NCBI GenBank assembly: GCA_016193585.1
Contig: JACPRW010000003.1
Span: 263,303-327,302 of the forward strand
Length of the DNA: 64,000 bases
Source: Candidatus Aenigmatarchaeota archaeon
GTDB taxonomy: Archaea; Aenigmatarchaeota; Aenigmatarchaeia; GW2011-AR5
Reading direction: 5' to 3'
A program made the position numbers and the translations under genes. Below the pieces are notes generated by a model, which was not told the origin of the DNA, did no database searches, and saw only the letters and a program-made list of their open reading frames with translations. Positions 1 through 64,000 of this stretch are shown here, piece by piece. Positions within the stretch are counted from its first letter, which is position 1; each line of letters begins with the position of its first letter.

Positions 1-1
1 C

Positions 2-280
2 AAAAATACGAGGGACGTTGCAAAGCACGAGACCGGTCATCTGTTAGGTTACACGACGCATCATGACGGACCTGTCACCGACGTCAGAGGGTACCCTGCA
101 GAACAAAGGTGCAACATGCTTTTTACGGTCCCGGCAGCATACACGTGCAGGAAATGTTCTGACGCGCTTGTGGCATTCTGGCAGGGTATGGAGTACAAGA
201 CAGGAGAACGGTATCTGACTGCCCCAAAAACGGGCAGACTAGCCAGATTGATGCAGAGATGTAAAGGGTATGGGCGGTGA
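2..280 (+). CDS. 3' end of a zinc metalloprotease (metzincin/archaemetzincin-like), partial
   Basis: My translation of frame 2 (not in ORF track): ...HETGHLLGYTTHHD...RCNMLF...CRKC...; HExGHxxG motif, Met-turn-like CNM and CxxC; stop TGA 278-280. Confidence 0.55.
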   Translation, partial: KNTRDVAKHETGHLLGYTTHHDGPVTDVRGYPAEQRCNMLFTVPAAYTCRKCSDALVAFWQGMEYKTGERYLTAPKTGRLARLMQRCKGYGR

Positions 281-284
281 TGAG

Positions 285-494
285 TGCGAGGGGTCGGATT
301 CGAACCGACGAACCCACTAAGGGACGAGATAGCACAAAAGCCTTGTTGCCCTTAAAGCCCTTGGCTCTTTCTTGAGTGTCGCTGTCATCGGAATTGTTCC
401 TGCAAACTCACGGATGGCTCGCGCCTTTTTCTGTCGTCCCTTGAGACCATGCAAGCAGCCTTCATTCGAACGGCTGTGACTTGGCTACCCTCGC
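285..494 (-). tRNA. tRNA-Leu(CAA) with four predicted introns (plus coordinates 450-477, 429-444, 378-417, 331-370); mature length 86 nt
   Basis: Acceptor GCGAGGG/CCCTCGC, T-arm GTCGG-TTCGAAT-CCGAC, Leu variable arm; anticodon arm CGAGA-CTCAAGA-TCTCG reconstitutes only after removing the inserts; intron 1 has a BHB with perfect central and upper helices. Confidence 0.85.
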
Positions 495-539
495 TCAGCC
501 ACACAGAACGCTTAGCGCTTGTGGTGCTTCTTGGTGAGC

Positions 540-587
540 TATAGGTGAAACAAGTTTTTATACAGGTGCCAGTACTGTTTCGCCATA
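540..587. repeat. Single-hairpin TA-flanked module (variant M)
   Basis: TATAGGTGAAACA...TGTTTCGCCATA; same termini and size as the module at 2458-2508. Confidence 0.6.
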
Positions 588-609
588 AACACGGTTCAGT
601 GACCGAGAA

Positions 610-1047
610 TCAGTGCAATTCCTGCAACTCTTTTCTGAGCGCCGCAAGCTGGTGCTGGAGGTCGGAGAGCGAGCCCTCGATATGACGTATCTCTATCTCG
701 CCCGGCGTTTCGATCTCGAACCCCTTCGGCCTGAGCAGTTCCGAGTCCACTTCAGTAACGGTCTTCTCGAGGCGCTGGACCGTCGCGCGGAGCATCTTGA
801 TCGCGTCAGCGCGCACCGCCTCGACGTCGTTGACGACGCCGAGCAGCTGCTTGACGCCCTCGATGAAGACTTTCATCTCCTGGACGTCGGAAAGGATTTC
901 CCGGTATTTTTCAACCTTGACAAACAGCGGCGCCGACATCGGCGCAGCAGGCTCCTGGACTATTTCCTGCTGCTGTGGCGCGGGATACGGTTCTTCTATG
1001 GCCTGCTTTATCTCCTTGGTCTCCTGCTTTTTTGCATGGAAGAACAT
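610..1047 (-). CDS. Conserved-looking hypothetical coiled-coil protein
   Basis: 145-aa ORF with host-like codon usage, PLFVKVEKY motif. Confidence 0.7.
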   Translation of the reverse strand: MFFHAKKQETKEIKQAIEEPYPAPQQQEIVQEPAAPMSAPLFVKVEKYREILSDVQEMKVFIEGVKQLLGVVNDVEAVRADAIKMLRATVQRLEKTVTEVDSELLRPKGFEIETPGEIEIRHIEGSLSDLQHQLAALRKELQELH

Positions 1048-1199
1048 ACTATGCTATCCTTTTCCGGCATACCTTAAATATCTATGTGCAGAATCCAGTT
1101 AGAATAAGATGGCTGCAAGGAAGTAGAGCTTCTTTGAGCTTTGCTTATCTGAGCATGCCAAAGAACCGTCCAATAAGCCACCTCTGGTGGCTTCTGACG

Positions 1200-1313
1200 T
1201 TGGTTCACTTACACCCAAAAAGCAAAGCTTTTTGGTGCACCGGAAAACTTTGTTTTCCGCGTGTAGCGGACAACAAAAGTAATATGTCGGTATTCTTTTG
1301 TTGGTCCACTATA
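1200..1313. repeat. Composite palindromic repeat: end of module A + double hairpin X1 (1212-1263) + module D (1264-1313)
   Basis: Near-identical to 10510-10623; D also at 21185-21236 in the opposite orientation. Confidence 0.9.
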
Positions 1314-1321
1314 ATCACATT

Positions 1322-1422
1322 GCGATGGTAGTCTAGCTGGTAGGACACGGCCCTGCCAATCTTCTGAAAAACCTCGTGTATGCAGACCGGCCGAGACCCG
1401 GGTTCAAATCCCGGCTGTCGCA
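1322..1422 (+). tRNA. tRNA-Gly(GCC), canonical 37/38 intron (1359-1387)
   Basis: Cloverleaf; anticodon stem CGGCC/GGCCG; BHB central helix CTGC/GCAG. Confidence 0.93.
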
Positions 1423-1471
1423 TTCTCACGTCTAGTTAAGAAAACAAAACAGAAAGAGCAAAAAAGAAAAC

Positions 1472-2104
1472 TTAGACTTTGACTTTCCTGACGTATCGCT
1501 TTCCCACGTCTGACACTGCGTCCTTGAGACCGAGACCGAGCGCAAGCGCAACGCCAAGGCCGACCGACGCTATGACAACGACGAGCACGTTATTGACGAG
1601 GGACGCCGTTATGCCCAGTGTTTCCAGCGCAAGCGCAATGGAAACGTAGAGCACAAAAAAGAAAAGCGTCTTGCCAACAACAGTTGCCCAGAGTTTCTGT
1701 GCCTTCTGGAGATGCGATTTGATGTACTCTGCCAGGACATAACCGACGACCATGATGACTGCTGCGCCGATTACGTTCGGGACAAATCGCCGTACGTCTG
1801 ACATCCAGAGGGTGAGCTGCTCAACCTGCAGCACTGCGACCGCCGCGGTGATGAATGCTATGTAGATCCACCATCGCACGATCATCGAGAACATCGCTGC
1901 AAGGCTGTACACTGGTTTCTGCGTTTCGGAGACGTAGTAATCTAGTCGCACTCTGTCAAGCAGTTCGTGCACGACCCGCCCGACTACCTTGCCGATGACA
2001 AGGCCGATGACGAGCAGGATTACTCCGCCCACGAGATTTGGCAGGAAGACCACAGTTTGCGTTGTCAATTGTGTCAGAATAAGTCCGACATCCTGCAATA
2101 CCAT
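1472..2104 (-). CDS. Membrane protein with conserved TM-helix repeats (MscS-associated/CmpX-like)
   Basis: Two repeats of the PNLVGGVILLVIG / PNVIGAAVIMVVG motif, multiple TM segments. Confidence 0.75.
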   Translation of the reverse strand: MVLQDVGLILTQLTTQTVVFLPNLVGGVILLVIGLVIGKVVGRVVHELLDRVRLDYYVSETQKPVYSLAAMFSMIVRWWIYIAFITAAVAVLQVEQLTLWMSDVRRFVPNVIGAAVIMVVGYVLAEYIKSHLQKAQKLWATVVGKTLFFFVLYVSIALALETLGITASLVNNVLVVVIASVGLGVALALGLGLKDAVSDVGKRYVRKVKV

Positions 2105-2195
2105 ATGGTCACCTACGGTAGTCTTGTGCGGGCCCGTTAATAAAGGTTTCTGTAGTGGCGTAGTGCGGGTAAATTACGAAGGAAAAAAGAAAAGG

Positions 2196-2373
2196 CGCCG
2201 AGAGCAGGAATTCCAGACGGTTTCTTTTGGTTGAGCTTTTCTTTCCAAAAGAAAAGGTCATTTGAACCTGCGCGTGCCAGAGGCACACTAGCTCTCAAGG
2301 ATCGCCTGTCATCTCATGTTGATCAAACCTTGAGTTGGCATCTAGCGCGTTTACCAAGTTCCGCCATCTCGGC
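2196..2373 (-). tRNA. tRNA-Ser(UGA) with introns at 30/31 (2301-2341) and 59/60 (2210-2260)
   Basis: Acceptor GCCGAGA/TCTCGGC, long variable arm, BHB helices CGCT/GGCG and TTCA/TGGA; mature 86 nt. Confidence 0.9.
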
Positions 2374-2402
2374 ATAAGGCGAGAACCTATGGTTCTCTTC
2401 CT

Positions 2403-2552
2403 TGCTCAAAGAACTCAAGTTCTTTGGCATCTCAAAGAAGCTTTGCTTCTTTGCAGATATGGTGAATTGCACTGGTTATGTCCTGATATTATTTGCAATT
2501 CACCTATAGAAAATTGCGCGTTAATACGACATAAGCTGCGCAATTATCTATA
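2403..2552. repeat. Composite palindromic repeat: double hairpin + module H (2458-2508) + module I (2505-2552)
   Basis: H-I pair recurs (reverse complement, with nested inserts) at 42255-42478. Confidence 0.9.
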
Positions 2553-2619
2553 TCAACCTTCTCTCCTAATGAAAATATTAAAAGAAGGTCGTTCCAGCCG
2601 CCATGCGTCATGACAGTCA

Positions 2620-3153
2620 TCATAGCATGACCTTCGGCATCAGTGTGTAGGCGATGGTAGCCTTCTTGTACCGCGCATCGAGGCATACGTCGTCCGAGGC
2701 CGCGTAGCTGGACGCAGCTACATCGAGATAGTGCCGCTCGTCGTTTCTCCCGCTGTATTCTTGGTGGCGGACGCTGATTCTGTATTTAGGCCGCCCCCGG
2801 TGCCCTTCGTCCAGCTGCAGCATCGCGTTTTCTATTGATGCAACAGCATCGGCGTCGTAATCGTTGCGCAGCATGGCATCAAACCATCGCCGCCAGTAGC
2901 TGCCCGGGACATCGGGGTGGCCGGTGAATGCGTCATCCAGAAAATCTGCAATTGCTTTCGGAGGGACGCCATCCATTCGGTCATGGTAGCGCTCCGTGTC
3001 CATGAGCCAGTGTAGGTAATACTCGGTGTGGCAGTCTATGCTCGCACGCACAGAATCGTCAAGGTTCCTGACAAGTTCCTTCAGCTCCCAAAAAGTCATC
3101 TGCGTATCAGCTACCTTCTTCCTTCCTGCAAGCCAGTTTGTTATTGTTCTCAC
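2620..3153 (-). CDS. Hypothetical protein
   Basis: 177-aa ORF, no motif recognised. Confidence 0.6.
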   Translation of the reverse strand: MRTITNWLAGRKKVADTQMTFWELKELVRNLDDSVRASIDCHTEYYLHWLMDTERYHDRMDGVPPKAIADFLDDAFTGHPDVPGSYWRRWFDAMLRNDYDADAVASIENAMLQLDEGHRGRPKYRISVRHQEYSGRNDERHYLDVAASSYAASDDVCLDARYKKATIAYTLMPKVML

Positions 3154-3157
3154 TGAA

Positions 3158-3367
3158 TCACCGGTGCCGTATGGCGCGCAGCAGCTGGTTCTGCACGCTT
3201 TTTGGAACGCTTTCGAAATGAACGATGGTGTCAGACGGGTACTGCTTCATTTTTCTGGTCAGGTGTGATGCCGAGAGGTCGTTGTAGAGAGCATCGCTGT
3301 CGATGATTTTGTACGCTTCTCTTGCTGCATCGTACACGATTCGTACCCTGTGTCTCATACGCTTCAC
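3158..3367 (-). CDS. Small hypothetical protein
   Basis: 69-aa ORF ending 4 bp before the next gene. Confidence 0.5.
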   Translation of the reverse strand: MKRMRHRVRIVYDAAREAYKIIDSDALYNDLSASHLTRKMKQYPSDTIVHFESVPKSVQNQLLRAIRHR

Positions 3368-3500
3368 ACCATGTATTATACGCGTGGGACACTATATACA
3401 TATCAAAGAAATTAGAGGATAAAATACAGTATAAACGGAATTAATAATATTTTTTTAAATAAAAGAAAGCTTTTTATGTACAATTTCCAACAATAATGGC

Positions 3501-3965
3501 ATGATAGACGTCACCGATATGGAGATATTGAAGGAGTTGAGCAAAAATTCCAAGAGAAAAATTCATCAATTGGCAGGCGTGCTGCGCTACCCGCGCTCAA
3601 CCATCCATAACAGAATAAGGAAGATGGAGAAAAGCGGCATCATCAGGACGTACATAGCTGTTATTGACCATGCAAAAATAGGCAGGCCAGTCGCCGCGTT
3701 TGTGCACCTCGTCATAACTTCCAAGCAGAGCGCTCACGAGATTGCAAACAAACTCAAAAGCTTCCCCTACGTCGAGGAGGTGCACGTGGTAACAGGGCAA
3801 TATGATATCATTGCCAAGGTCAGGTTCAAGGATACCGAAGATCTGGGAAAATTCATCTTCGACGAGGAGAAGGGCCTGCGCACCATGGAAGGCGTCGACA
3901 GGACGGAAACGATGATTGTCGTGAACACCGAGAAGGAATACGGTCTCGTCCAGAAAGAAAAGTGA
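3501..3965 (+). CDS. Lrp/AsnC family transcriptional regulator
   Basis: N-terminal HTH (D..ILKEL..NS..STIHNRIRKMEKSGII) plus AsnC ligand domain (VTGQYD). Confidence 0.95.
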   Translation: MIDVTDMEILKELSKNSKRKIHQLAGVLRYPRSTIHNRIRKMEKSGIIRTYIAVIDHAKIGRPVAAFVHLVITSKQSAHEIANKLKSFPYVEEVHVVTGQYDIIAKVRFKDTEDLGKFIFDEEKGLRTMEGVDRTETMIVVNTEKEYGLVQKEK

Positions 3966-3984
3966 GCGCCGGCGGCAGGAATAA

Positions 3985-4269
3985 TTATACCTGCACGTAT
4001 TTCTTATGCGCAGCTTCGGCAGTCATAATTTCAGTAACCTTTACGGTTTTGCTGTTCTCTTCTATAATGTAAAAAGCCCTGTAATCGCCTACCCGCATGC
4101 GGAAAGCGCTCTTCGAAGTGCCTTTAATTTCCTTTTTATCACCAATCCCCTGCCCGGGATACGGGGATTCTTTGAGAAGCCGCAATGATTCCTTTATGTT
4201 TTCCATCCTGCGCTGGCCAAGTGATTCAAGATATTTCAGGGCACCATGCTCAATAAGAACTTTCCACAT
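3985..4269 (-). CDS. relE: RelE/ParE family type II toxin
   Basis: FRMRVGDYRAFY motif, 94 aa, downstream of a small antitoxin with TGATG overlap. Confidence 0.9.
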   Translation of the reverse strand: MWKVLIEHGALKYLESLGQRRMENIKESLRLLKESPYPGQGIGDKKEIKGTSKSAFRMRVGDYRAFYIIEENSKTVKVTEIMTAEAAHKKYVQV

Positions 4270-4460
4270 CAGCCCAGCTCCACAAATCTGCCCGATTTGG
4301 CTATTCTGTGCTGTGTTTCGACAAGGTAATCATTCTTCAGCGCCTCTTCATAGAAAGTAACAAGCCTTTCGATGAGCGAATCGTACGTGTCTTCCATCGT
4401 CCCCAAACTTTTCAGCCTATCGCGGGTCATGGACTCTATCTGGATCGACGTTTTAGCCAT
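4269..4460 (-). CDS. Antitoxin (RHH/CopG-like)
   Basis: TSIQIESMTRDRLKSLG..TYDSLIERL pattern; coupled to the toxin. Confidence 0.8.
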   Translation of the reverse strand: MAKTSIQIESMTRDRLKSLGTMEDTYDSLIERLVTFYEEALKNDYLVETQHRIAKSGRFVELG

Positions 4461-4533
4461 ATCTATAATCTTTATAGAAAATTATATAAACTTATTGCTC
4501 AGCAATGATAATACATAATTGAGGTGTTGTGAG

Positions 4534-4659
4534 CGCCGGCGGCAGGATTTTCAACGAGGAAGCGGTCTTCCTCGATTTTGAACCTGCATGTCCGAAGGAC
4601 ACCAGTTTTCGAGATTCGCCCGCCATGTCTGGCGCACTGCCAAGTTATGCGACGCCGGC
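4534..4659 (-). tRNA. tRNA-Ser(CGA) with introns at 30/31 (4615-4628) and 59/60 (4548-4576)
   Basis: Acceptor GCCGGCG/CGCCGGC; perfect BHB helices CGCC/GGCG and TTCA/TGAA; mature 83 nt. Confidence 0.92.
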
Positions 4660-4699
4660 TTCCTTTAATAAATTGCCGGATGATTTTTAAAGGGGTTCT

Positions 4700-4888
4700 A
4701 TGGAGGTTTGCATCGACGGCAAGGCGTGTGCCGTGAAAGATAATGCAACGGTGAGCGAAGCGCTGAAGGAAACAGGGCTTAATCCTGAAATTTTTCTTGC
4801 CAAAAGAAACGGCGCAATCATCCATGAAAATGAAGTACTGAGGAATAACGACCGCATATCGCTCATCAAGGTGATATCCGGTGGATAG
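4700..4888 (+). CDS. ThiS/MoaD/SAMP ubiquitin-like sulfur carrier
   Basis: 62 aa ending VISGG; upstream of a TtuA-like gene. Confidence 0.9.
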   Translation: MEVCIDGKACAVKDNATVSEALKETGLNPEIFLAKRNGAIIHENEVLRNNDRISLIKVISGG

Positions 4889-5837
4889 CGTTATCCTAAA
4901 ATGGGATGCGACGCAGCATTCGAAAAATGCTGCGGGGCATTGCGCCTGCGGCACGAAGGGCATCTACTACCGGCGCTGGGAAGGGAAGTACTACTGCGCC
5001 TCCTGCTTCGCCCGTCAGGTGGAGACGCGTTTCAGGAAAACGGTCAGCGCCAACAAACTTGTTCGAAAGGGCGAGCGGGTGGCCGTTGCGCTGAGCGGCG
5101 GGAAGGACTCCGCTGCGCTGCTGTATCTGCTGAACGAGCTGCGGAAACATATGCCCTTCACGCTCGTTGCCGTCAGTGCCGACGAAGGCATCACCGGCTA
5201 CAGGGATGCAAGCCTCGAAAAAGCGGAAGAGCTTACGAAAATGCTCGGCGTCGAGCACCACACTGCGTCGTTTGCCGAGGCGTTTGCCGTGACGACAGAC
5301 GACATCGAAAAGAAGCACTGCACGTACTGCGGCGTGTTCCGCCGTTATCTGCTCAACAAGAAAGCACATGAGCTGGGCGCAGACAAGCTTGCCGTCGGCC
5401 ATAACCTCGACGACGAAGCGCAGAGCATCCTCATGAATTTCTTCAGGGGCGACATCGCCCGATTCCATCGCCTGGGCGCGAAGCCGGCGTCAGGCGGCGA
5501 CGGTTTTGTGCCACGCATCAAGCCGCTGCGCGACATTCCGGAGAAGGAAACAGCGCTGTATGCGCTCGTCAGGAATCTGCCCTTTTCCGGCAGCGAGTGC
5601 CCGCATTCCTTCGACAACCTGCGCAGGGACGTGCAGGCGATGGTCAACGGCTTGGAAGCGAAGTATCCCGGCACCAAGATGCAGATTGTCAGCTTCTACG
5701 ACAGGCTGAAGCCGTCACTGACAGCAGCCCGCAAGGAGGCAATTGCGCACTGCGCCCAGTGCGGCGAGCCTTCTTCCGGCGGCGTGTGCAAGGCATGCGA
5801 GCTTCTGGGAAAGGTGCGCAGCGCTAAATTTTTATAA
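4881..5837 (+). CDS. ncsA: tRNA 2-thiolation protein (TtuA/NcsA, TIGR00269-like)
   Basis: SGGKDS PP-loop, CTYCGVFRR, GHNLDD, terminal Zn fingers; start approximate. Confidence 0.9.
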   Translation: MDSVILKWDATQHSKNAAGHCACGTKGIYYRRWEGKYYCASCFARQVETRFRKTVSANKLVRKGERVAVALSGGKDSAALLYLLNELRKHMPFTLVAVSADEGITGYRDASLEKAEELTKMLGVEHHTASFAEAFAVTTDDIEKKHCTYCGVFRRYLLNKKAHELGADKLAVGHNLDDEAQSILMNFFRGDIARFHRLGAKPASGGDGFVPRIKPLRDIPEKETALYALVRNLPFSGSECPHSFDNLRRDVQAMVNGLEAKYPGTKMQIVSFYDRLKPSLTAARKEAIAHCAQCGEPSSGGVCKACELLGKVRSAKFL

Positions 5838-5857
5838 TTACCTATGCATCATCTTCT

Positions 5858-7393
5858 ATGGCAGATACCATTCTTGTCGTTGACTGCGGCGGGCAGTACG
5901 CGCATCTCATCGCCCGTGCAATCAGGAAGCTGCACGTCCATTCAGAGCTTGCTGCTGCCGGTGTCAAGGCTTCTTCTCTCGGTCCCGGCGTGAAGGGCGT
6001 CATCATTTCAGGGGGGCCCGCAACCGTCTACGAGAAGGATTCGCCGAAGCCGGAAAAAAAATTGCTCGCGCTGGGCATTCCGGTCCTTGGCATATGCTAC
6101 GGCCACCAGTACATAGCGTACGCCCTTGACGGGAAGGTCGGGAAAGCCGGCAAAAAGGAGTTCGGGTTCACCGATCTCGACGTCCTGAACGACAAGGGCA
6201 TTCTTGCAGGTTTGGGAAAGAAAGAAAAAGTATGGATGAGCCACGGCATAGAAATCCTCTTGCTTCCCGAAGGCTTCCAGAAAATCGCATCGACTGAAAA
6301 CTGTGAAATAGCGGCTTTCGAAGATGCGCGCAGGAAAATTTTTGGCATACAGTTCCACGCCGAGGTCAGGCACACGAAGTGCGGGAAGCGCATCCTCAAA
6401 AATTTCGTTGACATATGCGGCTGCAAAAAGGACTGGAAGGCGCAGAATACCGTGCCCGCGATCATCGAAGGCATCAGGAACGAAGCCGGCGGCAAAAAGG
6501 CGATAGTGGCGCTGAGCGGCGGGATAGATTCGTCGACAGCAGCCATGCTGTGCCACAAGGCGATAGGCAAGAATCTTGTCGCCGTATACATCGACACCGG
6601 CATGATGCGTGAGGGCGAAACCAGATGGATAGAGGAGCATTTCTCGAAGCTGGATATCAACCTCAGCGTAATAGACGCCAAAAAAGATTTTCTGGAGGCG
6701 CTCAGGGGAATAACAGACCCGGAAGAAAAAAGGATAGCCATAGGCGACACGTTCGTTGACGTGTTTGCAAAACAGATAGAAACGTTTGGCGCCGACTACC
6801 TCATCCAGGGGACTATTTATCCCGACAGGATAGAGAGCGCCCAGGCGAGCAGGAGTGCCTCGAAGATAAAGACGCATCACAATGTCGGCTCGCCGAAAAT
6901 AGAGCGGATGAGAATGGATGGCAAAGTCATCGAGCCGCTGAAAGACTTCTACAAGGATGAAGTACGGGCGATAGCAAGGGATATCGGGCTTCCGCAACCG
7001 CTCATATGGCGCCAGCCATTCCCGGGACCAGGGCTTGCGGCACGAATAGAAGGCGAGGTTACCGAAGAAAAGCTGGAAACAGTGCGGCACGCGGACAAAA
7101 TAGTCAGGGAAGAGATAGAGGACGCATCCCAGGAAGGGAAAAGGCCATGGCAGTATTTCGCCGTCCTCAGCAACTCGTTCGCCACAGGCGTCAAGGGAGA
7201 TGAGCGCGCCTTCGGGCATGTGGTCATCGTCCGCGTCGTCGAAAGCCACGAGGCAATGACCGCGAATTTCGCGAAGATGAGCTGGGACGTGCTCGAGCGC
7301 ATCTCGACGCGGATAACGAACGAGGTTCCCGGCATCACGAGGGTCGTCTACGACATCACTCACAAGCCGCCTGCAACCATCGAGTGGCTCTAG
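5858..7393 (+). CDS. guaA: GMP synthase (glutamine-hydrolysing), fused A+B
   Basis: GICYGHQ, QFHAEV, ALSGGIDS, KTHHNVG, KPPATIEW. Confidence 0.97.
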   Translation: MADTILVVDCGGQYAHLIARAIRKLHVHSELAAAGVKASSLGPGVKGVIISGGPATVYEKDSPKPEKKLLALGIPVLGICYGHQYIAYALDGKVGKAGKKEFGFTDLDVLNDKGILAGLGKKEKVWMSHGIEILLLPEGFQKIASTENCEIAAFEDARRKIFGIQFHAEVRHTKCGKRILKNFVDICGCKKDWKAQNTVPAIIEGIRNEAGGKKAIVALSGGIDSSTAAMLCHKAIGKNLVAVYIDTGMMREGETRWIEEHFSKLDINLSVIDAKKDFLEALRGITDPEEKRIAIGDTFVDVFAKQIETFGADYLIQGTIYPDRIESAQASRSASKIKTHHNVGSPKIERMRMDGKVIEPLKDFYKDEVRAIARDIGLPQPLIWRQPFPGPGLAARIEGEVTEEKLETVRHADKIVREEIEDASQEGKRPWQYFAVLSNSFATGVKGDERAFGHVVIVRVVESHEAMTANFAKMSWDVLERISTRITNEVPGITRVVYDITHKPPATIEWL

Positions 7394-7431
7394 CTTTTTT
7401 CTTTTAAAGAGAAAACAGCAAATAATTACGT

Positions 7432-8286
7432 ATGCTCGTCACCAAATCGATTCTGAAGAACGTTTACAAGCCGCGCACGCCGTGGGCCCACAAAGGCAAC
7501 TTCGGCTCCTTGCTGGTGGTCGGCGGCTCGCGCATGTACAGCGGCACGGTTGCCTTCAATGCGCTGGCTGCTTTGCGCGCGGGCTGCGACCTGGTTACCA
7601 TTGCTGCTCCGGAACGGGCTGCTGACACAGCTGCAGCGTTTTCTCCGGACATCATAGCATACCCCCTGAAGGGCGATTTCCTTGCTGCAAGGCACCTGAA
7701 AGAGCTTGAGAAGCTTAAGGAAGGAAAGGATGCGCTTGTTGTTGGCGGAGGCATGGGAAGGGAAAAGGAAACGATGGATGCAATTAATACATTTTTGTCG
7801 GGCATCGAAATCCCTTCGGTGATAGACGCAGATGCAATCCACGCGGTGGCCGGAAACAGAAAGGTCATACAAAGCAATTTCGTCATTACGCCGCATACGG
7901 TCGAATTTCACGTGCTGACAGGAGAAAAGGCGGGCAATGATGTCAAGGAACGGGCGCTTCAGGCAAAAAAATATGCCGCAGAATTCAGATGCACGGTAGT
8001 GCTGAAAGGCCACGTCGACGTAATCTCCGACGGCACGCGAACCGCGCTCAACAGGACAGGCTCGCCGTACATGACCAAGGGCGGAACCGGCGATACGCTC
8101 GCTGGGATATGTGGCTCGCTGCTCGCGCAGGACAATGACCCCTTCACTGCAGCGTGCGCCGCGGCGTACATCAACGGCAAGGCAGGAGAAATCGCTGCAA
8201 AAGAGAAGAGACAGGGACTTCTTGCGTCGGACATTATTGAAAAGATACCCGAAGCCGTCAGAGATCATGTGCATAATGCTTCCTGA
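7432..8286 (+). CDS. nnrD: ADP-dependent NAD(P)H-hydrate dehydratase
   Basis: HKGNFG..VVGGS..YSG, TPH..EF, KGGTGDTLAG. Confidence 0.93.
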   Translation: MLVTKSILKNVYKPRTPWAHKGNFGSLLVVGGSRMYSGTVAFNALAALRAGCDLVTIAAPERAADTAAAFSPDIIAYPLKGDFLAARHLKELEKLKEGKDALVVGGGMGREKETMDAINTFLSGIEIPSVIDADAIHAVAGNRKVIQSNFVITPHTVEFHVLTGEKAGNDVKERALQAKKYAAEFRCTVVLKGHVDVISDGTRTALNRTGSPYMTKGGTGDTLAGICGSLLAQDNDPFTAACAAAYINGKAGEIAAKEKRQGLLASDIIEKIPEAVRDHVHNAS

Positions 8287-8719
8287 TTATCGGCACCGCT
8301 CCTTTCGGCACGAGGTGCTCCCATCGTTTGCCTTGCTTGATGAGCGCCCTTATTCTGGTTGCGCTGTACGTCTTTGGCTTCAGCGCGTTCGGCCTTACGG
8401 TCTTGTAACCCGTGAAACATCGCTGCACCTGCCGGTTGCCGGTGACGATGACATCGAAGCGGGATTTTTTCTGTATGAGCGCCGCCCACGCGGCATCAGA
8501 AGGCATGTCAGGTACGCCGATAATCCTGCATGGTGAAGGCAGCGCAGCCCGCAGCATCGCCGCCCGTTCTCTGAACGAGAAAGGGTTTTTTTCGTCGTGT
8601 TTGTTAATGCTCCCGACAGCGATGATAATGCTGTCGTAGCGCTGCAGCAGGCGCTCTGCGGCGAATACATGCCCCTTGTGAAGCGGCTGGAACCTGCCGA
8701 TGAAGAGCGCCGCCGCCAT
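8258..8719 (-). CDS. nadM: Nicotinamide-nucleotide adenylyltransferase
   Basis: GRFQPLHKGH, NPFS..ER, SAT.IR. Confidence 0.92.
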   Translation of the reverse strand: MAAALFIGRFQPLHKGHVFAAERLLQRYDSIIIAVGSINKHDEKNPFSFRERAAMLRAALPSPCRIIGVPDMPSDAAWAALIQKKSRFDVIVTGNRQVQRCFTGYKTVRPNALKPKTYSATRIRALIKQGKRWEHLVPKGAVPIIRKHYAHDL

Positions 8720-8752
8720 ACCTTTATCTTATCGTAAAAGAGATTTATTGCC

Positions 8753-9157
8753 ATGGGACAGAATAGACGCGGCCAGGCTGCGCTTGAATATATGCTCCTG
8801 CTGGGAGTGCTGCTCGCTTTTCTGGTTCCTGTGCTGATATATTCCACCGAAACAACAGCGCGTTCGGTGAGCGCGCTCGAGGGAAAGCATGCTGTCCAGA
8901 GCATTGCCGACGCTGCGGATAGGATATACGCCATGGGCGGCGGCAGGATATTCACGCTCGTCACCATACCTCCGGGAGTCGCACGTCAGTCGGTAGCCAA
9001 CAAGACCATACGCCTGACGCTCAGCCGCGGCGATACGACCGCTGATATCGTCGGCAGTACGGTCGGCAACATATCGGGAAGCATACCGACCGGCTACGGG
9101 ACGCATCGCGTCGCCGTCGAGATGCTGGCCGGTGGCATCATCAATATCTCATCCTGA
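8753..9157 (+). CDS. Class III signal peptide (type IV pilin-like) protein
   Basis: RGQAALEYMLLLG prepilin motif. Confidence 0.85.
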   Translation: MGQNRRGQAALEYMLLLGVLLAFLVPVLIYSTETTARSVSALEGKHAVQSIADAADRIYAMGGGRIFTLVTIPPGVARQSVANKTIRLTLSRGDTTADIVGSTVGNISGSIPTGYGTHRVAVEMLAGGIINISS

Positions 9158-9528
9158 TGGCTATGAAAGCCCAGACAAGCATGGAAATCGCCGCTATTGC
9201 GTCGTTGGTTCTTATTGCATTCGCGCTTGCCGCCGGCCTTGCAGCAGCCAAGAGCAGGGATTTGGAAACAATGAGGGATGCGGAAGACAAGAAAAGGGCA
9301 TGCAGCGCCTTTGCGCATGAGGTCAACAGCGTGTTCGCCGGCGGCAACGGGACCGTGAGCCTTCTCCAGATTGCGTATGGAATCCAGGTAGTCAATGACA
9401 CGGCGAACACCACGGGCGTCGTGTGCGCGCTCTGCTGCAACACGACCCGAAACGGTCAGGCAGCGTTCACGCTGCCAGGCGGCTGGGTGCGCATTGAAAA
9501 CAGGAACGGTGGCATCGATGTCGGCTAA
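9157..9528 (+). CDS. Pilin-like protein
   Basis: KAQTSMEIAAI plus hydrophobic stretch. Confidence 0.8.
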   Translation: MAMKAQTSMEIAAIASLVLIAFALAAGLAAAKSRDLETMRDAEDKKRACSAFAHEVNSVFAGGNGTVSLLQIAYGIQVVNDTANTTGVVCALCCNTTRNGQAAFTLPGGWVRIENRNGGIDVG

Positions 9529-9970
9529 AGGCCAGCTCTTTCTGGGCGATTTCGTCGTCGCGGTATTCATATTCGCAATCGTGCTTGCTATGCTGGCTGT
9601 GTCATGGGACACGGTTATGGAACGGTACAGCAGTCAGTCTGACGTGCAGGAAATGGAGCTGAAGGCAGCGTGGATTGCCGATGCGATGCTTACATCGGGA
9701 AAGCCGTCAGGATGGGAAAACAGCAACACAAGCGTCATCGGGCTCGTCGACCACGACCGGACGATAAGTCCGGCGAAGCTTGCCGCGTTCAGCGCAATGG
9801 ACTATAACCAGAGCAAGCGAGTCATGGGCGTGCAGGGGTACGAGTACTTTTTCAGCCTGCCCGCAAGCAACGTGACAAAGGGCGACCGCGGCGGCAGCAC
9901 GCGCGCCTTTGCCCGGCGCGTGGTCATGTACAACGGGGTTGAGTATCTTGAATTCATGCTATGGAAGTAA
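9518..9970 (+). CDS. Pilin-like protein
   Basis: MSAKGQLFLGDFVVAVFIF; start reassigned to ATG 9518. Confidence 0.8.
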   Translation: MSAKGQLFLGDFVVAVFIFAIVLAMLAVSWDTVMERYSSQSDVQEMELKAAWIADAMLTSGKPSGWENSNTSVIGLVDHDRTISPAKLAAFSAMDYNQSKRVMGVQGYEYFFSLPASNVTKGDRGGSTRAFARRVVMYNGVEYLEFMLWK

Positions 9971-10361
9971 GGGATTCGCGTTCACAGCGGACATGATGCT
10001 CGCAGCAGGCTCGGTCATGCTCATGATTGCCGTTGTGTACGCAATCTCCTTCGGGCATCCGCAGGAATTCCAGGCGCGGCGCACTGCGGCGGATATCGTC
10101 GCGCTTCTCGATTACACGCAGGTGCTCGACACGTTCAACAGCACCGCCATAGCGAACAACCTCACGGCGTACACGCCGTCCAACATGCGGCTCGGCATGA
10201 ACATAAGCCGTTACACAACAGCAGGAACGTTCGACAGCAGCATAGCAGTCATGTACGAAATGAACGGGACATTTTCTGCAGGCAGATGGTGGTTCGTTTC
10301 ATTCGCCGACAAAACAGTTGATGCATTCTACATAGTCGATTACAGGGTGACGCTCAAATGA
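9948..10361 (+). CDS. Pilin-like protein
   Basis: SKGFAFTADMMLA prepilin motif; start codon uncertain (TTG 9948 assumed). Confidence 0.65.
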   Translation: MNSCYGSKGFAFTADMMLAAGSVMLMIAVVYAISFGHPQEFQARRTAADIVALLDYTQVLDTFNSTAIANNLTAYTPSNMRLGMNISRYTTAGTFDSSIAVMYEMNGTFSAGRWWFVSFADKTVDAFYIVDYRVTLK

Positions 10362-10377
10362 GATGCATGAATAATCA

Positions 10378-10623
10378 TATAGTGAACCAAGTAAATAATC
10401 AGGTATTATAGCAATACAAGGAAATAAACAGGATATATTACTTCCTTGTTTGCTATATGTGAAACAAGAAGCAATATGCCGATGTTATTTTCTTGTTTCA
10501 CTATATAGCTTGGTTCACGTACACCCAAAAAGCAAAGCTTTTTGGTGCACCGGAAAACCTTGTTTTCCGCGTGTAGCGGACAACAAAAGTAATATGTCGG
10601 TATTCTTTTGTTGGTCCACTATA
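10378..10623. repeat. Nested composite repeat: A split by B (10407-10457) + C (10454-10505), then X1 (10522-10573) and D (10574-10623)
   Basis: Each module recurs elsewhere or shares the consensus; junctions are TA/TATA. Confidence 0.9.
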
Positions 10624-10719
10624 AAGCAGGCTTGGTGTTCTGAAAATGAAGTCTCGAGGAAATAAAAGAAGACTTCTTTTCAAAGACACCGTTTATGAGA
10701 TGCATGTGGTGCTCTGAAA

Positions 10720-11562
10720 ATGAAAGGCATTGTGCTCGGCATCGGCGTGCTGCTGCTTGCTCTCGTGCTGTTCAGCATGGCATTCATGCTCGCCGAGAGC
10801 AGCGGCCGCAAAAGCAGGGACATCGACAGGCTGCATGTTTTCGACCGGCTTGACGACGAACTGAAAGCAACGGAAAACGCCTACCGTGATATCGTGGGCA
10901 AGGCAATCATCATTTCCAGGGGCAACCGCACCGTGTTTTTTAACGAAACGCTTCCCAGCGGCGATGCGGCAAGTTTCACGGCGAACGTGGACAACTTCAG
11001 GGCATTTGTCGGGAGTCATTCCCAGTTTGCCATGAAGCTGGATATGAGCCAAGTGACATCAACGCTGCCGCTTACCATACGTCCTGCAGGCGTTCGCTAC
11101 GACCACCCGAGCGGATTCGGCAACGGCACCATCGACATAACGAATGCGCAGGCGGTTCTGCGCTACAATGTGAGCATCCTTGTCAACAGGTCGCATAATA
11201 CCCCTACAAAATGGAAAGACGGACCTAACGTTGATACAAATGGCATTGGATTTGATATCACCATCAGCCACAATGGCGGTACTGATTTTGCCTATTCAAA
11301 CAAGCTGAGCACAACACTGCCTTCCGCCATTGAGATAAAGCTTCCCGGAGGAAATAACGAAATAACCATTACCATAGGGAATGCAAGTATGCCAGGCATG
11401 CTGCATATTACAAACAATGACGCCACCATCCGCGCGTTTGTCGCCGTCAACATGACCGTGAACACGACGGACCTTATTTCCGTCAATTTTCCCGAAAAAA
11501 GTATTAATATGACGGCCCCTGAATATAACATCAGCAAGCTGGACGCGGTGCGAGTTGACTGA
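10720..11562 (+). CDS. Pilin-like/secreted protein of the pilus locus
   Basis: MKG plus hydrophobic N-terminus, Asn/Thr-rich beta domain. Confidence 0.75.
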   Translation: MKGIVLGIGVLLLALVLFSMAFMLAESSGRKSRDIDRLHVFDRLDDELKATENAYRDIVGKAIIISRGNRTVFFNETLPSGDAASFTANVDNFRAFVGSHSQFAMKLDMSQVTSTLPLTIRPAGVRYDHPSGFGNGTIDITNAQAVLRYNVSILVNRSHNTPTKWKDGPNVDTNGIGFDITISHNGGTDFAYSNKLSTTLPSAIEIKLPGGNNEITITIGNASMPGMLHITNNDATIRAFVAVNMTVNTTDLISVNFPEKSINMTAPEYNISKLDAVRVD

Positions 11563-12133
11563 CATGCCAAAACAGCAGGACGAGAAGCTGAAGAAGCTCG
11601 AGGACGACCTGAAGGAGCTGGAGCGCCGCATCGAAGGCGAGATCAGCGACACGAGGCGGCGTGTGAAGGACGACATGCAGCAGCTCGAGGCTTCGTTCAG
11701 GACATTCAGGGACGTGATGAAGAAAATCTACGAGGAGAAGAAGGAACTCGAGAAGGACAGGGACTTCCTTCTCGAAAAGCACAAGGAACTGCTCCGCAAG
11801 CTGCCGCTGCAGGTAGCAGCAGGCGTGCAGGAGAAGCTCGTCGCGCCGGTGCAGCAGGCAATCCAGGAACAGGCGGATTTCATCACAGTAGCTGCCAAGG
11901 GAGGCGATGAGGCCCAGAAGGAAACGACGCCCATCGACGAGCTGTTCGCGTATGTCGCCAAAAACGGCAAGGTCAGGGTGAACGAGGCTGCGAAAAAATT
12001 CAACGTGCACGAGGTTCGCATCGAGGAGTGGGCAAAAATACTCGAGGAGCACGGGCTCATTGAGGTTCATTACCCGCCATTCGGCAAGGCCGAGCTGCGG
12101 AAAGCGCGGATAGAAACCGCCGCAGCGAAATAA
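11555..12133 (+). CDS. Coiled-coil protein with C-terminal winged-helix-like domain
   Basis: 192 aa; IEEWAKILEEHGLIEVHYP; precedes the pilus ATPase. Confidence 0.7.
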   Translation: MTDMPKQQDEKLKKLEDDLKELERRIEGEISDTRRRVKDDMQQLEASFRTFRDVMKKIYEEKKELEKDRDFLLEKHKELLRKLPLQVAAGVQEKLVAPVQQAIQEQADFITVAAKGGDEAQKETTPIDELFAYVAKNGKVRVNEAAKKFNVHEVRIEEWAKILEEHGLIEVHYPPFGKAELRKARIETAAAK

Positions 12134-12181
12134 GACGTCCGGTTCATTAATCTTTAATTCTGCCAAAAGCCATGTACATGC

Positions 12182-13681
12182 ATGGCTGTCGTGAAAAGCT
12201 ACAGCGTTCTTGTTGACGGCGTGAAAATCGACGTTCATGTTGCCGAGAAGGAGGATTTCATCAGGACGTACCGCATTGCGCTGCCCGAAATCTCCTCCGC
12301 GACGCTCGCGCTGCTCGACACCGTAAAGGAGGAGCTCCTCAAGGAGACGAAAATAGCACCGGAGGAAATATTCGACCCGGCGAGGATACTCAGCCTCAGG
12401 GAGGAGTTCCGGAAGAAGGCTGACATGCTGGTGTCGCGCAAGATCCCCGGCGTCAGCGACAGGACGAAAAACATGCTTGCCGCGTTCCTTCTCCATGAGA
12501 TGCTGGGACTGGGAAAGCTCGAGGTACTTCTCGCCGACGGCGATCTTGAGGAGGTCGTCGTCAATTCGGCGAAAGAGCCGGTGTGGGTGTACCACAAGAC
12601 CTACGGCTGGCTGAAGACGAACGTGGTCATGGAAAGCGAGCGGCAGGTCCAGAACTACGCGAGCATCATAGCGCGCCGCGCCGGCAGGCAGATAACAACG
12701 CTCGAGCCGCTGCTCGATGCGCATCTCGTGACCGGCGACCGCGCCAATGCGACGCTGTTTCCCATCTCGACGAAAGGCAACACGCTCACCATCAGGAAAT
12801 TTGCCCGGAAGCCGTGGACAATCGTCGACTTTATAGCCAACAAGACGCTCAATGAGGAAGCTGCAGCCTTCCTCTGGCTGTGCATCCAGTACGAGCTCAA
12901 CATGATCACCGCGGGCGGCACGTCGAGCGGCAAAACAAGCCTCATGAATTCGCTCATGCCGTTCATCCAGCCGAATCATCGCATCATAACCATCGAGGAT
13001 ACGCGCGAGCTCCGGCTCCCGGACTTCCTGCACTGGGTTCCGCTCACCACGCGCCAGGCAAATTCCGAGGGGAAGGGTTCGGTTGAAATGCTCGACCTCA
13101 TGGTAAACGCGCTTCGGATGAGGCCCGACAGGGTCGTTGTCGGCGAAATACGGCGCGGGGACCAGGCGGAAGTCTTGTTCGAAGCGATGCATACCGGTCA
13201 CAGCGTCTATGCAACGCTCCATGCCGATACCGTTGACCAGGTCCTGCGGCGCCTTACCAACCCGCCTATCAGCATCTCGCAGGTGATGCTCGAGGCGCTG
13301 CACGTCGTCAACGTCATGTACCGGGACAGGAGAAAAGGCATACGGAGGCTGTACCAGGTTGCCGAGCTCGTGCCGACAGGCGAGAGCGACGAACAGATCG
13401 TTCTCAAGTCCAATGTCCTCTATCGGTGCAAGCCGTCCGGCGACATCGTCGCGCATGACGAGTGCGTGCGGGTTTTCGACGCGCTGAAGATGCATACCGG
13501 CATGACCGAGAAGGAGCTGGTAGCAGATTTGTCAGAGAAGATTGCTGTGCTTGGATGGCTTGTTGCGCAGAACGTGAGCGATATGCCCGATATAGGTAAA
13601 GTCATAGCAGCGTACTATGCCGATTCCGGGCAAGTCGTGAAGCTCGCCCAGGCAAAAGGAAAGCCGGAAAAACTGTGGTGA
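12182..13681 (+). CDS. Type II/IV secretion system ATPase (CpaF/TadA/VirB11 family)
   Basis: GGTSSGKT, IEDTREL, LRMRPDR, GEIR, MHTGH. Confidence 0.95.
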   Translation: MAVVKSYSVLVDGVKIDVHVAEKEDFIRTYRIALPEISSATLALLDTVKEELLKETKIAPEEIFDPARILSLREEFRKKADMLVSRKIPGVSDRTKNMLAAFLLHEMLGLGKLEVLLADGDLEEVVVNSAKEPVWVYHKTYGWLKTNVVMESERQVQNYASIIARRAGRQITTLEPLLDAHLVTGDRANATLFPISTKGNTLTIRKFARKPWTIVDFIANKTLNEEAAAFLWLCIQYELNMITAGGTSSGKTSLMNSLMPFIQPNHRIITIEDTRELRLPDFLHWVPLTTRQANSEGKGSVEMLDLMVNALRMRPDRVVVGEIRRGDQAEVLFEAMHTGHSVYATLHADTVDQVLRRLTNPPISISQVMLEALHVVNVMYRDRRKGIRRLYQVAELVPTGESDEQIVLKSNVLYRCKPSGDIVAHDECVRVFDALKMHTGMTEKELVADLSEKIAVLGWLVAQNVSDMPDIGKVIAAYYADSGQVVKLAQAKGKPEKLW

Positions 13682-14556
13682 GCTGCATGCGCATCCCCTT
13701 GTGTCCGCTGCCGGTGAACAGGGCCAAGGCAGTTTCAAGACGGCTGTACGGAATTGCCGAGCCGCTGGCACGGCTTTCGCCTGGTCTGAAAGTCGAGCTC
13801 AAACAGGCTGATTTCGGTCTGGACGAGCGCGAATACATGAGCATAGCGCTCTTCACGTCGCTTTTCGTATTCGTCGTAACCGGCGTATCGCTGTACCTTG
13901 CCACGCTTGCGTCGCCGAAAGGCATTGCAGCAAGTGTCACGGCAGCAGCCGTCCTCTCGTTTGCCTCGTTCGTGTATCTGCGGAATTACCCACGTCTTAT
14001 TGTCCAGCGGAAGGTGGCGGACATCGAGAAGAACCTGCTCCACAGCCTGCGCCACCTGTCCATACAGGCAAAGGCAGGCGTCCCGCTCTTCGATGCGCTC
14101 GCATCCGTCGCCGCAAGCAGCTACGGGACAGTGAGCCTTGAATTCAGGAAGGCAGTGAAGGAAATAAACTCCGGGCGCAACGTCGAGGCGGTTCTCGAAG
14201 ATTTGGCAATGAGGAATCCGTCGCCGCATTTCAGGAGGTCGGTCTGGCAGCTTGCCAACGGAATGAAGGCCGGAAGCGACGTGGCGCGCATACTCAATGA
14301 TGTCATCCAGGAGCTCGCAGCTGAGCAGCGCATCACCATACGCCGTTACGGCTCCTCGCTCAATCCGCTCACGCTTGTGTACATGATGATTGCAGTCATC
14401 ATCCCATCGCTGGGTGTCACCTTCCTCATCGTGCTCTCAACGTTCTCGGGAGTGCCGGTAAGCGAAGGGACGTTCATTGCCATAGGCGCATTCCTTCTGG
14501 TCTTCCAGTTCATGTTCCTGGGCATCATGAAAAGCAGGAGGCCCACTATCATCTGA
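13675..14556 (+). CDS. Type II secretion F/TadB-TadC membrane platform protein
   Basis: T2SSF helical domain plus TM segments, follows the ATPase. Confidence 0.9.
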   Translation: MVSCMRIPLCPLPVNRAKAVSRRLYGIAEPLARLSPGLKVELKQADFGLDEREYMSIALFTSLFVFVVTGVSLYLATLASPKGIAASVTAAAVLSFASFVYLRNYPRLIVQRKVADIEKNLLHSLRHLSIQAKAGVPLFDALASVAASSYGTVSLEFRKAVKEINSGRNVEAVLEDLAMRNPSPHFRRSVWQLANGMKAGSDVARILNDVIQELAAEQRITIRRYGSSLNPLTLVYMMIAVIIPSLGVTFLIVLSTFSGVPVSEGTFIAIGAFLLVFQFMFLGIMKSRRPTII

Positions 14557-14580
14557 ACAGGGCCGAAGTGAGGGATAATC

Positions 14581-15543
14581 ATGTACGAATATATTACCAA
14601 GCTGCTGCCGAAGGGTATTACGAGAAGCTATCACGAGCTGCTCCGGTACAATGATGTCAGGATAGACAGTGACCGGTTCACAGGTTTTCTGCTCCTCTTC
14701 GGCATCGGCGCCGCCTTCGCGCTCGCATTCGATTCCATGGTTCTGCTGTCACTGCCAGGAGAGCTTTTTTTCCCCATCTTCGTAGCGTCCTTTGCTGCAG
14801 TCCAGGCAATTGCTTATGTATGGCTTTCCCTCGCCGCGGACGCGAAGGCGCGGTTCGTCGAAAGCATACTGCCTGACGCGCTCAGGCTGATGGCCATGAA
14901 TCTGCGCGCCGGCATGACTGCCGACAGGGCAATGCTTCTCGCTGCAAAGCCGGAATTCGGGGTTCTTGAGCGCGAGCTGTCGAAAGCAGGCAAGCAGATA
15001 CTGGCGGGAAAGGAGGTCAGGTATGCGCTGCTTGAAATACCGAAGCGCATCAGGTCCGAGACGCTTGAGCGCACGGTGCACCTTATCACGGAAGGGATAG
15101 AATCCGGCGGGGAGCTTTCCGAGCTGCTCGAGCAGGCAGCGGAGGATATACAGCATACGCGCCTCATCCAGGGTGAAATCCAGGCGCACGTCTCCATGTA
15201 CGCCATTTTCATATTCATGGCCGCGGGCGTCGGCGCGCCGCTCCTCCTCGGCATCTCGACCTATATTGTCGAGGTACTGGGCAGGCAGTTTGCACGGTTT
15301 CCGGCGAGCGTTGGAAATCCGCTGCCCATCGCACAGGGCAGCATAGCGGTTTCTCCTGATTTCCTCATGGCGTTTGCAGTCGCTTCCCTTTCGCTGACAG
15401 CGCTCTTCGCGGGTCTCATCATCGGCATTATCAGGAAAGGCAATGCCAGAGAAGGAATGCGCTACCTGCTGCCGCTGCTCATCCTTTCGCTCGCCGTGTT
15501 TTTCGGCGTCCGCTGGTTCGTTGCCGGTGCCTTCTCGTTCTGA
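14581..15543 (+). CDS. Type II secretion F/TadC membrane platform protein
   Basis: LPDALRLMAMNLRAG, GIESGGEL. Confidence 0.9.
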   Translation: MYEYITKLLPKGITRSYHELLRYNDVRIDSDRFTGFLLLFGIGAAFALAFDSMVLLSLPGELFFPIFVASFAAVQAIAYVWLSLAADAKARFVESILPDALRLMAMNLRAGMTADRAMLLAAKPEFGVLERELSKAGKQILAGKEVRYALLEIPKRIRSETLERTVHLITEGIESGGELSELLEQAAEDIQHTRLIQGEIQAHVSMYAIFIFMAAGVGAPLLLGISTYIVEVLGRQFARFPASVGNPLPIAQGSIAVSPDFLMAFAVASLSLTALFAGLIIGIIRKGNAREGMRYLLPLLILSLAVFFGVRWFVAGAFSF

Positions 15544-15600
15544 CCGAAAATGCTGCAAGACTTAAATACTCGGGCAGACAGAAATATGTTAGGTGAACAG

Positions 15601-16068
15601 ATGAAAGGACAGGGTGCGCTTGAATACCTCATGACCTATGGTTGGGCGCTTCTGATTATTGTCGTCGTCGGCGCGGCGCTGTACGCGTCCGGTGTTCTCA
15701 ATCCAGCCACGTACACGCAGTCGCGATGCAGCGGGTTCGTCTATTTCTCGTTCCAGAACCAGAAACTGCTGCCAAATAACGGCTACCTTATCCAGGTGCA
15801 GAACGGCAATGCCGAGGTGAATATCACCGGCATCAAGGCGGGCATCATGTCGGCTTCTGCGGCGCCGTCGGCAGTGACCGTCGATGGCTCAACACCGGCA
15901 ACCCATATTGCACAGGCGAAAAGCATCATCATCAACACGACCTCTGACGTGACCGACCGCGCTTCGGGAGACACGGTGACGGATTTCGATGTCGAGATAA
16001 CGTACGACATCCGCAACGGCATAACAGGCATCAAGGATTCAGCCACGTGCACCATGAAGGTGCAATGA
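15601..16068 (+). CDS. Major pilin-like protein (DPANN type)
   Basis: MKGQGALEYLMTYGWALLIIVVV; start reassigned to ATG 15601. Confidence 0.88.
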   Translation: MKGQGALEYLMTYGWALLIIVVVGAALYASGVLNPATYTQSRCSGFVYFSFQNQKLLPNNGYLIQVQNGNAEVNITGIKAGIMSASAAPSAVTVDGSTPATHIAQAKSIIINTTSDVTDRASGDTVTDFDVEITYDIRNGITGIKDSATCTMKVQ

Positions 16069-16077
16069 GGTAAAGAA

Positions 16078-16428
16078 TCAGCGTTTTTTCTTTCGCTTCC
16101 TGACGGGCTTCGCGGGCGGCGCGGATGCATTGGTTTGAGCAAGCCTCACAGAAACTCTGCTCTCGTACATCCTGAAAATCTCGAACGCCCCGAAGAAAAG
16201 CGACGCCGATGCCACGAGCTTTATCCACGGGTTGATTACCGCGATTTCCGGTGTGTCGGCTATGCGCTCGTAGAAGTTGCTGAGGGCAAGGAGGATGAAT
16301 CCCATGATGAAATACATCCAGTAAGGAGGCACCTGCATTCCCCGGAAGTGCTTGATAAGGGTAAAGCTGAGGAGCAGGGCGCTCGCGATGATGAGCGAAA
16401 TAGACAGAATTTCAAGCACGTCAAGCAT
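16078..16428 (-). CDS. Small membrane protein (3 TM)
   Basis: Hydrophobic helices, basic tail. Confidence 0.65.
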   Translation of the reverse strand: MLDVLEILSISLIIASALLLSFTLIKHFRGMQVPPYWMYFIMGFILLALSNFYERIADTPEIAVINPWIKLVASASLFFGAFEIFRMYESRVSVRLAQTNASAPPAKPVRKRKKKR

Positions 16429-16434
16429 ACGGGG

Positions 16435-17064
16435 TCACGATTCCAATAGTATTTTGTTCCCTTCCAATTTATACTTTACTTCCTGCTCCCCGGCAGGATG
16501 TTTGATAAGCAGGGTGCCGGTCCCGAATTCTATGGTGGTGTCCGTGAGCGATTCAAGCACTGAAAGTTCCTTTTCGTCATGCATGCCTTTTTCTACCATG
16601 ATCAGCGTCGTCGATTTCTGCGCCTTGAGTTTCCCCATGTTGACCTCCATGAATTCCTCAATCTGGCTGAGCTTGTTGTGGAGAACGAGCGGCGAGATGG
16701 TGTCGAACACTACCCGCACCGGCGGCTTCACCGACCGCAGGACGTTGGTGAGCGCGATGCTTATCTCATTGAGCGCGTAGGGCCCTGAAACGCGGGTAAC
16801 GGCGCTCTCGTCGAGCTTTGATATGCCGGCGTGGAGCGTGTAGCAGTCGATTATCTTCAGAGGGGTGTCGATGCCGCCTTCCATCTGGCGGAGTATGTTG
16901 TCGACAGCGTACTCGGGGAAGTTGTTGGTTATCACATAGATGCTGTTTTCTTTCATGCGCATGCCGTCGGCAAGAAACTGGCTTGCAAAGAGCGTCTTCT
17001 CGCTCCGCGGCTTGCCGATGACGAGTACCGAAGAGCCTTTCTTGACGAGGTCAAAGAGCTCCAT
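16435..17064 (-). CDS. KaiC/RecA-superfamily ATPase-like protein with degenerate Walker A
   Basis: GKPRSEKTLF, RVVFDTIS, EKGMHD. Confidence 0.8.
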   Translation of the reverse strand: MELFDLVKKGSSVLVIGKPRSEKTLFASQFLADGMRMKENSIYVITNNFPEYAVDNILRQMEGGIDTPLKIIDCYTLHAGISKLDESAVTRVSGPYALNEISIALTNVLRSVKPPVRVVFDTISPLVLHNKLSQIEEFMEVNMGKLKAQKSTTLIMVEKGMHDEKELSVLESLTDTTIEFGTGTLLIKHPAGEQEVKYKLEGNKILLES

Positions 17065-17153
17065 ATGATGCTATTATTGCACGCTGCAGAATTTAAGCAG
17101 TTGCTCCTTGAGAACGGCGCGCCCCGGTGCAGTGCGGTCGTAATGGCCGCGCT

Positions 17154-17972
17154 TCAGGTGATGTCGGTGAAGACCTCTTCTGACGGATAGACGAGCATGC
17201 CGCCGGGCCGCTCTATCTCAACGGGATGGATTTTTGTCGAGTGCTTGGTCGACCGCAGCTTGCGTATCGCCACTGCGCGGAGGAACATGTTTCCTTGGCG
17301 GAGGTAGTAGAGCACGAAGACGCCGTCTGCGACGTACTCCTCGACGCCGTACGGCGAAAGCTCATTCTGTCCCTCCCCTATTTCCGATATGGCAAGCGTC
17401 GTGCAGCCAAGCTTCTTGAGCAGCGTCTCGAGGTCAAGGAGCGACTTGCGGATCTTGAACGGCTCCTCGAAGTACATGCCTATGATCGATAGGGAATCGA
17501 TGACCAGTCGTTTCGCTTTGACCTTGTCGATGGTGTCCTCTATGATGGTGAGCAGTGCCTCGTAATTGTAGAGTTCCGGCTGCACGATGAGCAGCAGCCC
17601 TTTCTCGATAAGCTCGTCAACCGGCCAGCCGAAGAACCGCATCTGGTTGAGCGTCTCTTCCATGCTTTCCTGCAGCGAAATGTAAATGCCCGGTTCCCCT
17701 GTTTGAGCTCCATGGATAAGAAATTTCATGCCAAAAATCGATTTGCCCGTCCCCGTCGTGCCGCTGAGAAGCACCAGGGATTTCTGGGGTATGCCGCCTT
17801 CAATCAGCTCGTCAAAGCCTTCTACTCCCGTCGGTACGCGCTGGAGTTCGCCTGGATTCGCGGTGTACGTGGTGAGAAGCTTTTCAGCCTCTTTCGTTAT
17901 GAGCTCGATTTTTTTGTGGTGGTCCTCAAGCTCATCGTGAAGCGAATGGAATTTGATGTTCACGCCTGTCAT
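17154..17972 (-). CDS. KaiC-like ATPase (RAD55/GvpD family)
   Basis: SGTTGTGKS, RLVIDSLS, EEYVADG, KLRSTKH. Confidence 0.92.
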   Translation of the reverse strand: MTGVNIKFHSLHDELEDHHKKIELITKEAEKLLTTYTANPGELQRVPTGVEGFDELIEGGIPQKSLVLLSGTTGTGKSIFGMKFLIHGAQTGEPGIYISLQESMEETLNQMRFFGWPVDELIEKGLLLIVQPELYNYEALLTIIEDTIDKVKAKRLVIDSLSIIGMYFEEPFKIRKSLLDLETLLKKLGCTTLAISEIGEGQNELSPYGVEEYVADGVFVLYYLRQGNMFLRAVAIRKLRSTKHSTKIHPVEIERPGGMLVYPSEEVFTDIT

Positions 17973-18111
17973 GATATCCTTTGTTCGGCTGCAATAAAAA
18001 GATTTTATGGAAATGTAACACAGACGCGGTGGGGAAATAAACTTTAAATGCTCTTTTCATATAAGATTGTTGGGAGCTTTTCTCCGTGAATTTTCTTGGC
18101 GCGTGGTCTGC

Positions 18112-18447
18112 ATGAAGACGCAGTGTGAAGTTGTTGTCAATGATATTCTGCCCGGACTGCGCGCCGCTGTGTCGCGGGAGCTCATCGTCCAGTACAATAT
18201 GAACCAATCGGAGGTGGCGGAGCGTCTCGGCGTCAGCCAGCCCGCGATATCGCAATACCTGAGGAAGCTCCGCGGCAACAAGCTCATCGAGAACAAGGAA
18301 GTCTCCGACGGGATAAAGCAGCTCTGCTCGAAGATTTACGCTGGCGAAATCGGCACGACCGCCATTTCCCCTGAGCTGTGGAACATATGCAGGCTTGCAG
18401 CGCGGATAAACGACTGCCCTCTCTGCTTCAGCAACGGAAGGAAGTAG
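18112..18447 (+). CDS. Predicted HTH transcriptional regulator
   Basis: MKTQCEVVVNDILPGLRA..QSEVAERLGVSQPAISQY; start reassigned. Confidence 0.85.
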   Translation: MKTQCEVVVNDILPGLRAAVSRELIVQYNMNQSEVAERLGVSQPAISQYLRKLRGNKLIENKEVSDGIKQLCSKIYAGEIGTTAISPELWNICRLAARINDCPLCFSNGRK

Positions 18448-19758
18448 TCATTTCTTTCCTTTGTACTCGTACTTGAATTCGTCCTGCTGCTTCTCTTTCT
18501 TTTTGAATTTATTTTTGAGCTTGTCGAGAATCCCTTCTTTTTTCTCTTTGGGCGACCAGCCTTTTTCCGTATAGCCCGCCGCCTCCTTGACAGGCCAGAG
18601 CACGTACGCAAGCCCGCCGATGACGGCGAGGACAACGACGCCGACAATCCCGAAAAAGAGGTAATCAGGAGGCTTCGGGAGTTCCGTCGTCGCTACGTTC
18701 GATTTGAGGCTTTCCATGGAAGCGCCAACAGAGGCAAGCAGCTGGTTGGCCTTGAAATAATCCTTTGCCGCAAGCGATGCGTTCACCTCGCTGAGCTGCT
18801 CCTTGATCGTCGTCAGAAGCGCCGTCAGCGCCGTCGTATTCGCTCCCTTGCTTTGCAGGTCGGTGATGTTCCTCTCCAGTTCCTGGACGAGCAGCAGGTA
18901 CGCGTCGTATGCCGGCGTTATCTGGGTCTCGACCGTCTCGTTGCTGGGAAGGACCTTCAGCTTGAAGGTTCCGGTCGGCTTCACGCTTGCATTGCTCGTG
19001 CTCAGCTCGATGGTCACATCGTATGATTGCACGGTTGCGTTCTTCGGGATGACGAAGCCGGCGACGAACGTGCCGGTCGCGTTAATGGTAAGGTTGGCGA
19101 TGCGCGATGGCGAGATGGTCGTCCAGTTGCCGATGCCGCTGAGGGCAGCTGATATGTTGTAGAGCATGAGCTCGCCGTCGTTCTTCACGTCCAGGAGCTT
19201 GGTCGCCGAGTACCCCTGCACGATGTCGACGTCAATCGACGAGACGATTTTGAGTGATGCGGTCTTGTACGTTTTCGCGGACGTGTTGGTCGTTGTGTTC
19301 GTGCTTGAGGACGGACCTGTCGTGCCGCTCGTGGCCGACGGTGCTACACAGGACCCGCTTGAGCACACGTTCGTCGACGTGCAGGTCTCGTTTTCCCAGC
19401 TGCCTGCCGTGCAGACGCGCTTCACGGTCGTGTTCGCGCAGACATCGGTGCTGCCTGCGCTGGTGTAGGTGCTGTCGTGCCTGCACCGCGTTTCCGACGA
19501 GACAGCACACCATCCGGCATACGAGCCGCTGCTCGTGCCGTCGTAATCAAAGAAGCACCTGTCGCCCGGGACGCAGGTCGCGTTGCTGTTGCAGTACTGC
19601 CCGTACGTAGCCGCGTAAAGGCCGGTGTAGATGCCGGTCGTATTGGCAGTATTGTTATTGAGCGTGCCGTTGTATTCGGCGGTTACTGGCCAGAGAAGTA
19701 ACAAAAGCACCGCGAATGCCTGTATCGCTGCATTCCTCATCCATCTTCCTCGCTCCAT
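18448..19758 (-). CDS. Secreted, membrane-anchored surface protein (Cys-rich domain + Ig/CARDB-like domain + helical stalk + C-terminal TM)
   Basis: Signal peptide, Cys clusters, Ser/Thr linker, C-terminal TM with basic tail. Confidence 0.75.
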   Translation of the reverse strand: MERGRWMRNAAIQAFAVLLLLLWPVTAEYNGTLNNNTANTTGIYTGLYAATYGQYCNSNATCVPGDRCFFDYDGTSSGSYAGWCAVSSETRCRHDSTYTSAGSTDVCANTTVKRVCTAGSWENETCTSTNVCSSGSCVAPSATSGTTGPSSSTNTTTNTSAKTYKTASLKIVSSIDVDIVQGYSATKLLDVKNDGELMLYNISAALSGIGNWTTISPSRIANLTINATGTFVAGFVIPKNATVQSYDVTIELSTSNASVKPTGTFKLKVLPSNETVETQITPAYDAYLLLVQELERNITDLQSKGANTTALTALLTTIKEQLSEVNASLAAKDYFKANQLLASVGASMESLKSNVATTELPKPPDYLFFGIVGVVVLAVIGGLAYVLWPVKEAAGYTEKGWSPKEKKEGILDKLKNKFKKKEKQQDEFKYEYKGKK

Positions 19759-19763
19759 CGTGA

Positions 19764-21062
19764 TTATGAAACCGACCTGAATATCATGTTATAGGTGGCA
19801 GCCCATGTGGAGGATGCTGTCGACACGCTTGACGGTATAATCATCCTGAGGACGACGGTTATGGGGCTGTTCTGGTTTGCGGTCACTACGACACCATGCG
19901 TACTATCATACTGGCTTGTCACGTTCACCTTGTTGGTGGTGTTGAAATCAGCAGTGAGCCGCAGCGTTGCGAAATTGTCAGTGCTGTTCGAAAGGCCGAT
20001 GATCACCCCGCTCGCGTCGGTCCAGTTGCCCATCTTCATCTGCAGGAGGCCGGTCGTGCTCTCCCCTGCGGTAATGTTGATAGTGAAATTGAATTCCCAG
20101 TAGTCAGTGCCGTTGAGGTATGCCGAGTTCTTCGTTGCCCTGATGTTCGTCACGTTGGCGAGCTGCTTCGTCGTGACGTTCGTCTGGTTGTTCACCACGT
20201 CGGTGGGGACGGACGTCAGGTTGCTCCCTGAAACGGTCGCGTTGAAGAGCCCCCATAGGACACCGGTCGCATTCGTGTTGGCGGTGAAATTGACGACAAG
20301 TGGCAGGGTGGTCGGCGTGACGAGCGTTATGTTAATGGTGTTGCCGCCGACAGCGGCCGTATAATCGCCGGCGATGAGCACCGACCCGCCGCGCGTCACG
20401 TTGACGAGGACGAGGGACGTGAACCCGTCGGGGAGTGTGATGTTGATGTCCCTGATGCCGTCAACGCCGCTCGGCGTTATGTTGTAGATGAACGTCTGGT
20501 TCGTGACGTTGGTGTCCACGTAGCGCGGCGTGATGTTGCCACCGGCGTGCATGTGCTGCAGCTGCACCAGGCTCGAATTTGCCGGCAGCGATGTCGTGTT
20601 CGTTATCGTGCCGTTCGCAACAACGTCCGCCACAGAGGTGACGTTGGCGCCGACGGTGACGCGCGACATGGCTGAGTTGTATAGTTCATACACGATAAGG
20701 ATTGTCTGGTTGCCGTGCGCAGTTACGTTGAGCGGCGTCGAAAAGTTGATGAGCGTGGTATTCCTGTTCGTGAAGTTCGCCCATGTCGTGTTGATGCCGA
20801 GGAGCGACTCGGTTTTGTTCAGAACGCGTACCGCAGAGATGTTGCCGACGGTTCCCGAGCCCGTGAACGTCACGTTGAGCGCCGTTATGCTGATGGGCAT
20901 TTCCCATCCGTAGAACGTCATGTTAAGGACGGTGACGTTCTGTCTGGTATTGGCATACATCGTGAGCGAGGCGGCATCGCCCCACGCCGTCAGGTTTGCT
21001 GCAAACACCGGGGCTACGGAAAGCAAAGCTATCAGTATGAAGAACTCCTTCCTCATCGTCAC
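19764..21062 (-). CDS. Secreted Asn/Thr-rich surface (S-layer-like) glycoprotein
   Basis: Signal peptide and many N-x-S/T sequons. Confidence 0.7.
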   Translation of the reverse strand: MTMRKEFFILIALLSVAPVFAANLTAWGDAASLTMYANTRQNVTVLNMTFYGWEMPISITALNVTFTGSGTVGNISAVRVLNKTESLLGINTTWANFTNRNTTLINFSTPLNVTAHGNQTILIVYELYNSAMSRVTVGANVTSVADVVANGTITNTTSLPANSSLVQLQHMHAGGNITPRYVDTNVTNQTFIYNITPSGVDGIRDINITLPDGFTSLVLVNVTRGGSVLIAGDYTAAVGGNTINITLVTPTTLPLVVNFTANTNATGVLWGLFNATVSGSNLTSVPTDVVNNQTNVTTKQLANVTNIRATKNSAYLNGTDYWEFNFTINITAGESTTGLLQMKMGNWTDASGVIIGLSNSTDNFATLRLTADFNTTNKVNVTSQYDSTHGVVVTANQNSPITVVLRMIIPSSVSTASSTWAATYNMIFRSVS

Positions 21063-21184
21063 AATTAATACTATACGAGAAGACGAATATAAAGATTATC
21101 CGGATTTTGACATGCCACAGACGGCGTACGTATGTCCCTTCGGCAGGCTGAGTGCTGTCATGCCCTGAAAACATAGCTATCCGT

Positions 21185-21281
21185 TATAGTGGACCAACAA
21201 AAGAATACCAACATATTACTTTTGTTGTCCGCTATAAGTGAACCAAGATATAATACCTGATTATTTACTTGGTTCACTATA
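21185..21281. repeat. Composite repeat: module D (21185-21236) + intact module A (21235-21281)
   Basis: Reverse complement of the A/D modules at 1200-1313 and 10378-10623, lacking X1. Confidence 0.9.
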
Positions 21282-21299
21282 AGCCGTAATGTAGTAAAG

Positions 21300-21418
21300 C
21301 GCCCCCGGCGCGATTCGAACGCGCGACCCCCTGCTCTCAACAGGAATCTTCATCCGGGCAGAGCCCGTCAGTTCACCTCTAGGAGGCAGGTGCTCTATCC
21401 AAACTGAGCTACAAGGGC
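21300..21418 (-). tRNA. tRNA-Arg(CCU), intron at about 37/38 (21336-21379)
   Basis: Cloverleaf with CCTGC/GCAGG anticodon stem; BHB central helix is poor. Confidence 0.85.
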
Positions 21419-21469
21419 ATGCATAGTGTTATTGGCTATAAAAAAGCTTTAATAAAAGCCGCGGCAGGA

Positions 21470-23308
21470 TCAGACGAAGATCTTCAGCGTGTGCTTCACG
21501 ATTGCCTTGAGCACGTCCCTTCCCACGTCGGCATCCTTGCTGACGCGGATGACACCGCCTTTGCCGACGGTCGCCGAGAACAGGTACTCCTCGCCGATGT
21601 AGAAGTTCGCTATCTTTCCCGTCATCTTTTCCGGCAGCGTGACGACAAGGTACGCGCCTGTTTCCTCAATGGAGAAGGAGACCTCCTTGCCGAGCGTCGC
21701 GATCTTCGGCAGCACCTCGATGCTGATGCCCAGCTTCTTTTCGAGCTCCTGCACCGTTTTTCCCTGCTTGCCGATGAGGCGGGGGATGACGTCGTTCTCC
21801 ACGCGTATGGCCACCTTGTTGTCGCCGATGATTTCGACGTCCGCATGCCGGTCGAATTTTCTGACCTCAGAAAGGATGTACCTGCGCGCGAGGGCGCTGA
21901 CGGCAGATTGCTTGCTCCCTGTCACCGGTATGATGACTGTTTCCTCGCCGTACGTGTAGAGCTCGTACTCCATTTCGTTGTTCTCGAAATTCCTGACCTC
22001 GACCACCGGCCGCGCCAGGTCTGCCTCGGTCATGCCGGTCGGCGTCCGCACGACGAGCACGAGCGAGTACACCTTCTCTATCCTTCCCGCCCTGATGTAG
22101 ACGATGGTATCGATGACGTGCGGTATCATGCCCAGCTCGACGCGCCCGACGAACCGCTGCACTGCGTCAACAGGATTCGTGGCGTGCACCACGCCGATCA
22201 TGCCGATGCCGGCAAGCCGCATGTCCGAGAACACGAGGAAATCGTTCGTCTTTCGCACCTCGTCGAAGACCGTGTAATCAGGCCTGACGAGCAGGAGCAT
22301 GTCAGCCGTATTCTCGAAGCTGCCTTTCAGTTTCGAGTACTGGGTTATCTCCGGCTTGACCTGAAGGTCGCGCGGCGATTCCATCGTCTTGACTATTTTT
22401 CCCTGCTCCTCGTAAAACTCGGCTATTGCTGCTGCAAGCGTGCTTTTCCCCGACCCCGGAGGGCCGGCAAGTATGACGCCTTCGGCGCGCTTCGCGAGCC
22501 GCTCCTTGAGCTTTTCGGAGAGCTTGTAGTCGTCGAGCGACATCTTGATAACCGGCCGCACCACGGTGATTTCGACACCGTCCGAGAACGGCGGCCGCGC
22601 GACGGCGATGCGCATGTTGCCGTGCTGGATGACGCTGGCGGCATGCCCGCCAACCTCGATGAACGAGTCCTCCTCGTAGCGGGCGGCATCCATGACGTCC
22701 TTGATGATAGCTTCCATCTCCTTGACGGTCATGGGCTCTTCCCTGATGGGAACGAGCGCGAACGAGTCCGGCTTGCCGCGCTTGGCGAGCGGGATGCAGT
22801 TCTCCTTGAGGTGCAGGCTCATGGTGTCCTCGGTGAGCATAGGGGAAAGCTTCGTTTCCTTTTTTTTCTCATACGGCTTGAAGAAAACAGTTTCCACGCC
22901 CTCTGCTTCTGCGACAAGGCTCTGCACCATGTCGCTCGTGTACAGCACCGCCTTTGCGTCGCGGGCCACGTCGAGGATGAGCGCGTCGATCCTGCCGTAT
23001 TTGGCGAGCTGTATCTCCTCCATCGTCTGGCGCCTGCCGAGGCGGGCAACCGTCACCTTTTCCTCCTTCTCGAAATTCCGTATCTTCTTCAGTTCGTCAA
23101 GGCCCTTGAAGCCTATCTCTCTGCCGCGGGAGGCCTGCGCCCTGAGTTCCTCGACGACAAACTCGGGAATGAGTATTTCAGTGTCCTGAATCTCCCCTTT
23201 CTCGATGAGTTCGCTGAGTCTGCCCGATATGATGACGCTCGTATCAGGGACAATTTTCTTTTCCTCTTTCATGTAATCACCTTGTATCTTCACGTAAGCA
23301 AGAAGCAT
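21470..23308 (-). CDS. PINc/VapC-family ATPase with KH domain (PINA-type)
   Basis: PIN (VPDTSVII), GPPGSGKS, KH GKQG motif. Confidence 0.92.
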   Translation of the reverse strand: MLLAYVKIQGDYMKEEKKIVPDTSVIISGRLSELIEKGEIQDTEILIPEFVVEELRAQASRGREIGFKGLDELKKIRNFEKEEKVTVARLGRRQTMEEIQLAKYGRIDALILDVARDAKAVLYTSDMVQSLVAEAEGVETVFFKPYEKKKETKLSPMLTEDTMSLHLKENCIPLAKRGKPDSFALVPIREEPMTVKEMEAIIKDVMDAARYEEDSFIEVGGHAASVIQHGNMRIAVARPPFSDGVEITVVRPVIKMSLDDYKLSEKLKERLAKRAEGVILAGPPGSGKSTLAAAIAEFYEEQGKIVKTMESPRDLQVKPEITQYSKLKGSFENTADMLLLVRPDYTVFDEVRKTNDFLVFSDMRLAGIGMIGVVHATNPVDAVQRFVGRVELGMIPHVIDTIVYIRAGRIEKVYSLVLVVRTPTGMTEADLARPVVEVRNFENNEMEYELYTYGEETVIIPVTGSKQSAVSALARRYILSEVRKFDRHADVEIIGDNKVAIRVENDVIPRLIGKQGKTVQELEKKLGISIEVLPKIATLGKEVSFSIEETGAYLVVTLPEKMTGKIANFYIGEEYLFSATVGKGGVIRVSKDADVGRDVLKAIVKHTLKIFV

Positions 23309-23385
23309 CCTGTACGAAACAAAAGCCTCTGCTAGAGAAGTAAGAGTCTTCTAAGAGTATAGCCGGCATGCTTAAATGCTTTTCT

Positions 23386-24660
23386 TTATTGCTGCGTGAG
23401 CGCCTGCAGTTCCTCGAGGTTGATGCGTATCTCCCGCTCGCTGCCCGATGCCATGTCCTTGAGCTTCAGTTTGCCCTGCTCCAGTTCCTTTTTGCCGACG
23501 ATGATGACATTCCGGACGTTGAGCTTGTTTGCGTACTCCATCTGCTTCCTGAGGTCGCGCCTGCTGAGGTCCATGATTGCGGGCAGGCATCTCTTCCTGA
23601 GCGCCTGCACGACATTTACGGCGTCGGCAAACATGTCGCCGGTGGCATAGGCGACAAAGTACTGGTCGGCGGCGATGGTCGCAGGCAATAGTTTCTTGGC
23701 TTCCAGTGTGATGAGGAGGCGCTCGATGCCGCCGGCAACGCCAGTTGCGGGCATCGGCTTGCCATAGATGCTGAGCAGGTCATCGTAGCGCCCGCCGCCG
23801 GCGACAGCACCTGTCTTCCCGTCGACCCATGCCTCGTAGACGGTGCCGGTGTAATAGTCGATGCCGCGTACGATGCTCAAATCAAGTGTACATCTATCCG
23901 CAATCTTGTACGTCCCGAGGAGCGCGAAGAGCTGCTCCAGCTCCTTGTAACCTTCCTGCGCCAGCTCGTTCTTCGGCATCGTCGCTTTCACGGATTCGAG
24001 CGTGGCGCCGCCTTTGCACAGCGTGAGAATTGCATCCGCCTGTTTCTTGCCAACATCACATTTCGCGAATTCCTTGATGAGCTGCTGCTTGCTCAGTTTC
24101 GCCGTCTTGTCGATGACGCGGAGGACGGCCGCGAGCCTCTTCTTGTCGATGCCAATGCCGAGCACGAAGCCCTCGATGAGCTTGCGGTTGTTGATGCGTA
24201 TCTGGGCATCAAGGCCAAGCCCTTTGAACGCCTCTATCATGAGCGCGATGATTTCCGCGTCAGCTTCCGCGCCCGCGCAGCCATATACCTCGGCGTCCCA
24301 CTGCCAGAACGAGCGGTAGCGGGCGTACTGCGGGTTGTCGTAGCGCCACATGTTCGAGATGCACGCAAGGCGCAGCGGCTTCGGCGCGTCCGTCGAAGCA
24401 ACGTAGCGTGCCATGCCGACAGTGAGGTCGAAACGCAAACCTATTTTGCGTTTCGCTTTATCCTCGAACGCGTATATCTCCTTTTCGAGGTCAGGCCCGC
24501 TCTTCGCCGTGAGCGTTTCCAGGTTCTCCAGCGCCGACGGCTCGACGAGCTGGAAGCCGAAGCGGCGCAGCGCGTCCTTCAGCCTGGCGACGACGTATTC
24601 CCGCTTCGCCATCTCGTCAGGCGCAATGTCCTTCATGCCTTTGGGCAGGGTGAATTTCAT
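23386..24660 (-). CDS. hisS: Histidyl-tRNA synthetase
   Basis: LRFDLT, RYRSFWQWDAE, RGIDYYTG, GGGRYDDL, GIERL, anticodon-binding domain. Confidence 0.95.
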   Translation of the reverse strand: MKFTLPKGMKDIAPDEMAKREYVVARLKDALRRFGFQLVEPSALENLETLTAKSGPDLEKEIYAFEDKAKRKIGLRFDLTVGMARYVASTDAPKPLRLACISNMWRYDNPQYARYRSFWQWDAEVYGCAGAEADAEIIALMIEAFKGLGLDAQIRINNRKLIEGFVLGIGIDKKRLAAVLRVIDKTAKLSKQQLIKEFAKCDVGKKQADAILTLCKGGATLESVKATMPKNELAQEGYKELEQLFALLGTYKIADRCTLDLSIVRGIDYYTGTVYEAWVDGKTGAVAGGGRYDDLLSIYGKPMPATGVAGGIERLLITLEAKKLLPATIAADQYFVAYATGDMFADAVNVVQALRKRCLPAIMDLSRRDLRKQMEYANKLNVRNVIIVGKKELEQGKLKLKDMASGSEREIRINLEELQALTQQ

Positions 24661-25886
24661 TGCTTCATCAACCTCATCACGGCTGATTTTTTGTGGGCAT
24701 CAAGCCCTTCCACTTCGGCCAGTTGTATCGCCTGCTTGGAAACCGTGTCAAACCCCTTTCTTGTTACATATTGCCCGGCGCGTATTAAAATAAAGTCCTT
24801 TACCGAGAGGACGGAGGAAAATCGTGCGCTCCCTCCGGTAGGCAGGATGTGGTTCGAGCCGGTGACGTAATCGCCCAGCATATTTGCCGAGTAATAGCCG
24901 GCAAAGAGCGTTCCATAGTTCCTCAGTCCTCTATATTTTCTTGGGTCTTTTACTTGGAGTTCTATGTGTTCAGAAGCCAGCTCGTTAGCTAGTCGAACTG
25001 CTTCTCCGGCAGTTTTCACGAGGATGATTTTCAAGTTGCTTTGCACCGCGCTTCGTGCAGTCCTGCTGGTCTTTAATCGCTTCAGCTGTTTGGTTACCTC
25101 CTTTCCGGTTTCACGTGCTACTGTCTTCGAATTGGTGATGAGGACAGGCACGGCATCTTCGTCGTGCTCTGCTTCAGAGAGAAGATCCGCGGCTACTGCA
25201 CCGGAATCCGCGCTTTCATCAGCGATGACAAGTATTTCGCTCGGTCCTGCAAGCATGTCAATGCCGACATCTCCGTAGACGAATTTCTTCGCCGCTGTCA
25301 CGAATCTGTTGCCAGGACCGGCAATTTTGTCGACTTTTGGGATTGTTTCCGTGCCGTATGCCATGGCTGCGATGGCATGCGCCCCGCCTACCCTGAAAAT
25401 TTTTTGGACGCCGCACAGGTCAGCTGCTACAAGGATAACGGGGCTTATGGAACCTTTGTACGATGGCGGGGAGCACAGTATAATTTTCTCGACTCCGGCG
25501 ACCGTTGCAGGGACAGCAGCCATGATGACGGTTGACGGAAGCGGGAAGTTTCCTCCTGGAACGTATATGCCTACCCTCGCTACAGGTATCGTCTTTTGTG
25601 TTATGGTGACGCCCTTAACAATCTGCAGTTCAAAATCGCCGAATTGCCGCATCTGCCTTTTTGATAGCTTCTCTACGTTTCGTTTTGCAAGCGTTAGCGC
25701 CGCAAGCGTTTCCTTCCCGACCTGCCCGTACGCAGCCTCTATTTCTTTGTCCGTGATTTCTAGATTCTCCAGTTTAACCTTGTCGAATGTTTCTGTAAAT
25801 TTGAGCAGCGCTTTATCTCCTTTTTTCTTCACTTCGCGGCAGATAGACGAAACTAATGCTTCTTGTTGCAGGCTCTTCCGTTTCAT
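24657..25886 (-). CDS. hisD: Histidinol dehydrogenase
   Basis: GIYVPGG, GPGNRFV, AGPSEI, EAEHD, HILPTGG. Confidence 0.97.
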   Translation of the reverse strand: MKRKSLQQEALVSSICREVKKKGDKALLKFTETFDKVKLENLEITDKEIEAAYGQVGKETLAALTLAKRNVEKLSKRQMRQFGDFELQIVKGVTITQKTIPVARVGIYVPGGNFPLPSTVIMAAVPATVAGVEKIILCSPPSYKGSISPVILVAADLCGVQKIFRVGGAHAIAAMAYGTETIPKVDKIAGPGNRFVTAAKKFVYGDVGIDMLAGPSEILVIADESADSGAVAADLLSEAEHDEDAVPVLITNSKTVARETGKEVTKQLKRLKTSRTARSAVQSNLKIILVKTAGEAVRLANELASEHIELQVKDPRKYRGLRNYGTLFAGYYSANMLGDYVTGSNHILPTGGSARFSSVLSVKDFILIRAGQYVTRKGFDTVSKQAIQLAEVEGLDAHKKSAVMRLMKQ

Positions 25887-27064
25887 TTTCTTCTCCCCCC
25901 GAGTTCGTTCATCACATCCCTGAAACTGATCCCGGTCTTGGCCGCCTTTACTGTAGTAAAGTACACGAGGTCAGCCAGTTCATGAATGAGTTGCTCTTTC
26001 GTTCCGGCGGTCGTGACTTCCTCGGACTCTTCAATAATTTTTTTGTCGAGCTCTTCATCGGTAAGCGAAGACGTATAAGAGCCTTTTGTGGGGTTCTGGA
26101 GCCTGTTGAGAACAATGCCGTAGAACTCTTGCATGCCGAATGCTTTATTCCCGAAACAGGAATAGCTGCCGGCGTGGCACGCGACGTTTTTCTGCTCCAC
26201 GGTGAAAAGCAGCGCATCGCTGTCGCAATCCTTGCGCAGTTCCACAAGTTCCTGAAAATTCCCTGATGTTTCGCCTTTTGTCCACAGGCGTTTTTTTGAC
26301 CTCTTGTAATACGTCGCCTTTCCTGTAGCGATGGTTTTTCGTATCGAGTCCTCGCTGCTGTACGCAAGCATCAAGGGCTGCCCTTCGCTATCCTGCACAA
26401 GCGTCGGGATAAGGCCATTATCAAAACGGAGCGTCTGGATGAAAGCCTCGGTAAGGTCAAGAACTCCGGACGCACGCGCCATGCCTACGACCGCATTTAC
26501 CCCGCGTGCTTCTATCTCCTGTATCTGGCCGGGTGATGAAATGCCACCTGCGATAGTTATTTTGCTTTTTATCGTTGCTGCCGCATTTTGCACAAAAGAC
26601 GTGTCGTAGCCTTCAAGCGTGCCTTCTTTGCTGACATCGGTAAAAAGAAATTCGGAGCAGTACGGCTCGAGAGCCTTCGCTTTTTCTATTGCGCGTGCTT
26701 TCTCTTCTTCGCCGTTGACGTCGAAAGCGGCAATGATGCAATCCCGCGGCAAACGACGCAGGAACTCCTCCGTAGCCATCGTTCCGATGATAATCTTCCC
26801 GGCCCCTGCTTTGAGTAACGCTCTCGCCTTTTCTTCTGTTCGTATGCCCCCGCCGACGCGGCATCGTGCTGCCTTGCAGAGTTCCTTCACCAACTCAAAA
26901 TTATCTCCTTTATTCAAGGCTGCGTCGAGGTCGATGACCTGAATCTCCCCGAACAATTTGAGCTTTTCAGCTATTTCAATAGGATCGCCGATGTCCACCC
27001 GTTCCTTCCTCCGGACAAACTGTACCGCTGTGCCGTCCATTATGTCGATAGCCGGGATGATCAT
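25883..27064 (-). CDS. hisA-hisIE: HisA-HisI-HisE fusion protein
   Basis: IIPAIDI..VIDLDAA (HisA), [20 protein letters not shown] (HisI), [13 protein letters not shown] (HisE). Confidence 0.9.
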
Positions 27065-27816
27065 AGTCTCACCAGTATGCCGCGTTTCCTGAGGTATTCC
27101 TTCACTTCCTGTATCCTGTATCGTCTGTAGTGGAATATGGAGGCGGCAAGTGCCGCATCGGCGCCCCCCTCCAGAAACACGTCGGCAATATCCTTCAGCG
27201 AGCCGGCTCCGCCAGACGCAATCACCGGTATCCCCACCGATGTGGCTACCGTCCTTGTCAGTTTGATGTCGTAGCCGCCAGTAGTTCCGTCAGAATCCAT
27301 GGACGTCAGGAGTAGTTCTCCTGCGCCAAGATTTTCAGCCTGCCGCGCCCATGCTATTGCGTCGAGCCCTGTATCTTCTGTCCCGCTCCTGGTGAAGACT
27401 TCCCACCTTCTGTTGCACTTTTTTGCATCGATGGCGACAACTACCGCCTGCGAGCCGAATTTTTCCGCCGCCCGTTCTATGATGCGGGGCTTTTTCACTG
27501 CCGCGCTGTTTATGGAGACCTTTTCAGCCCCCGCGTCAAGCAGGCGGCGCATGTCAGCGATGCTCCGTACGCCGCCGCCGGCGGTGAACGGGATGAAAAG
27601 GTTCTTTGAAACGTTTCTCATGATATCCACCATCGCAGTTCTTTTTTCGAGCGATGCTGTTATGTCAAGGAATACCAGCTCGTCGGCGCCTTCGTTGCCG
27701 TACAACCGGGCTAGCGCCACCGGGTCGCCGGCGTTCCTCAGGTTCGCAAAGTTAATTCCCTTCACGACCTTGCCGTCTTTGACGTCGAGGCACGGTATTA
27801 TCCTTTTAGTCAGCAT
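27061..27816 (-). CDS. hisF: Imidazole glycerol phosphate synthase cyclase subunit
   Basis: [29 protein letters not shown]. Confidence 0.97.
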
Positions 27817-28390
27817 CCAACCACCGTGCAAGTATCTCCAGACCGAACGCGCCGCTTTTTTCAGGATGAAACTGTGTCGCCATTATGTTCCCTCGCTTGA
27901 CAGCGGAAGCGAATGGTATGCCATAGTCACTCGTTGCCGCTACAATTCCCTTGTCTTCTGGTAGCGGATAATAGGAATTGGCGAAGTAGGCAAATCCTTC
28001 CCGGAATGGTTCTTTTTTCACCGGCCTGACGAGATTCCAGCCAACCTGCGGCACTTTGCCTTTCCTGAACTTGACTACGCTTCCTTCCAGTATGCCAAGG
28101 CCCCGTATACCAGGGCTTTCCTCGCTCGCCTCAAACAGCACCTGCATGCCGAGGCATATGCCGAAAAATGGCACGCCATTTTCGAGCGCCTTGGTGAGCG
28201 GTCCGATGAGGCCTTTCCTCTCAAGATTCTTCATCGCGTTGCCAAAAGAGCCCACTCCCGGAAAGATTATTTTCCCTGCTGTTGCCACGGCTTTTTTCCC
28301 CGACGTTATGGTGCTCTCAAAACCAAGGTAACGCAGCGCATTCTCAACGCTCCTTGCGTTCCCTGAGCCATAATCTATTATTGCTATCAT
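27806..28390 (-). CDS. hisH: Imidazole glycerol phosphate synthase glutaminase subunit
   Basis: [22 protein letters not shown]; start reassigned to 28390 (ATGA overlap with hisB). Confidence 0.96.
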
Positions 28391-28977
28391 TCGATAACGC
28401 CCTTCGTGCTCGGAATACCATTCAGAAGCTTCTTGTCGCGCGAGCACGCCATGTACAGCGCTTTTCCGAATGCCTTGAACAGCGCCTCGCATTTGTGGTG
28501 GTCGTTCTCCCCGTACGGCATCGTTGCGTGCAGCGTTGCCTGCAGGCCCCTGGTAAACCCCTGGAAAAACTCCTGTATGGTGTCTGCTTCGAGGTCGCCA
28601 ATTTTCGGCCGCCTGAATTTCACGCCAAAATTCAGGTACGGCCTGCCCGAGATGTCAACAGCTACCAGCGCGAGGGATTCGTCCATGGGGAATGCGAAAT
28701 AGCCGGCGCGGTTTATCCCCTGCTTGTTTCCCAGTGCCTCCCTGAACGCTTGCCCAAGGGCTATGCCGCAATCCTCTACTATGTGGTGCTGGTCCACGTC
28801 CATGTCTCCTGTCGCTTTGACGCCGATGTCAAATGCCCCGAAAAGAGAAAATGTTTCCAGCATGTGTCTGAGGAAGCCTATAGGCACGTCCAGCTTTGAT
28901 TTTCCAGAGCCTTCGATAACCAGGGAAATTTCTACCGACGTTTCAGACGTGGTTCTTGTAATTTTTGCAGGCATCAT
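28387..28977 (-). CDS. hisB: Imidazoleglycerol-phosphate dehydratase
   Basis: RTTSET, DQHHIVED, NDHHKCEA. Confidence 0.96.
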   Translation of the reverse strand: MMPAKITRTTSETSVEISLVIEGSGKSKLDVPIGFLRHMLETFSLFGAFDIGVKATGDMDVDQHHIVEDCGIALGQAFREALGNKQGINRAGYFAFPMDESLALVAVDISGRPYLNFGVKFRRPKIGDLEADTIQEFFQGFTRGLQATLHATMPYGENDHHKCEALFKAFGKALYMACSRDKKLLNGIPSTKGVIE

Positions 28978-30665
28978 TTCAGCACCTCGCTCAACCTGGC
29001 CACGTCATCCAGAACGTCTTTTGCGCCCTCTCTGAGAAGCAGCGTTTTCGTGATACTGTCCGAAGTCACGCCTATTGATTCGATGCCGGCATTTTTGGCA
29101 GCGATGATATCCTCCACGGAATCGCCTATGTAAACTGCAGAGGCGACGCCGATGCTGGTCACCGCAAGCTGTATGCCGTACGGGTCGGGTTTCAGCCTGT
29201 CGCCGACATCATCCATCGCAATGAGCGTTTCGAAAAGTTCTTTGGTTCCTGCAGACTGCAGGGCGTACAGCGCCTCTTTTTTCGGCCTTCCGGTGACCAC
29301 GCCCAAGGCGTATCTCTTTTTCAGCGAAATGAGAAGGTTCCTGTCAACGAGCCATCGTTCATTTGTCTTGTAGCTTGAATAAAATTCCTGGAATTTCCCA
29401 ATAACAGTCTTTAGTTCAGGCGCACAGACTTTTCTTCTGATGAGCTCGAATGACAGTTTCCAGTCGTTGTTGTAGTTCCCCGTGTTTTTCAGCGATCGTA
29501 TCGCTTCGTCGGTCGGGTACGTGCCGGTGAAGAATTTGACCGTTTCTTGTATGGATTTTCGGTACGATCCGCCGACGTCAACGAGGATGCCATCCATGTC
29601 GAACAGGATCGCCCTGCTTCTGAGGACTTCTCTGAGCGTCTTCAGGAACCGGCTTGCCTGTTCTTTTGTCCCAACCCCGATCCTCAGGAACCCCTCAAGC
29701 ATGGGGTAGCCTGAAACGTTCCTGACAAGGATGCCCCTGCTTTTCAGGCCGCTGAAAACGTAGTCGCAGTTAATGCCGAAATCCGCAAGAAGAAAATTCG
29801 CGTCGGTCGGGAATGTTTTTATTCCGAGATTCCCCATTTCTTCGGACAAAAAATTCTTTGCATCGCTGACTTCTTTGACATAACGTTCTACAAATTCCAC
29901 ATCGTCAAGTGCAGCAGTCGCAAGCTTTGCTGCAACGCTGTTCACGCTGTACGGGGAGGCAGCCTTCCGCACGTAGGACATGTTCTTTCTGTTTGAAATA
30001 ATGTAGCCGATGCGCAGCCCGGCAAGACCGAAGGCCTTCGAGAACGTCTGAATGATAATCAGATTCTCAAATTCATTTATTTTTCCCTTGAAACTGTTCC
30101 CTGCATATTGATAATACGCTTCGTCGAGAAGGACAATGGCATTTTTTGCCTTCTTGATAATTGCTGTAATGACAGCATCGTCAACCGACGTCCCTGTGGG
30201 GTTGTTAGGATTGACGAGAATCACCATTCTTGTTTTGCCGGTTATGGAATCAAGGAATTTTTCTCCGGGGAATGAAAGGTCTTTCTGGTAGGGAATTTCT
30301 CTTATTCGTGCCCCTGCGATGCGTGCGTAGAACCCGAACATGGCAAAGGTTGGCACTGCGAGAACCACCTCGTCCCCCTTTTCAAGGTAGACGTCCATGA
30401 CGAGTTTTATCGCCTCGTCGCTGCCGTTTGTCGGAATTAGTTCTTCTTCGCTGAGCGACAGGTAATTTGCCAGTTTTCTAGTGAGCGCGCTGTATTCCGG
30501 ATACGCCGAAAGCTCTTCGGAGGTTATTTTACGCAGCGCTTCCATGGCCTTTGGCGAACAACCTGCAGTATTCTCGTTGAAGTCAAGCCGCAACGCTCCC
30601 AATCTCCCGGTATTCGGAGGCTTGTAGGGCTCCATCTTTATTATGCACTTCTTAGGCTGAACCAT
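28974..30665 (-). CDS. hisC: Histidinol-phosphate aminotransferase fused to a HAD-family phosphatase
   Basis: LDFNEN, NPNNPTG, DEAY, TFSKAFGLAGLRIGY followed by FDMDGILVD..TGRP..KP.P..YIGDSVED. Confidence 0.92.
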   Translation of the reverse strand: MVQPKKCIIKMEPYKPPNTGRLGALRLDFNENTAGCSPKAMEALRKITSEELSAYPEYSALTRKLANYLSLSEEELIPTNGSDEAIKLVMDVYLEKGDEVVLAVPTFAMFGFYARIAGARIREIPYQKDLSFPGEKFLDSITGKTRMVILVNPNNPTGTSVDDAVITAIIKKAKNAIVLLDEAYYQYAGNSFKGKINEFENLIIIQTFSKAFGLAGLRIGYIISNRKNMSYVRKAASPYSVNSVAAKLATAALDDVEFVERYVKEVSDAKNFLSEEMGNLGIKTFPTDANFLLADFGINCDYVFSGLKSRGILVRNVSGYPMLEGFLRIGVGTKEQASRFLKTLREVLRSRAILFDMDGILVDVGGSYRKSIQETVKFFTGTYPTDEAIRSLKNTGNYNNDWKLSFELIRRKVCAPELKTVIGKFQEFYSSYKTNERWLVDRNLLISLKKRYALGVVTGRPKKEALYALQSAGTKELFETLIAMDDVGDRLKPDPYGIQLAVTSIGVASAVYIGDSVEDIIAAKNAGIESIGVTSDSITKTLLLREGAKDVLDDVARLSEVLK

Positions 30666-31236
30666 TGGCACCACCGATGACAAGAAAGTCGCTCCCGAAA
30701 ATCTTCTGGTAAACCTGCAGCTTGTTGTCCCTCATCGAATCGCCTGTATACACTATGTCGATAACGAGGTCGGAAATCCCTTCCGCGCATGCCATTTCCA
30801 CGCAGCCATTGAGGTACGTTTTCCTGAACGTGTAGCCCTGACGCTCAAGGGCATTGAGAAATCTCCTCGACATATTTTTGTATTTCGCGTTTATGCAAAC
30901 CGTAGGAATCGGAGGCACGTCGTCAAGGCCCTTGCCTTCCGGTCCGAGCAGACAGAGCGTTGGCTTCCCGAACATGGCGCTTGGGTCATTCCAGACAATT
31001 CGTTGTACGACAGAGAGCCCGCCTCTCCTGTTTCCCAGGCACCATTCCCTGTACAAGTCCTCTCCAGTGAGTCCCAATGTTTGCTTTCCCAGACTCGAAA
31101 ACTCGTATACCAATGACGGGACGTCCTCTCCCCTCGCCTCTATTATCTTGCTTCCGTTGATGTCCATGGAAGAGAGGGCTATTTGCCGGTATGCTCTGAG
31201 GCCGCTGTTTTTCGGGACGACTATTATGGAGTTCAT
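30652..31236 (-). CDS. hisG: ATP phosphoribosyltransferase, short form (divergent)
   Basis: RGEDVP, GLTGEDL, KY, GCVE, IDIVYTG; first gene of the operon. Confidence 0.85.
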   Translation of the reverse strand: MNSIIVVPKNSGLRAYRQIALSSMDINGSKIIEARGEDVPSLVYEFSSLGKQTLGLTGEDLYREWCLGNRRGGLSVVQRIVWNDPSAMFGKPTLCLLGPEGKGLDDVPPIPTVCINAKYKNMSRRFLNALERQGYTFRKTYLNGCVEMACAEGISDLVIDIVYTGDSMRDNKLQVYQKIFGSDFLVIGGANGSA

Positions 31237-31242
31237 GAAACA

Positions 31243-31464
31243 TCACGTTTTCAGGGACGCAGCCGGGAATTGAACCCGGGATAAAGGATTCACAGCCCTT
31301 TGTGTTTTCACTACACCACCGCAGCCATTGGCAACAGTAAAAGAGACGTAATCTCCAGAAGCAAGCCCCAGGGACCTTCGTATGTCTGCCGGGACGAATA
31401 CCCTGCCCTTCGCGTCGAGGCAGTATCGTCCGTTGCCGGAGATGACTACCCTGCGATTGGGCAA
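31243..31464 (-). CDS. AbrB/MazE/SpoVT-like DNA-binding protein whose 3' end reads through a tRNA-His-like sequence
   Basis: LDAKGRVFVPADIRRSLGL..GDYV motif; TTG start. Confidence 0.6.
   Translation of the reverse strand: MPNRRVVISGNGRYCLDAKGRVFVPADIRRSLGLASGDYVSFTVANGCGGVVKTQRAVNPLSRVQFPAASLKT
31255..31326 (-). tRNA. Second, intronless and atypical tRNA-His(GUG)
   Basis: G-1:C73, AAGGG-CTGTGAA-TCCTT anticodon arm, CCGGG-TTCAATT-CCCGG T-arm; C2.U71 mismatch and D-loop lacking GG. Confidence 0.75.
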
Positions 31465-31713
31465 ATCAGCAGAAAACGATGCAGAAGGAAAACTGCCCTT
31501 AAGGCGTGCAGGGACATAGATTCTGCCGCGGTCGTCAATCTTCGCGGAAAACGTCCGGGCGGCAAAGCTAGAGAAATCGCGCTTCAGATTGCCGCGCTTA
31601 CTGCAGGTGAAGGCACTCGCCTGTGGGGTCTATCAACTCTCACTGGTAACACCTTCCATTCCTTACCGCACAGTTCTACTTAAAGATTTTGTGGGTAAAT
31701 GGTTGTGTTTACT

Positions 31714-31808
31714 TATAGTTAACCAAGTAAAGAATCCGGATATTATAACTTGGTTCACTATATGTGACCAACTTGTGTAATACCTGAATATTAAGTTGGT
31801 CAGCTATA
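31714..31808. repeat. Two single-hairpin modules: A' (31714-31762) + J (31759-31808)
   Basis: TATAG...CTATA termini, shared TATA junction, AATNCNGGATATTAT-like loop. Confidence 0.85.
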
Positions 31809-31923
31809 AAGGTTGATTTTTCCCATGTTAAAAAATTGGTTGTTTCGTTGTTTTTTGTTAAATTTTCGGTTACATAAAGTAGAATTAAAAGGTTTATGAT
31901 TCATGTAATAAAATCTGATTTTA

Positions 31924-32706
31924 ATGACAAAATTAAATCTCATACGTCCTTTAGCTTTCATTGACTTAGAAACTACTGGTCTCAATACGCAACAAGATCG
32001 TATTGTAGATATATGCGTAACAAAAATTTACCCAGATGGAAAAGAAGAATCATTGAGTTCTTTTATTAATCCAACTATACTGATTTCTGTTGAAGCTACA
32101 AATATCCATGGCATAACAAATGCAGATGTTGAAGGTAAACCAGTTTTTGGAGAATTTTCATCACAATTATTTGATTTTATAGATGGATGTGACTTGGCCG
32201 GATTCGGAATAATAAAGTTCGATTTTCCTGTTCTTGAATCTGAATTCAAGAGAGCCGGAATAGTTTTTTCAAAAGATGGCAGACAAATAGTCGATGTTCA
32301 AAATATTTATCACAAATTAGAACCCAGAGATTTAAGTGCCGCACACTTAAGGTACTGTGGCAAGGTTTTAGAAAATGCACATAGAGCACAGTCCGATGTT
32401 AAGGCAACTATAGATGTGCTTGAATCTCAATTGGAACACCACACTAATTTGCCACATGATATTTTCGGTCTGAATGAATTTTGCAACCCGAAAGACCCTA
32501 CGTGGATTGATGAGGACGGAAAATTTGCATGGTTTAAGGACGAGGCTATTGTAAATTTTGGAACTCACAAAAGCAAGACACTTCAATCTATATGTAGGGA
32601 TAAACCTGACTACCTTCAATGGATTATAAGTAAAGATTTCTCACCGAAGGTCAAACAGATAGCTGAAGACGCCCTTCGAGGCAAATTCCCAATACGGCAA
32701 GCATAA
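31924..32706 (+). CDS. DEDDh 3'-5' exonuclease (DnaQ/PolIII epsilon-like), AT-rich
   Basis: FIDLETTG, FD, HRAQSDV; far more AT-rich than neighbours by eye. Confidence 0.92.
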   Translation: MTKLNLIRPLAFIDLETTGLNTQQDRIVDICVTKIYPDGKEESLSSFINPTILISVEATNIHGITNADVEGKPVFGEFSSQLFDFIDGCDLAGFGIIKFDFPVLESEFKRAGIVFSKDGRQIVDVQNIYHKLEPRDLSAAHLRYCGKVLENAHRAQSDVKATIDVLESQLEHHTNLPHDIFGLNEFCNPKDPTWIDEDGKFAWFKDEAIVNFGTHKSKTLQSICRDKPDYLQWIISKDFSPKVKQIAEDALRGKFPIRQA

Positions 32707-32723
32707 AGTTAGGTCTTGTGAAT

Positions 32724-32820
32724 TATAGCTCTACAAGGAAACAACCAAGATATTATTTCCTTGTGAGCTATATGTGAAACCAGTTGTAATATATCCAGAT
32801 TATTTACTGGTTTCACTATA
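32724..32820. repeat. Two single-hairpin modules: K (32724-32772) + F (32769-32820)
   Basis: Same consensus as the other modules. Confidence 0.85.
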
Positions 32821-33073
32821 ATTATAATACATTTGGCATGCTGGTACACGCGCTCAATCATGATCGCGCTATTATGGAGCGTGTGCTGAATGAGATGTAT
32901 GAAATAAACAATTGGAAAGAGAGAAAAGGGCTAAAAGCCGAATGCTGCAAGAGTACTTCTGTCCAAATCGACATGATGCCGAGTTACTGAAAAAAATTCT
33001 TCCGGATATATTCCCACTTTTCACTCTCATACGCTCGGCGCGCTTTTATTACAACGGGAAGCTAATACTACGC

Positions 33074-33715
33074 ATGTTCTCGCTTTCGCCGACGGCGCTC
33101 AACGAGTTCCGTGACTGCCCGCTGTGCTTCTGGCTGCACCGGAGGAAAGGCATCGCTTCTCCCGGCGGCCCCTTGCCGACCATCACCAACGGCTTGGACC
33201 GCGTCATCAAGGAGTACATGAACCGTTACCGTCCGCGCGGCAGCATCCCGCCGTTCCTCGAGGGTAAAGTTCCGGGAAGGCTCATTGAGTTTCTGCCCGC
33301 GACGCTCGCGTGCAGCATCGGCGGCAATACGCTTTCCGGCAGGCTCGACGAATGCCTCGTCATGGACAGCGGCAACCACGCGCCGCTCGACCACAAGACG
33401 CGCGGATTTGCGCTCAAGGACGGCCATGAGGTGCACCCGTCGTACCAGCTGCAGATGGACTGCTATGCGCTGCTCCTGCAACGGAGAGGGCATGCCATCG
33501 GCGACGAGGCGTTCATCGTCTACTACTATCCTGATTTCGGCGAACTGCACCAGGGCATCCCCTTCAGGGTGAGCGTGCACCGGCTCAGGACGAATCCGCG
33601 CCGCGCGGAACAGGTGTTCGCGGATGCGGTAGCGTGCCTGCAGGGAGAGAAGCCCGAGCCCGGAGCCGGCTGCGGCCTGTGCGCGTACGTGGGCGAGCGG
33701 TTGCAACCTTCTTAA
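33074..33715 (+). CDS. PD-(D/E)XK nuclease (RecB/Cas4-like)
   Basis: LSPTALNEFRDCPLCF, GRLDEC..LDHKT, QMDCYA, CGLC; start reassigned. Confidence 0.85.
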   Translation: MFSLSPTALNEFRDCPLCFWLHRRKGIASPGGPLPTITNGLDRVIKEYMNRYRPRGSIPPFLEGKVPGRLIEFLPATLACSIGGNTLSGRLDECLVMDSGNHAPLDHKTRGFALKDGHEVHPSYQLQMDCYALLLQRRGHAIGDEAFIVYYYPDFGELHQGIPFRVSVHRLRTNPRRAEQVFADAVACLQGEKPEPGAGCGLCAYVGERLQPS

Positions 33716-33747
33716 ACCACGGCAGCAGTAAGTAGTTTGTTGATTCC

Positions 33748-33951
33748 ATGACGACGGCAGAGCGGGGCAGGCACATCAAGGCGTTTGCCGGCTTGATTAT
33801 CATCGTGCTGCTCATCACTACCATCTATTTCTTCTACATGGGCACGCTCGACTTCTTCGGTCGCAAGCCTACGTATGTCCAGGACTACGGCATCGGCATC
33901 GTGTCGCTCATGCTGCTCTTCGTTTCGGTCAAGGTCAGGGACAAGCTCTAA
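33748..33951 (+). CDS. Small 2-TM membrane protein
   Basis: Two hydrophobic helices. Confidence 0.55.
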   Translation: MTTAERGRHIKAFAGLIIIVLLITTIYFFYMGTLDFFGRKPTYVQDYGIGIVSLMLLFVSVKVRDKL

Positions 33952-34029
33952 TAGTAAAGAACACTGATTCTGGAACATTTTATGATTGCAATCTACTATA
34001 AGAATAAAATTCGTGCGCTGCTGCGGCGT

Positions 34030-34293
34030 CTATTTAACATCGAGCTTGAGACCGCCCCACCGCTTGGCGCCGAAATTGTAGGCGAGCGCCACAAGAAAGC
34101 CGAGCAACGCCCCCAATGCGACCATGATGACAAAAAAGAACAGTGCAAACAGCACGCCGAAGCCAGCCATCATCGGTGCAAACAGCGACAGCAGCGCAAA
34201 AAAGAAGGCGTACACTATGCCGAGCATCCCGTAGAAAACGGCAAATACCTTTGCCGCAGAGCCGGGGTCGATGCGCGTGATTTCCCTTTTCAT
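34030..34293 (-). CDS. Small membrane protein (DUF3566-like)
   Basis: ITRIDPGSAAKV...YN..AKRWGG. Confidence 0.7.
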   Translation of the reverse strand: MKREITRIDPGSAAKVFAVFYGMLGIVYAFFFALLSLFAPMMAGFGVLFALFFFVIMVALGALLGFLVALAYNFGAKRWGGLKLDVK

Positions 34294-34357
34294 GCTAACC
34301 GTTGCGTGGCAAATTATAAATACAAACCTTTAATTGCCAGTCCATCTATAGGTGCGT

Positions 34358-34930
34358 ATGGCGCGGAAAAGAAAAACAGCCACGAAGACGCTGCAGGAAA
34401 TTGAGAAGAAAGAGGAAGCAATCGAGAAGATCGAGGAACGCATCGAGCAGCTGGAGGAGAAAGACCAGGAAACGCTGGAGAAAATAGAGCAGAAAGAGGA
34501 AGCAATCGAGCAGATAGAGGAGCGCATTGAGAAAGCCATCGTGGGCTTGGGTAATTTCACCCTCAAGAAAAGCTATCTGCTCGAGACGACGCGCGCGCTC
34601 GCTGGCGCAGCGCTCGGCGTGAGCGTCGGCATGGGGCTGCGCATCATCCCGGAAATCGCCGAAAACCTGCCGTGGGTCAATATCGCCGGCATCCTGATGT
34701 TCATCGTGTTCGTGGCCATCGTGCTCATCTACCGCACGGAGCGCGTCACCGGAAGAGGTCATGTCCTCGGCAAGCTGTTCGAAATAGTGTTCATTTCCCT
34801 GATGGTCGAGATCACGGCACTGTCGCTCTTCAATATATTGCCGCCAGACGCCGAAAGCGTGGTGAAGGTGCTTGTTGTCGGCCTGTTCCCGACGATGTCA
34901 GGGGCAATTACGTTCAGGATAATGGATTGA
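34358..34930 (+). CDS. Membrane protein with N-terminal 28-aa coiled-coil repeat
   Basis: KEEAIEKIEERIE / KEEAIEQIEERIE repeat then 4 TM. Confidence 0.7.
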   Translation: MARKRKTATKTLQEIEKKEEAIEKIEERIEQLEEKDQETLEKIEQKEEAIEQIEERIEKAIVGLGNFTLKKSYLLETTRALAGAALGVSVGMGLRIIPEIAENLPWVNIAGILMFIVFVAIVLIYRTERVTGRGHVLGKLFEIVFISLMVEITALSLFNILPPDAESVVKVLVVGLFPTMSGAITFRIMD

Positions 34931-34931
34931 G

Positions 34932-35029
34932 GGCCGCTGCCGAGATTTGAACTCGGTCCGAAGGCTCACCGCAGCACGTTCGCCAAGTGCATCCACAGGC
35001 CTGCATGCTGCCGTTACACCACAGCGGCC
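34932..35029 (-). tRNA. tRNA-His(GUG), canonical intron (34967-34992), encoded G-1
   Basis: Acceptor GCCGCTG/CAGCGGC, loop CTGTGG|A, BHB CTGT/GCGG. Confidence 0.9.
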
Positions 35030-35108
35030 ATGTTCAAGTCACCGGCATTGCGCCTCCTAATGGCCAAGCATACTAGTTCAGCATGAAATTTAAATCCGTG
35101 AAAGCGGG

Positions 35109-35558
35109 CTAGCCGAGTTTCCGTTGTTTCTTCACTTTCACGTCAGCGACGTCGCCTAACGTGATGTCAGGCTGTTTTTGGTGCAGGGCAGGCGGTGCTT
35201 TCGCCTCGTAGCCGAGCATGCGTATGCCAAGCGCGCGCTCGAGCTTCCGGGCAAGCTGCTTGTCCGGTCGCATGCCGCGCTCAACGCGCTCGATGGCAGA
35301 CAGCTTTTCGTTCAGCTGTGTGGCAAGCTGCTGCCGCGTGAGGCCGCGCTGTTCGCGCGCCCCCTTAACGAGCTGGGCAAACTGCGGATGAAGAACAAGC
35401 TCTTCCGGCGGCTTTTCAGGCAGCGGCGCCGCGGGCTTCTGCGGCGGCTGCTCGGCGACGGCGGTGCCGAGCGTGCTGCAGCGCTCGCACACGCGCAGCA
35501 CCGTTTCTTCGATGAGCGCCCTGCGCACCGCTTCCCTTCCACACAGCTCGCATTCCAT
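35109..35558 (-). CDS. mbf1: Archaeal multiprotein bridging factor 1 (Zn ribbon + HTH)
   Basis: MECELCG..VCERC, AREQRGLT..LA..LNEK..I..VE; start reassigned. Confidence 0.9.
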   Translation of the reverse strand: MECELCGREAVRRALIEETVLRVCERCSTLGTAVAEQPPQKPAAPLPEKPPEELVLHPQFAQLVKGAREQRGLTRQQLATQLNEKLSAIERVERGMRPDKQLARKLERALGIRMLGYEAKAPPALHQKQPDITLGDVADVKVKKQRKLG

Positions 35559-35764
35559 ATCAAACCACTCGTCGTAAATCCTGCGCTGATGAAGCTTTTT
35601 AAGTATTGGCATGCTACATAAAAGGAGTGGGAAACAAGTGGGTGAACAAGGATGCGAGTTGAGTGCCCCATTGGCAGTTGATTCCGGATTCTTTAGTGTT
35701 CACGAGATTTCTCTGATAGGAATTATTACGCAGATTATTATCGTCATCGGCCGCTAGGCCATCG

Positions 35765-36058
35765 ATGACGATTGCTCCGCCGCTTTCTTGCGTTTTGAAA
35801 AAATTTCACGGTGGAGACGTCACGCTATACAACGAAGCGAGGTGGAAGATGATGGAAGAAATGAACGGAAACGGCGAGTATCTGGGAAGAAGAACGGTGC
35901 TCTGGGACAACGGCAAGTCACGCGAAATGGACGTATACAGGAGGAACATTCCGCGAGGCGGAAGCGTGTACGAGACGCTGTACATGGCAGCGTCGAACCC
36001 GCATGTGGTAACCCTAAGGTCATTAGATAACAGGACATTCGCGCGCGTGTCGCGGTGA
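35765..36058 (+). CDS. Hypothetical protein
   Basis: 97-aa ORF; start uncertain. Confidence 0.45.
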   Translation: MTIAPPLSCVLKKFHGGDVTLYNEARWKMMEEMNGNGEYLGRRTVLWDNGKSREMDVYRRNIPRGGSVYETLYMAASNPHVVTLRSLDNRTFARVSR

Positions 36059-36072
36059 AGGAGGTGTAAAAC

Positions 36073-36388
36073 ATGGTGGAATCAACAGGAGTGGTGAGTG
36101 GAAGGCCCGCGCGAAGCGTCGTGAAGGTGTATACGACAACTGACGGCAAAGAACCTGCCGCTTGCCTTGGCAGGGGCGCCGGTGTGGCACGAAAACGGTG
36201 CGCCATATGGCGACTTGCACCGCTACGGGATGGAAGAGGAAGTTCCTCTCGTTCGTGCGACTGAAGGCCGCAGGAAAGGCGCGTACATGGTTCCCGACGA
36301 CAAGAAGCCCGATGAGGGAGAAGGCACGTTTCCCAGTGGAGCAGACTTTTACAACATACGCGACAGCGAGCTTGGACTGAGGGGGTAA
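36073..36388 (+). pseudogene. Hypothetical gene with apparent +1 frameshift near 36160
   Basis: Strong SD (GGAGGT) start at 36073; protein-like sequence continues in the next frame to 36388, abutting the next ATG. Confidence 0.4.
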
Positions 36389-36640
36389 ATGATGCAACAG
36401 GCACTTGAAGTCGTAAGGACAACGCGAGAGTACGATCTTCGAAATCCATCATACAACGCAGCAGTGCAGTTGCTTCTGAATGTCAGTAGGCATGCGGTAA
36501 GCTCCCAGGAAAGGCGGCGATTTGGGCTCCTCTTAGTTGAGCATGTACCGCAAGGCTATATGCAAGCATTGGCTCAGTACAATTCAGCTGCACGAGAAGT
36601 TCTCGGCATGTACCCTGCGCCAGATCCGTCACAAGCTTAA
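36389..36640 (+). CDS. Hypothetical protein
   Basis: 83-aa ORF directly after the preceding stop. Confidence 0.5.
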   Translation: MMQQALEVVRTTREYDLRNPSYNAAVQLLLNVSRHAVSSQERRRFGLLLVEHVPQGYMQALAQYNSAAREVLGMYPAPDPSQA

Positions 36641-36665
36641 AAGTTATGAGCGGCTATTGAATGGT

Positions 36666-39485
36666 ATGAACAGGCAACACGAAGAGGAAATCATGGCGTT
36701 CTGGAAGGAGAACGCCGTTTATGAGAAGGTAAAGGCAAACGTCAAAGGAAAGAAGAAATTCTATTTCCTCGACGGCCCGCCGTATGCCACGGGCGCAATA
36801 CATATCGGCACCGCGTGGAATAAGATCCTCAAGGACGTGTACATCCGCTTCTGGCGCATGTCCGGATTCGATGTGTGGGACCAGCCGGGCTATGACACGC
36901 ATGGCATTCCCATTGAGAACAAAGTCGAAAAAGAGCTGCAGCTGCGCGCAAAGCACGACATAGAGCGGCTGGGCATCGAGCGTTTCATCCTCGCCTGCAG
37001 GAAGTTCGCGACCGAGCACATCGGCACGATGAATGAGCAGTTCGCCAATCTGGGCGTGTGGATGGATTTCGACAACCCGTACCTGACGCTCAGCAACGAG
37101 TATATTGAGGGCGCATGGCACACCTTCAAGGTGGGCTATGATAAAGGATTGCTCTATCACAGCTCGTACTCGGTGCATGTGTGCCCGCACTGCGAAACGG
37201 CGGTGGCGTACAACGAAATCGAATACACGAAGCTCACCGACCCGAGCGTCTTCGTGAAGTTCCCTGTCGCCGGCAAGGAGAACGAATTTCTGGTCATATG
37301 GACGACAACGCCGTGGACGCTGCCCTCAAACACCGGCATCATGGCGCACCCGAAAGCCGACTATGTCAGAGTGAACGTGGATAGCCAGACACTCATCCTT
37401 GCAAAGCAGCTTGTTGAGAGCCTCATGAAAAAGATCGGCGTTTCTTCCTACACTGTGCTCGAAACAATAAAAGGGAAAAATCTTGAAGGGATGAAGTATG
37501 TTCACCCGCTGACAGACCTGTTCCCATTCCTCAAAAGTCTTGGGAATGCTCATCGTGTGGTATTGTCAGAACAGTACGTTTCCCTCGAAGAGGGCACCGG
37601 TCTGGTTCACACAGCACCAGGACACGGCAAAGAAGACTACGTCGTGGGACTGGAAAACAAGCTGCCTGCTGTCAATCCGCTGAAAATGAACGGCACGTTC
37701 AATGAGGAATGTGGAGAATTCTCCGGCATGTTCGCCAAGCATGCTGACAGGAAGATAATTGACATACTCAAGGAGCGCGGCCTGCTCCTCCTCGAAGAAA
37801 AGGTCACGCACGACTACCCCCAGTGCTGGCGGTGCAGTTCGCCGCTGCTCCAGATGGCGGTGCCACAGTGGTTTTTCCGCGTCACGGCAATACGCGACAA
37901 GCTGCTCAAAGCGAACAAGAAAGTCGCGTGGAACCCGCCGTGGGCGCAGCAGCGCTTCCAGAACTGGCTCGAGAACCTGGGCGACTGGCCTATCTCGCGC
38001 CAGCGCTACTGGGGCATCCCGCTGCCGATATGGATGTGCGGCGAATGCAAAAGCGTCAAGGTCGTCGGCTCAAGCGACGAGCTTCCGGATGCGCCAAAAG
38101 ATCTGCACCGGCCGTATATCGACAAGGTCGTCTTCGACTGCGCGTGCGGCTCGGTGATGCGCCGCATTTCCGACGTGCTCGACGTCTGGTTCGACTCGGG
38201 GCTGGCTGCGTGGGCGTCGCTCGGCTACCCGAAGCACAGGGAAACGTTCGAGCGCCTCTTCCCGAGCGATTTCCAGACCGAAGGTCCCGACCAGTTCAGG
38301 GGCTGGTGGAATTCTGAAATAATCACCAGCATGATAACCTTTGACAAAACGCCGTTCAAGAGCATCCTGCTCCACGGCTTCGTCCTCGATGCGCACGGGA
38401 ACAAGATGTCGAAGAGCAAGGGCAACATCGTGCAGCCCGAGGATGTCATAGAAAAGTACGGCAGGGACGTCCTGCGGCTGTACCTCGTCTCCAGTGCGCC
38501 GTGGGAGGATTTCTACTTCAAGTGGGTCGATGCCGAAACCACGGCTAAATCGTTCACGGTCATCGAGAACACGTTCAACTTCGTGAAAAGCTATGCGGTC
38601 CCTATTGCAAAGCCCAAGACCCTCGCTCCTGCGGACAAGTGGATTCTGTCGAGGCTCAACTCGCTCATTGCCCAGGCGACAGCAGATTGCAAGTCGTACA
38701 ATGCGCACAGGGCGGCAACGGCGGTGCATGATTTCCTCCTCAACGACTTTTCGCGCCTGTACATCAAGCTCGTGCGCGACCGCGTGTGGCCTGCCTACGA
38801 TGGCAAGGACAAGGACGCAGCGATGTACACGCTCTTCACCGTTTCTCATAAATCCGCAGCGCTGCTCGCGCCGTTCTGCCCGTTCCTTGCAGAGCACGTA
38901 TACCAGCACGTCCTCAAGCCGCTCGGCGCCGAGCTGGATTCGGTGCACATGGAGAAATTCCCGAAGTTCGACAAGAAGATGGTTGACAAGGAGCTTGAGG
39001 CGCAGATGGAGCTCGCGAAGGCGGTCACTGAGGCGGTGAACGCGCTCCGTCAGGAACACAAAATCAAGCTTCGCTGGCCTCTCGGGAAGGTGGTCGTTTC
39101 TGCCGAGGTTTCAGAGGAGATGAAGGACATCATAAAGTTCATGTGCAACGTGAAGTCAGTCGAGACGGGCAGTGGTGCACCGTTTCCCTCGAGGGAGTTC
39201 GCCGGCGGGAAGGTCTATCTCGACACGACGATCACTGGGGAGCTGAAGACCGAGGCGCTGCTCCGGGAGGTCGTGCGCAGGGTGCAGGACATGCGGAAGA
39301 AGGCAGGCATGGTCGTCAGCGACCGCATCGTGCTCACGCTCGAGCAGTGCGACGAGCTCAAGCCCTTCAGCGAGCAGCTGCGCAGGGATGTCGGCGCGGA
39401 CCAGGTGCACTATGGCAGCGCGCAGGGCGAGAAGCTTGAATTCGAGGGCAGGACGGTAGGAATCGCGGTGGAAAAGCTTTCCTGA
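36666..39485 (+). CDS. ileS: Isoleucyl-tRNA synthetase
   Basis: DGPPYATG..HIG, WTTTPWTLP, DWPISRQRYWG, KMSKS; start reassigned. Confidence 0.97.
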   Translation: MNRQHEEEIMAFWKENAVYEKVKANVKGKKKFYFLDGPPYATGAIHIGTAWNKILKDVYIRFWRMSGFDVWDQPGYDTHGIPIENKVEKELQLRAKHDIERLGIERFILACRKFATEHIGTMNEQFANLGVWMDFDNPYLTLSNEYIEGAWHTFKVGYDKGLLYHSSYSVHVCPHCETAVAYNEIEYTKLTDPSVFVKFPVAGKENEFLVIWTTTPWTLPSNTGIMAHPKADYVRVNVDSQTLILAKQLVESLMKKIGVSSYTVLETIKGKNLEGMKYVHPLTDLFPFLKSLGNAHRVVLSEQYVSLEEGTGLVHTAPGHGKEDYVVGLENKLPAVNPLKMNGTFNEECGEFSGMFAKHADRKIIDILKERGLLLLEEKVTHDYPQCWRCSSPLLQMAVPQWFFRVTAIRDKLLKANKKVAWNPPWAQQRFQNWLENLGDWPISRQRYWGIPLPIWMCGECKSVKVVGSSDELPDAPKDLHRPYIDKVVFDCACGSVMRRISDVLDVWFDSGLAAWASLGYPKHRETFERLFPSDFQTEGPDQFRGWWNSEIITSMITFDKTPFKSILLHGFVLDAHGNKMSKSKGNIVQPEDVIEKYGRDVLRLYLVSSAPWEDFYFKWVDAETTAKSFTVIENTFNFVKSYAVPIAKPKTLAPADKWILSRLNSLIAQATADCKSYNAHRAATAVHDFLLNDFSRLYIKLVRDRVWPAYDGKDKDAAMYTLFTVSHKSAALLAPFCPFLAEHVYQHVLKPLGAELDSVHMEKFPKFDKKMVDKELEAQMELAKAVTEAVNALRQEHKIKLRWPLGKVVVSAEVSEEMKDIIKFMCNVKSVETGSGAPFPSREFAGGKVYLDTTITGELKTEALLREVVRRVQDMRKKAGMVVSDRIVLTLEQCDELKPFSEQLRRDVGADQVHYGSAQGEKLEFEGRTVGIAVEKLS

Positions 39486-39543
39486 GCCCCTGCCTTTCCT
39501 TGGATGTGGATGTCTATAAATACGCTTATTCTAATGTGGGTGT

Positions 39544-40599
39544 ATGTCCATTGATGATGCAGCGCGTTTCCTCAGCGACCTGAAGCCGGGCGACGAGGTT
39601 GTCATCGTCTTCAACAACGATGCAGACGGCATCTGCTCGTGCATTCTCGTCAAGTCCATCATCCAGTCGCGGACAAAGAAGAAGCCCTATATTATTTCCC
39701 AGCCGATGCCAACAGAGAAGAACCTCATACGGAAAATACAGACGACGCTGCCGACAAAGATAATCTTCCTCGACCTGGCGATGGACCAGCAGGAGGGCGT
39801 TATCAAGAAGCTCAAAGGCATCTGCGACATTATGGTTATAGACCACCACATGGTCATGAAGGACCTCAATGCCAAGGGAATTGTCCACTATAATCCGCGG
39901 TTCGCGGGCAGGGAAATATACCAATCCACCTCGTATTGCGCGTACAGGATATGCTCCCGTATCGAGGACGTGTCAGACCGGTTGTGGATAGCGGCGGTCG
40001 GCATCATCGGGGATTACAACCTCAAGGATTCTCAGGACGTTGTCGCGGAGGTGCGCAAAAAATACAGGAGCCTTGTCGGCGACCGCGAGCTCTACGAGAC
40101 GCCGCTCGGCAGGATAGCGGACATGATAGCGGCATCCAAGGCGACCAGGGCGCTCACGTGCGAGCGCGTTGCGGAAATCCTTGAAAACATGCACAATCCC
40201 GACGAGGTCTTCGGGAACGAGAAGATGGTCGAGGCGTACAAGAGCGTCGAGCTCGAGATGGCAGCCCTTGTTGCAGATGCAGAAAGGAACGCGGAGGTGC
40301 ACAAGGACCTGATGCTGTACGAAATCAAGTCCGCGTACAATCTTGCCTCGCCGTTTTCCACACGTTTCAGCGACAAGTTTCAGGAAAAGTTCGTTGCCGT
40401 ATACGAGCGTATCAATAAAATTGTGAAAATATCGGCGCGGAACCAGTCGGGAACATACGACGTCGCGCACACGCTGAAGCGGGCTGCCCGCGGCCTCAGC
40501 GCATCGGCAGGCGGCCACGACAGGGCGGCAGGAGCTACCGTGAGCGAGAAGGAATGGGAGCAGTTCAAGGTGCGCCTGATAGAAATACTGTCGAGATGA
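39544..40599 (+). CDS. DHH/DHHA1 family phosphoesterase (RecJ-like)
   Basis: DADG, DHH, GGHDRAAG. Confidence 0.88.
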   Translation: MSIDDAARFLSDLKPGDEVVIVFNNDADGICSCILVKSIIQSRTKKKPYIISQPMPTEKNLIRKIQTTLPTKIIFLDLAMDQQEGVIKKLKGICDIMVIDHHMVMKDLNAKGIVHYNPRFAGREIYQSTSYCAYRICSRIEDVSDRLWIAAVGIIGDYNLKDSQDVVAEVRKKYRSLVGDRELYETPLGRIADMIAASKATRALTCERVAEILENMHNPDEVFGNEKMVEAYKSVELEMAALVADAERNAEVHKDLMLYEIKSAYNLASPFSTRFSDKFQEKFVAVYERINKIVKISARNQSGTYDVAHTLKRAARGLSASAGGHDRAAGATVSEKEWEQFKVRLIEILSR

Positions 40600-40604
40600 T
40601 GCTC

Positions 40605-41267
40605 CTATTTTATGGCGGCGATGAGCGCATGCTTCTGCTCGTACGGCTCGAGGTTGACGAGCTGGAGAACGCTGAAGCCGGCCTTCCGCAGTTTTTCAGC
40701 CTCCTCCTTGTAGACTTTGCTCGGGTCCTTGGTGACGTCGATGCTCTGCGATTTTACCGCGATGAGCACAAAGCCGCCCTTATTGAGGAACATATGCGCA
40801 TTCCGGATGGCAATCTCCGTCTCGTCCGGCTGTGCCACGTCAGTGACGAGCGTGTCGCATGCTTCAATCCAGTTGTAGAGTTCAGGCTTGCGCGCATCGG
40901 CAAGGATGGGTGCTATGTTGCCCCGTGCTGCTGCAAGGTCCGCGATATTCCTGAAGCTTCGCTCGGAGAATTCGATTGCGTACACGATGCCTTCCCTTCC
41001 TGCAATATCAGAAACGTGCGACACTGTTGTCCCGGTTGCCGCGCCGAGATAGAGGACCTTCGAGCAGCTTCTGACTGGAAACTGCTTGATGCCGTTCATG
41101 AGCGCTGCGGCGAGCTTGCTTCGCTCAGGAACCCATTCCCGCAATTCGCTGCCGCCCTGCCTGACAAGGCGCTCGCCGTACACCTTCTTTCCCGGCAACA
41201 GGTTTACGGTGTAGAGGCTTTTGCCTCCCCTGAAAATTCCTGGAAACAATTCCTGCATGCTGTTCAC
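40605..41267 (-). CDS. flpA: Fibrillarin
   Basis: VYGE, RSKLAA, LYLGAATGTTVSH, DVAQPD. Confidence 0.96.
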   Translation of the reverse strand: MNSMQELFPGIFRGGKSLYTVNLLPGKKVYGERLVRQGGSELREWVPERSKLAAALMNGIKQFPVRSCSKVLYLGAATGTTVSHVSDIAGREGIVYAIEFSERSFRNIADLAAARGNIAPILADARKPELYNWIEACDTLVTDVAQPDETEIAIRNAHMFLNKGGFVLIAVKSQSIDVTKDPSKVYKEEAEKLRKAGFSVLQLVNLEPYEQKHALIAAIK

Positions 41268-41270
41268 AAC

Positions 41271-42188
41271 CTACTTTATGGAATCGATTTCCTCGTCCAT
41301 TTCTTTCCTGAGTTTCTCCTCGAGCCTGCCCGAATAGTAGTCTATGCGCGCCGCAACCATGAGCTTGGAGGCGATGATGCGCGCGACCTTCCCGCGGTTC
41401 TCGGCGCGCGCGTTCTGTATGCGGTTGTCGAGGAACAGAATCCCGTATTTCGGTGATTTTCCCTGTTTCTTGAGATGCCTGAACAATGCCTTTTCCGCCC
41501 CGAGCAGTTGGATTGCCGAGGCAGGAAGCCGCGCGAGCTTTTGCAGCGACCCCGCGCCCGCAAGCATCTTCGCTGCCAGGAGCGGATCGACGAGCGAGCA
41601 GGTCGTCGGCGCAATCTCTGTCATGACGCGGCGCACGTAGTGCTCGAGCATTCTTCGCTCTTCGTTGACGGACGCGATCATGCGCGCATACGCGAACAGG
41701 GCTTCCTTGTCGCTGTCGGTCAGCTCTGCGCCGGCGCTCCCGGCGAAATCAGGGAATTGCTCCCGCGTCCCGTATGCAAGCGTTTTGGCAAGCAGCTCTC
41801 TCCCCGCTATGCGAAGCTCGGGATAGTGGAGCGTGTACCATTCGGTCAGGCGCTCGAGGAATACGGAGAGGACCTTGTCGAGGCTTTCGAGGGCGTTGTT
41901 TGCATGGACTGCGAGTTTGTCCCTGCCGATGATGCCCTTGAGTCCTTTGCGCGAGAGTGCGAGCGCAAACTGTGACATGAACCTAACCCATGCACTATCG
42001 TCGGCGACAAAGCCGAGGGAAATCGCGTGCGGGCGCAGGCTGGCGCCGATATACGCTGTCTGCTCTGGCGCCGCCAGGAATTCATCGACGGCCTTCTCCG
42101 GGTCGGTGACGAAGAGCGCATGCTTGGCAAGCCTGCCGTCGTCTGAGAACGTCAGTATGCCGATGGGCGTTTTAATCGGTGATGCCAT
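41271..42188 (-). CDS. nop5: Nop5 (Nop56/58) C/D snoRNP protein
   Basis: EWYTLHYPEL, PASAIQLLGAEKALF, SPKYG. Confidence 0.94.
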   Translation of the reverse strand: MASPIKTPIGILTFSDDGRLAKHALFVTDPEKAVDEFLAAPEQTAYIGASLRPHAISLGFVADDSAWVRFMSQFALALSRKGLKGIIGRDKLAVHANNALESLDKVLSVFLERLTEWYTLHYPELRIAGRELLAKTLAYGTREQFPDFAGSAGAELTDSDKEALFAYARMIASVNEERRMLEHYVRRVMTEIAPTTCSLVDPLLAAKMLAGAGSLQKLARLPASAIQLLGAEKALFRHLKKQGKSPKYGILFLDNRIQNARAENRGKVARIIASKLMVAARIDYYSGRLEEKLRKEMDEEIDSIK

Positions 42189-42254
42189 GCGTATTTAAAA
42201 TTAAGGAAGGTATTAAAGCGTTTGACGGTGGATGCATTACGTTGTAAAATGGGA

Positions 42255-42681
42255 TATAGATAATTGCGCAGCTTATGTCGTATTATAGCAATACAAGGAA
42301 ATAAACACGATATTACTTCCTTGTTTGCTATATGTGAAGCAAATGTATAATATCGGTATTATTTATTTGCTTCACTATAACGCGCAATTTTCTATAGGTG
42401 AATTGCAAATAATATCAGGACATATAGTGAACCAAGTAAATAATCAGGTATCCACTATAACCAGTGCAATTCACCATACATGCAGAAGCAATGCTTCTGC
42501 TGTACAGGTGGAACAGAGTTCCACCATGTATCTTGAAGAGCAAATCTCTTCGAGGTGCTCAAAAACCAAAGGGTTTTTGGCATGCCAAAGAAGCGCAGCT
42601 TCTTTGAGCATGGCAGAAAGCATGCGCTTTCTGAGCACGACACGCGTAATATGGGATACGACGCACGGAGTGCGGGGTATT
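42255..42681. repeat. Large nested array: I[B+E] + H[A/D remnant] + X3 + four-hairpin chain + Z motif
   Basis: Comparison with uninterrupted H-I at 2458-2552 and with 54803-55061. Confidence 0.9.
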
Positions 42682-42870
42682 ATGGGACGAATCAAGACTG
42701 CCGATATCAAGAAGGCTTCAGGGGAACTTCTGTCTGCCTATAGCAACAAGTTCTCAACCGATTTTGCAGCCAATAAAGAGGTACTCAAGGAGTTCAATAT
42801 CACTGACGAGAAGCGGACCAAGAACAAGATAGCCGGTTACATCACGCGGAAGATGAGGCAGCGGGCGTAG
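42682..42870 (+). CDS. rps17e: 30S ribosomal protein S17e
   Basis: MGRIKT...F..DF..NK...KRTKNKIAGYIT; true start 42682 (the ORF-track N-terminus is repeat-derived). Confidence 0.95.
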   Translation: MGRIKTADIKKASGELLSAYSNKFSTDFAANKEVLKEFNITDEKRTKNKIAGYITRKMRQRA

Positions 42871-43395
42871 CTAGCCTGTACGGCTCTCGAGCACCTTCTC
42901 CAGAATAAGCTTGAACCACGGCGTGTAGCTATCGGGATGCTTCTCGACGTCTTTCTCAAGCGTGGCGACATCGACATATTGGTAATCCTTTATTTCCTGC
43001 GGGTCCGGCTTTACATGCCCACCGTAGGTGCCGATAAAGACCCAGTCAACCTCGTGCTCCCCCCATTCGCTGTCGTACGTTGCGTTGTACTGGAACTTGA
43101 ACAGAAACCGGAGGCTGCACGAGAACCCCAGTTCCTCTTGCAGCCGCCGGTGCGCAGCTGCGGCAGTGTCCTCGCCCTTCCGCGGGTGGCTGCAGCAGGC
43201 GTTCGACCAGTAGAGCGGCCACGTTTTTTTCTTCCCGCTGCGCTGGGTGATGAGCATCTTATCCCCGTCAAAGATGAACACCGAGAATGCGCGGTGGAGC
43301 ATTCCCTTGCCGCGGTGGCACTGTTCCTTCCCTTCGTAGCCCAGCTCATCATCGTTGTCGTCAACAAGAATAATGCGCTCCATATCGTTAATCAT
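42871..43395 (-). CDS. idi: Isopentenyl-diphosphate isomerase type 1
   Basis: LHRAFSVFIF, QRS..K.TWP..WSNACCSHP, EHEVD. Confidence 0.95.
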   Translation of the reverse strand: MINDMERIILVDDNDDELGYEGKEQCHRGKGMLHRAFSVFIFDGDKMLITQRSGKKKTWPLYWSNACCSHPRKGEDTAAAAHRRLQEELGFSCSLRFLFKFQYNATYDSEWGEHEVDWVFIGTYGGHVKPDPQEIKDYQYVDVATLEKDVEKHPDSYTPWFKLILEKVLESRTG

Positions 43396-43408
43396 CCCAA
43401 TAAAATAT

Positions 43409-43610
43409 TATAGTGAAGCAAATAAATAATACCGATATTATACATTTGCTTCACATACATGGTAAAGCAAAGCTTTACCTGTACGGGTGAAACGTTGTTT
43501 CACCATGTATAGCAAACAAGGAAGTGATACAAGGTGGATTCCATGAATCCACCTGTACAGGAGAATCTTCGATTCTCCTCGTATCGTGTTTATTTCCTTG
43601 TATTGCTATA
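43409..43610. repeat. Composite E (43409-43457) + X2 (43458-43507) + B interrupted by X5 (43530-43581)
   Basis: Recurs at 44765-44912 (inverted, without X5) and 51634-51771 (truncated). Confidence 0.92.
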
Positions 43611-44723
43611 ATCCTGCTTCACGCCGCTGCCGTCGATTGCAACGTCAAGCGTGCGGATGCCTGCCGCATCCCACGCTTCCCTCACGCGACGTGCTGTTGC
43701 CTCGTCGAAGCACACCGCAATGCCGCAATCGCCGCCACCCGCTCCTGAGAGCTTGCCCGCGGCTCCGCATGCATTCGCGGCTTCTGCCAGTTTTCTGAGG
43801 TCAGGCGTTTCGATGGGCACGCCGGTCTCGTCGCCGAGCCGCCGCAATGCGTCCTCGTTCTCCCTGAGCAGCGCGATTATTCTTCCTTTGTCACCGTTCT
43901 TCCACGCCTCTACTGTGCTTTCCGCAATGCCTCCTATCGCCTGCATGAGACCGGCGTACCGCTCCTTGTTGATTGCCTTGAATTCGTTCATTCGTTTGAC
44001 CATCGTGCTGGTGGACGCCGGCTCTTTCGTCCAGCCAACCAGCAACATGAGGCCTGAAGGATTGGCGAGTTTCTCGACATGAAAGCTTGGCCATTGTTCC
44101 GAAACAACGTCCGAGAGTCGTTTCTTTTCAAGTTCTCGCACGAGCCATTCGGGGTCAAAGCGGCTGTATACAAAGACGCCGCCGAACGTCGAAGCCGCAA
44201 CGTCGAAGCCGCTTCCCACTTTCCCCTGTCCTGTGTAATGGGCAATGGCCGCAAGCTTGTAAATCTCCTCGTTCGTCGCCTGGTGCCCGTGCAGGTCGAG
44301 TATCGCCGCAATCGCGGCGACGACAACGGCAGCCGACGAGCCGAACCCAACCTTTGTATGCTCGCCATCGACAGAAACAAGAGTTTCTCTGCTCTCTGTG
44401 GTTATCTTGAACGGGACAAATTTCAGGCCCTTTTCTTCTGCGTACTTCACTGCTACGGTTACCGCCTCGCCAAGCAGCCTGAGCGTTTCCTTGGTTTTGT
44501 CGTCAGCGTTCATGAAAACGAGCTTGCCGTTAAGCATCTTTGCGCGGGCATCAGTTATCTTGAATTCCCGTGCGGTGACAGAAATGCCATTATATCCGGC
44601 AAGCGGCTCGACAAACACGTGAACGCGGCTGTTGACTGCCGCAACAATGCCTTTGGTTCCCATTTCAAGAATAGCCCACTCGCCGCTGACGAAGAGCTTG
44701 CCGGGGGCGCTGTAGTGGATCAT
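43590..44723 (-). CDS. Phosphomevalonate kinase (ERG8/Gram-positive type, GHMP family)
   Basis: SAPGKLFVSGEW, KVGFGSSAAV, GSGFDVAAS, KLSGAGGGDCG; C-terminal YSNTRK* comes from repeat B. Confidence 0.88.
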   Translation of the reverse strand: MIHYSAPGKLFVSGEWAILEMGTKGIVAAVNSRVHVFVEPLAGYNGISVTAREFKITDARAKMLNGKLVFMNADDKTKETLRLLGEAVTVAVKYAEEKGLKFVPFKITTESRETLVSVDGEHTKVGFGSSAAVVVAAIAAILDLHGHQATNEEIYKLAAIAHYTGQGKVGSGFDVAASTFGGVFVYSRFDPEWLVRELEKKRLSDVVSEQWPSFHVEKLANPSGLMLLVGWTKEPASTSTMVKRMNEFKAINKERYAGLMQAIGGIAESTVEAWKNGDKGRIIALLRENEDALRRLGDETGVPIETPDLRKLAEAANACGAAGKLSGAGGGDCGIAVCFDEATARRVREAWDAAGIRTLDVAIDGSGVKQDYSNTRK

Positions 44724-44764
44724 ACAAAACACTTATAGGAGAAGCATTTTAAACAGCGTATCTG

Positions 44765-44912
44765 TATAGCAATACAAGGAAATAAACACGATAGTACTTC
44801 CTTGTTTGCTATACATGGTGAAACAACGTTTCACCTGTACAGGTAAAGCTTTGCTTTACCATGTATGTGAAGCAAATGCATAACATAGGTGTTATTTATT
44901 TGCTTCACTATA
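44765..44912. repeat. Composite B + X2 (44814-44863) + E
   Basis: Inverted copy of the 43409 composite. Confidence 0.92.
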
Positions 44913-44938
44913 AACGCATTGCGGGCAATAACGGTTAT

Positions 44939-45901
44939 ATGGCAGCCCTATACACCCCGAAGGTGAAAATTGCAGTTGCGAGCAGCTTCGAGGGCATAGT
45001 AAATAACGGAGCACCGGAATGCGCACTTGTTTCACTGAATGCATATCATGAGCAAAATCCCAGCTCGTTTTTCGAAAGAAAATTAACCGCATCCGAGTTT
45101 AATCAGTCATATCGAAGTGCTGATGCTGTACAGAAGTTTCTTGCGCTGCGACCGCTGGTAGAAGTCGCAGAGGATTACAGAACGGTACTTGACGTGATAG
45201 AACGCTATCCAGCAGAATCCGGTGTATTTGCTGCAAACCCCAATGACGTCAAAACGTATCTGTTTCTTGCGGAAAAGTTCAACGGGCTTAAGCAGGAAAA
45301 GCAGGAAGAAAGGGATGAATTCGGCAAAGGTAAGGACAGCTTTTTCTACAAAGAAAGACGCGCATTGCAGAAAGCCGGCTATGAGGCGTGGCTTAACACG
45401 CAAGCTCCTTTTGATGATGCGTTGCCACAATTCCGCCACTTGGTCGAAACGCAAGTATGGGATGGCGGAGAGCCTGTCAGCGGCTTTTTCCCTCGGTTTG
45501 CGACGTCAAAAGATGAAGCTTCGACATACGCGCTCTGCAGGTTCTACGCGGCGGTGAAGAAACTGGATGTGTCGGACATGGAAGGTACGCGATGTATCAT
45601 CCCGCGGGATGGTATCATAGGCATGGAAACAGTTCCTTCACGCAATAAAGTGCAGCAGCTCGTTGTTATTGCCGACCGTCTGGAAGTCCCGCGAAGCCAG
45701 GTATGGCGGCTGAACGACCGCTACGACCCTCGGCAACAGGAAGAATTATTTTATAACGGATTCGTGTACCAGTTTTTCGTGCCAGGGTATGCAGCACCTG
45801 TTGAAATAGAAAGAGCCCGGCATGACAGGTTTGTCAGGGTTCTTGAAAGAAAAAGCTTTGCACAGCAACTGGCAGCATATGCAGAACAGTGGGGGTTCTA
45901 G
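44939..45901 (+). CDS. Degenerate HAD-like protein
   Basis: Resembles 47312-48019 (LRPLVEVAEDY, FATSKD) but motif I reads SFEG; start reassigned (the ORF-track N-terminus is repeat-derived). Confidence 0.6.
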   Translation: MAALYTPKVKIAVASSFEGIVNNGAPECALVSLNAYHEQNPSSFFERKLTASEFNQSYRSADAVQKFLALRPLVEVAEDYRTVLDVIERYPAESGVFAANPNDVKTYLFLAEKFNGLKQEKQEERDEFGKGKDSFFYKERRALQKAGYEAWLNTQAPFDDALPQFRHLVETQVWDGGEPVSGFFPRFATSKDEASTYALCRFYAAVKKLDVSDMEGTRCIIPRDGIIGMETVPSRNKVQQLVVIADRLEVPRSQVWRLNDRYDPRQQEELFYNGFVYQFFVPGYAAPVEIERARHDRFVRVLERKSFAQQLAAYAEQWGF

Positions 45902-46923
45902 CTTTCAATCCTCACCCCTTCTGCGCCAAGCTCGGCGTCCCACAACTCGTAGCCCAGCTTATGAACAGCTGCAGCGAGCTTTGCCTTGTCCTCGTGGCAG
46001 CAGAGCACGATGCCCCCTCCGCCTGCGCCGCAGAGTTTGGCTGCGCCGCCGATTCGTTTCACCGCTTCATGGATTTCATCAATTTCCGGTATTGAAACGC
46101 CGAGTTCTTTGAGCAGCAGTTGGTTTTTGTTGATGACGTCTTTAACAAGCCTGGAGTCCTTCGTGCCAAGCGCTTCCTTCATCATGTGCACGAGCTTTCC
46201 TATCTCACGTACCCTCTGGCTGCGGTACGCTTCGTCAAGGTTCCGCACGTGCTGCACGAGTTCGCCTGTCGTCTTCTCCGGCGGTCCCGTGTAGACGAGG
46301 CCGAAGTGGTCGAGCGTATGCGGTGTGGAAAGCGGCTCGATGACGTTGTGCTGTCGCTTCTGGAACCAGATGAGGCCGCCATAGCAGGCAGTTGTATTGT
46401 CGCCGCCCGACGGCGTCCCGTGGATGAGCTGCTCAAGCTCGAATGCAATGGCATTGATCGCTGCAAGATCCAGCTTCACTCCTTGAAATGATGCCATAGC
46501 TTTGGTCAGCGCAACCGCAAGTGAAGCTGATGACCCTAGCCCTGCACCAGCTGGGATGTCGGATGTTATGCGGATGTCGGCGCCGTACTCAAGGGAAAAT
46601 TTCTGCGCGAGCGCGCCGACAACCGCTTTCCGGTAGTTGCCGTAGCCGTCGGCTTTGATGAACGCAAACAGGGCGGAAAAGTCGCTGGTGACCACGCCTT
46701 CGTCCCACAAATGCCGCGCCGTTTCCACAGCATATATCGCATCCTCCACCGTAAACCTGACCGTTCCACGAAATCTGCTATCACTATATGCAAAGCCTTC
46801 GAGCGGCTCTACGGAAACCGCTGTCCTCCGCCCGACTGCCGCGATTATCGCCGGCTCGCCGTAAACGACGGCATGTTCTCCGGTAAGGATGCATTTCCCC
46901 GGGGCTGAAGCGCGTGCCATCAC
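45898..46923 (-). CDS. mvk: Mevalonate kinase
   Basis: APGKCILTGEHAVVYG, GAGLGSSA, HGTPSGGD, KLCGAGGGG. Confidence 0.95.
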   Translation of the reverse strand: MMARASAPGKCILTGEHAVVYGEPAIIAAVGRRTAVSVEPLEGFAYSDSRFRGTVRFTVEDAIYAVETARHLWDEGVVTSDFSALFAFIKADGYGNYRKAVVGALAQKFSLEYGADIRITSDIPAGAGLGSSASLAVALTKAMASFQGVKLDLAAINAIAFELEQLIHGTPSGGDNTTACYGGLIWFQKRQHNVIEPLSTPHTLDHFGLVYTGPPEKTTGELVQHVRNLDEAYRSQRVREIGKLVHMMKEALGTKDSRLVKDVINKNQLLLKELGVSIPEIDEIHEAVKRIGGAAKLCGAGGGGIVLCCHEDKAKLAAAVHKLGYELWDAELGAEGVRIES

Positions 46924-47315
46924 AGAACCCTCGCATAGAGCTTGTTGAGTATCTTCTTCGTGTAGTGCGTCAGGTTCATGCGCTGCATCTGTTTGAGGGT
47001 GAACCAGCCGAGTTTTTGCGCGTCGCTGCGGGCATGCATGCTGCCTGCTGCCATGCCGCGGAAGAGATGCGCTCTATGACGATGCCCCAGTTTCGCGTCG
47101 TGGGTGAATGTGAATAGCGGGCGATTTGGCGTTATGTGCACCGTGCCCACCTCCTCCTTGCATTCACGGACGATTGCCTCGAGCAGCGTTTCTCCTTTGT
47201 CGACGTGCCCTCCGGGAACTGCCCAGTAGTTCCGCTCAGGCTGGTACAGGCGCTTGACGAGAAGTATTCTCCCTTCTTTCTCGATGACGGCTGAAACAGT
47301 ATCGTGCAGTATCAT
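46920..47315 (-). CDS. NUDIX hydrolase
   Basis: PGGHVDKGET...RECKEEVG Nudix box. Confidence 0.92.
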   Translation of the reverse strand: MILHDTVSAVIEKEGRILLVKRLYQPERNYWAVPGGHVDKGETLLEAIVRECKEEVGTVHITPNRPLFTFTHDAKLGHRHRAHLFRGMAAGSMHARSDAQKLGWFTLKQMQRMNLTHYTKKILNKLYARVL

Positions 47316-48019
47316 AGCAGGTCCCGTATCTGCTTGGTCAGACCTGCTGCAGTAAGCACAGGTATGCCACGCGTGCGCGCTTCCTTTACTTGAAAATTAT
47401 TAGAGCCCCACGATGCGAGCGCCGGCTCCACGCCCGTCGATGCTGCGATGTCAAGCTGATCGAGGTTGTTGTCGATGAAAAGTATGTCCGGCATTTTTAT
47501 CTTCAGCGTTCGTGCTATGTGACTGAAATGCTTTTCCTTGTCAGGTGAGAGTTCCTTCGAAAGGATGCGGCTTTCAGGAACTGCAATTGCATACGCTTTC
47601 ACTTGTGCGAGCGTCCCTTCCTTGTCGGATGCGGTGGATATGTAAACAACATGGCTCCGGGAAAGCTGGTTGCATGCGCGTATGGCAAAGCTGAAAGGCT
47701 GTATCATGGAGAGCCATCTTTTGTACGAGTGAGCGATGAGCGAATGGCGGGAAGCATAGAATGCTTTCTTGAACAGCGCTGCCTTGCTCGTATCGTATGC
47801 GCCGAGAGAGGTTACGCCATGTATCTCTTCATTCCCTTCTATGAGCTTCATAACCGCGTATATGTCTTCAGCCTTTTTTGCGAAGGGGTAGAGGCTCCTG
47901 AATTTTTCCAGATTCTTTTTGCTCTCAGCTACAGTTCCGTAAGCTGCAACTGCTTCATGAAATATCTCCCTGAGCGAATCGACCAGGACGCCGTCCTTAT
48001 CGAACGCGATGGCTTTCAT
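47312..48019 (-). CDS. HAD superfamily hydrolase
   Basis: FDKDGVLVDS motif I, ST, FIDN; start reassigned. Confidence 0.85.
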   Translation of the reverse strand: MKAIAFDKDGVLVDSLREIFHEAVAAYGTVAESKKNLEKFRSLYPFAKKAEDIYAVMKLIEGNEEIHGVTSLGAYDTSKAALFKKAFYASRHSLIAHSYKRWLSMIQPFSFAIRACNQLSRSHVVYISTASDKEGTLAQVKAYAIAVPESRILSKELSPDKEKHFSHIARTLKIKMPDILFIDNNLDQLDIAASTGVEPALASWGSNNFQVKEARTRGIPVLTAAGLTKQIRDLL

Positions 48020-48024
48020 ATCGA

Positions 48025-49017
48025 TCAAAATAAGTGTTTGTTGACAAGCTTCGCCCCGTCTCCGGGCTTGCACAGGATTGTTTTCTGCACGCCCTTCAGC
48101 CTGAGCAGTCTTTTTGTTATTTCCCGTTCGTCCTTCTGCAGGCACATGACCTTCACCTGCGGTCCGCCGTCGATGGTGAAGTAGGCCTCAATCCCCTGCT
48201 CGCGCATTGCCATGACTGCGTGCATCACCTCTACTGTTTCAGGAATCCAGTAGAGTATTGCCGGCTTTGTCGTCATCATGAGCGCGTGCATCTTGAGGCA
48301 GTTCGCTTCAGCCGTTGAGCCAACCAGCGCAAAGTCCCTTGACCGTATTCCTTTCCTTATGATGTTCAGGTCGTCCTCAACAGTTCTGAGCCATCCGCCA
48401 TAGAACGGGCATGTTTCGACCGTTTGCTTCATGCCTGCCCTGCTGCCGGTTTTCTTTTTTTCTGTTGAAACAATAGTCGCAATCATTCTGAACTCCGGCC
48501 AGTAGTTCTTGCGCACGATGCTTTCCGCAAAACTGTCCGAGCCGTCAGGCATGACGCCTTTGTGCCATTCAACAAAGCCCTCGCATATGCTTCGCGAAGC
48601 CGATCCAGACCCCTGCCGTGCCAGTATGCCCAACTCCTTCTCGTGTAACGAAAGCCCCGCTGCTTCAGCAGCAGCCACCGTCAGCGCCGCAAGCCCGCTC
48701 GCGCTGCTCGCCAGGCCTGCAGCAACAGGAAAGTTGCTTTCGCTCACGACCTTCGCTTTCTCCTGTATGCCTGCAAGCTTCCGTATCCGTTCAATATGCC
48801 CCAGTATATTTTTCTCGTCCTTCTTCAGTTCTTCGTCGTTGATGACGATGGTATCGCTCCGGTACTTTTCCGAGAACTCGGCGGTCGTTGTCGTCGACAG
48901 CCCGTCGCAGCTCATGCTGATGGACGAGTTCTGCGGCAGGATGAGCGCGTCGTCCCGCTTGCCCCAGTACTTGACGAGCGCGATGTTCGCGTTTGCCGTT
49001 GCCGTCGCCTTTGCCAT
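48025..49017 (-). CDS. mvaD: Diphosphomevalonate decarboxylase
   Basis: NIALVKYWGKRD, GLASSASG, GSGSASRS, TIDGGPQ; start reassigned. Confidence 0.95.
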   Translation of the reverse strand: MAKATATANANIALVKYWGKRDDALILPQNSSISMSCDGLSTTTTAEFSEKYRSDTIVINDEELKKDEKNILGHIERIRKLAGIQEKAKVVSESNFPVAAGLASSASGLAALTVAAAEAAGLSLHEKELGILARQGSGSASRSICEGFVEWHKGVMPDGSDSFAESIVRKNYWPEFRMIATIVSTEKKKTGSRAGMKQTVETCPFYGGWLRTVEDDLNIIRKGIRSRDFALVGSTAEANCLKMHALMMTTKPAILYWIPETVEVMHAVMAMREQGIEAYFTIDGGPQVKVMCLQKDEREITKRLLRLKGVQKTILCKPGDGAKLVNKHLF

Positions 49018-49145
49018 AACGAACCTTTTTGCAGAAAGTAATATAAAATGCACGGGAGGGGAATCAGGAATAGGAGAGAACATGAGGAAGGGTTTTGGAG
49101 TCGGAGAGAACTAATAGTATGTTCAGTTTATTTTGGAACATTTTA

Positions 49146-49509
49146 TCTTGAATGCCTTGAAAATTGCTGCCATCGTACAAAAGACTTCCGTGAAGTCTTT
49201 TGGCGACTTAGGTTAATCCTCGATTAACCTCAAGTCAGGCAGCAGATGCAAAGAAAAGCAACGCTTTTCTTGCACTGGAAGACTGCACGTCTTCCTTGTG
49301 CAACAAGGCATTCGGGATCTTCAAAGAGCAGAGCTCTTTGAGATCTCAAAAACCTCTGGTTTTTGCAGATGCCATGCTCCACGGAAACCACCGACTGCAG
49401 TCGGTGGTATAGAGGAGCATATCATGCTGAACATACAGTATAGCAGGTTCGAACGAAAAGTTCCAGTATTATTCGAACCTGCTATAAGGGAAACCTGAGG
49501 TTTCCCTTG
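49146..49509. repeat. Continuous ~360-bp array of hairpins including an AGATCT-linked double hairpin (49317-49370) and module L (49439-49486)
   Basis: At least nine perfect or near-perfect stems read directly from the sequence. Confidence 0.85.
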
Positions 49510-49518
49510 GGTCCTCAA

Positions 49519-49636
49519 TGGGCCCGGCAGGAATTGAACCTGCGACCTTCGCCGTTTCTTCAACACTTTCCTTCTGAAAGCTTAGTGAAGGCGACATTTG
49601 GTAGACACTCGTCTCATACCACTAGACTACAGGCCC
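49519..49636 (-). tRNA. tRNA-Val(CAC) with introns at about 23/24 (49598-49614) and 36/37 (49556-49584)
   Basis: BHB helices GGTA/TACC and CTTC/GAAG; only these boundaries give a 7-nt anticodon loop; mature 72 nt. Confidence 0.88.
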
Positions 49637-49711
49637 TCAGCACTGCTTGTTCTAGCATTCTATTAAAGCCTACCGGATACTGATTTAAAAATTCACTCTG
49701 ATGAGTAGAAT

Positions 49712-50362
49712 GTGTATAGCGTGAAAAAATTCGACATGCTTGTCTCCGTCTACGTCTTCTGCATCGCGGCAACCGAGCTCATGGGCGCCAAGACCTTTCC
49801 TCTGGGGGAGTTCTTCGGGATTTCCTTCAACGCGAGCGTTGCCATTCTTGTCTTGCCGCTGGTTTTCACGATAAACGACATTATAACAGAAGTGCACGGA
49901 AAGGAGCGGGCGCGGAGCGTCATCATGTCCGGGCTGCTCGTCGTCGCCCTCATTTTGCTGTTCTCGCTCGTGGCCACCAGCCTTCCGCCTTCGACGCGGT
50001 TCCAGAAATCAGAAGCGGCGTATGACGCGGTATTCGGATTGTCCGCCAGAATCGCCGCGGCAAGCCTGACGGCATTTGCCGTTGCAGAATTCCTCGATGT
50101 CATTATCTTTGTCAGGATGCGGCAGGCTTTCGGCAAAAAGGCGCTGTGGCTGCGGAACAACGCCTCCAACTTTATCTCCCAGTTTGCGGATACGGCCATA
50201 TTCATGTTCCTTGCATTTTACGCTATCGACAAGCCGTTCAGCGAAAATGCCGTTTTCTTGTTCGGGCTCATCCTTCCGTACTGGATACTGAAATGCCTCA
50301 TGTCCGTGCTCGAAACGCCGTTGGTCTATCTGGGAGTTCGATGGCTGAAAAAAGGCGAGTGA
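49712..50362 (+). CDS. yhhQ: Queuosine precursor transporter (YhhQ/Vut_1 family)
   Basis: DIITEVHG..RAR, LWLRNNAS..SQ..DT. Confidence 0.88.
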   Translation: MYSVKKFDMLVSVYVFCIAATELMGAKTFPLGEFFGISFNASVAILVLPLVFTINDIITEVHGKERARSVIMSGLLVVALILLFSLVATSLPPSTRFQKSEAAYDAVFGLSARIAAASLTAFAVAEFLDVIIFVRMRQAFGKKALWLRNNASNFISQFADTAIFMFLAFYAIDKPFSENAVFLFGLILPYWILKCLMSVLETPLVYLGVRWLKKGE

Positions 50363-50887
50363 ATGAAAGTTGTCATGGTCGCGGTTTCATCCCTTGACGG
50401 GAAAATAACCAGGGGCAGCAGCGCCGACATATACCAATGGACATCCGGGGAGGATGCCGCCCTGTTCTCCTCGTTGGTGAAGAAACATAATCTCATTATA
50501 ATGGGCAGGAAAACGTACGAGGCAGCAAGGAAGAAAATCAGGTTCTCGCCCGGCAAACTCAGGGTTGTGCTCACGAAAAGTCCGGGAAACTTCAAGGACA
50601 AAGAAGGGCTCGAATTTACCGGCAAGCATCCAATAAAGCTGCTCAGAGATATGGAGGCAAGGGGTTACGAAAGGGCCCTTGTGGCAGGAGGTGGAGCCGT
50701 AAATGCATTGTTTCTGAAAAATAATCTTGTAGACGAAGTCTGGCTTACCGTTGAGCCCTGCATGTTCGGGAAGGGAAAATCACTGGTAGAAGGCGCCGTG
50801 AAGACGCAGCTTGTTCTCATCGGGACTAAAAAACTCAACAAGCGCGGCACACTGCATTTAAAGTATAAGGTCAAGTCTAAGGCGTGA
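50363..50887 (+). CDS. Dihydrofolate reductase / RibD C-terminal family protein
   Basis: SLDGKI, IMGRKTY, VAGGG, DEVWLTVEP..FGKG. Confidence 0.88.
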   Translation: MKVVMVAVSSLDGKITRGSSADIYQWTSGEDAALFSSLVKKHNLIIMGRKTYEAARKKIRFSPGKLRVVLTKSPGNFKDKEGLEFTGKHPIKLLRDMEARGYERALVAGGGAVNALFLKNNLVDEVWLTVEPCMFGKGKSLVEGAVKTQLVLIGTKKLNKRGTLHLKYKVKSKA

Positions 50888-51654
50888 AGGTTTCGCCTGT
50901 AAAAACAGGAAAGATTGTCGCCGGGCAGGACCTCTATTCTTTGCTCGACACGTGCCTGGAAACATGCGAAGAAAAATCACTGCTCGCCATCACGTCCAAG
51001 ATAGTTGCTCTATGCGAAGGCCGCATCGCCAGCATGGATGCGGACAAAAAAGCCCTTATACAGCAGGAAGCCGAATATTATCTGCCTCATGAAGAAAGCA
51101 GATACAACACCACGCTTGCGATAAAAGGGAACATCATCGTCCCTGCTGCTGGCGTGGACGAATCGAATGGCAACGGCTGCTACGTGCTGTGGCCTTTGGA
51201 CCCGCAGAAATCAGCGAATGAGATACGGTCGTACCTGCGCAAAAGATTCTTTCTGAAGCATGCCGGCGTGCTTATAACCGACAGCAGGACAACGCCGCTG
51301 AGACGGGGGACGACGGGTGTCGGCATCGCGCATAGCGGCTTTTCCGCCATCAAAAATTACATAGGTCGTAAAGACGTATTCGGCCGTACGATGAAGATAA
51401 CCAGGGCAAACATACTGGATGCTCTGGCAGCAGCAGCCGTCGTCGTTATGGGAGAAGGTGCAGAACAGACGCCCCTTGCTGTACTCGAGGACATCCCGTT
51501 AGTGGCGTTTCAGGAAAGGAACCCGACACGAAAAGAGCTGCAAGACCTGAGCATAAGCATCGAGGACGACCTGTACGCGCCTATCCTCAAAAGGGCGAAA
51601 TGGAAGAAGGGAGGGCAATATAAAAAATCTTTTTATAGTGAAGCAAATAAATAA
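50884..51654 (+). CDS. CofE-like gamma-glutamyl ligase (putative folate polyglutamylation, FolC2-like)
   Basis: ITSKIVALCEG, AGVDESN, ITDSRTTPLRRG, GEG.EQTP; C-terminal YSEANK* comes from repeat E. Confidence 0.85.
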   Translation: MKVSPVKTGKIVAGQDLYSLLDTCLETCEEKSLLAITSKIVALCEGRIASMDADKKALIQQEAEYYLPHEESRYNTTLAIKGNIIVPAAGVDESNGNGCYVLWPLDPQKSANEIRSYLRKRFFLKHAGVLITDSRTTPLRRGTTGVGIAHSGFSAIKNYIGRKDVFGRTMKITRANILDALAAAAVVVMGEGAEQTPLAVLEDIPLVAFQERNPTRKELQDLSISIEDDLYAPILKRAKWKKGGQYKKSFYSEANK

Positions 51655-51771
51655 TACCGATATTATACATTTGCTTCACATACATGGTAAAGCAAAGCTT
51701 TACCTGTACAGGTGAAACGTTGTTTCACCATGTATAGCAAACAAGGAAGTAATACAAGGTGGATTCCATGA
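51634..51771. repeat. Truncated composite E + X2 + B/X5
   Basis: Near-identical to 43409-43546. Confidence 0.92.
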
Positions 51772-51822
51772 TGCCGTGGCACTCGCATACGTTGTATCCG
51801 TTCTCTGGCTTCTCAGGATAAT

Positions 51823-52467
51823 TTAGCCGATGAGCGTGCCTTTTTCCTTGCCCTCGAGAACGTCGAGAAGCGCTTTCGGTTCCTTCCCGTTCATGATGAC
51901 GGTCCGTATGCGGTGCTTGGCGATGAGGTCGATGGCCAGCGGGTCGAGGATGCCGTAATCGCCCGGCATGCCTTTTTTCGCGTACGCGCGCAGTTCGCCA
52001 AACGGGATGAAAGGGATTTTCTTCGCATGCGTGAACGTGTTCGGGTCTTTGTCGTAGACGCCGTCGACGTTCGTCAGTTTTATGAAATAATCAGCCTTGA
52101 TAGCCACCGCCGCGTACGCGGCGTTCGCGTCGGTGCTTCTCCCCGGAGCGATGCCGCCGATGACGCCGCTCGTGGAGGGGGTGATGTCCCCGAGCGCGAA
52201 CAGGGGTTTTTTCCCCACGAGCAGTGAGAGAAAACGGACGTTGGCACGGAGCAGCTCTATCGCGACCAGTTCCATTTCTTCGTTTTTCATGCCGAGTTGC
52301 TGGAGTATCCGGTAATAATTCCGTACGAATGCGCCGCCGCCGATGGAAACGATGAGCTGGTGCTCATGCAGTCGTTTGAGAACAGGGACGAGCTTCTTGA
52401 AATAGGGAACGCGCGGGCCATCGTCAGCAATGGCAAGCGAGCCGCCGATTTTCACGACAAGCTTCAT
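51823..52467 (-). CDS. pyrH: UMP kinase (archaeal type)
   Basis: VVKIGGSL, GGGAFVRNY, PGRSTDA, TNVDGVYDKDP. Confidence 0.93.
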   Translation of the reverse strand: MKLVVKIGGSLAIADDGPRVPYFKKLVPVLKRLHEHQLIVSIGGGAFVRNYYRILQQLGMKNEEMELVAIELLRANVRFLSLLVGKKPLFALGDITPSTSGVIGGIAPGRSTDANAAYAAVAIKADYFIKLTNVDGVYDKDPNTFTHAKKIPFIPFGELRAYAKKGMPGDYGILDPLAIDLIAKHRIRTVIMNGKEPKALLDVLEGKEKGTLIG

Positions 52468-52494
52468 AGCAAAACAAGTCTTTTATAGTTTCGC

Positions 52495-52971
52495 TTGTTT
52501 AATAAAGTCATGGTCCCTGCTGAGCGATACAAGAAGATGCAGGAAAAATTCCAGCTCCCGCACCTTACCGAGCTCAGGCAGACGTTCAAAATCGAAATCG
52601 ATGAGAATGGGGAGATTATCGACCAGATTCGCAACGAGATTTCTGACCATCTTTTCACGTTCACCGAACGCATCATAGAGCCGATAATATCCGGTTCCGA
52701 AGCGCTCTGCTGCCTCTACGAGCAGGGAATGCTCACGAAGGAGGAAAAGCAGCGCCTGTTCGAACTCTACAGGCAAATCCAGTCGCTCAAGTGGGAAAAC
52801 AACCTGCTCCTCATCAGGCACGACGACAAGGCAACAGCGAAATGGATACGGAAGACGTGGGATTTCTGGAACGAGGACCTCGAGAAGGACATGACCAAGC
52901 TGTGCAAGAAGCTGTCCGCAAGCTGGAAGGATTTAAGATTCAAAAAGGAAAGAACAAGTTATCATGGTTAA
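52495..52971 (+). CDS. Hypothetical protein
   Basis: 158-aa helical ORF with host-like codon usage. Confidence 0.7.
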   Translation: MFNKVMVPAERYKKMQEKFQLPHLTELRQTFKIEIDENGEIIDQIRNEISDHLFTFTERIIEPIISGSEALCCLYEQGMLTKEEKQRLFELYRQIQSLKWENNLLLIRHDDKATAKWIRKTWDFWNEDLEKDMTKLCKKLSASWKDLRFKKERTSYHG

Positions 52972-53357
52972 AGAACAAAAAACAAAAAACGCATTATTTT
53001 ATTATTTCTTCTTTTTCTTCTTTGCCATTGTCACCACCAAAATATTTCTATACTAACACATGAGGTCAGTTCATATATATAGTTAACGGTATTTCCGTAC
53101 ACACGATCGCAATTTTTCTGATTGAGTTCTCGGCGAGCGGATGCAGCGCAATTGCGTGAAATGCGTTTGGAAAAGAATCGTACATGATGTTGCTGTCATT
53201 TGTCTCGCACATCAGGCACGCTGTTCTTGTGGAGCAGCGATGTGTTCTTTTACAGCAGCAACAAAGGAAAGAACACGCCGTTGCGAATCGGGAATGCCGT
53301 ATCCGCTGTTTCCGGTAAAGTATTTATACTGCGGACTGCATTATTATTTAGAGCATT

Positions 53358-53753
53358 ATGAAAGGCCTTTCACTGCCGATAAACCTCATCGTCATTCTGG
53401 CGATTGCGGTGCTTATCCTTGTCGTGGTTTCTGCGTGGGTCGTCGGAGTCCTCACGTCAAACCAGCTATCACTCAACGACAACGACGCGTGGCAGAAAGG
53501 CTGCGGAATCGCCAAGGCGCGGGGCTGCGTGACTAGTGATTTTGCACCGGCCTCGGCCGTCGCAGGCTTGTACATCAGCGGTTACGACCCGCTGGGAAAT
53601 GATCCCCGCGATTCTACCACAAGAGCAACGACATGCTCCCAGACGACCATAACCACGAGTGGCTGCACCGATGATACGGTAAACAATGCATGCACGAGAG
53701 CAGTCCAGGGGACGGGCAACGAAGAATGCAGAAGGCTGTGCTGCGGCTTCTAA
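53358..53753 (+). CDS. Stand-alone pilin-like protein
   Basis: MKGLSLPINLIVILAIAVLILVVV; Cys-rich C-terminus. Confidence 0.75.
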   Translation: MKGLSLPINLIVILAIAVLILVVVSAWVVGVLTSNQLSLNDNDAWQKGCGIAKARGCVTSDFAPASAVAGLYISGYDPLGNDPRDSTTRATTCSQTTITTSGCTDDTVNNACTRAVQGTGNEECRRLCCGF

Positions 53754-54763
53754 AGCCACCGGTCGAGCGACTTCTGGCCTTTTTCCTTCTCTTCGCCAAG
53801 CTTGCGGATTGCGCTGTCGATGCGCTCCTCCGAGAAGTCGTGCTCGTTGCACAGGAGCTTCCTGAGCAGCTGCTTGTTGACCTCGCCAAAGGTGATGCGG
53901 TAGTCCCCTGCAGCAGGGTGTGTGAAGAACTCGTATATGTCTTCGGCAGCCACGTCAAAATTCCATGAAACCGTCTCAAGCACCCCGTCGAGCGTTTTCT
54001 TGTCGCGGACGAGTTCCAGCGCCTTCTTCGGCCCGAAGCCGGCAACGCCTCCCGGGTTGTAGTCGGTGCCGACGAGGATGCCGGCGATAATGAGCTGCTC
54101 CTGCGTGATGCCGAGGCGCTCGAGCGTCTCCTTGAGCAGGATGAGCTCAGGCTTGACGTCAACAATGCCCGTGCCCCGCTTCCGCTTGCCGGTTATCGAC
54201 AGATTCCGGACGAGGCGGGGGCAGCCGAACAGAAGCGCATCATAGTCCTGCGTCGCCGTTGCATAGGCATCGCCGTTTCTGGTCATGAGAGAGCAGAGCG
54301 CTTCTCCCTCCGACGGCGCCTGGACGACGGGGACGCCGAGCGCCTCAAGCAGCAGCTTGCTGTCCTCGATGATGGCATCGGTAACCGTTACGCTTCGCTG
54401 GGCGTATTTCCTGGCAGCCTCGAAATCATTCCGTGCGAGCGCTTCCTGCCATTCGCGCATCGCCTCTGCCCTGACGTCGCGCCGCTGTTCCGCTGTCGCG
54501 TGCTTGAGTGCAGGCGGCTCGCCGTCAAAGACGTAGATAGGCCGCACGTGCGCCTCGAGCAGCTTGAGCGTCCTGTAGAACAGACCGGACAGGTGAGAAG
54601 TGACGTTGCCTCGCGAATCCTTGAGCGGTGTCCCGTCCTGCTGCCTGATTATTGAAAGGAACTGGTATATCCAGTTGAGCGCGTCAATCGCGACCCTTTT
54701 TCCTGCCAGCTGCTCGAAAGAAATTTCATTGCTCTCTATAAGTGCCGTCAGCTGTACGCCCAT
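53750..54763 (-). CDS. fen: Flap endonuclease 1
   Basis: IDALNWIYQFLSIIRQ.DG, FDG.PP, APSEGEA, GTDYNPGG. Confidence 0.97.
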   Translation of the reverse strand: MGVQLTALIESNEISFEQLAGKRVAIDALNWIYQFLSIIRQQDGTPLKDSRGNVTSHLSGLFYRTLKLLEAHVRPIYVFDGEPPALKHATAEQRRDVRAEAMREWQEALARNDFEAARKYAQRSVTVTDAIIEDSKLLLEALGVPVVQAPSEGEALCSLMTRNGDAYATATQDYDALLFGCPRLVRNLSITGKRKRGTGIVDVKPELILLKETLERLGITQEQLIIAGILVGTDYNPGGVAGFGPKKALELVRDKKTLDGVLETVSWNFDVAAEDIYEFFTHPAAGDYRITFGEVNKQLLRKLLCNEHDFSEERIDSAIRKLGEEKEKGQKSLDRWL

Positions 54764-54802
54764 TGCTCATACTCTTGTAAACAAAGTTTAAAACGGGATA
54801 AC

Positions 54803-55061
54803 CTTGAAGAGCAAAGATCTTCGAGTTGCTCAAAAACCAAAGGGTTTTTGGCGTGCCAAAGAAGTGCAGCTTCTTTTGGGCATGTAGAAAGCACGTGCTT
54901 TCTGAGCACGACGCAGCATACAACAAGGAGTTCCGAAGAACTCCTTGTGTACACAAAGACTTTCGAAGAAAGTCTTTGTTGTAAGCCAAGCGTTGCTGCG
55001 GGGCATGGTCCATTTAATATGGGATACGACGCAGCATAAGCCAAGCGTTGCTGCGGGGTAT
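54803..55061. repeat. Four-hairpin chain + duplicated Z motif, first copy interrupted by double hairpin X4 (54921-54981)
   Basis: Homologous to 42532-42681; local filled/empty pair with TA duplication. Confidence 0.9.
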
Positions 55062-55331
55062 TTAGACAAGCGTCACGTCGCCTGCCTCGACGCTCTCGAC
55101 GTCGGGAATAGCTGCAAGAGCCTTTTCAATGGCGTCGGTTCCGTGGGCATCGGGCATGAGCAGCAGCACGCTAAGCGCCTTGAGGCCGAATGCTATCGGC
55201 TTTTCCTCGATGCTCTGCAGCTTGACGTCCTGTACCGCGCTGGCAGCGCCGCGTATCGCCTCCTTGATGCGTTCCAGGTTGGCGTCAGGCGATGCGGGCA
55301 TGACCTGCAATGTTACCGCAACAGTTCCCAT
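55062..55331 (-). CDS. ef1b: Translation elongation factor 1-beta
   Basis: VMPASPD, IEEKPIAFGLKAL. Confidence 0.95.
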   Translation of the reverse strand: MGTVAVTLQVMPASPDANLERIKEAIRGAASAVQDVKLQSIEEKPIAFGLKALSVLLLMPDAHGTDAIEKALAAIPDVESVEAGDVTLV

Positions 55332-55355
55332 AATCATAACCCATGGAGAAGGAAG

Positions 55356-55514
55356 TCAAGGTCCTTCGAAGTCGCATTTCGTGCAGGTGTAGAGATTCGT
55401 CTTTCTCCTGCATTTGGTGCAGCGCACGGTGGTCGTTTCGAGGCACTGGGGGCATGCGAACTTCGTGAAATTTTCCTCTGACATGAGATTTTCGTGACAC
55501 GTTGTGCACTTCAT
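55356..55514 (-). CDS. Zn-ribbon protein (DUF1610/HVO_2753-like), 52 aa
   Basis: My translation (below the ORF-track cutoff): MKCTTC...FACPQC...RCTKCRR...YTCTKCDFEGP; typical neighbour of EF-1beta. Confidence 0.9.
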   Translation of the reverse strand: MKCTTCHENLMSEENFTKFACPQCLETTTVRCTKCRRKTNLYTCTKCDFEGP

Positions 55515-55631
55515 AGTCGAATCACTCAAGTAACGTGCGTTTATTCGGCTGTAATCTTTTTAAATGTATAATCGCACACCTGTGTAGACGGGCTCCTGTG
55601 GCCTCATGAACAGGAAGAGTGGTTGACGAAA

Positions 55632-55756
55632 GCCCTTGTAGTCTAGCTTGGATATCTGAGGAAAGCAGAGCTTTCCAAGATCTCGAAAAACAGGTTTTTC
55701 GAAGAGGACACGAGGTTGCGGACCTCGGAACCCGGGTTCAAATCCCGGCGGGGGCA
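55632..55756 (+). tRNA. tRNA-Arg(GCG) with a D-loop intron (about 55654-55704) made of a double hairpin
   Basis: CGAGG-TTGCGGA-CCTCG anticodon arm; D-stem GTCT/GGAC restored on removing 51 nt. Confidence 0.9.
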
Positions 55757-56851
55757 CTATTTCTTCGGGGTCTTATACCAGGAGATAGGGATTCCGAGCG
55801 CCATTTTCGCCAGCACGACGAGCACCACCCCGATAGAGAAAAGCGCGAGCAGGGAGGCGATGAATGGCGCGCCTATCGTTTCTGCTGCCGTCAGGTAGCG
55901 CGCAGCCTGATACATGGCAATGAGCATGGCAGCAGCCACGCCAGCCAGCGCAAGCGCATTGCCGGTGAAGAAGAAGAGCGCGGCGAGGAGCGGGATGAAG
56001 GCGTAAAAGTATACGACGGTCACGACAACGGGGAACATGAGGATGACCGACATGAGGTCGGTGCGGCCGGCTTTTCCGACCTCGCCTATGCAGCCGCGGA
56101 CCCAGCGCTCGTGCTGCCTGAACATATGGCCGAGTTCAGAAGGGACGAGCTCGCTTCCTCGAACGCCGGGATGGTAGAGGATTCTGCTCTTGCTGTGGAA
56201 CAGCCGGTGGTTGAGGTTGATGTCTTCGGTGAGCCCGTGGCGGAAGCCGCCGAGATGCATGAGCCTCTTCCGGTATATGGCAAAATTTCTGCCGCCGATG
56301 CCGGCAGTCATGAACACGCGGGAGAACAGGTAGTTTGCTACAGGCAGGAGGACAAGCTCGAGACGTGCGAGGAGCGGTGCCATGCCTCCTTTGTTGGTGC
56401 CTATTGTTATGCCCACGACAACCGGCGTTTCATCAGACAGCGATGACGCGATGGCCGCGAATGCGCCCCGTTCCGGCGTCGTGTCGGCATCGAGGAAATA
56501 CAGCACCTCATTTCCCGCTTTTCTGATGCCTATGTTGAGTGCGGCGCCCTTTCCCGAACAGCGCGTGTCCCTGCAAATCTTTGCGCGGTAGGTTCGTGCA
56601 GCCCGCGCGACGTCCTTCTCTCCGGTGCTGTCGATGACGATGATTTCTATCGACCGCTGCGGGTAATCAGCCGCCCTGATTGCGGCGAGTGTCTTCCTGA
56701 GAATCCGTCCCTTCTCGGCATTCGCAATGAGGACGGAAAACGTCGGCCGCCCTGCGCGCCGGCGCGGTTCGTAGGGAACCAGCATGCAGAGGAGCATTGC
56801 AGCATATACCGCCGTAAATCCTGCGCCAACAAGGGCGGCAATGTCTGCCAT
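55757..56851 (-). CDS. Membrane GT2 glycosyltransferase
   Basis: GKGAALN, FLDADT, TEDI, RQHERWVRG; start reassigned. Confidence 0.88.
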   Translation of the reverse strand: MADIAALVGAGFTAVYAAMLLCMLVPYEPRRRAGRPTFSVLIANAEKGRILRKTLAAIRAADYPQRSIEIIVIDSTGEKDVARAARTYRAKICRDTRCSGKGAALNIGIRKAGNEVLYFLDADTTPERGAFAAIASSLSDETPVVVGITIGTNKGGMAPLLARLELVLLPVANYLFSRVFMTAGIGGRNFAIYRKRLMHLGGFRHGLTEDINLNHRLFHSKSRILYHPGVRGSELVPSELGHMFRQHERWVRGCIGEVGKAGRTDLMSVILMFPVVVTVVYFYAFIPLLAALFFFTGNALALAGVAAAMLIAMYQAARYLTAAETIGAPFIASLLALFSIGVVLVVLAKMALGIPISWYKTPKK

Positions 56852-56885
56852 GCAGATAGTTGCAGCAACGAGAATAAAAAAGGTG

Positions 56886-57740
56886 TTACCCGGCCAGGTT
56901 AATCCATAGGAGATGAAGAAAAACGATGGAAAATCCGATGACAAGAAGGAACCTGATTTTCTTGTCGCGGGCAATGAACGCAGCGCCGTTGATGCGGGGG
57001 GAGCGGTACGTTTTCACGAGGAAATTGAGGTAGACTGCTACGGGGACAAGCGTGGCGAAAACGTACAGCGGGAAGTAGAGGTACGTGATGAGGGCGAACA
57101 ACAGGATTGAGGCGGCGTACAGCACGATGACGAGCAGGATGCTGTTGCGGATGCCGAGCGTGCACACGGTATTCCTGAAACCCGCCTTCTTGTCGTACGC
57201 GAAGTCCCGTATCTCGCCGTAGAGCGCCTGCACGACCGAGAATATGAACATGAGCAGCGAGAAAAGCGCTATCATGGAATCGGCAGGAGCAAACAGGAGA
57301 TAGCCGATGAGGATGACGACAGAACCCATGGCGCCGTGGGTTGCCACGTCGATGAGGAAGCGTTCCTTGAACCTGAACGGCTTTGCCGAGTACAAAAAGC
57401 TGATGGTCATCGAGGCGAGGAACAGGTGGAGGATGAAAGACGGCAGCAGGAAGTAGACGATGGAGAACGCGATGGCAAGAGAGGCTGCCGCAAGTCCAAG
57501 CGCCGCCCCTTTGCTGAGCTTGCCCTTGGCGATGGGGTTGGTGTTGTTCTTCTTGAAGCGGTCGTACGGTGCGTCGAAATAGTCGTTTATTATAAAATAG
57601 GAGGACGTGGCGAACAGGAACGCCGCGAAGATGGCAATCAGCGGTCCCGGAGCCGCGGCGTACGACAGCAGCGCACCGAGAAGGATGACGCTGAAATCAG
57701 GCAGCCACTCGCCGATGCGCGTGACCTTGAGAGGGTCCAT
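56886..57740 (-). CDS. UbiA-family prenyltransferase
   Basis: INDYFD..YD, YSAKP.RFK, EIRDF.YD. Confidence 0.88.
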   Translation of the reverse strand: MDPLKVTRIGEWLPDFSVILLGALLSYAAAPGPLIAIFAAFLFATSSYFIINDYFDAPYDRFKKNNTNPIAKGKLSKGAALGLAAASLAIAFSIVYFLLPSFILHLFLASMTISFLYSAKPFRFKERFLIDVATHGAMGSVVILIGYLLFAPADSMIALFSLLMFIFSVVQALYGEIRDFAYDKKAGFRNTVCTLGIRNSILLVIVLYAASILLFALITYLYFPLYVFATLVPVAVYLNFLVKTYRSPRINGAAFIARDKKIRFLLVIGFSIVFLHLLWINLAG

Positions 57741-57783
57741 GTGGTAGTAATCCTCAAAAAAGGTTAAAATAGTTCATAGGGCG

Positions 57784-58134
57784 ATGAGTATAATGAGTTA
57801 CGGCATTATTCTCGCCATTCTGGCATCGCTGTTCGTGGCAGTGTCGTTTTACTACCAGCGTATAGCCCTCAAGAGGATGAGGAAGTTCTCTGTCCGCGGC
57901 ATGCTCCTGTCAAGGACGTGGCTTTTCGGACTCGTGATAGTCGGCGGCATTTCATTCATATTTTATCTGCTGGCGCTGAGGAGCGAGCGGGTGGCGCTTG
58001 TGCAGCCGCTCATGAATGCCTCGATTGTGTTCTCCCTGCTGCTCGGGCATTTTCTCCTCAGGGAACGCATAACGAACAAGGAGCTCGCGAGCATCGTTGT
58101 CGTGTTCCTGGGTATTATGCTGACCGCGGCGTGA
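57784..58134 (+). CDS. EamA/DMT family transporter subunit
   Basis: 4 TM, VQPL, LLRERIT. Confidence 0.82.
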   Translation: MSIMSYGIILAILASLFVAVSFYYQRIALKRMRKFSVRGMLLSRTWLFGLVIVGGISFIFYLLALRSERVALVQPLMNASIVFSLLLGHFLLRERITNKELASIVVVFLGIMLTAA

Positions 58135-58475
58135 TGCGTATGAACCCGAGCGTCCATGCAACCATTGCTGGTGTTCTCATCGGCGCCGGCGCAGTTTTTC
58201 TCAAGCTCTTTCTGGAGGGCTTGCAGTTCCCCATAGCGCTCGCGAGCCTCGTGCTCGGCCTTGTGGGAGGTTACCTGCTCCAGTACAGCCTGAAGAACCA
58301 GAAGATGCATGTAGTCGCCTCGCTAAGCTCCGGGTCGTCGTCGCTTGTTTCAGCAGTCGGCGGCATAGCTCTGCTCCAGGAAACGCTTTCGTTGCAGGAA
58401 GCAGCGGGCATCGCCTTTATAATAATTGGCATCGTCTCATTGCTGTATACCGGCGGCAAAAAACGGAAACAATGA
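58134..58475 (+). CDS. EamA/DMT family transporter subunit
   Basis: 4 TM, LLQETLS; TGATG coupling to the previous gene. Confidence 0.75.
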   Translation: MRMNPSVHATIAGVLIGAGAVFLKLFLEGLQFPIALASLVLGLVGGYLLQYSLKNQKMHVVASLSSGSSSLVSAVGGIALLQETLSLQEAAGIAFIIIGIVSLLYTGGKKRKQ

Positions 58476-59503
58476 TGGTATGTATGGTGAGGGTAAATTT
58501 TATCGTCGAGGGCATGGGACTGGCCAGAGGCAGCGGCGTTTATTCAGCGGCCTCCCGCCTTGCATCGTTCCTCAGGGACGAGGGGGTGGACGTCGACATC
58601 AACGGAAGGGGGTATACGTACGACATCATGCATTCCCATACCCCGCTCTTGTTCTCGCTCATGAAGCTGAGGAAGGCGAAAAAGCACGGCGTCAAAATCA
58701 TAACGCATGCCCACACGACTGCTGAAGATGCGAAAGGCAGCTGGACGCTTACCGAAAGCGACAGCGTTCTCAACATGGTCGGCAAGTACCTGACGTTCTT
58801 CTACAATAACGCTGATCTTGTCCTGACACCGAGCCAGTGGACGAAGGAAACGCTCATGAAGCGGCACGTGGTGAAGCCCATCAGGGTTATAAGCAACGGC
58901 ATCGACCGGGAGATTTTCAGGTTCAGCAGAGCAGGAAGAAAGCAGTTCAGGGACCATTACGGCATCACGGGCACAGAGACCGTTGTGTACTGCGTCGGGC
59001 TCATCTACATCCGTAAAGGAATAGAGCAGTTCGTGGAGGTTGCACGGAGGTTTCCCGGCGTCAGGTTCGTCTGGATAGGGAAGCGCTACCCGTCTTTTTT
59101 CATCGGGTTCTCGAAGATAGCGAAAATACTCAACGGCATGCCGGACAACGTCCACCTGCTCGGTTATGTCGACGACATCGTGGCCGCCCATTCCGGTTGC
59201 GATGCGCTTTTCTTCCCGTCATATGTGGAGAACCAGGGAATCACGGTTCTCGAGGCGCTCGCCTGCGGCAGGCCCGTCGTGGTGAGGGATTTGCCAAGCT
59301 ACAGGAGCTGGGGATTTGTGCACGGGCAGGATTGCATGATGGGGTCATCCGTAGACAATTTTACGGTGCACATCGAAAATGTCATCCGGGACGCGAAGTT
59401 GAGAAGCAGGCTTGCACGAAACGGCAGCAGGCATGCGGAACGGCACGACATCCGTCATGTCGCGGCAGAGCTCGCGGAGATATACGAAACGCTTGCGGAC
59501 TGA
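58472..59503 (+). CDS. GT4 glycosyltransferase (CpoA/LafB-like)
   Basis: GSGVYSA, RKG, FPSYVENQGITVLEA. Confidence 0.88.
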   Translation: MMVCMVRVNFIVEGMGLARGSGVYSAASRLASFLRDEGVDVDINGRGYTYDIMHSHTPLLFSLMKLRKAKKHGVKIITHAHTTAEDAKGSWTLTESDSVLNMVGKYLTFFYNNADLVLTPSQWTKETLMKRHVVKPIRVISNGIDREIFRFSRAGRKQFRDHYGITGTETVVYCVGLIYIRKGIEQFVEVARRFPGVRFVWIGKRYPSFFIGFSKIAKILNGMPDNVHLLGYVDDIVAAHSGCDALFFPSYVENQGITVLEALACGRPVVVRDLPSYRSWGFVHGQDCMMGSSVDNFTVHIENVIRDAKLRSRLARNGSRHAERHDIRHVAAELAEIYETLAD

Positions 59504-60574
59504 TTATTTGTTCTTCCTGGCGAGAAGCGTTGTGTAGACGCCCAGTAACTTCCGGGACATGCGGTCCATGCTATGCAACCGCACCGCCCGCGCTGCGTTG
59601 CGCCTCAGGCGCTTTCTCAGGCGCTTGTCGTAGACAGCCCTGCGGATGCGCTCGCCAAATTCGCTTCTCCTGGCAACAATGCCGGTGCCGTATGCGCGGA
59701 CGAACGAGGCAAGGACCGGCGTGTCAAGCACGACAACGGGAAGGGCAAAGGACGCTGCCTCAAGGAGAACGATTCCCTGCGTTTCGGTCTCCGACGCAAG
59801 AACGAAGACATCAGCAGCGGCGTAGAGCTTTTCCAGGTCGTCCTGGCTGAGGTATCCGGTAAACAGCACGTTCTCCATGCCGGCTGCATGCTCCTCGAGC
59901 CGCTCCCGGTAAGGCCCGTCTGAAGCGATAATGAGCTTGATGCGTCTGTCCCGGAGCTGCCGTACCGCGTCGATGACAAGCTCGATGTTCTTCTCTTTCG
60001 AGAGCCTGCCGACATGGAGCACGACCTTGTCGTTTGCATGGATGCCGAATCTCCGCCGCGCTCTCGGTATCCGCCCGCGCGGTTCGATGCCTGTCGGAAC
60101 GACCGTGATGTTTCTGATGCCCTGCCGCTCCAGAACGCTCCGCGTTTCCTCCGACGGGACGATGACGGCGTCGCAGCTGTTGTAGAACCACTTCGTGTAG
60201 TTCCATACGCACCACCGCAGCACGGACTGGAGCATGCCGTTGCCCGTTACGTAATGCACGTACGCGGGAAGCAGCGTGTGATAGGACCCGACGACGGGGA
60301 TGCGATTCCGCTTCGCCGCGATGAGCCCCGCGATGCCGGCGGTGGCTGGCGTGTGGACATGGATGATGCTGAACGTTCTGAAGCAGGTGCTCGCGAAGGA
60401 CAAGGGAAAGGAAACCTTGTACTCGGGATACGGGGGGAAACGCACGGAAAAAAAGCGGTCAGGAGAGAACACCTCCACGTCCGCAGCGAGGTGCCGCCTG
60501 AACAGCTGAATAGACGAGACAACGCCGTTTATCTGGGGGGTGTAGGTATCGGTGAAAAAAGCCACCTTGAGCAT
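59504..60574 (-). CDS. GT4 glycosyltransferase (1,2-diacylglycerol glucosyltransferase/LafA-like)
   Basis: FTDTYTPQINGV, GRLSKEKN, SETETQGIVLLEA. Confidence 0.9.
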   Translation of the reverse strand: MLKVAFFTDTYTPQINGVVSSIQLFRRHLAADVEVFSPDRFFSVRFPPYPEYKVSFPLSFASTCFRTFSIIHVHTPATAGIAGLIAAKRNRIPVVGSYHTLLPAYVHYVTGNGMLQSVLRWCVWNYTKWFYNSCDAVIVPSEETRSVLERQGIRNITVVPTGIEPRGRIPRARRRFGIHANDKVVLHVGRLSKEKNIELVIDAVRQLRDRRIKLIIASDGPYRERLEEHAAGMENVLFTGYLSQDDLEKLYAAADVFVLASETETQGIVLLEAASFALPVVVLDTPVLASFVRAYGTGIVARRSEFGERIRRAVYDKRLRKRLRRNAARAVRLHSMDRMSRKLLGVYTTLLARKNK

Positions 60575-60599
60575 AGAGTAGTTATGGTATACGTAAGCT

Positions 60600-62558
60600 T
60601 TAAGTTACGACGCTCGTCACCAGCGGCTCGAACACGTAGAGAGTGACGGCGAGCGTGACAACGAACACGACGAAGCCGATGATAAGCGATTGGGCGATGA
60701 TGTGCTGCCTGCCGATTCTGTCCTCGCCGTTCTCTATGCCGTTGATGAAGATGCCGAGGACGAAGGCGCTCTCAATGAGGTACACGCCAACAACGAGCGT
60801 GAATTCGAAGGGTGATACGCTCACATTCCTCAGGGACTGGAAGAAGGGAACTATCTGTCCGGGAGCGCCCCCTATTTTCGCGGCGAGGTTCTCGATTATT
60901 TCCAGCATGATGATGGTCAGCGTCACCACGACGCCCGATATGAGCGGGGAAAGGAAGTAGGTCTGGAATTTCATGGCGCTGAGCGGCTCGGAAAGCTCTT
61001 CCCGTATCTCCTCCTGCGTCCGGTGCAGTCCCCGCAGGTATTCCGACACGGCGAGCATGGCAAGCGAAGCGCTCCGCGCACCCTTTTCCGAGCTTTCCAC
61101 GATCGTTCTCATAACCGATTTTATAAGGCGCGACGGGAAAAACCTGACCGCGCCGTACGTCTTGTCAAAGAACGCCTGCCTGAATGTCATGCCGAGAGCC
61201 CGCATGTTGGTCAGCGCGCGCGAGAACAGTTCCTTTACCTTCAGGTTTTTGGAGTGGTTGACCGACTGCGTGACGGACATCTCTACCGGAACTCCTGTGT
61301 ATATCTGGTTCCCCATCTGGAACAGGGTTTCAGCGAACTCGCTTTCGATTTCTCGCGTCTTCTCGCGGACCGACATGCGCTGGAACGAGAGCAGGTGATA
61401 GTACAGGGCGATGCTTGCTGTGGCGCCGCCTATGATGACCATCGAGGCGAGAATGCCGCGCGGGTCGCTGCTGTAGAGGAGCAGCCCTGCTGCCATCGAA
61501 ACACCGGCAACCACTGCTGCCGGTATCCATGCAGGGATTGCTTTCCCGGAGAAAAAGAACGAGCCTTCCGGAGGCACGTCAGGATTTTCCGATATGTCTA
61601 TTTTGCTGAACGTCGACGGACGCGTCTCGAGTATGTTGGTGATGACGAAGAGGAGGACAAGCGGCAGCACGATGTCATAGCCGATGAAGAGGATGAACGG
61701 CCCGACGCCGAGAAAGATGGCCACAAGCGGGAAGATGACGAGACCGAGAACAGGAAGGATGATTCCCAGCGCATGGACAACGAGCACCGGCATCCTGAGC
61801 CTCTGGTTGAAATGTTTTGTCCTGTCGCGGTTCCCTTCGAGGATGATTGATACCGCTTCACTGAGCAGCGCAACGCGCCTGTCTCCCAGTTGCCGCAGCG
61901 ACGTCACGATAAGGTCGATAGACTCCGTAAACTCCCTGTTTTCTTTCCATTTCCTGGCGTAATCGATGAGCGCATCTTCCATGGTCAAGTAATTCCCGAC
62001 ATGGACATCCCACATGAGCTTCTTGAGCTCGTAGCTGAGGCTCCCTGTCACATTGTCCGCGGCGAACCGCACCGCTCCCTCGAGGCTTGGCGTGTTGCGC
62101 ATGTACATGGCGATATAGAGAATCATCGAGACTATCTCAGAGCCTGCGTCCATTTCATACCGCCTGCGGAGATGCACAGGGTACATGTAGAGGTAGTAGA
62201 CGAACGGCAGAGCGAGCATGAGAAGAATCATGCCGCTGCCAAACGTGACAGGATTCGCATACAGAGGCTTTCCGTCTATGATGAGCATGTTGAGTGTCAT
62301 GAGAACGAACGTCGGAATCGTGACGAGTGCGGTGAAAAGCATGGTGAGGGAGGCGATGCCCCTCGGCGTCGCTTTGAGATGGGAGAACGTGATGGCGTCT
62401 TCGAAGCGCTTTGCCGTCTGCTTGTCCGGGTCTATATGCAGGTTTTCGGCAAGCTTGCACGCCTTCTCGTAGAGGGTCCTCGGCAGCGACTGTACGCGCT
62501 CCTCTTCGAGGAAGATTTTGTACTCCCGCGATTCATACCGGTCGTCGCGCAAATCCAT
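60600..62558 (-). CDS. Large T2SS-F/TadC-like pilus platform membrane protein
   Basis: Duplicated T2SSF-type helical and TM architecture, downstream of an ATPase. Confidence 0.8.
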   Translation of the reverse strand: MDLRDDRYESREYKIFLEEERVQSLPRTLYEKACKLAENLHIDPDKQTAKRFEDAITFSHLKATPRGIASLTMLFTALVTIPTFVLMTLNMLIIDGKPLYANPVTFGSGMILLMLALPFVYYLYMYPVHLRRRYEMDAGSEIVSMILYIAMYMRNTPSLEGAVRFAADNVTGSLSYELKKLMWDVHVGNYLTMEDALIDYARKWKENREFTESIDLIVTSLRQLGDRRVALLSEAVSIILEGNRDRTKHFNQRLRMPVLVVHALGIILPVLGLVIFPLVAIFLGVGPFILFIGYDIVLPLVLLFVITNILETRPSTFSKIDISENPDVPPEGSFFFSGKAIPAWIPAAVVAGVSMAAGLLLYSSDPRGILASMVIIGGATASIALYYHLLSFQRMSVREKTREIESEFAETLFQMGNQIYTGVPVEMSVTQSVNHSKNLKVKELFSRALTNMRALGMTFRQAFFDKTYGAVRFFPSRLIKSVMRTIVESSEKGARSASLAMLAVSEYLRGLHRTQEEIREELSEPLSAMKFQTYFLSPLISGVVVTLTIIMLEIIENLAAKIGGAPGQIVPFFQSLRNVSVSPFEFTLVVGVYLIESAFVLGIFINGIENGEDRIGRQHIIAQSLIIGFVVFVVTLAVTLYVFEPLVTSVVT

Positions 62559-62611
62559 GAGATTACTTGTGGTTCTGTCCTAATAAATAGGATTCCGGGA
62601 AAGAGGGCTTT

Positions 62612-64000
62612 TCAGCGGTTTTTGTTCTTGAGCCAGTTGCTCCACCGTTCCATGATGAGCTTGCTGTCGAGTGCGCCCACCTCCTCCTTGACCTCGCTGC
62701 TGAACAGGTGGAAATAGGAATTAGACTCTATCACGAACGGCGCTTCGAGCGTGTCGGGGGATGCTGCTCCGTAATGCGCGAGCGCCTGGAGCACCGATGC
62801 GCGCAGGTTGATGTTCTCCCAGACGGCATCCCATCTGCCTTTCCATTCGCGGACGCGCGATGCAATGCTGTTGAGCACCTGCGATTCGCCGACAAGCAGC
62901 GTCTGCGTCGGCCTGAGCGCATCCTGAAGTGCCGAGTATTCGAGCAGGTTGACGAAGCCGCCTTCCTCGGTAGGGTCATTTTTCCAGTGCTTCCTGACCT
63001 CGGTAATCTCCACGACGCGCCGGAAGCTCCGGAGATAGTCGGGAGACCTCAGCATGTTGCAGACGAGAATGATGTCGGTTGCCTTGAAGCTCGTCGGCGG
63101 CACTCCCAAATCATTGACGACGCGGTCGAACACGCCGTATGCCGATTCGCCATGTATGGTGCCGGCAACAACGTTCGCGAGCGCGCCGATGCGCATCGCT
63201 TCGTATAAAGCCAGCGCTTCCTTCGAGCGCACCTCGCCGACGATGAGCGAAGAATCGCCGAGGCGGAGCGCGGTGCGAAGCGCTTCTTCGGCAGCGAGCT
63301 CGGTTTCGACGTGCGTTATCACGCTGCGCGCCTTCAGACGCTCCACGTTGTATCCCAGCTGGCGTATCTGCTCGATGGGAAGTTCTAACGTGTCCTCTAA
63401 TGACACAATCCTGATTTTCGGCATTATCTGGACCATGCATGCGGACAGGAACGATGTTTTTCCAGAGGACCGCGTGCCTGCAATGAGCATCGTGCGCGCC
63501 CCGTCGATGATGAACCAGAGCAACCCGGCGGAAAACGCGTCTATCATGTTGTTGCGGATGAAGAGCGGGAATGTCCACGGCTTTTCCCTGTGGCGGCGGA
63601 AGGCGAAGGCGAGCCCATCGGGCGACAGCGTTCGCGTGATTGCCGCAACCCTTGCCCTGCCTCCGGGAACGTTGAGTTCCGTGTCAAGGACAGGGTTCGC
63701 CTCATCGAGCGGCCTCCCCGAGCGCAGGCGCAGCCGTGTCGCCCATACCTCGGCGTCCTCCATGCTCGGGACGATGTTCGTTTCGCACTCGTAGTGGTTT
63801 CCGTGGAAGAGGTAGATGGGCGACATCCCGATAGGTGAGTTGACCATGATGTCCTGCACGTTGTCGTCCTGAAGCAGCAGTTCCAGGATGCCGATGCCAG
63901 CGGTGTATCGCGTGAGTATGTCAGCGAGCCTTCGCAGCGTGTCTTCCGAGATGTAAATCTTGTTCGTGCGCGCAATGTCACGAAGCAGGTCGAGGCCGAT
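62612..64000 (-). CDS. Second type II/IV secretion ATPase, 5'-truncated by the window edge
   Basis: GTRSSGKT, LEDTLEL, GEVR, GTIH; frame is open to position 64000. Confidence 0.92.
   Translation of the reverse strand: MGLDLLRDIARTNKIYISEDTLRRLADILTRYTAGIGILELLLQDDNVQDIMVNSPIGMSPIYLFHGNHYECETNIVPSMEDAEVWATRLRLRSGRPLDEANPVLDTELNVPGGRARVAAITRTLSPDGLAFAFRRHREKPWTFPLFIRNNMIDAFSAGLLWFIIDGARTMLIAGTRSSGKTSFLSACMVQIMPKIRIVSLEDTLELPIEQIRQLGYNVERLKARSVITHVETELAAEEALRTALRLGDSSLIVGEVRSKEALALYEAMRIGALANVVAGTIHGESAYGVFDRVVNDLGVPPTSFKATDIILVCNMLRSPDYLRSFRRVVEITEVRKHWKNDPTEEGGFVNLLEYSALQDALRPTQTLLVGESQVLNSIASRVREWKGRWDAVWENINLRASVLQALAHYGAASPDTLEAPFVIESNSYFHLFSSEVKEEVGALDSKLIMERWSNWLKNKNR

Follow-up and report, generated by a model that had tools for sequence, protein, structure and literature searches.

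HisZ, known as the partner of the short ATP phosphoribosyltransferase HisGS, has been described as bacterial only (PMC9437257). Bacterial HisGS is reported to be catalytic alone, the role of HisZ being limited to activation and to mediating inhibition (PMC9734150, PMC10795190). For the histidinol-phosphate phosphatase step, nmHisN of Nitrosopumilus is encoded between hisC and hisB and carries a cap fingerprint of Y24, D25 (R in cluster II), K56 and E64/D (PMC10804674). Disruption of the HAD gene HVO_0431 of Haloferax results in histidine auxotrophy (PMC8305020). HisA/F-HisIE fusions of DPANN archaea (cluster 787.1) were reported from four metagenomic assemblies (PMC11237513). A review of bacterial his operons (PMC10138114) does not contain the terms hisS, hisZ or DPANN in its text.

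When the window (the whole stretch of 64,000 nucleotides that was analysed) was searched with Pfam and NCBIfam profiles, every his gene named in an earlier note on this DNA was identified, each on the minus strand. From 31326 down to 23386 the order is tRNA-His, mini-hisG, hisC::HAD, hisB, hisH, hisF, hisA::hisI::hisE, hisD and hisS (Table 1), and the ORF downstream of hisS is convergent. The histidine pathway is complete as had been claimed, all ten reactions being encoded, and both of the proposed fusions (hisC::HAD and hisA::hisI::hisE) are real. The ORF coordinates likewise bear out the overlapping or adjacent stops and starts: a 4-nt overlap was observed at each of the junctions hisC/B, B/H, F/A, AIE/D and D/S, and the G/C and H/F junctions overlap too. 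The host had correctly been called DPANN-like: G219, a genome of the same family, and G345, one of the same phylum, both have proteins deposited under the name 'Candidatus Aenigmarchaeota archaeon'. The his pathway is metabolically embedded, since precursor supply and AICAR recycling are covered in the host genome by PRPP synthetase, two PurP genes and an AICAR transformylase domain.

Table 1 Features of the his locus and its surroundings, in order of transcription (positions counted in the window)
Feature	Position	Strand	Evidence
Second, canonical tRNA-His(GUG), 26-nt intron	34931..35028	-	ARAGORN intron search; Rfam 44.2 bits
AbrB/SpoVT(MazE)-like ORF, 73 aa	31243..31464	-	PF04014 21.9 bits, E 1.7e-4, below gathering score
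Leader tRNA-His(GUG)	31254..31326	-	ARAGORN; Rfam RF00005 48.4 bits
mini-hisG, ATP phosphoribosyltransferase catalytic core, 194 aa	30652..31236	-	PF01634 65.1 bits (cut-off 25.5)
hisC domain of fusion (histidinol-phosphate aminotransferase)	29616..30683	-	TIGR01141 302 bits (cut-off 276.55), residues 14-353
HAD-IA domain fused to HisC, proposed phosphatase	28974..29615	-	TIGR01548 nearest
hisB, imidazoleglycerol-phosphate dehydratase only	28387..28977	-	PF00475 200 bits; NF002111 246 bits, above cut-off
hisH, glutaminase subunit	27806..28390	-	TIGR01855 199.7 bits, above cut-off
hisF, cyclase subunit	27061..27831	-	TIGR00735 359.8 bits, above cut-off
hisA::hisI::hisE	25883..27064	-	PF00977 132 bits; PF01502 109 bits; PF01503 57.6 bits
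hisD, histidinol dehydrogenase	24657..25886	-	TIGR00069 498 bits
hisS, last operon gene	23386..24660	-	TIGR00442 357.7 bits, above cut-off; anticodon-binding domain PF03129

We consider it probable that this locus holds a functional histidine 'supra-operon' which was passed on by vertical descent and is of a type found in a minority of DPANN archaea. A single transcription unit would lead from the AbrB-like ORF and the tRNA-His leader through mini-hisG to hisD and on to hisS, the HAD domain fused to HisC would supply the histidinol-phosphate phosphatase step, and the 194-aa HisG would work without the C-terminal regulatory domain of the long form and without HisZ. If this HisG stands alone, control would have passed to the level of transcription and to a link with the expression of tRNA-His and HisRS.

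In the hisA::hisI::hisE product, the HisA domain covers approximately residues 1-205 (scoring under the TIGR00007 cut-off), PRA-CH residues 232-304 and PRA-PH residues 312-389. In 24 related loci hisA and hisIE form one fused gene, and a single locus has them split. Translation of the hisC::HAD gene (30683..28974) probably begins not at the listed TTG but at an ATG a few codons further in. The HAD domain scores 130 bits on TIGR01548 (cut-off 140.2) and 71 bits on the next family. Among 102 fusion proteins, core motifs I-IV (FDxDG, TGR, K-P-x-P and GDxxDD) are found in at least 90 %, and the Y-R...K...D positions are conserved to the same degree (at least 90 %). When compared by published positions, S-Y-R, an invariant K and an invariant NNDW lie at a spacing compatible with the nmHisN fingerprint, and PDB entry 6iah aligns over this stretch of the domain. 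Of the fetched loci, 32 have the HAD domain fused to HisC and 5 have it as a separate match beside hisC; in locus L115 it is fused to HisG, and HisG::HisC::HAD triple fusions exist too. The earlier proposal that the domain provides the HisN activity is supported by its constant location within his operons in each arrangement (HisC fusion, HisG fusion or separate) and by the conservation of the reported fingerprint positions (PMC10804674) in the 102 fusion proteins. Context and fingerprint residues thus indicate that the HisC-fused HAD domain is very probably a histidinol-phosphate phosphatase of the archaeal nmHisN/TIGR01548-like kind.

Mini-HisG ends at residue 194, where the catalytic core is complete (the open frame holds 196 aa), and the C-terminal histidine-binding regulatory domain of long-form HisG (~290 aa in total) is not present in it. 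Its score on the TIGR00070 equivalog is 66.7 bits, under the cut-off of 75.75. More than 120 homologues of 187-210 aa were found at 47-57 % identity. The AlphaFold2 model (pLDDT 91.6; pTM 0.86) adopts the two-domain, periplasmic-binding-protein-like catalytic fold of HisG, and in a Foldseek search of the PDB at least the top 49 matches were all HisG (TM up to 0.78; E 7.6e-16). In 43 members of the family, 26 alignment columns are invariant, GLTGED and DLVIDIVYTGxS show little or no variation, and the family has motifs of its own in the invariant W82-x-D84 and the stretch around invariant P92, C95 and G98. In the PRPP-binding loop the final Thr of D-x-x-x-[ST]-G-x-T is replaced by Ser, and the G-x-T-G-x-D motif is kept. 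Activity is predicted for mini-HisG, with the TIGR00070 score below cut-off and the Ser-ending loop counting against it.

The genome has a single HisG, and the claim of a short HisG lacking HisZ held when the genome (1.17 Mb, 90.75 % complete) was searched, as hisS was the sole PF13393 match. The same profile gave matches in all 14 control genomes, including the HisZ-bearing Lactococcus and Thermotoga. The operon HisS is itself, by its sequence, a genuine histidyl-tRNA synthetase: motif 2 (WRYD), the HisA motif (RGIDYYTG) and motif 3 (GGGRYD) are intact, so that both class II and histidine-binding motifs are present together with the anticodon-binding domain and an equivalog score above cut-off. 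It reaches 223 bits on TIGR00443, under the cut-off of 271.65, and in contrast to what is expected of a HisZ, it keeps its aminoacylation motifs as well as its anticodon-binding domain. Mini-HisG would most likely act as a stand-alone enzyme, a bare catalytic core, although we put this at about an even chance. Such an enzyme is plausible because bacterial HisGS catalyses without HisZ.

The main alternative, possible but less likely in our view, is that HisRS doubles as a HisZ-like regulatory partner of mini-HisG, which would tie step 1 of the pathway to histidine and to the charging status of tRNA-His. The presence of a single HisRS and no HisZ in the genome agrees with it, as does the fact that hisS belongs to this operon and to the majority of its relatives. 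A short HisG-like gene is also found at most 150 nt upstream of hisS in at least nine HisD-less Aenigmarchaeota genomes; the adjoining hisS is the only HisRS in 5/5 of those genomes checked, and the HisG-like genes retain the GITGxD, Glu and SGKT-type loop motifs. (IGPD was absent in 5/5 genomes searched, three of which are shared with the five sole-HisRS genomes.) However, lone hisD and lone hisI adjoin hisS equally often, so the linkage may represent operon remnants and not HisG-specific contact, and the HisG::HisC::HAD triple fusions tether HisG to another protein. In favour of a partnership there is, in addition, a large Pacearchaeota/Nanoarchaeota clade of hisG-linked HisRS-like proteins without the motif-3 arginine (GGR[YF]D in 0/120), some motif-3-less members being annotated by NCBI as ATP-PRT regulatory subunit.

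The wider proposal, that in DPANN archaea a stripped-down ATP phosphoribosyltransferase has the genuine HisRS for its regulatory subunit, we regard as unlikely. If true, DPANN HisRS would be a living version of the ancestral state that is the presumed origin of bacterial HisZ, and archaea would have an independent HisZ analogue in the motif-3-less HisRS-like proteins that Pacearchaeota/Nanoarchaeota encode beside mini-hisG. In pathway-less genomes, hisS-adjacent HisG-like, HisI or HisD genes stand behind an AbrB-like ORF and a tRNA-His leader, and these proteins may have acquired a role in histidine/tRNA-His homeostasis and not in biosynthesis.

Position 31326, the encoded G-1 of the leader tRNA-His(GUG) gene (31325..31254), marks the upper coordinate of the operon. 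The leader is intron-less and atypical (C2:U71 mismatch, D loop without GG, A37). It is absent from the gene list given for the operon in the earlier note. The canonical tRNA-His lies 3.6 kb upstream, outside the operon, and is listed for context only. Comparisons of tRNA-His identity were uninformative on origin (65-71 % to many). Because the leader ends 17 nt before the hisG ATG, there would seem to be no space for a separate hisG promoter; the operon is probably co-transcribed, judging by this gap and the ORF overlaps. The final ~27 codons of the AbrB-like ORF overlap the tRNA-His gene, and the ORF may encode a regulator or be the unit's first gene. When a profile was built from its relatives, 52 AbrB-like ORFs were found in the fetched loci, of which 30 have a tRNA-His, a his gene or hisS on their own strand at most 400 nt downstream. 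A same-strand tRNA-His was present within 300 nt upstream in 41 of 65 mini-hisG loci.

The operon type is common to a minority of DPANN archaea. G345, G275 and G337, all genomes of Aenigmarchaeota, have the same architecture (45-60 % identity), and dozens of metagenome contigs, like other Aenigmarchaeota, show both fusions, the tRNA-His leader and the terminal hisS. Homologues of mini-HisG and HisC::HAD bear the names of Woesearchaeota, Aenigmarchaeota, Nanoarchaeota, Micrarchaeota and Diapherotrites. Where metagenome operons had enough downstream DNA, hisS followed hisD in 10 of 13 (within 77 nt in nine of these). Within the phylum, 23 genomes, which represent 11 families, have a his gene at most 150 nt upstream of hisS, HisD was found in 8 of 371 genomes and HisA::IE fusions in four, counting this one; most relatives retain single his genes only.

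All gene trees were quick IQ-TREE runs with SH-aLRT support alone. HisD is sister to the HisD of the same-family genomes G219 and G220 (SH-aLRT 97), where it belongs to lone hisD-hisS remnants, and HisS is sister to that of same-family G007 (SH-aLRT 100). Locus L127 is in the nearest clade of both the HisS and the HisC::HAD trees (SH-aLRT 96 each). The biosynthetic genes had been described by eye as AT-richer than hisS. The direction is right (GC3 0.53-0.655 for the seven biosynthetic genes and 0.793 for hisS), but they are no outliers, lying at the 16th-39th percentile of the 496 long ORFs of the genome, whereas hisS, at the 93rd, is the unusual one. By codon distance B, the his genes are at the 18th-72nd percentile of the same ORFs, and hisS exceeds its linked his genes in GC3 in 43 of 60 related loci.

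The earlier note had concluded that the operon was inserted horizontally before a native hisS. This does not agree with our results: hisS is the last, 4-nt-overlapping gene of a DPANN-wide operon type, the phylogenies place HisD with same-family genomes and both HisC::HAD and HisS nearest L127, and the GC and codon profile shows no deviation, its GC3 offset recurring in related operons. Because of the tree agreement, the spread of the adjacency and the recurring offset, the operon was probably inherited vertically across the lineage and not recently imported, an outcome that the earlier note had itself named as refuting its proposal and that counts here against the transfer part of it. Acquisition of the biosynthetic genes en bloc is improbable, although their lower GC3 and the rarity of complete operons in the phylum would favour it, as would the identities of the proteins (his enzymes ~50 % to other-order genomes; HisS just 32-36 % to theirs and 57 % to same-family G007) and a second, divergent and AT-richer tRNA-His accompanying the operon. 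Against it, the same-family HisD remnants, the concurring HisC::HAD and HisS trees, the his-gene/hisS adjacency across 11 families, the GC3 offset of identical direction and the ordinary composition and codon usage of the his genes all have to be set. Patchy occurrence in the phylum would, by itself, also fit transfer among DPANN archaea; in the HisS tree, HisS of family f39 clusters with metagenome operons, so whole-module transfers including hisS may have occurred elsewhere.

That the operon is a decaying relic, with mini-HisG or the shortened HisA domain inactive and the host a histidine auxotroph like most DPANN archaea, is very improbable: the two scores below cut-off (TIGR00070 and TIGR00007), the single his genes kept by most relatives and the degenerate-looking leader are outweighed by eight intact, translationally coupled ORFs, the invariant columns and confident fold of mini-HisG, the genes for precursor supply and AICAR recycling, and purifying selection on hisG, hisIE, hisD and hisS (dN/dS 0.08-0.18 in close pairs with dS unsaturated).

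Compared with the HisGS-HisZ systems of Lactococcus lactis, Thermotoga maritima, Psychrobacter arcticus and Acinetobacter baumannii (1z7m, 1usy, 5m8h and 8oy0), mini-HisG shares a catalytic core without regulatory domain, the same two-domain fold (Foldseek TM 0.70-0.73) and linkage to a HisRS-family gene. It is ~10-30 residues shorter than HisGS, with a shortened N-terminal segment, and ~18-23 % identical; its genome has no HisZ paralogue, and the linked gene is a real HisRS with intact catalytic motifs. As in nmHisN (Nmar_1556)/toHisN, their euryarchaeal 'cluster II' homologues (Kinateder et al. 2024, PMC10804674) and HVO_0431 (PMC8305020), a HAD-IA domain is located between hisC and hisB, and it has a Tyr after the DxD motif, an adjacent Arg as in cluster II, and a conserved Lys and a conserved acidic residue in the cap. 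Unlike nmHisN, it is fused to the HisC C-terminus, and relatives sometimes fuse it to HisG or HisG::HisC. The HisA-HisI-HisE order is that of DPANN cluster 787.1, the fusion being present here in 24 fetched loci as a fixed part of the operon. Like hisGDC(NB)HAF(IE) of E. coli/Salmonella (PMC10138114), the locus is one translationally coupled operon with fusions joining consecutive or related steps. However, the gene order differs, the fusions are C::N and A::I::E here and N::B and I::E there, a tRNA-His leader stands where the bacterial operon has a His-codon attenuator, and the archaeal operon has a terminal hisS and an upstream AbrB-like ORF.

Pfam and NCBIfam scans bore out the genes that an earlier note had listed from the sequence, and all of them lie on the minus strand (coordinates are collected in the table). 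Adjacent genes overlap by exactly 4 nt at five junctions, including hisD/hisS, and an overlap was also observed at the other two. As the ORF beyond hisS is convergent, hisS is the final gene of the unit. The source genome (1.17 Mb, 10 contigs, 90.75 % complete) contains a candidate enzyme for each of the ten steps, so that the pathway can be called complete, as proposed. PRPP synthetase is also encoded and, for the by-product AICAR, the genome has one AICAR-transformylase domain protein and two PurP genes. The label "DPANN-like" was correct as well, since proteins of one genome of the same family (G219) and one of the same phylum (G345) were deposited as Candidatus Aenigmarchaeota archaeon. 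One flank of the operon carries two large ORFs without a Pfam match; on the other, an AT-rich spacer full of hairpin repeats lies between the operon leader and two nuclease genes.

Features of the window (window coordinates) and of related loci (L, fetched loci; G, genomes of the phylum; P, database proteins)
Feature	Location	Strand	Remark
hisG, 194 aa	31236..30652	-	Pfam/NCBIfam
hisC::HAD fusion, 569 aa	30683..28974	-	Pfam/NCBIfam
hisB, IGPD domain only	28977..28387	-	Pfam/NCBIfam
hisH	28390..27806	-	Pfam/NCBIfam
hisF	27831..27061	-	Pfam/NCBIfam
hisA::hisI::hisE fusion, 393 aa	27064..25883	-	Pfam/NCBIfam
hisD	25886..24657	-	Pfam/NCBIfam
hisS	24660..23386	-	Pfam/NCBIfam
tRNA-His(GUG), leader	31325..31254, encoded G-1 at 31326	-	17 nt upstream of hisG ATG
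Second tRNA-His(GUG), canonical	35028..34931	-	3.6 kb from leader; 26-nt intron, 65.3 % GC
AbrB/MazE-like ORF, 73 aa	31464..31243	-	PF04014 21.9 bits, below threshold
Two large ORFs	19764-23335	- and +	432 aa (-), 638 aa (+)
Spacer	31700-31920
RNase T-like exonuclease	31924-32706
PD-(D/E)XK nuclease	32912-33715
hisD-hisS loci	L097, L098		G219, G220
Lone his gene-hisS loci	L099, L100		G097, G146
Tandem hisD paralogues	L099 (G097:C6), 9613-11872		upstream of hisS
hisI-hisS loci	L102, L104, L105, L109
hisG-like-hisS loci	L051, L052, L054, L062, L065, L068, L072, L092
Motif-3-variant hisS-like genes adjoining mini-hisG	L164, L165, L175, L178, L179, L186, L188, L189		proteins P0270-P0389
Mini-HisG fusion examples	L165; L071 (G281); L115		HisG::HisE; HisG-like::HisI; HisG::HAD
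Mini-HisG fusion proteins	P0126, P0133, P0141, P0142, P0151, P0164, P0232, P0233
AbrB/MazE-like ORFs in relatives' loci	L044:156-437, L061:2251-2541, L063:5585-5863, L064:7490-7894, L069:7599-7907, L072:4338-4598, L092:751-1074, L096:1817-2089
AbrB + HisG-like pairs	L076:7226-7684, L078:1015-1419, L083:7326-7730, L086:8778-9203, L088:7177-7590, L089:7181-7576, L093:7015-7443, L094:5523-5972

DPANN archaea are commonly portrayed as incapable of amino-acid synthesis. In the phylum studied here, the full histidine operon is kept by about 1 % of species-level genomes. The complete operon is thus rare in the phylum, HisD being found in 8 of the 371 species genomes and the hisA::hisI::hisE fusion (HisA::IE) in four, the window's genome included; many others have single his genes beside hisS. 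This mixture of full operons and single genes reflects a loss by steps, starting from an ancestor with more biosynthetic pathways. The gene order of the window (tRNA-His, mini-hisG, hisC::HAD, hisB, hisF, hisA::IE, hisD, hisS; mini-HisG denotes the 194-aa ATP phosphoribosyltransferase) was also observed in G345, which belongs to another order, and close variants were found in G275 and G337. When metagenome contigs were scanned with a mini-HisG profile, 80 loci were obtained. hisS lies downstream in 10 of the 13 metagenome operons with at least 2 kb past hisD (within 77 nt in nine), and a same-strand tRNA-His gene is located no more than 300 nt from hisG in 41 of the 65 loci with sufficient upstream DNA. 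A his gene was found within 150 nt upstream of hisS in 23 genomes from 11 families of the phylum (short HisG-like, 9; hisD, 5; hisI, 4; long hisG, 3; other, 2); these are plain counts that give no frequency, as the loci were chosen for holding his genes. A search of genome contigs with the HisA::IE protein returned only two Clostridia HisA-HisIE fusions (28 % identity).

We conclude that the operon belongs to a DPANN operon type that is widespread and apparently new to the literature. In the literature searched and read, neither this type nor the mini-HisG family was described, and no his operon led by tRNA-His or ending in hisS was reported. The terms hisS, hisZ and DPANN are absent from a his-operon review (PMC10138114). 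The HisA/F-HisIE fusion in DPANN has already been mentioned in passing (PMC11237513), and database annotators already name the genes routinely.

The earlier note had also proposed that the biosynthetic block was acquired horizontally and placed ahead of the native hisS. The phylogenetic trees, the shared layout and the base composition do not bear this out. In the HisD tree, the sister group of the window's protein is formed by the solitary hisD-hisS remnants of G219 and G220 from the same family (SH-aLRT 97). HisS is sister to that of G007, also of this family (SH-aLRT 100), and L127, a metagenome lineage, belongs to the nearest clade in both the HisS and the HisC::HAD tree (SH-aLRT 96 each). 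GC3 of the biosynthetic genes (0.53-0.655) corresponds to the 16th-39th percentile of the long ORFs of the genome and that of hisS (0.793) to the 93rd, and codon-usage distance is ordinary. As 43 of 60 related loci, those of G345 and G007 among them, likewise have a higher GC3 in hisS than in the linked his genes, the offset is a property of the genes and not a mark of import. The whole unit including hisS was therefore concluded to be old in the lineage and lost piecemeal in most relatives. Overall, the observation behind the earlier note is real and its HisN assignment (discussed below) is well supported; its reading as a horizontal insertion fails. Since HisS of family f39 clusters with metagenome operons, whole-module transfers between DPANN lineages are possible.

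In genomes of the phylum lacking the rest of the pathway, one intact his gene lies directly upstream of hisS; in five of these genomes, which were checked, that hisS is the sole HisRS gene. The statement that his genes persist without a pathway applies to Aenigmarchaeota genomes searched whole; metagenome hisG-hisE-hisS modules were withdrawn as examples, the remainder of those genomes not being visible. Purifying selection acts on the lone hisD of G219 and G220 (dN/dS 0.18, dS 0.48; values of distant pairs were saturated, with dS >1.3 or undefined, and were not used). Lone HisD could turn scavenged histidinol into histidine. In one locus (G097) tandem hisD paralogues precede hisS, and the second is very divergent (branch of 4.6 in the HisD tree).

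Mini-HisG consists of the catalytic core alone: its N-terminal segment is shortened, and a regulatory domain is lacking. It scores over the Pfam threshold and under the TIGR00070 cut-off. The family has more than 120 proteins (187-210 aa, 47-57 % identity, 26 invariant alignment columns), and its named members come from Woesearchaeota, Aenigmarchaeota and Nanoarchaeia. The AlphaFold2 model (pLDDT 91.6) matched only HisG catalytic cores in Foldseek (TM up to 0.78, about 20 % identity). Further fusions occur in DPANN, namely HisG::HisC::HAD (750-790 aa, about 18 database proteins), HisG::HisE, HisG-like::HisI and HisG::HAD, which indicates that HisG tolerates other tethered partners.

Only one HisG and one HisRS-family gene are present in the genome, and hisZ is therefore lacking, as had been noted. 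HisZ has been reported as bacterial only (PMC9437257), and bacterial HisGS is catalytic alone, with HisZ activating it and mediating histidine inhibition (PMC9734150, PMC10795190). In line with this and with the fusions described above, we give about even chances to mini-HisG being a stand-alone catalytic core. That HisRS itself serves as its partner is a more doubtful proposal. In HisRS of the window, motifs 2 and 3 and the HisA motif are all preserved, and an anticodon-binding domain is present. Consistent with a partnership, hisG-type genes stay linked to hisS in genomes without HisD, and the HisG-like proteins encoded there have retained their substrate-binding motifs; five such genomes were checked and have no HisRS besides the neighbouring one, and IGPD (the HisB activity) was not found in five searched (three shared with the former set). 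However, lone hisD and hisI adjoin hisS just as hisG does. In a hisG-linked HisRS-like clade of Pacearchaeota/Nanoarchaeota (373-393 aa), which also speaks for a partnership, Ser or Ala replaces the motif-3 arginine. GGR[YF]D was found in 0 of 120 members and motif 2 plus the HisA motif in 119; they have a deletion of about 6 residues, score under the cut-off of the HisRS family TIGR00442 and are annotated as HisRS, "HisS family protein" or, sometimes by NCBI, ATP phosphoribosyltransferase regulatory subunit. This clade was downgraded from clear HisZ-like evidence to a lead, as it is very large and conserved in Pacearchaeota and may be the sole HisRS there. A HisRS partner would bear directly on the origin of the HisZ paralogue. 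Experiments could address whether the 194-aa HisG, here favoured as a stand-alone core, can act and be subject to control when HisZ and a regulatory domain are both missing.

Whether the amino-acid pathway is controlled jointly with its tRNA and its synthetase is likewise accessible to experiment. The upper end of the operon in the earlier note (31326) is the encoded G-1 of the leader tRNA-His, which is intron-less and atypical (C2:U71 mismatch, D loop without GG, A37, 55.6 % GC). The two tRNA-His(GUG) genes of the genome are only about 69 % identical. Comparison of tRNA-His genes was uninformative as to whether the leader travels with the operon (65-71 % identity to many, 69 % to the second copy). 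Upstream of the tRNA-His/his/hisS module, many Aenigmarchaeota genomes have an AbrB/MazE-like ORF, and that of the window extends through the leader tRNA gene. A profile built from relatives gave 52 matches in the fetched loci, 30 of them followed within 400 nt by a same-strand tRNA-His, his gene or hisS. In all nine loci having both, the AbrB-like open frame spans tRNA-His entirely (estimated chance per locus roughly 0.24). In a second pairing, unlinked to hisS and also found in many Aenigmarchaeota genomes, an AbrB-domain ORF of about 130 aa is followed by a HisG-like open frame of about 330-400 aa with a weak-to-moderate PF01634 match.

The histidinol phosphatase step was the commonest remaining gap in GapMind 2026 (PMC13759103), and HisC::HAD is a candidate filler, a question open to experiment. 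The HAD domain is by far nearest to the HAD family TIGR01548 (130 bits, with the cut-off at 140.2; next family 71 bits). Among fetched loci it is fused to HisC in 32, matched separately beside hisC in five and fused to HisG in one (L115). Across 102 HisC::HAD proteins, conservation reaches at least 90 % for the HAD motifs, for a Ser-Tyr-Arg just past motif I, and for a Lys and an Asn-Asn-Asp-Trp stretch. Fingerprint residues and genomic context make the assignment as a putative HisN, suggested in the earlier note, well supported at the level of sequence. Disruption of a Haloferax HAD gene led to histidine auxotrophy (PMC8305020). The fingerprint of archaeal HAD histidinol phosphatases comprises Y24, D25 (Arg in "cluster II"), K56 and E64/D, and the gene of the Nitrosopumilus enzyme nmHisN is placed between hisC and hisB (PMC10804674). 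The conserved residues of the fused HAD domain appear to match this fingerprint, and its place between the HisC domain and hisB corresponds to that of nmHisN.

Follow-up and report, generated by a model that had tools for sequence, protein, structure and literature searches.

A tRNA-His gene within the leader of a DPANN-type histidine operon and its putative association with +1 slippery histidine codons

Analysis of a 64,000-nucleotide stretch of archaeal DNA (hereafter the window) identified a genuine, atypical tRNA-His gene in the leader of a DPANN-type histidine operon. The explanation that we consider best overall, at a probability of roughly 0.5, is that this gene is a part of a DPANN-type his leader with two layers: (i) a tRNA lacking its own promoter and terminator that would be co-transcribed from the promoter-like element at 31695-31676 and excised, its position being presumably ancestral to the operon family, and (ii) a leader that ribosomes may read as a histidine sensor via serial +1 gates, i.e. 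sites where a slippery P-site codon precedes a potentially slow His codon. The first layer is considered highly probable and the second somewhat short of an even chance.

The minus strand carries every feature of the tRNA-His/hisG leader locus. The tRNA-His genes and the operon are located as follows:

31255..31326, minus strand: tRNA-His(GUG) embedded in the his leader, with G-1 (31326) and C73 (31255) encoded (ARAGORN, Rfam and sequence)
30652..31236, minus strand: hisG, short-form ATP phosphoribosyltransferase of 194 aa (Pfam HisG, E=9e-18; 182 homologues)
23386..30683, minus strand: operon remainder, comprising a hisC-HAD fusion, hisB, hisH, hisF, a hisA-hisIE fusion, hisD and hisS (NCBIfam)
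24660-23386, minus strand: hisS (NCBIfam HisRS model TIGR00442, 357.7 bits against a cutoff of 286.75)
34932..35028, minus strand: second, canonical tRNA-His(GUG) (Rfam 44.2 bits and sequence)

The earlier note on this DNA had described an intronless tRNA-His(GUG) 18 nt ahead of hisG with a C2.U71 mismatch and without GG in the D-loop, and all of these observations were borne out. ARAGORN called a tRNA-His(gtg) at 31254-31325 on the minus strand, and the Rfam tRNA model RF00005 matched 31325-31255 (71 nt, intronless) with 48.4 bits against a gathering score of 29 (E=2.7e-7), well beyond chance expectation; it was the sole Rfam match over 30900-32000. The spacer between the tRNA and the hisG ATG (31236) is 18 nt. 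The acceptor stem contains C2.U71, which is marked as a mismatch in the Rfam alignment, together with U3.G70 and G6.U67, and CCA is not encoded. The D-loop reads AGUGAAA, with G18 followed by A19, position 56 is C, and the anticodon loop reads CUGUGAA, which places A at position 37. The G18-G19/U55-C56 tertiary nucleotides are thus incomplete and the acceptor stem is not fully paired. Retained are the four stems, U8, A14, G15:C48, U33, the T-loop and G-1:C73, the last of which, with the anticodon GUG, provides the main identity element for HisRS. The cloverleaf was not the minimum-free-energy fold of the tRNA, either alone or in context, and z-scores were unremarkable, a result that is uninformative for a tRNA. 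No variants of the tRNA were found in the Logan contigs of four groundwater runs.

The second tRNA-His, which the earlier note had correctly listed as a normal, intron-containing gene, lies 3.6 kb upstream of the embedded one. Its acceptor stem is perfect and its D-loop contains GG; position 37 is G and is followed by an intron of ~26 nt. Among the embedded operon tRNAs only those of the window and of the related locus L070 combine A19 with A37, and these two are also the only loci with a second canonical tRNA-His nearby. Because the genome also has a canonical tRNA-His, the embedded copy may have undergone drift or specialisation, seen in A19, A37 and the weak acceptor stem. The possibility that the two genes are att sites flanking an element was rejected, as they are dissimilar and both full length and no integrase lies in between. 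The hisS gene was likewise found at the position given earlier (23386-24660), and the NCBIfam assignments revealed no separate hisZ in the operon.

To determine the distribution of the tRNA-hisG arrangement, 68 GTDB species representatives with the HisG type of the window, mostly DPANN MAGs, were compared, 65 of which could be assessed upstream of hisG. A tRNA-His(GUG) on the same strand and at most 260 nt upstream of hisG was present in 40 of the 65 species-level representatives; this number includes five tRNAs misnamed by ARAGORN owing to introns and three with T-loop introns that were found by eye. Three further loci had the tRNA-His at 300-480 nt, in four a hisS-like gene separates tRNA-His from hisG, and one had a broken relic. 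The check proposed in the earlier note, a search of other his operons for the arrangement, was therefore answered positively, and its alternative that the tRNA simply arrived with the operon gained support from an arrangement so widespread in the relatives. Wherever examined among them, the tRNA-His heads the same operon ending in hisS, and the gene order of the window operon, including the terminal hisS, is identical in L084, a Woesearchaeota contig. The hisG-adjacent tRNA is fully canonical in ~38 relatives, the D-loop GG being present in ~38 related operon tRNAs, and G-1 occurs in all related operon tRNA-His, usually after AU. Since the arrangement is widespread among relatives, the tRNA belongs to the architecture of the operon. 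The same leader occurs without any tRNA in L041 and in Iainarchaeota-type loci, and in Woesearchaeota-type leaders the translation frame does not run through the tRNA; the tRNA is consequently not an obligatory part of the sensor.

The leader upstream of hisG contains the following further elements:

31676..31695, minus strand: promoter-like BRE/TATA element ACCCACAAAATCTTTAAGTA, the nearest AT-rich octamer upstream of hisG
31584..31643, minus strand: uORF-a, GTG start, VRVDRPHRRVPSPAVSAAI followed by a stop, with AGGUG upstream; homologue of the L085 uORF beginning MRVECLHWRLPS
31622..31628, minus strand: gate 1, CCC CAC A, a His codon after the CCC-C slippery site (sequence and alignment)
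31598..31636, minus strand: middle frame (L)IDPTGECLHLQ and stop, with the second His codon; compare uORF1 of L070, MITQTGSDCLHRQY and stop, and TGDCLHRR and stop in L085
31606..31612, minus strand: gate 2, CUU CAC C, with the MraZ/AbrB-like ORF in +1; L085 and L086 share the conserved GAGTGCCTTCAC
31243..31629, minus strand: MraZ/AbrB-like frame, stop-to-stop 31629-31246, with TGA at 31245-31243 (Pfam MraZ)
31234..31246, minus strand: junction with hisG, GUGAUGUUUCAUG (sequence)

AT-rich octamers were defined as having at least 7 of 8 A/T. Between 31683 and the hisG start at 31236 neither such a TATA-like octamer nor a stretch of at least five T was found. Because neither a TATA-like box nor a T-tract separates the promoter-like element from hisG, the tRNA and the his genes most likely form one transcript. 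The element at 31695-31676, which probably functions as the promoter, is also present in L085 (CCCACAAAACCTTTAAAT) ahead of the orthologous leader and in L086 ahead of the hisG uORF; an internal TATA-less or weak promoter may additionally exist upstream of hisG. From such a transcript RNase P and tRNase Z would excise the tRNA, so that the his mRNA would begin 17-18 nt upstream of the hisG AUG. An RNase P/Z processing point had been proposed before, and the absence of a promoter-like box or T-tract before hisG fits it, the cleavage itself being a prediction.

The earlier note had further placed the tRNA inside an AbrB/SpoVT-like ORF. The containment is correct, as the ORF at 31464-31243 on the minus strand (TTG start, 73 aa) encloses the whole tRNA and ends with a TGA 6 nt before hisG. 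The AbrB likeness of this 73-aa ORF alone is below threshold (Pfam MazE_antitoxin, 21.9 bits against 24.7), and it is the full stop-to-stop frame (31629-31246) that passes as MraZ (Pfam PF02381, 31 bits against a cutoff of 23). No ATG, GTG or TTG occurs in this frame upstream of 31464. The frame carries two D-x-x-G-R half motifs, is intact over 102 codons without internal stops, and shares 53-64% identity with five real proteins (57% to P0121, E=8e-23; 53-64% to P0135-P0138). The openness of the ORF across the tRNA could by itself be due to chance, with a probability of ~0.3 for 27 codons. An initial reading of the AbrB-like frame as a pseudogene was revised given the five homologues and the homologous gates; the ORF could nevertheless be a fresh pseudogene, put out of frame recently by loss of a motif copy that L085 has.

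Single His codons placed on +1-slippery sites in mini-ORFs and joined to the AbrB-like frame form a conserved signal that the earlier note overlooked. In the window a slippery P-site codon followed by a potentially slow codon occurs at 31628-31622 (gate 1), 31612-31606 (gate 2) and 31240-31234 (gate 3, UUU CAU G). At gates 1 and 2 the zero frame soon stops and the +1 frame is long, conserved and without a start of its own. The +1 frame of gate 1 reads TGECLHLQ and stop, and the aligned position is CCCCCAC in L086 too and CTTCAC in L085. Gate 3 has the hisG AUG as its +1 frame, and its His frame lacks an early stop (85 codons), making it the weakest of the three. At the junction the long frame ends in a UGA that shares bases with an AUG (UGAUG), and an SD-like GUGAU lies 5 nt upstream of the hisG AUG. 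Because hisG has its own in-frame AUG and this SD-like element, it needs no gate, which speaks against the sensor.

Conservation of the gates was assessed with a strict definition, namely an ATG-led ORF with NUU-CAY that has its stop no more than 15 codons away and whose +1 frame is open over 30 codons or more. Strict gates were present in 56 of 66 related leaders, with hisG as the +1 frame in 42 of the 66, and in the controls they were present in 2/66 reverse complements and in 1/55 and 3/55 cases inside downstream genes. At the hisG-start site TTC was the Phe codon in 40 loci when the scanned position was read and in seven more one codon out of register, and TTT was seen in none, against a background of 287 TTT and 142 TTC in hisG bodies. 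The in-frame start of hisG is missing in seven of these relatives, and L053 has a TAG immediately before the site. Some relatives have a 37-codon leader ORF that ends in 2-4 consecutive His codons and is followed by T-tracts, and the +1 frames are exactly 37 codons long in 11 loci, each with two to four terminal His codons. In L070, L011 and L015 the hisG-start motif is present twice; the additional copy was considered as a duplication relic and found to be the conserved leader mini-ORF instead.

The window gates fall outside the strict definition, having GTG/TTG starts and, at gate 3, no early stop, and a relaxed gate is expected in the window by chance ~1 per 4.7 kb; the case for them rests on homology to L085, L086 and L070, the loci through which the diverged motif is recognisable. 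A strict search of the window leader for the Woesearchaeota motif and a search for CAYCAY found nothing. The alignment with the L085 leader covers promoter, uORF and both His sites, and one motif copy of L085 is missing in the window. L085, L014 and L048 each have a three-frame staircase into an AbrB-type ORF, which is without a start codon in L014 as in the window; in L014 it traverses the tRNA and ends in a stop that shares bases with the hisG ATG (ATGA), and in L048 it is fused to hisG. L086, which has a different HisG type, shows an SD-ATG / CUU-CAU-A design with no in-frame start ahead of the conserved N-terminus. The tRNA lies within the ORF in the window, L014 and L048, and this recurring overlap of ORF and tRNA appears to be part of the slippery-gate design.

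If the gates operate as their frames suggest, ribosomes starting at the GTG mini-ORF would meet a His codon on CCC-CAC-A, and those shifting to the +1 frame would meet the second site, CUU-CAC-C. The +1 frame of that site is the start-less MraZ/AbrB-like ORF, which is open through the tRNA and stops at UGAUG beside UUU-CAU-G and the hisG AUG. Scarcity of His-tRNA would cause pausing at the His codons and +1 shifts, by which ribosomes would reach hisG, and a single transcript would have two alternative fates, translation through the tRNA or excision of the tRNA. Taken to its full extent, this would be an undescribed ribosome-based sensor in which serial NUU-CAY/CCC-CAY 'hungry-codon' gates lead ribosomes into an AbrB/MraZ-type regulator and HisG only under scarcity of His-tRNA, the transcript serves as mRNA, with ribosomes unfolding the tRNA on their way to hisG, or as tRNA precursor, and the weakened A19/A37 tRNA is adapted to dual use; we regard this fuller version as tentative and rather doubtful. 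The window locus was not found in the RNA runs searched, and two marine metatranscriptome runs searched for L010 contained 0 of its words.

Several known systems resemble parts of this arrangement. As in enterobacterial his attenuation (hisL; RF00514), a leader upstream of hisG would report His-tRNA supply through the His codons of short ORFs. The window leader differs in being archaeal, in having single His codons rather than a run of seven, in placing these on +1-slippery sites that link frames, and in containing a tRNA gene; the Rfam His_leader model RF00514 had no match at the window even at E<=1. With programmed +1 frameshifting (prfB/RF2, antizyme, the yeast Ty1 'hungry codon') the leader shares P-site CCC-C, CUU-C and UUU-C able to re-pair in +1, a potentially slow next codon, an early zero-frame stop, a start-less +1 main ORF and, in many relatives, an SD-like GUGAU 3 nt upstream. 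Here, however, the slow codon would be a sense codon for the end product of the pathway, His, instead of a stop or rare codon, and there are two or three putative sites in series, in an archaeon. Co-transcripts in which tRNAs serve as processing signals for protein genes include E. coli thrU-tyrU-glyT-thrT-tufB, mitochondrial tRNA punctuation and the tRNA-like elements of Haloferax. As in these, the tRNA abuts a coding region too closely for a promoter to fit in between, and RNase P and tRNase Z cuts would set the 5' end of the mRNA; unlike in these, the amino acid of the tRNA is that of the downstream pathway, the synthetase is in the operon and the tRNA lies within an ORF in the window, L014 and L048. 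The E. coli thrS leader and T-boxes also tie a tRNA or tRNA-like RNA to the control of amino-acid genes, but they are partial mimics or tRNA-binding leaders, whereas the window has a complete tRNA gene, upstream of hisG and not of hisS, and no T-box or mimic signature was found in its leader (Rfam, 30900-32000).

The closest parallels to the atypical loops came from a metagenome scan for the D-loop/anticodon-loop pattern, which yielded 12 tRNA-His, all in dense arrays and none (0/12) near hisG. These metagenomic genes of phage or bacterial type (D-loop AGUGAUA, A37) share with the window tRNA the D-arm GUGU-AGUGAnA-RCAC and the loop CUGUGAA; they encode CCA and pair A19 with U56, whereas the window tRNA has C56 and no CCA. 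An origin of the window tRNA from foreign tRNA arrays was rejected, its overall identity being no closer to the arrays than to DPANN operon tRNAs such as that of L027.

Four other explanations were weighed against the two-layer reading. The tRNA might be a functionless, dying duplicate, a remnant of the ancestral tRNA-His/hisG arrangement once a second canonical tRNA-His had assumed decoding, with the overlapping ORF and gates of the window as relics or coincidences. The C2.U71 mismatch, two acceptor G.U pairs and loss of G19 and G37 speak for such decay, as do the lack of an own promoter and terminator, the MraZ/AbrB-like frame without a start codon, one motif copy fewer than in L085 and relaxed gates that are not rare by chance. 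The embedded gene nevertheless scores higher in Rfam (48.4 bits) than the canonical copy (44.2) and keeps its stems and key nucleotides, A19 and A37 arise independently in L070 with perfect stems, a repeat unexpected from random decay, and the MraZ/AbrB frame, 53-64% identical to real proteins, shows no break in 102 codons; we consider this explanation unlikely. It is very unlikely that the gene is a further tRNA-His isodecoder of the ordinary kind, with independent expression and a role in translation, and that its conserved synteny with hisG has no mechanistic meaning. The ~350 nt upstream lack a TATA-like box, no T-tract follows the gene, hisG is only 18 nt away, and an adjacency in 40/65 representatives under several phylum-level labels would be hard to keep without selection. 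The isodecoder would agree with the complete cloverleaf, G-1:C73 and the anticodon GUG, with an adjacent tRNA that is canonical in most relatives and may be their only tRNA-His gene, and with the D-loop AGUGANA and A37 of the dense-array tRNA-His, which indicate that selection can keep such tRNAs; A19, however, pairs with U56 in the array tRNAs and faces C56 in the window.

A cis-acting mimic that binds the HisRS of the operon, or a HisRS acting as HisZ with the short-form HisG, would couple his expression or HisG activity to charging. Linkage of tRNA-His, an HisRS-like gene and short-form hisG in several orders (tRNA-hisS-hisG, tRNA-hisG-hisS, tRNA-hisG...hisD-hisS), the lack of a separate hisZ in the operon and the retention of G-1:C73 are compatible with this, but a shared role in histidine supply explains the linkage equally, and the window protein scores as HisRS, not HisZ. 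The mimic proposed in the earlier note found no support: the gene has a full cloverleaf with G-1:C73 and the adjacent tRNA is canonical in most relatives (~38) and absent in others with the same leader, and we hold this explanation to be highly improbable. Finally, the gate motif (GUGAUUGUAUUCAU, with variants such as GAGUGCCUUCAC) could be an operator or RNA site for a histidine-responsive regulator rather than a frameshift site, e.g. the nearby AbrB-type protein, with the tRNA merely co-transcribed. Each leader has two copies of the motif on one strand, many such leaders have an AbrB-ACT gene (Iainarchaeota type) or a MraZ/AbrB-like gene as neighbour, and TTC also persists in loci for which the search at the hisG start revealed no ATG-led uORF. 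A protein-binding site would, however, leave unexplained the conserved length of the +1 frames (37 codons in 11 loci), and each copy lies in a short ORF, TATA-positioned and leaderless or SD-led, in which the His codon is invariant and the neighbouring codons vary; several main ORFs are moreover without any start codon. An operator is judged improbable.

Little is understood of how archaea regulate amino-acid biosynthesis, and neither leader-peptide sensing nor a linkage of tRNA-His to the his operon in archaea was described in the literature searched in full text. For genome annotation the results imply that hisG is mis-started or truncated by gene callers in such genomes (e.g. L086, L053) and that tRNA genes with T-loop introns are missed. 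If the signals are functional, they would represent a conserved histidine module that unites synthetase, pathway and tRNA in organisms regarded as biosynthetically minimal, a testable example of +1 frameshifting dependent on His sense codons as a metabolic sensor, and a rare tRNA gene inside a translated frame.

ARAGORN returned a single intronless tRNA in the window, a tRNA-His(gtg) at 31254-31325 on the minus strand, and the Rfam tRNA model three intron-bearing ones, including a second tRNA-His; on this evidence the organism is an archaeon. These calls and the ORF coordinates agree with the earlier note's description of the locus (tRNA-His, spacing, containing ORF, second tRNA-His, operon):

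35028-34932, minus strand: second, intron-bearing tRNA-His (Rfam, 44.2 bits)
31464, minus strand: TTG of a 73-codon ORF that encloses the window tRNA and stops 6 nt short of hisG
31325-31255, minus strand: window tRNA-His(GUG) (Rfam, 48.4 bits; gathering score 29)
31236, minus strand: hisG ATG, 18 nt past C73 of the window tRNA
28974-30683, minus strand: hisC fused to a HAD phosphatase, probably the histidinol-phosphatase
25883-27064, minus strand: hisA-hisIE fusion

The operon that follows the tRNA reads hisG (short form), hisC-HAD, hisB, hisH, hisF, hisA-hisIE, hisD and a bona fide hisS. G-1 and C73 of the tRNA are encoded, CCA is not. Another tRNA, at 49519-49636 on the minus strand (43.7 bits, Rfam), has two introns, in the D-loop and the anticodon loop.

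The nearest HisG homologues were at most 57% identical, the named ones belonging to Woese-, Aenigm-, Nano-, Pace- and Iainarchaeota MAGs. With each GTDB species represented by one genome, a scan gave 68 loci, of which the 65 with enough upstream sequence were judged using ARAGORN with introns enabled and inspection by eye. The earlier note had proposed looking for the same arrangement in other his operons, and it was present: a same-strand tRNA-His(GUG) lies within 260 nt upstream of hisG in 40 of the 65 loci and at 300-480 nt in three more, while in four a hisS-like gene separates the two and in one (L048) the tRNA is a broken relic. Twenty loci had no hisG-adjacent tRNA-His by ARAGORN, and none by Rfam either; three of them do carry one with a T-loop intron that both tools overlooked (L021:3847-3948; L023:1641-1784; L049:2562-2695), the latter two with a further intron after position 37. 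No published description of the arrangement was found, within incomplete literature coverage.

One Woesearchaeota contig has a gene order identical to that of the window operon, with both fusions kept and hisS last, and in other relatives a hisS-like gene immediately precedes or follows hisG; tRNA-His, pathway and synthetase thus form a conserved module. Linkage of a HisRS or HisRS-like gene to hisG was always seen, in three orders (window 23386-24660; relatives L056, L059, L066, L067, L069, L070, L071). Short-form HisG normally depends on HisZ, a paralogue of HisRS. At the window operon and these seven loci no separate hisZ was seen, and the operon-linked HisRS may double as HisZ. The encoded G-1 almost always follows A-U ('AUG' abuts G1; 5' flanks in about 80% of loci), also at both window tRNA-His copies (31329-31326; 35031-35029), and this A-U may be an RNase P cleavage determinant that leaves G-1 in place.

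In archaea a promoter requires a TATA box around -26, and oligo-T serves in termination. On the minus strand the stretch from 31683 to hisG lacks any AT-rich octamer (7 or more A/T of 8), and from 31835 to inside the operon T never occurs five or more times in a row. The nearest promoter-like box, ACCCACAAAATCTTTAAGTA at 31695-31676, is kept before the orthologous leader of L085 and is also present before the hisG mini-ORF of L086, the two loci whose leaders were aligned to that of the window. Since neither box nor T-run intervenes before hisG, we infer a single transcript, which would begin around 31655 and extend across the window tRNA into hisG, the tRNA being released by RNase P and tRNase Z. 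We hold it likely, at roughly 80%, that the window tRNA is neither a chance match nor a gene of its own but an ancestral part of the operon head, co-transcribed with it.

The copy is unusual within its class. Some 38 related operon tRNAs have the D-loop A-R-Y-G-G-Y-A, G37 and almost perfect stems. The window tRNA has the D-loop AGUGAAA (G18 A19, without GG), the anticodon loop CUGUGAA (A37) and an acceptor-stem C2.U71 mismatch flagged in the Rfam alignment. Among operon tRNAs AGUGAnA with A37 occurs only in the window and L070, the same two loci that have a second canonical tRNA-His nearby. A metagenome scan for the window-type D-loop and anticodon-loop pattern gave 12 tRNA-His genes, none near hisG and all in dense tRNA arrays (contigs L072-L083; 5-27 tRNA genes, CCA mostly encoded; exception L080, two calls). 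These have the D-loop AGUGAUA, A37 and U56, A19 pairing with U56 (A19:U56 covariation); position 56 is U in L070 as in the arrays and C in the window. Overall identity gave no sign of foreign descent. The window copy is closest to the operon tRNA of L027 and is thus a diverged member of the operon-head class. Its sequence suggests either release from decoding or adaptation to another role. A decaying tRNA copy, with the mismatch and the altered D-loop, and an ordinary isodecoder, with a complete cloverleaf and a D-loop and A37 recurring in arrays, are the alternatives here.

The stop-to-stop frame around the tRNA (31629-31246) passes the Pfam model MraZ (31 bits, cutoff 23) and shares 53-64% identity with five proteins (P0121, P0135-P0138), the P0136 gene lying directly upstream of a hisG gene. 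Homology extends about 40 codons upstream of TTG 31464, over a stretch in which the window frame is devoid of ATG, GTG and TTG. The homologues stop about where the tRNA starts, so the tRNA provides a 28-residue tail and the stop of the frame. As delimited in the earlier note, the ORF is only weakly AbrB-like; its stop and the enclosed tRNA stand as described there.

Beside the leader, GC falls to 31-42% at 31600-33100 (flanks about 53%). A 3'-5' exonuclease gene in this segment (31924-32706) shares 90% identity or more with Aenigmarchaeota MAG proteins, and the segment looks like a recently transferred island. It also holds a ~97-nt repeat able to form a hairpin (31713-31810; partial copy 21237-21283), where Logan contigs break; its depth is about 50 times that of the flanks in four groundwater metagenomes, in many variant contexts, and on these grounds it is MITE-like. 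In two runs the depth on its right side was one-third of the left-side depth, which indicates a junction heterogeneous in the population.

The window leader was aligned with L085 and L086 and translated in all frames. A GTG-led mini-ORF (31643, VRVDRPH...) reaches CCC-CAC-A, its +1 frame TGECLHLQ* reaches CUU-CAC-C, and the +1 frame beyond is the MraZ/AbrB-like ORF. L085 has an equal staircase (MRVECLHW..., TGDCLHRR*, then the protein), and in L014 and L048 a staircase precedes another AbrB-type ORF that likewise runs into tRNA-His, without start codon and with its stop overlapping the hisG ATG in L014, and fused to hisG in L048. The long window frame ends UGAUG, then UUU-CAU-G, which in +1 gives the hisG AUG; evidence for this last site as a gate (a single His codon on a putative +1-slippery site) is weak, because hisG comes with an SD-like GUGAU and an AUG of its own, and no early stop closes the His frame. 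For the window alone, chance is expected to give one relaxed gate in about 4.7 kb.

Woesearchaeota-type loci have, 200-410 nt upstream of hisG, a leaderless ATG mini-ORF (e.g. MKRVDCIHCE*) with a TATA box 22-26 nt ahead of it (L020, L022, L024, L028, L029, L031, L033, L035, L036, L038, L042; also L041, L070, L071). In 11 loci the +1 ORF of this mini-ORF is exactly 37 codons long; it closes with 2-4 His codons in a row (...SMHHHC*), T-tracts come next, and by sequence it resembles a his leader peptide of an archaeal kind. Then follow tRNA-His and an SD-ATG mini-ORF (...SDCIHC...*) whose +1 frame is hisG; in most loci of L004-L071 this mini-ORF, in the -1 frame relative to hisG, overlaps the hisG start. 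Iainarchaeota-type loci have both sites without the tRNA, and upstream of them an AbrB-ACT gene. In loci without tRNA, a conserved AbrB-ACT fusion gene (~130 aa; L007, L012, L013, L018, L019, L044, L050) lies 120-300 nt upstream of hisG, directly before the his leader; its product is probably a histidine-responsive regulator.

A strictly defined gate was found in 56 of 66 leaders, and one into hisG in 42 of 66, counts that take no account of shared ancestry; controls gave 2/66, 1/55 and 3/55. HisG coding constraints do not bear on the upstream gate copies, the AbrB-family gates or L086. At the hisG-start site Phe is encoded by TTC in 40 loci when read at the scanned position and in 7 more one codon out of register; TTT was not seen in these ~47, against a background of 287 TTT to 142 TTC. 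NUU precedes the His codon in 40 of 44. Seven relatives lack an in-frame hisG start (L053:3960-4010, with a TAG just before the site; L009, L015, L017, L034, L065, L068), and gene callers set it at arbitrary GTGs (e.g. P0111). L086, with a different HisG type (HisG-PRA-CH fusion), has the same design (L086:395-560): HisG is annotated from an internal ATG, the conserved N-terminus IFIALAKGELGK is encoded in frame further upstream, where no start codon occurs, and as read from the sequence it is reachable only by +1 from the SD-ATG mini-ORF MGEYLH (CUU-CAU-A).

The earlier note raised the tRNA as a possible cis-regulatory mimic, in effect a sensor in itself, and a HisRS-binding element would be one form of it. 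The hisS linkage is in keeping with such an element; the leader is kept without the tRNA in Iainarchaeota-type loci and in L041 (a Woesearchaeota leader), which argues against the tRNA as sensor. Alternatively, the conserved His-codon motif could be a regulator-binding motif, and an AbrB-ACT gene does stand before some of these leaders. The His codons as +1 frameshift gates that sense His-tRNA, like the prfB or Ty1 sites, is a reading to which we give slightly less than even odds. With such gates, a frame held open through the tRNA in the window, L014 and L048 would bring ribosomes to hisG.

Follow-up and report, generated by a model that had tools for sequence, protein, structure and literature searches.

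A Ribosomal Protein Gene Spacer Apparently Built from Hairpin-Shaped Mobile Elements Inserted into One Another at TA

Introduction

Correia elements (CREE) of Neisseria duplicate a TA at their target and are not known to have a cognate transposase. IS630 likewise duplicates the TA of an NTAN target, and Jiang and Wessler are said to have described, in 2001, nested insertions of Stowaway and Tourist elements in maize and rice. In bacteria, REP sequences form heterodimers and clusters, and the REP dimers of Anabaena lie inside TATAGGA...TCCTATA palindromes (Di Nocera et al., 2013; PMC3733652). The RAYT-type enzymes are not known in Archaea, where the IS200 type is the only Y1 subclass recorded (PMC6006769). 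A census of MITEs found a high MITE density in some DPANN genomes (PMC11602168), and our search of the literature found no description, in DPANN or Aenigmatarchaeota, of elements of the kind reported here.

Here, we analyze a 64-kb stretch of archaeal DNA (64,000 nt; hereafter the window) and, within it, a 427-bp spacer that appears from its sequence to consist of 25-100-bp hairpin-shaped mobile pieces inserted into one another at TA.

Results

An Enlarged Spacer between Nop5 and S17e

The spacer lies between the gene for Nop5 (41271-42188, minus strand) and that for ribosomal protein S17e (42682-42870, plus strand), which are divergently oriented. The gap between these two genes measures 493 nt in the window and 51 nt (L011) or 41 nt (L012) in two syntenic contigs from relatives, in which the gene order fibrillarin-Nop5/S17e-NUDIX-GHMP kinase is kept. 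Neighboring gaps are enlarged as well: that between NUDIX and GHMP kinase is 194 nt long, versus 21 nt (L011) and 2 nt (L012), and that between GHMP kinase and the next gene is 128 nt long, versus 40 nt (L011). Judging from the 41-51-nt spacers of these relatives, the spacer DNA is inserted material. The IleRS of the two syntenic relatives is 69% and 66% identical to that of the window, which is itself 57%-63% identical to organism-named homologues, nearly all of them from Aenigmatarchaeota (DPANN). The G+C content is about 55% in the genes of the window and 28%-45% in the spacers that hold elements. Rfam detects four tRNA genes in the window, three of which measure 97-118 nt, a length that implies introns.

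Ten Pieces Cover the Spacer

The original prediction held that the 427-bp spacer parses completely into modules, and this was borne out almost to the base. Ten pieces, placed by exact string location, cover 42255-42681 without a gap (Table 1); nine of the ten have copies elsewhere in the window, and adjoining pieces overlap by a 2-nt TA or, at the I/H junction, by a 4-nt TATA. Both of the proposed nestings, of B/E in I and of an internally deleted A/D composite in H, were confirmed. In self-BLAST, 42253-42285 is the reverse complement of 2554-2522 (33/33), and 42378-42424, which comprises I-right and H-left, is the reverse complement of 2523-2477 (47/47). Since the split halves of both hosts match 2458-2552, the uninterrupted H/I doublet found there is their empty form; indeed, removal of each guest together with one TA restores I and H exactly. 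In the computed fold, H-left pairs with 42458-42478.

The guest in the loop of I is a doublet. Its first half, B, matches covariance model R1 with 74 bits (E = 1.7e-18) and is 98% identical over the unit to 44765-44813, and its second half, E, is 100% identical to 43408-43457 and 51634-51682. The guest of H, A/D-delta, consists of 27 nt from the left end of A followed by the final 6 nt of D, and its A-left part is identical to 10376-10406 (31/31). It is an A..D doublet that has lost its interior and retained both outer ends, and a further copy was absent from the 66 loci and the viral contigs searched.

As predicted, H is followed by X3, a four-hairpin chain, and Z, which were located by exact strings and agree with the fold. 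The second hairpin of X3, GGTGGAACAGAGTTCCACC, is identical in locus L007, and a second full copy of X3 was not found in the window. The chain consists of one hairpin followed by three that are closed by GTGCT...AGCAC. Z has 18 identical nucleotides at 55014-55033, in another array, and holds what looks like the native promoter-proximal motif of S17e. The whole stack is bracketed by a 13-nt direct repeat, GTAAAATGGGATA on the left and GTAATATGGGATA (42646-42658) on the right. Because TAAAATGGATAC is found in relatives some 15 nt upstream of where S17e starts, the left copy looks native, and it probably represents the TATA-box region of S17e. The right copy is puzzling, as its 18 identical nucleotides are also present in the array at 55014. 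When the spacer is folded as single-stranded DNA, it reaches -107 kcal/mol, compared with -46.7 +/- 4.2 kcal/mol for shuffled sequences (z = -14.2), and the minimum-energy structure reproduces the Russian-doll parse.

Table 1. Pieces of the spacer and related composites elsewhere in the window
Feature	Positions	Strand	Evidence or remark
GTAAAATGGGATA, left copy of 13-nt direct repeat; putative S17e TATA-box region	42244-42256	+	
I-left arm (host palindrome), ends in target TA	42255-42285	.	Exact location
B, 49-nt class-1 palindrome, K/B type with bulged T	42284-42332	+	Covariance model
E, class-1 palindrome, A type, ends TATAGTG / CACATA	42331-42379	-	BLAST copies
I-right arm	42378-42396	.	Part of 47/47 match
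H-left arm, second half of host doublet I/H	42393-42424	.	47/47 match; fold
A/D-delta in loop of H, TA-flanked	42423-42459	+	A-left match
H-right arm	42458-42478	.	Matches reverse complement of 2479-2459
X3, doublet of two 8-bp mini hairpins around TGTACA	42477-42530	.	
Four-hairpin chain	42531-42638	+	90% identical to 54803-54912; fold
Z: TAATATGGGATAC, then small hairpin, then GGGGTATT; abuts S17e ATG (42682)	42639-42681	+	
A-hairpins-D, 5'-truncated copy	1200-1314	+	115 nt, 98% identical to 10510-10624
Uninterrupted doublet H/I, empty form of both hosts	2458-2552	-	
A split at loop TA by B/F, then two linker hairpins, then D	10378-10626	+	
Plain doublet D/A	21185-21281	+	
Doublet G/J	31714-31808	+	Site empty in L071
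Doublet K/L	32724-32820	+	Site empty in L071
E-X2-B[X5]: X2 in doublet junction TA, X5 in B loop TA	43409-43610	+	
B-X2'-E': inverted, more diverged version of the E-X2-B composite	44765-44912	+	
About 8 mini hairpins and solitary class-1 unit M (49439-49486), adjoining tRNA	49160-49510	.	
E-X2-B[X5...] truncated inside first X5 hairpin	51634-51771	+	139 nt, 99% identical to 43408-43546
Hairpin chain, then Z hairpin split at loop TA by X doublet, then second Z	54803-55063	+	

Two Classes of Units, Mostly in Doublets

The units fall into two classes. Class 1 consists of palindromes of about 48 nt with the layout TA-TAG-stem-A/T-rich apex-stem-CTA-TA, which are either of the K/B type, with TATAG at both ends and a bulged T, or of the A type, whose two ends are TATAGTG and CACATA. 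Class 2 consists of mini hairpins of about 24 nt with stems of 7-9 bp, loops of 3-4 nt, and CAKG/CWTG feet, which occur mostly as a doublet of about 52 nt centered on TGTACA, termed X (TA-CAKGG..CCTG-TA-CAGG..CCWTG-TA). The stems of the mini hairpins are drawn from a small vocabulary. By script, 17 class-1 units were counted in the window; the count for all loci was 103, which includes a few false positives.

The doublets of the large class are about 95 nt long and combine two different hairpins that share a TA. Twelve of the 13 class-1 blocks in the window are such doublets of different units (H/I, B/E, B/F, D/A, G/J, and K/L); they end in TATAG and CTATA, and each unit is a near-perfect palindrome, so that terminal inverted repeats are present. 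Across metagenome loci, G/J is kept as a doublet with 95% identity in L043, L053, and L061, and K/L with 85%-90% identity in more than 12 loci. Furthermore, a derived junction, CACA-GA-TAG, is common to doublets at five unrelated flanks. The propagating unit is usually the doublet. The elements also have the general features of MITEs, being short (24-100 nt), non-coding, and multicopy, with TA at filled and empty sites.

All significant covariance-model matches in the window are intergenic. Per kilobase, intergenic DNA holds 4.5 perfect hairpins of at least 8 bp, versus 0.13 for coding sequence and 0.07 for intergenic DNA after shuffling; the intergenic density is about 35 times that of coding sequence and about 60 times that of the shuffled control. 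The G+C content of the elements is about 30%, even within this 55% GC genome.

Pairing Is Kept While Stem Sequences Differ

The families keep their pairing and differ in stem sequence, only a few end nucleotides and the A/T-rich apex being constant. Nine K/B-type units, with a structure supplied by hand, served to build a covariance model, which found 87 matches across the window and 36 loci. In the resulting alignment (78 distinct rows), which is model-fitted and counts both strands of most units, 94.6% of the cells are paired, and 205 cells are changed on both sides, compared with 63 +/- 5.7 in shuffles (reached in 0 of 500); the covariation score is 0.405, versus 0.125 for shuffles and 0.03-0.07 for slid controls. 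TATAG/CTATA (positions 1-5) is almost invariant, and the apex is A/T rich. In DNA palindromes, covariation has other possible sources, namely paired terminal inverted repeats and arm-to-arm conversion. RNAalifold found no structure on a plain MAFFT alignment because of register shifts, a problem that was solved by the hand-given structure and the covariance model.

The same holds for the mini hairpins: X doublets display 19 distinct stem combinations on the same feet, and the stems are always compensated. Of 35 sites with the CTGTAYAS motif, 16 are flanked by a hairpin on either side, compared with 5 of 3300 random positions. We also considered homology of the arms to the Correia repeat and rejected it, since beyond TATAG the scores equal those of shuffled arms (mean 4.07 versus 4.13).

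Filled and Empty Sites

In all eight filled/empty comparisons, the empty site has one TA and the insert has a TA on each side. Six of these are pairs within the genome, namely the loops of I, H, A, B, and Z and the B/E junction that received X2. In the other two, the sites of the doublets G/J and K/L are empty in another genome, in locus L071, and read GTTTACT-TA-AAGGTTGA and GTGAAT-TA-ATTATA, respectively. Once G/J and K/L are taken out, the window aligns to L071 over 949 nt with 92% identity, across both junctions. L071 encodes a homologue of the DEDD exonuclease of the window (90% amino-acid identity), and we had considered that this low-GC exonuclease island could be a composite transposon carried by the flanking doublets. 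This was ruled out, as L071 has the exonuclease cassette with both doublet sites empty; the doublets therefore arrived later than the cassette.

The two inserted doublets are 93 and 95 nt long, and both entered T-TA-A. Among 120 distinct TATAG ends, the preceding base is T in 57%. On the basis of the two clean empty sites and this 57% T, the T-TA-A target context is a tendency. Duplication of TA at the target is indistinguishable from TA-specific insertion of an element with a terminal TA of its own.

Order of Nesting, Choice of Target, and Truncation

The composites listed in the original prediction (at 2458, 43409, 44765, 51634, 21185, 1200, and 10378) were all recovered, and many element copies in the window are 98%-100% identical. 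The 1200-1314 copy starts at the 3' arm of A and ends 8 nt before an intron-containing tRNA. The insertion order was said to be readable, and the nesting is indeed real, with X2 in the B/E junction and X5 in the B loop. We looked for cycles in this order and found none among the host-guest relations seen, in which H is entered by A/D, I by B/E, A by B/F, and the B/K-type units and Z by X; in the window and loci parsed, a class-1 unit of about 48 nt inside an X was not found. The nestings are striking in where they fall, not in how often they occur: all 11 are at a TA in the apical loop of the host, a result toward which host detection is biased, since it needs intact arms. Four distinct interrupted hosts of the K/B type were all entered at the same GA-TA-T, and these K/B[X] cases could derive from one old composite instead of independent insertions.

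It had further been proposed that elements preferentially enter the TAs of earlier copies. Insertion at TA stands (8/8). As for the preference for earlier copies, the modules hold 186 of the 580 intergenic TAs (32%), and 5 clear nestings versus 12 array-founding insertions represent no enrichment over intergenic TA (P = 0.68). Over all loci, about 5 of 80 class-1 blocks are nested in a hairpin host. In a sequential simulation, clustering into 12 spacers was significant only if at least 30 modules count as independent, an assumption violated by the copying of doublets and composites and by purifying selection, which acts on spacers of 2-50 nt. A preference for older copies is inseparable from selection or composite copying and is not established.

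The proposal that outer ends mobilize the whole stack held in part. Units do travel jointly as doublets, and what lies within a doublet is copied along (139 nt at 99% identity between 51634-51771 and 43408-43546), whereas truncated copies point to deletion or recombination besides the action of outer ends. The truncation points lie in hairpin loops, at 51771 (in X5), at 1200 (where the copy starts at the 3' arm of A), and at the internal deletion of A/D-delta, which suggests hairpin-induced deletion or recombination as a second shaping force.

Occurrence in Other Genomes

An exact 29-mer of element A matches five contigs of JACRMW01, an Aenigmatarchaeota MAG of 36% GC in which A is 48/49 identical and the same module types and nestings occur as in the window; the FEN1 proteins of the two are only 49% identical. 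A metagenome scan with 18-mers yielded about 30 genuine loci with 31%-50% G+C, after about 20 of the 51 matches were dropped as chance. Hairpins are few in the closer relatives L010-L012, and class-1 units were found in neither the relatives L011 and L012 nor locus L071. The presence of the families in deeply diverged Aenigmatarchaeota and their absence from closer relatives point to lateral spread, and the many 98%-100% identical copies, together with an element G+C of about 30% that is unadjusted to the 55% GC host, mean recent activity. A viral or phage vector was considered and rejected, as no more than two 18-mer matches, both due to chance, came out of four exact-pattern scans of viral contigs, and phage BLAST gave nothing. 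Short-read contigs of the same organism end within arrays.

Search for an Enzyme

Searches with Pfam and NCBIfam found no transposase of any kind among the roughly 50 ORFs of the window and no RAYT-like gene there, and no autonomous partner with matching ends is present in the 64-kb window or in about 300 kb of loci. Several candidates were rejected. Repeated ORFs between metagenome arrays proved to be nucleotidyltransferase-type toxin-antitoxin-like cassettes, a rhomboid protease, and the like, and Pfam and NCBIfam gave no support for the exonuclease, a PD-(D/E)XK nuclease, or unannotated array-adjacent ORFs as transposases. The gene beside the 44765 array has a same-sized unannotated counterpart at the same place in L011. 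Asymmetric units lie in both orientations (4 versus 6), although a strictly strand-specific mechanism predicts otherwise, the 64-kb window being too short to take replication direction into account. The TA flanks would also agree with insertion that is strand specific, occurs 3' of a fixed tetranucleotide, and involves no duplication. In Rfam, only the tRNAs were found at gathering thresholds, and a permissive search added only sub-threshold look-alikes of miRNA hairpins.

Discussion

We consider it highly probable that the arrays are piles of non-autonomous, hairpin-shaped mobile elements, that is, REP/BIME-like or MITE-like doublets that are moved in trans. Doublets enter at a TA, with a TA left on either side. 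The TAs in the apical loops of earlier hairpins and between the hairpins of a doublet are re-used, giving rise to Russian dolls, and material that has landed within a doublet is copied along with it. Hairpin-stimulated deletions may afterward trim the composites. We infer a trans-acting enzyme that would recognize the hairpin shape together with the short foot, in analogy to REP with RAYT, or to the ends of IS200/IS605 with their single-stranded DNA HUH (Y1) transposase. Such an enzyme might well be of the single-stranded DNA HUH/Y1 type and act in trans, an assignment that is plausible but one we make with some hesitation; the small size of the substrates (24 nt), the covariation, the layout of two hairpins, and the loop TAs are in keeping with it. 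Indeed, loop and inter-hairpin TAs would be single-stranded once the hairpins extrude, which would explain their re-use. More speculatively, and on balance somewhat unlikely in our view, there could be a shape-reading transposition system of DPANN, an archaeal counterpart of REP/RAYT or unrelated to it, that moves hairpins of about 24 nt or more as doublets, aims at TA in loops and between hairpins, spreads laterally among Aenigmatarchaeota of 36%-55% G+C, and depends on an unrecognized HUH-type enzyme or on a new family.

The alternative that survives best, which we regard as possible rather than probable, is that the units are ordinary MITEs of a TA-duplicating DDE transposon (IS630/Tc1-mariner, like plant Stowaway). 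The palindrome of about 48 nt would then be two terminal inverted repeats placed back to back, moved by cut-and-paste of double-stranded DNA. The TA flanks of filled sites and the lone TA of empty ones (8/8), the symmetric T-TA-A of the two empty sites with T at -1 in 57% of ends, in keeping with an NTAN target, the use of both orientations, and a doublet length of about 95 nt, which is typical of MITEs, all favor such an origin. It sits less well with the families themselves. More than a dozen of them have only 5-6 terminal nucleotides in common, so that one partner per family would be needed, and the diversity of arms between families speaks against a single partner. Furthermore, the 8-bp hairpins in each half are kept by compensatory change, which recognition of double-stranded DNA does not require, the units go down to 24 nt, and a DDE gene was not found in the window or loci.

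Instead of whole stacks being transposed through their outer ends, recombination, gene conversion, or segmental duplication between arrays could account for most of the growth of the stacks, in combination with hairpin-induced deletion; we judge this unlikely as the principal route. Shared composites do stop at arbitrary internal points (51634-51771, 1200-1314, and A/D-delta), all at hairpin loops, the chain and Z are common to two arrays along with flanking promoter-like sequence, and the 13-nt direct repeat brackets the whole stack. However, the clean TA-bounded empty doublet sites in another genome (L071) and the occurrence of the same doublets at many unrelated flanks call for doublet transposition, and recombination can thus be only part of the story. 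That the hairpins are vertically inherited, host-selected structural signals and not mobile, such as RNA-stabilizing or terminating stem-loops or protein-binding sites, is very improbable and as a sole explanation largely refuted, for although the strong structural covariation, the strictly intergenic location, and the TATA-like ends near promoters would suit such signals, syntenic spacers of relatives have none of them, filled/empty pairs exist, near-identical copies occur in genomes with 49% identical FEN1, the elements have about 30% G+C even where the genome has 55% GC, and Rfam families are unmatched. A secondary, co-opted host function of the hairpins might still exist.

Mobile hairpin doublets moved in trans, our preferred reading, would have several implications. 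DPANN genomes are regarded as streamlined, and yet about a quarter of the intergenic DNA in the 64-kb window consists of recently inserted hairpin modules; at S17e, a promoter spacer has grown from 41-51 nt to 493 nt with the flanking essential genes intact. Standard MITE finders probably miss such small elements. The elements break short-read assemblies at arrays and so bias the contiguity of MAGs in Aenigmatarchaeota. Since they are nearly identical between genomes with core proteins of about 50% identity, they can serve as a sensitive marker for the exchange of DNA among uncultured symbionts. With a fixed foot, a free but always-paired stem, travel as doublets, and loop-directed re-insertion, they would provide a clean natural data set on transposases that read DNA shape, and, given the hairpin architecture, looking for the enzyme behind them is a well-defined task.

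Among described systems, Stowaway/IS630 MITEs, including the nested plant MITEs, resemble the units reported here in TA duplication, in palindromic fold-back, and in nested insertion that gives a readable order. Unlike these units, they measure 80-500 bp, carry long terminal repeats specific to a known transposase family, are eukaryotic or bacterial, and are without covarying sub-hairpins. The minimal elements derived from IS200/IS605, such as the haloarchaeal PATE-like elements, share the two-hairpin layout, with subterminal hairpins at both ends, as well as hairpin recognition and possibly a precise single-strand "peel and paste." Their insertions are confined to one strand, where they follow a specific tetra- or pentanucleotide on its 3' side, and their hairpins are alike, whereas the hairpins of the doublets here differ and both orientations are used. 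Correia elements have the same TA-TAG termini (TATAGTGG...; PMC5039591) and are likewise non-coding, intergenic, and promoter proximal. They are 100-155 bp long, however, with one conserved 26-bp inverted repeat and a core, whereas the elements here are core-less, 24-50 nt long, and of many families.

In architecture, the elements are closest to bacterial REP/BIME/REPIN. They differ from REP/RAYT in their feet, which are (T)ATAG or TACAKG here and, there, GTAG or GTGG located 0-2 nt 5' of the hairpin, or CGTC, only element D having TAGTGG, and from REP in being palindromes with a foot on both sides and a clear TA on each side of the insert. They share with REP/BIME/REPIN the form of short extragenic hairpins with a fixed foot of a few nucleotides and freely covarying stems, and the occurrence as singles, heterodimer doublets, and mosaic clusters dense in intergenic DNA. 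Indeed, the REP dimers of Anabaena, set within long palindromes, present the same picture as an X doublet in a class-1 unit.

Arrays at Assembly Breaks and Flanking Genes

Logan contigs of the same organism (L001-L004 and L067), which are short-read assemblies, stop exactly within arrays, the stacks of intergenic hairpin units, and the elements therefore fragment the MAGs of this lineage (table below). In the spacer between Nop5 and S17e, which holds the break near 42280, the motif GTAAWATGGGA(TA) occurs three times, its last copy overlapping the S17e start codon, and an 18-nt form is found again in the 55-kb array (55014-55033). This repeat could be a promoter fragment that was duplicated or transduced.

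Coordinates of assembly breaks, motif copies, cassettes and overlapping ORFs
Feature	Sequence	Position	Detail
Short-read contig end	window	near 42280	I/B junction
Short-read contig end	window	near 32792	in K|L
Short-read contig end	window	51.7 kb	in array
GTAAWATGGGA(TA)	window	42244-42256, 42646-42658, 42677-42687
Exonuclease cassette	window	31700-32845	~1 kb, 36% GC; ORF 31924-32706
Nucleotidyltransferase cassette	L016	5111-6170
Nucleotidyltransferase cassettes	L020	2149-3157, 3865-4906
Nucleotidyltransferase cassette	L023
Opposite-strand ORFs	window	11531-13495 (-), 12182-13681 (+)
Opposite-strand ORFs	window	21419-23335 (+), 21470-23308 (-)

A 350-nt array (49160-49510), composed of about eight different mini hairpins and one solitary class-1 unit (a palindrome of ~48 nt), lies immediately upstream of an intron-containing tRNA (49519-49636). 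Within it, GCAGATGC occurs twice, at ~49243 and ~49367, as if bracketing an internal insertion. Another intron-containing tRNA is probable at ~55633-55757; its 3′ half (55730-55756) nearly duplicates that of the tRNA at 1322-1422, and it is called neither by ARAGORN nor by Rfam at gathering score. The putative intron holds a mini hairpin of class-2 type, TCGAAAAACAGGTTTTTCGA (55683-55702).

Overlapping ORFs and Gene Cassettes

In each of two pairs of long ORFs that overlap on opposite strands, Pfam supports just one member (a T2SSE ATPase and a PIN-KH ATPase, respectively). The unsupported ORF of each pair is therefore probably a spurious shadow in this 55% GC DNA.

The low-GC cassette encodes a DEDD 3′-5′ exonuclease (RNase_T, E = 1.5e-19). 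It shares 92% DNA identity with contig L071 of a 43% GC relative, whereas the PIN-ATPase gene beside it is only 71% identical; hence the cassette itself has been exchanged laterally and recently. Homology between the window and L010, its closest relative, ends at ~31699, immediately ahead of the cassette. Two-gene cassettes are also located between class-1 arrays in three metagenome loci, one of which carries the cassette twice; they comprise an MNT-type nucleotidyltransferase and a small ORF, and are toxin-antitoxin-like.
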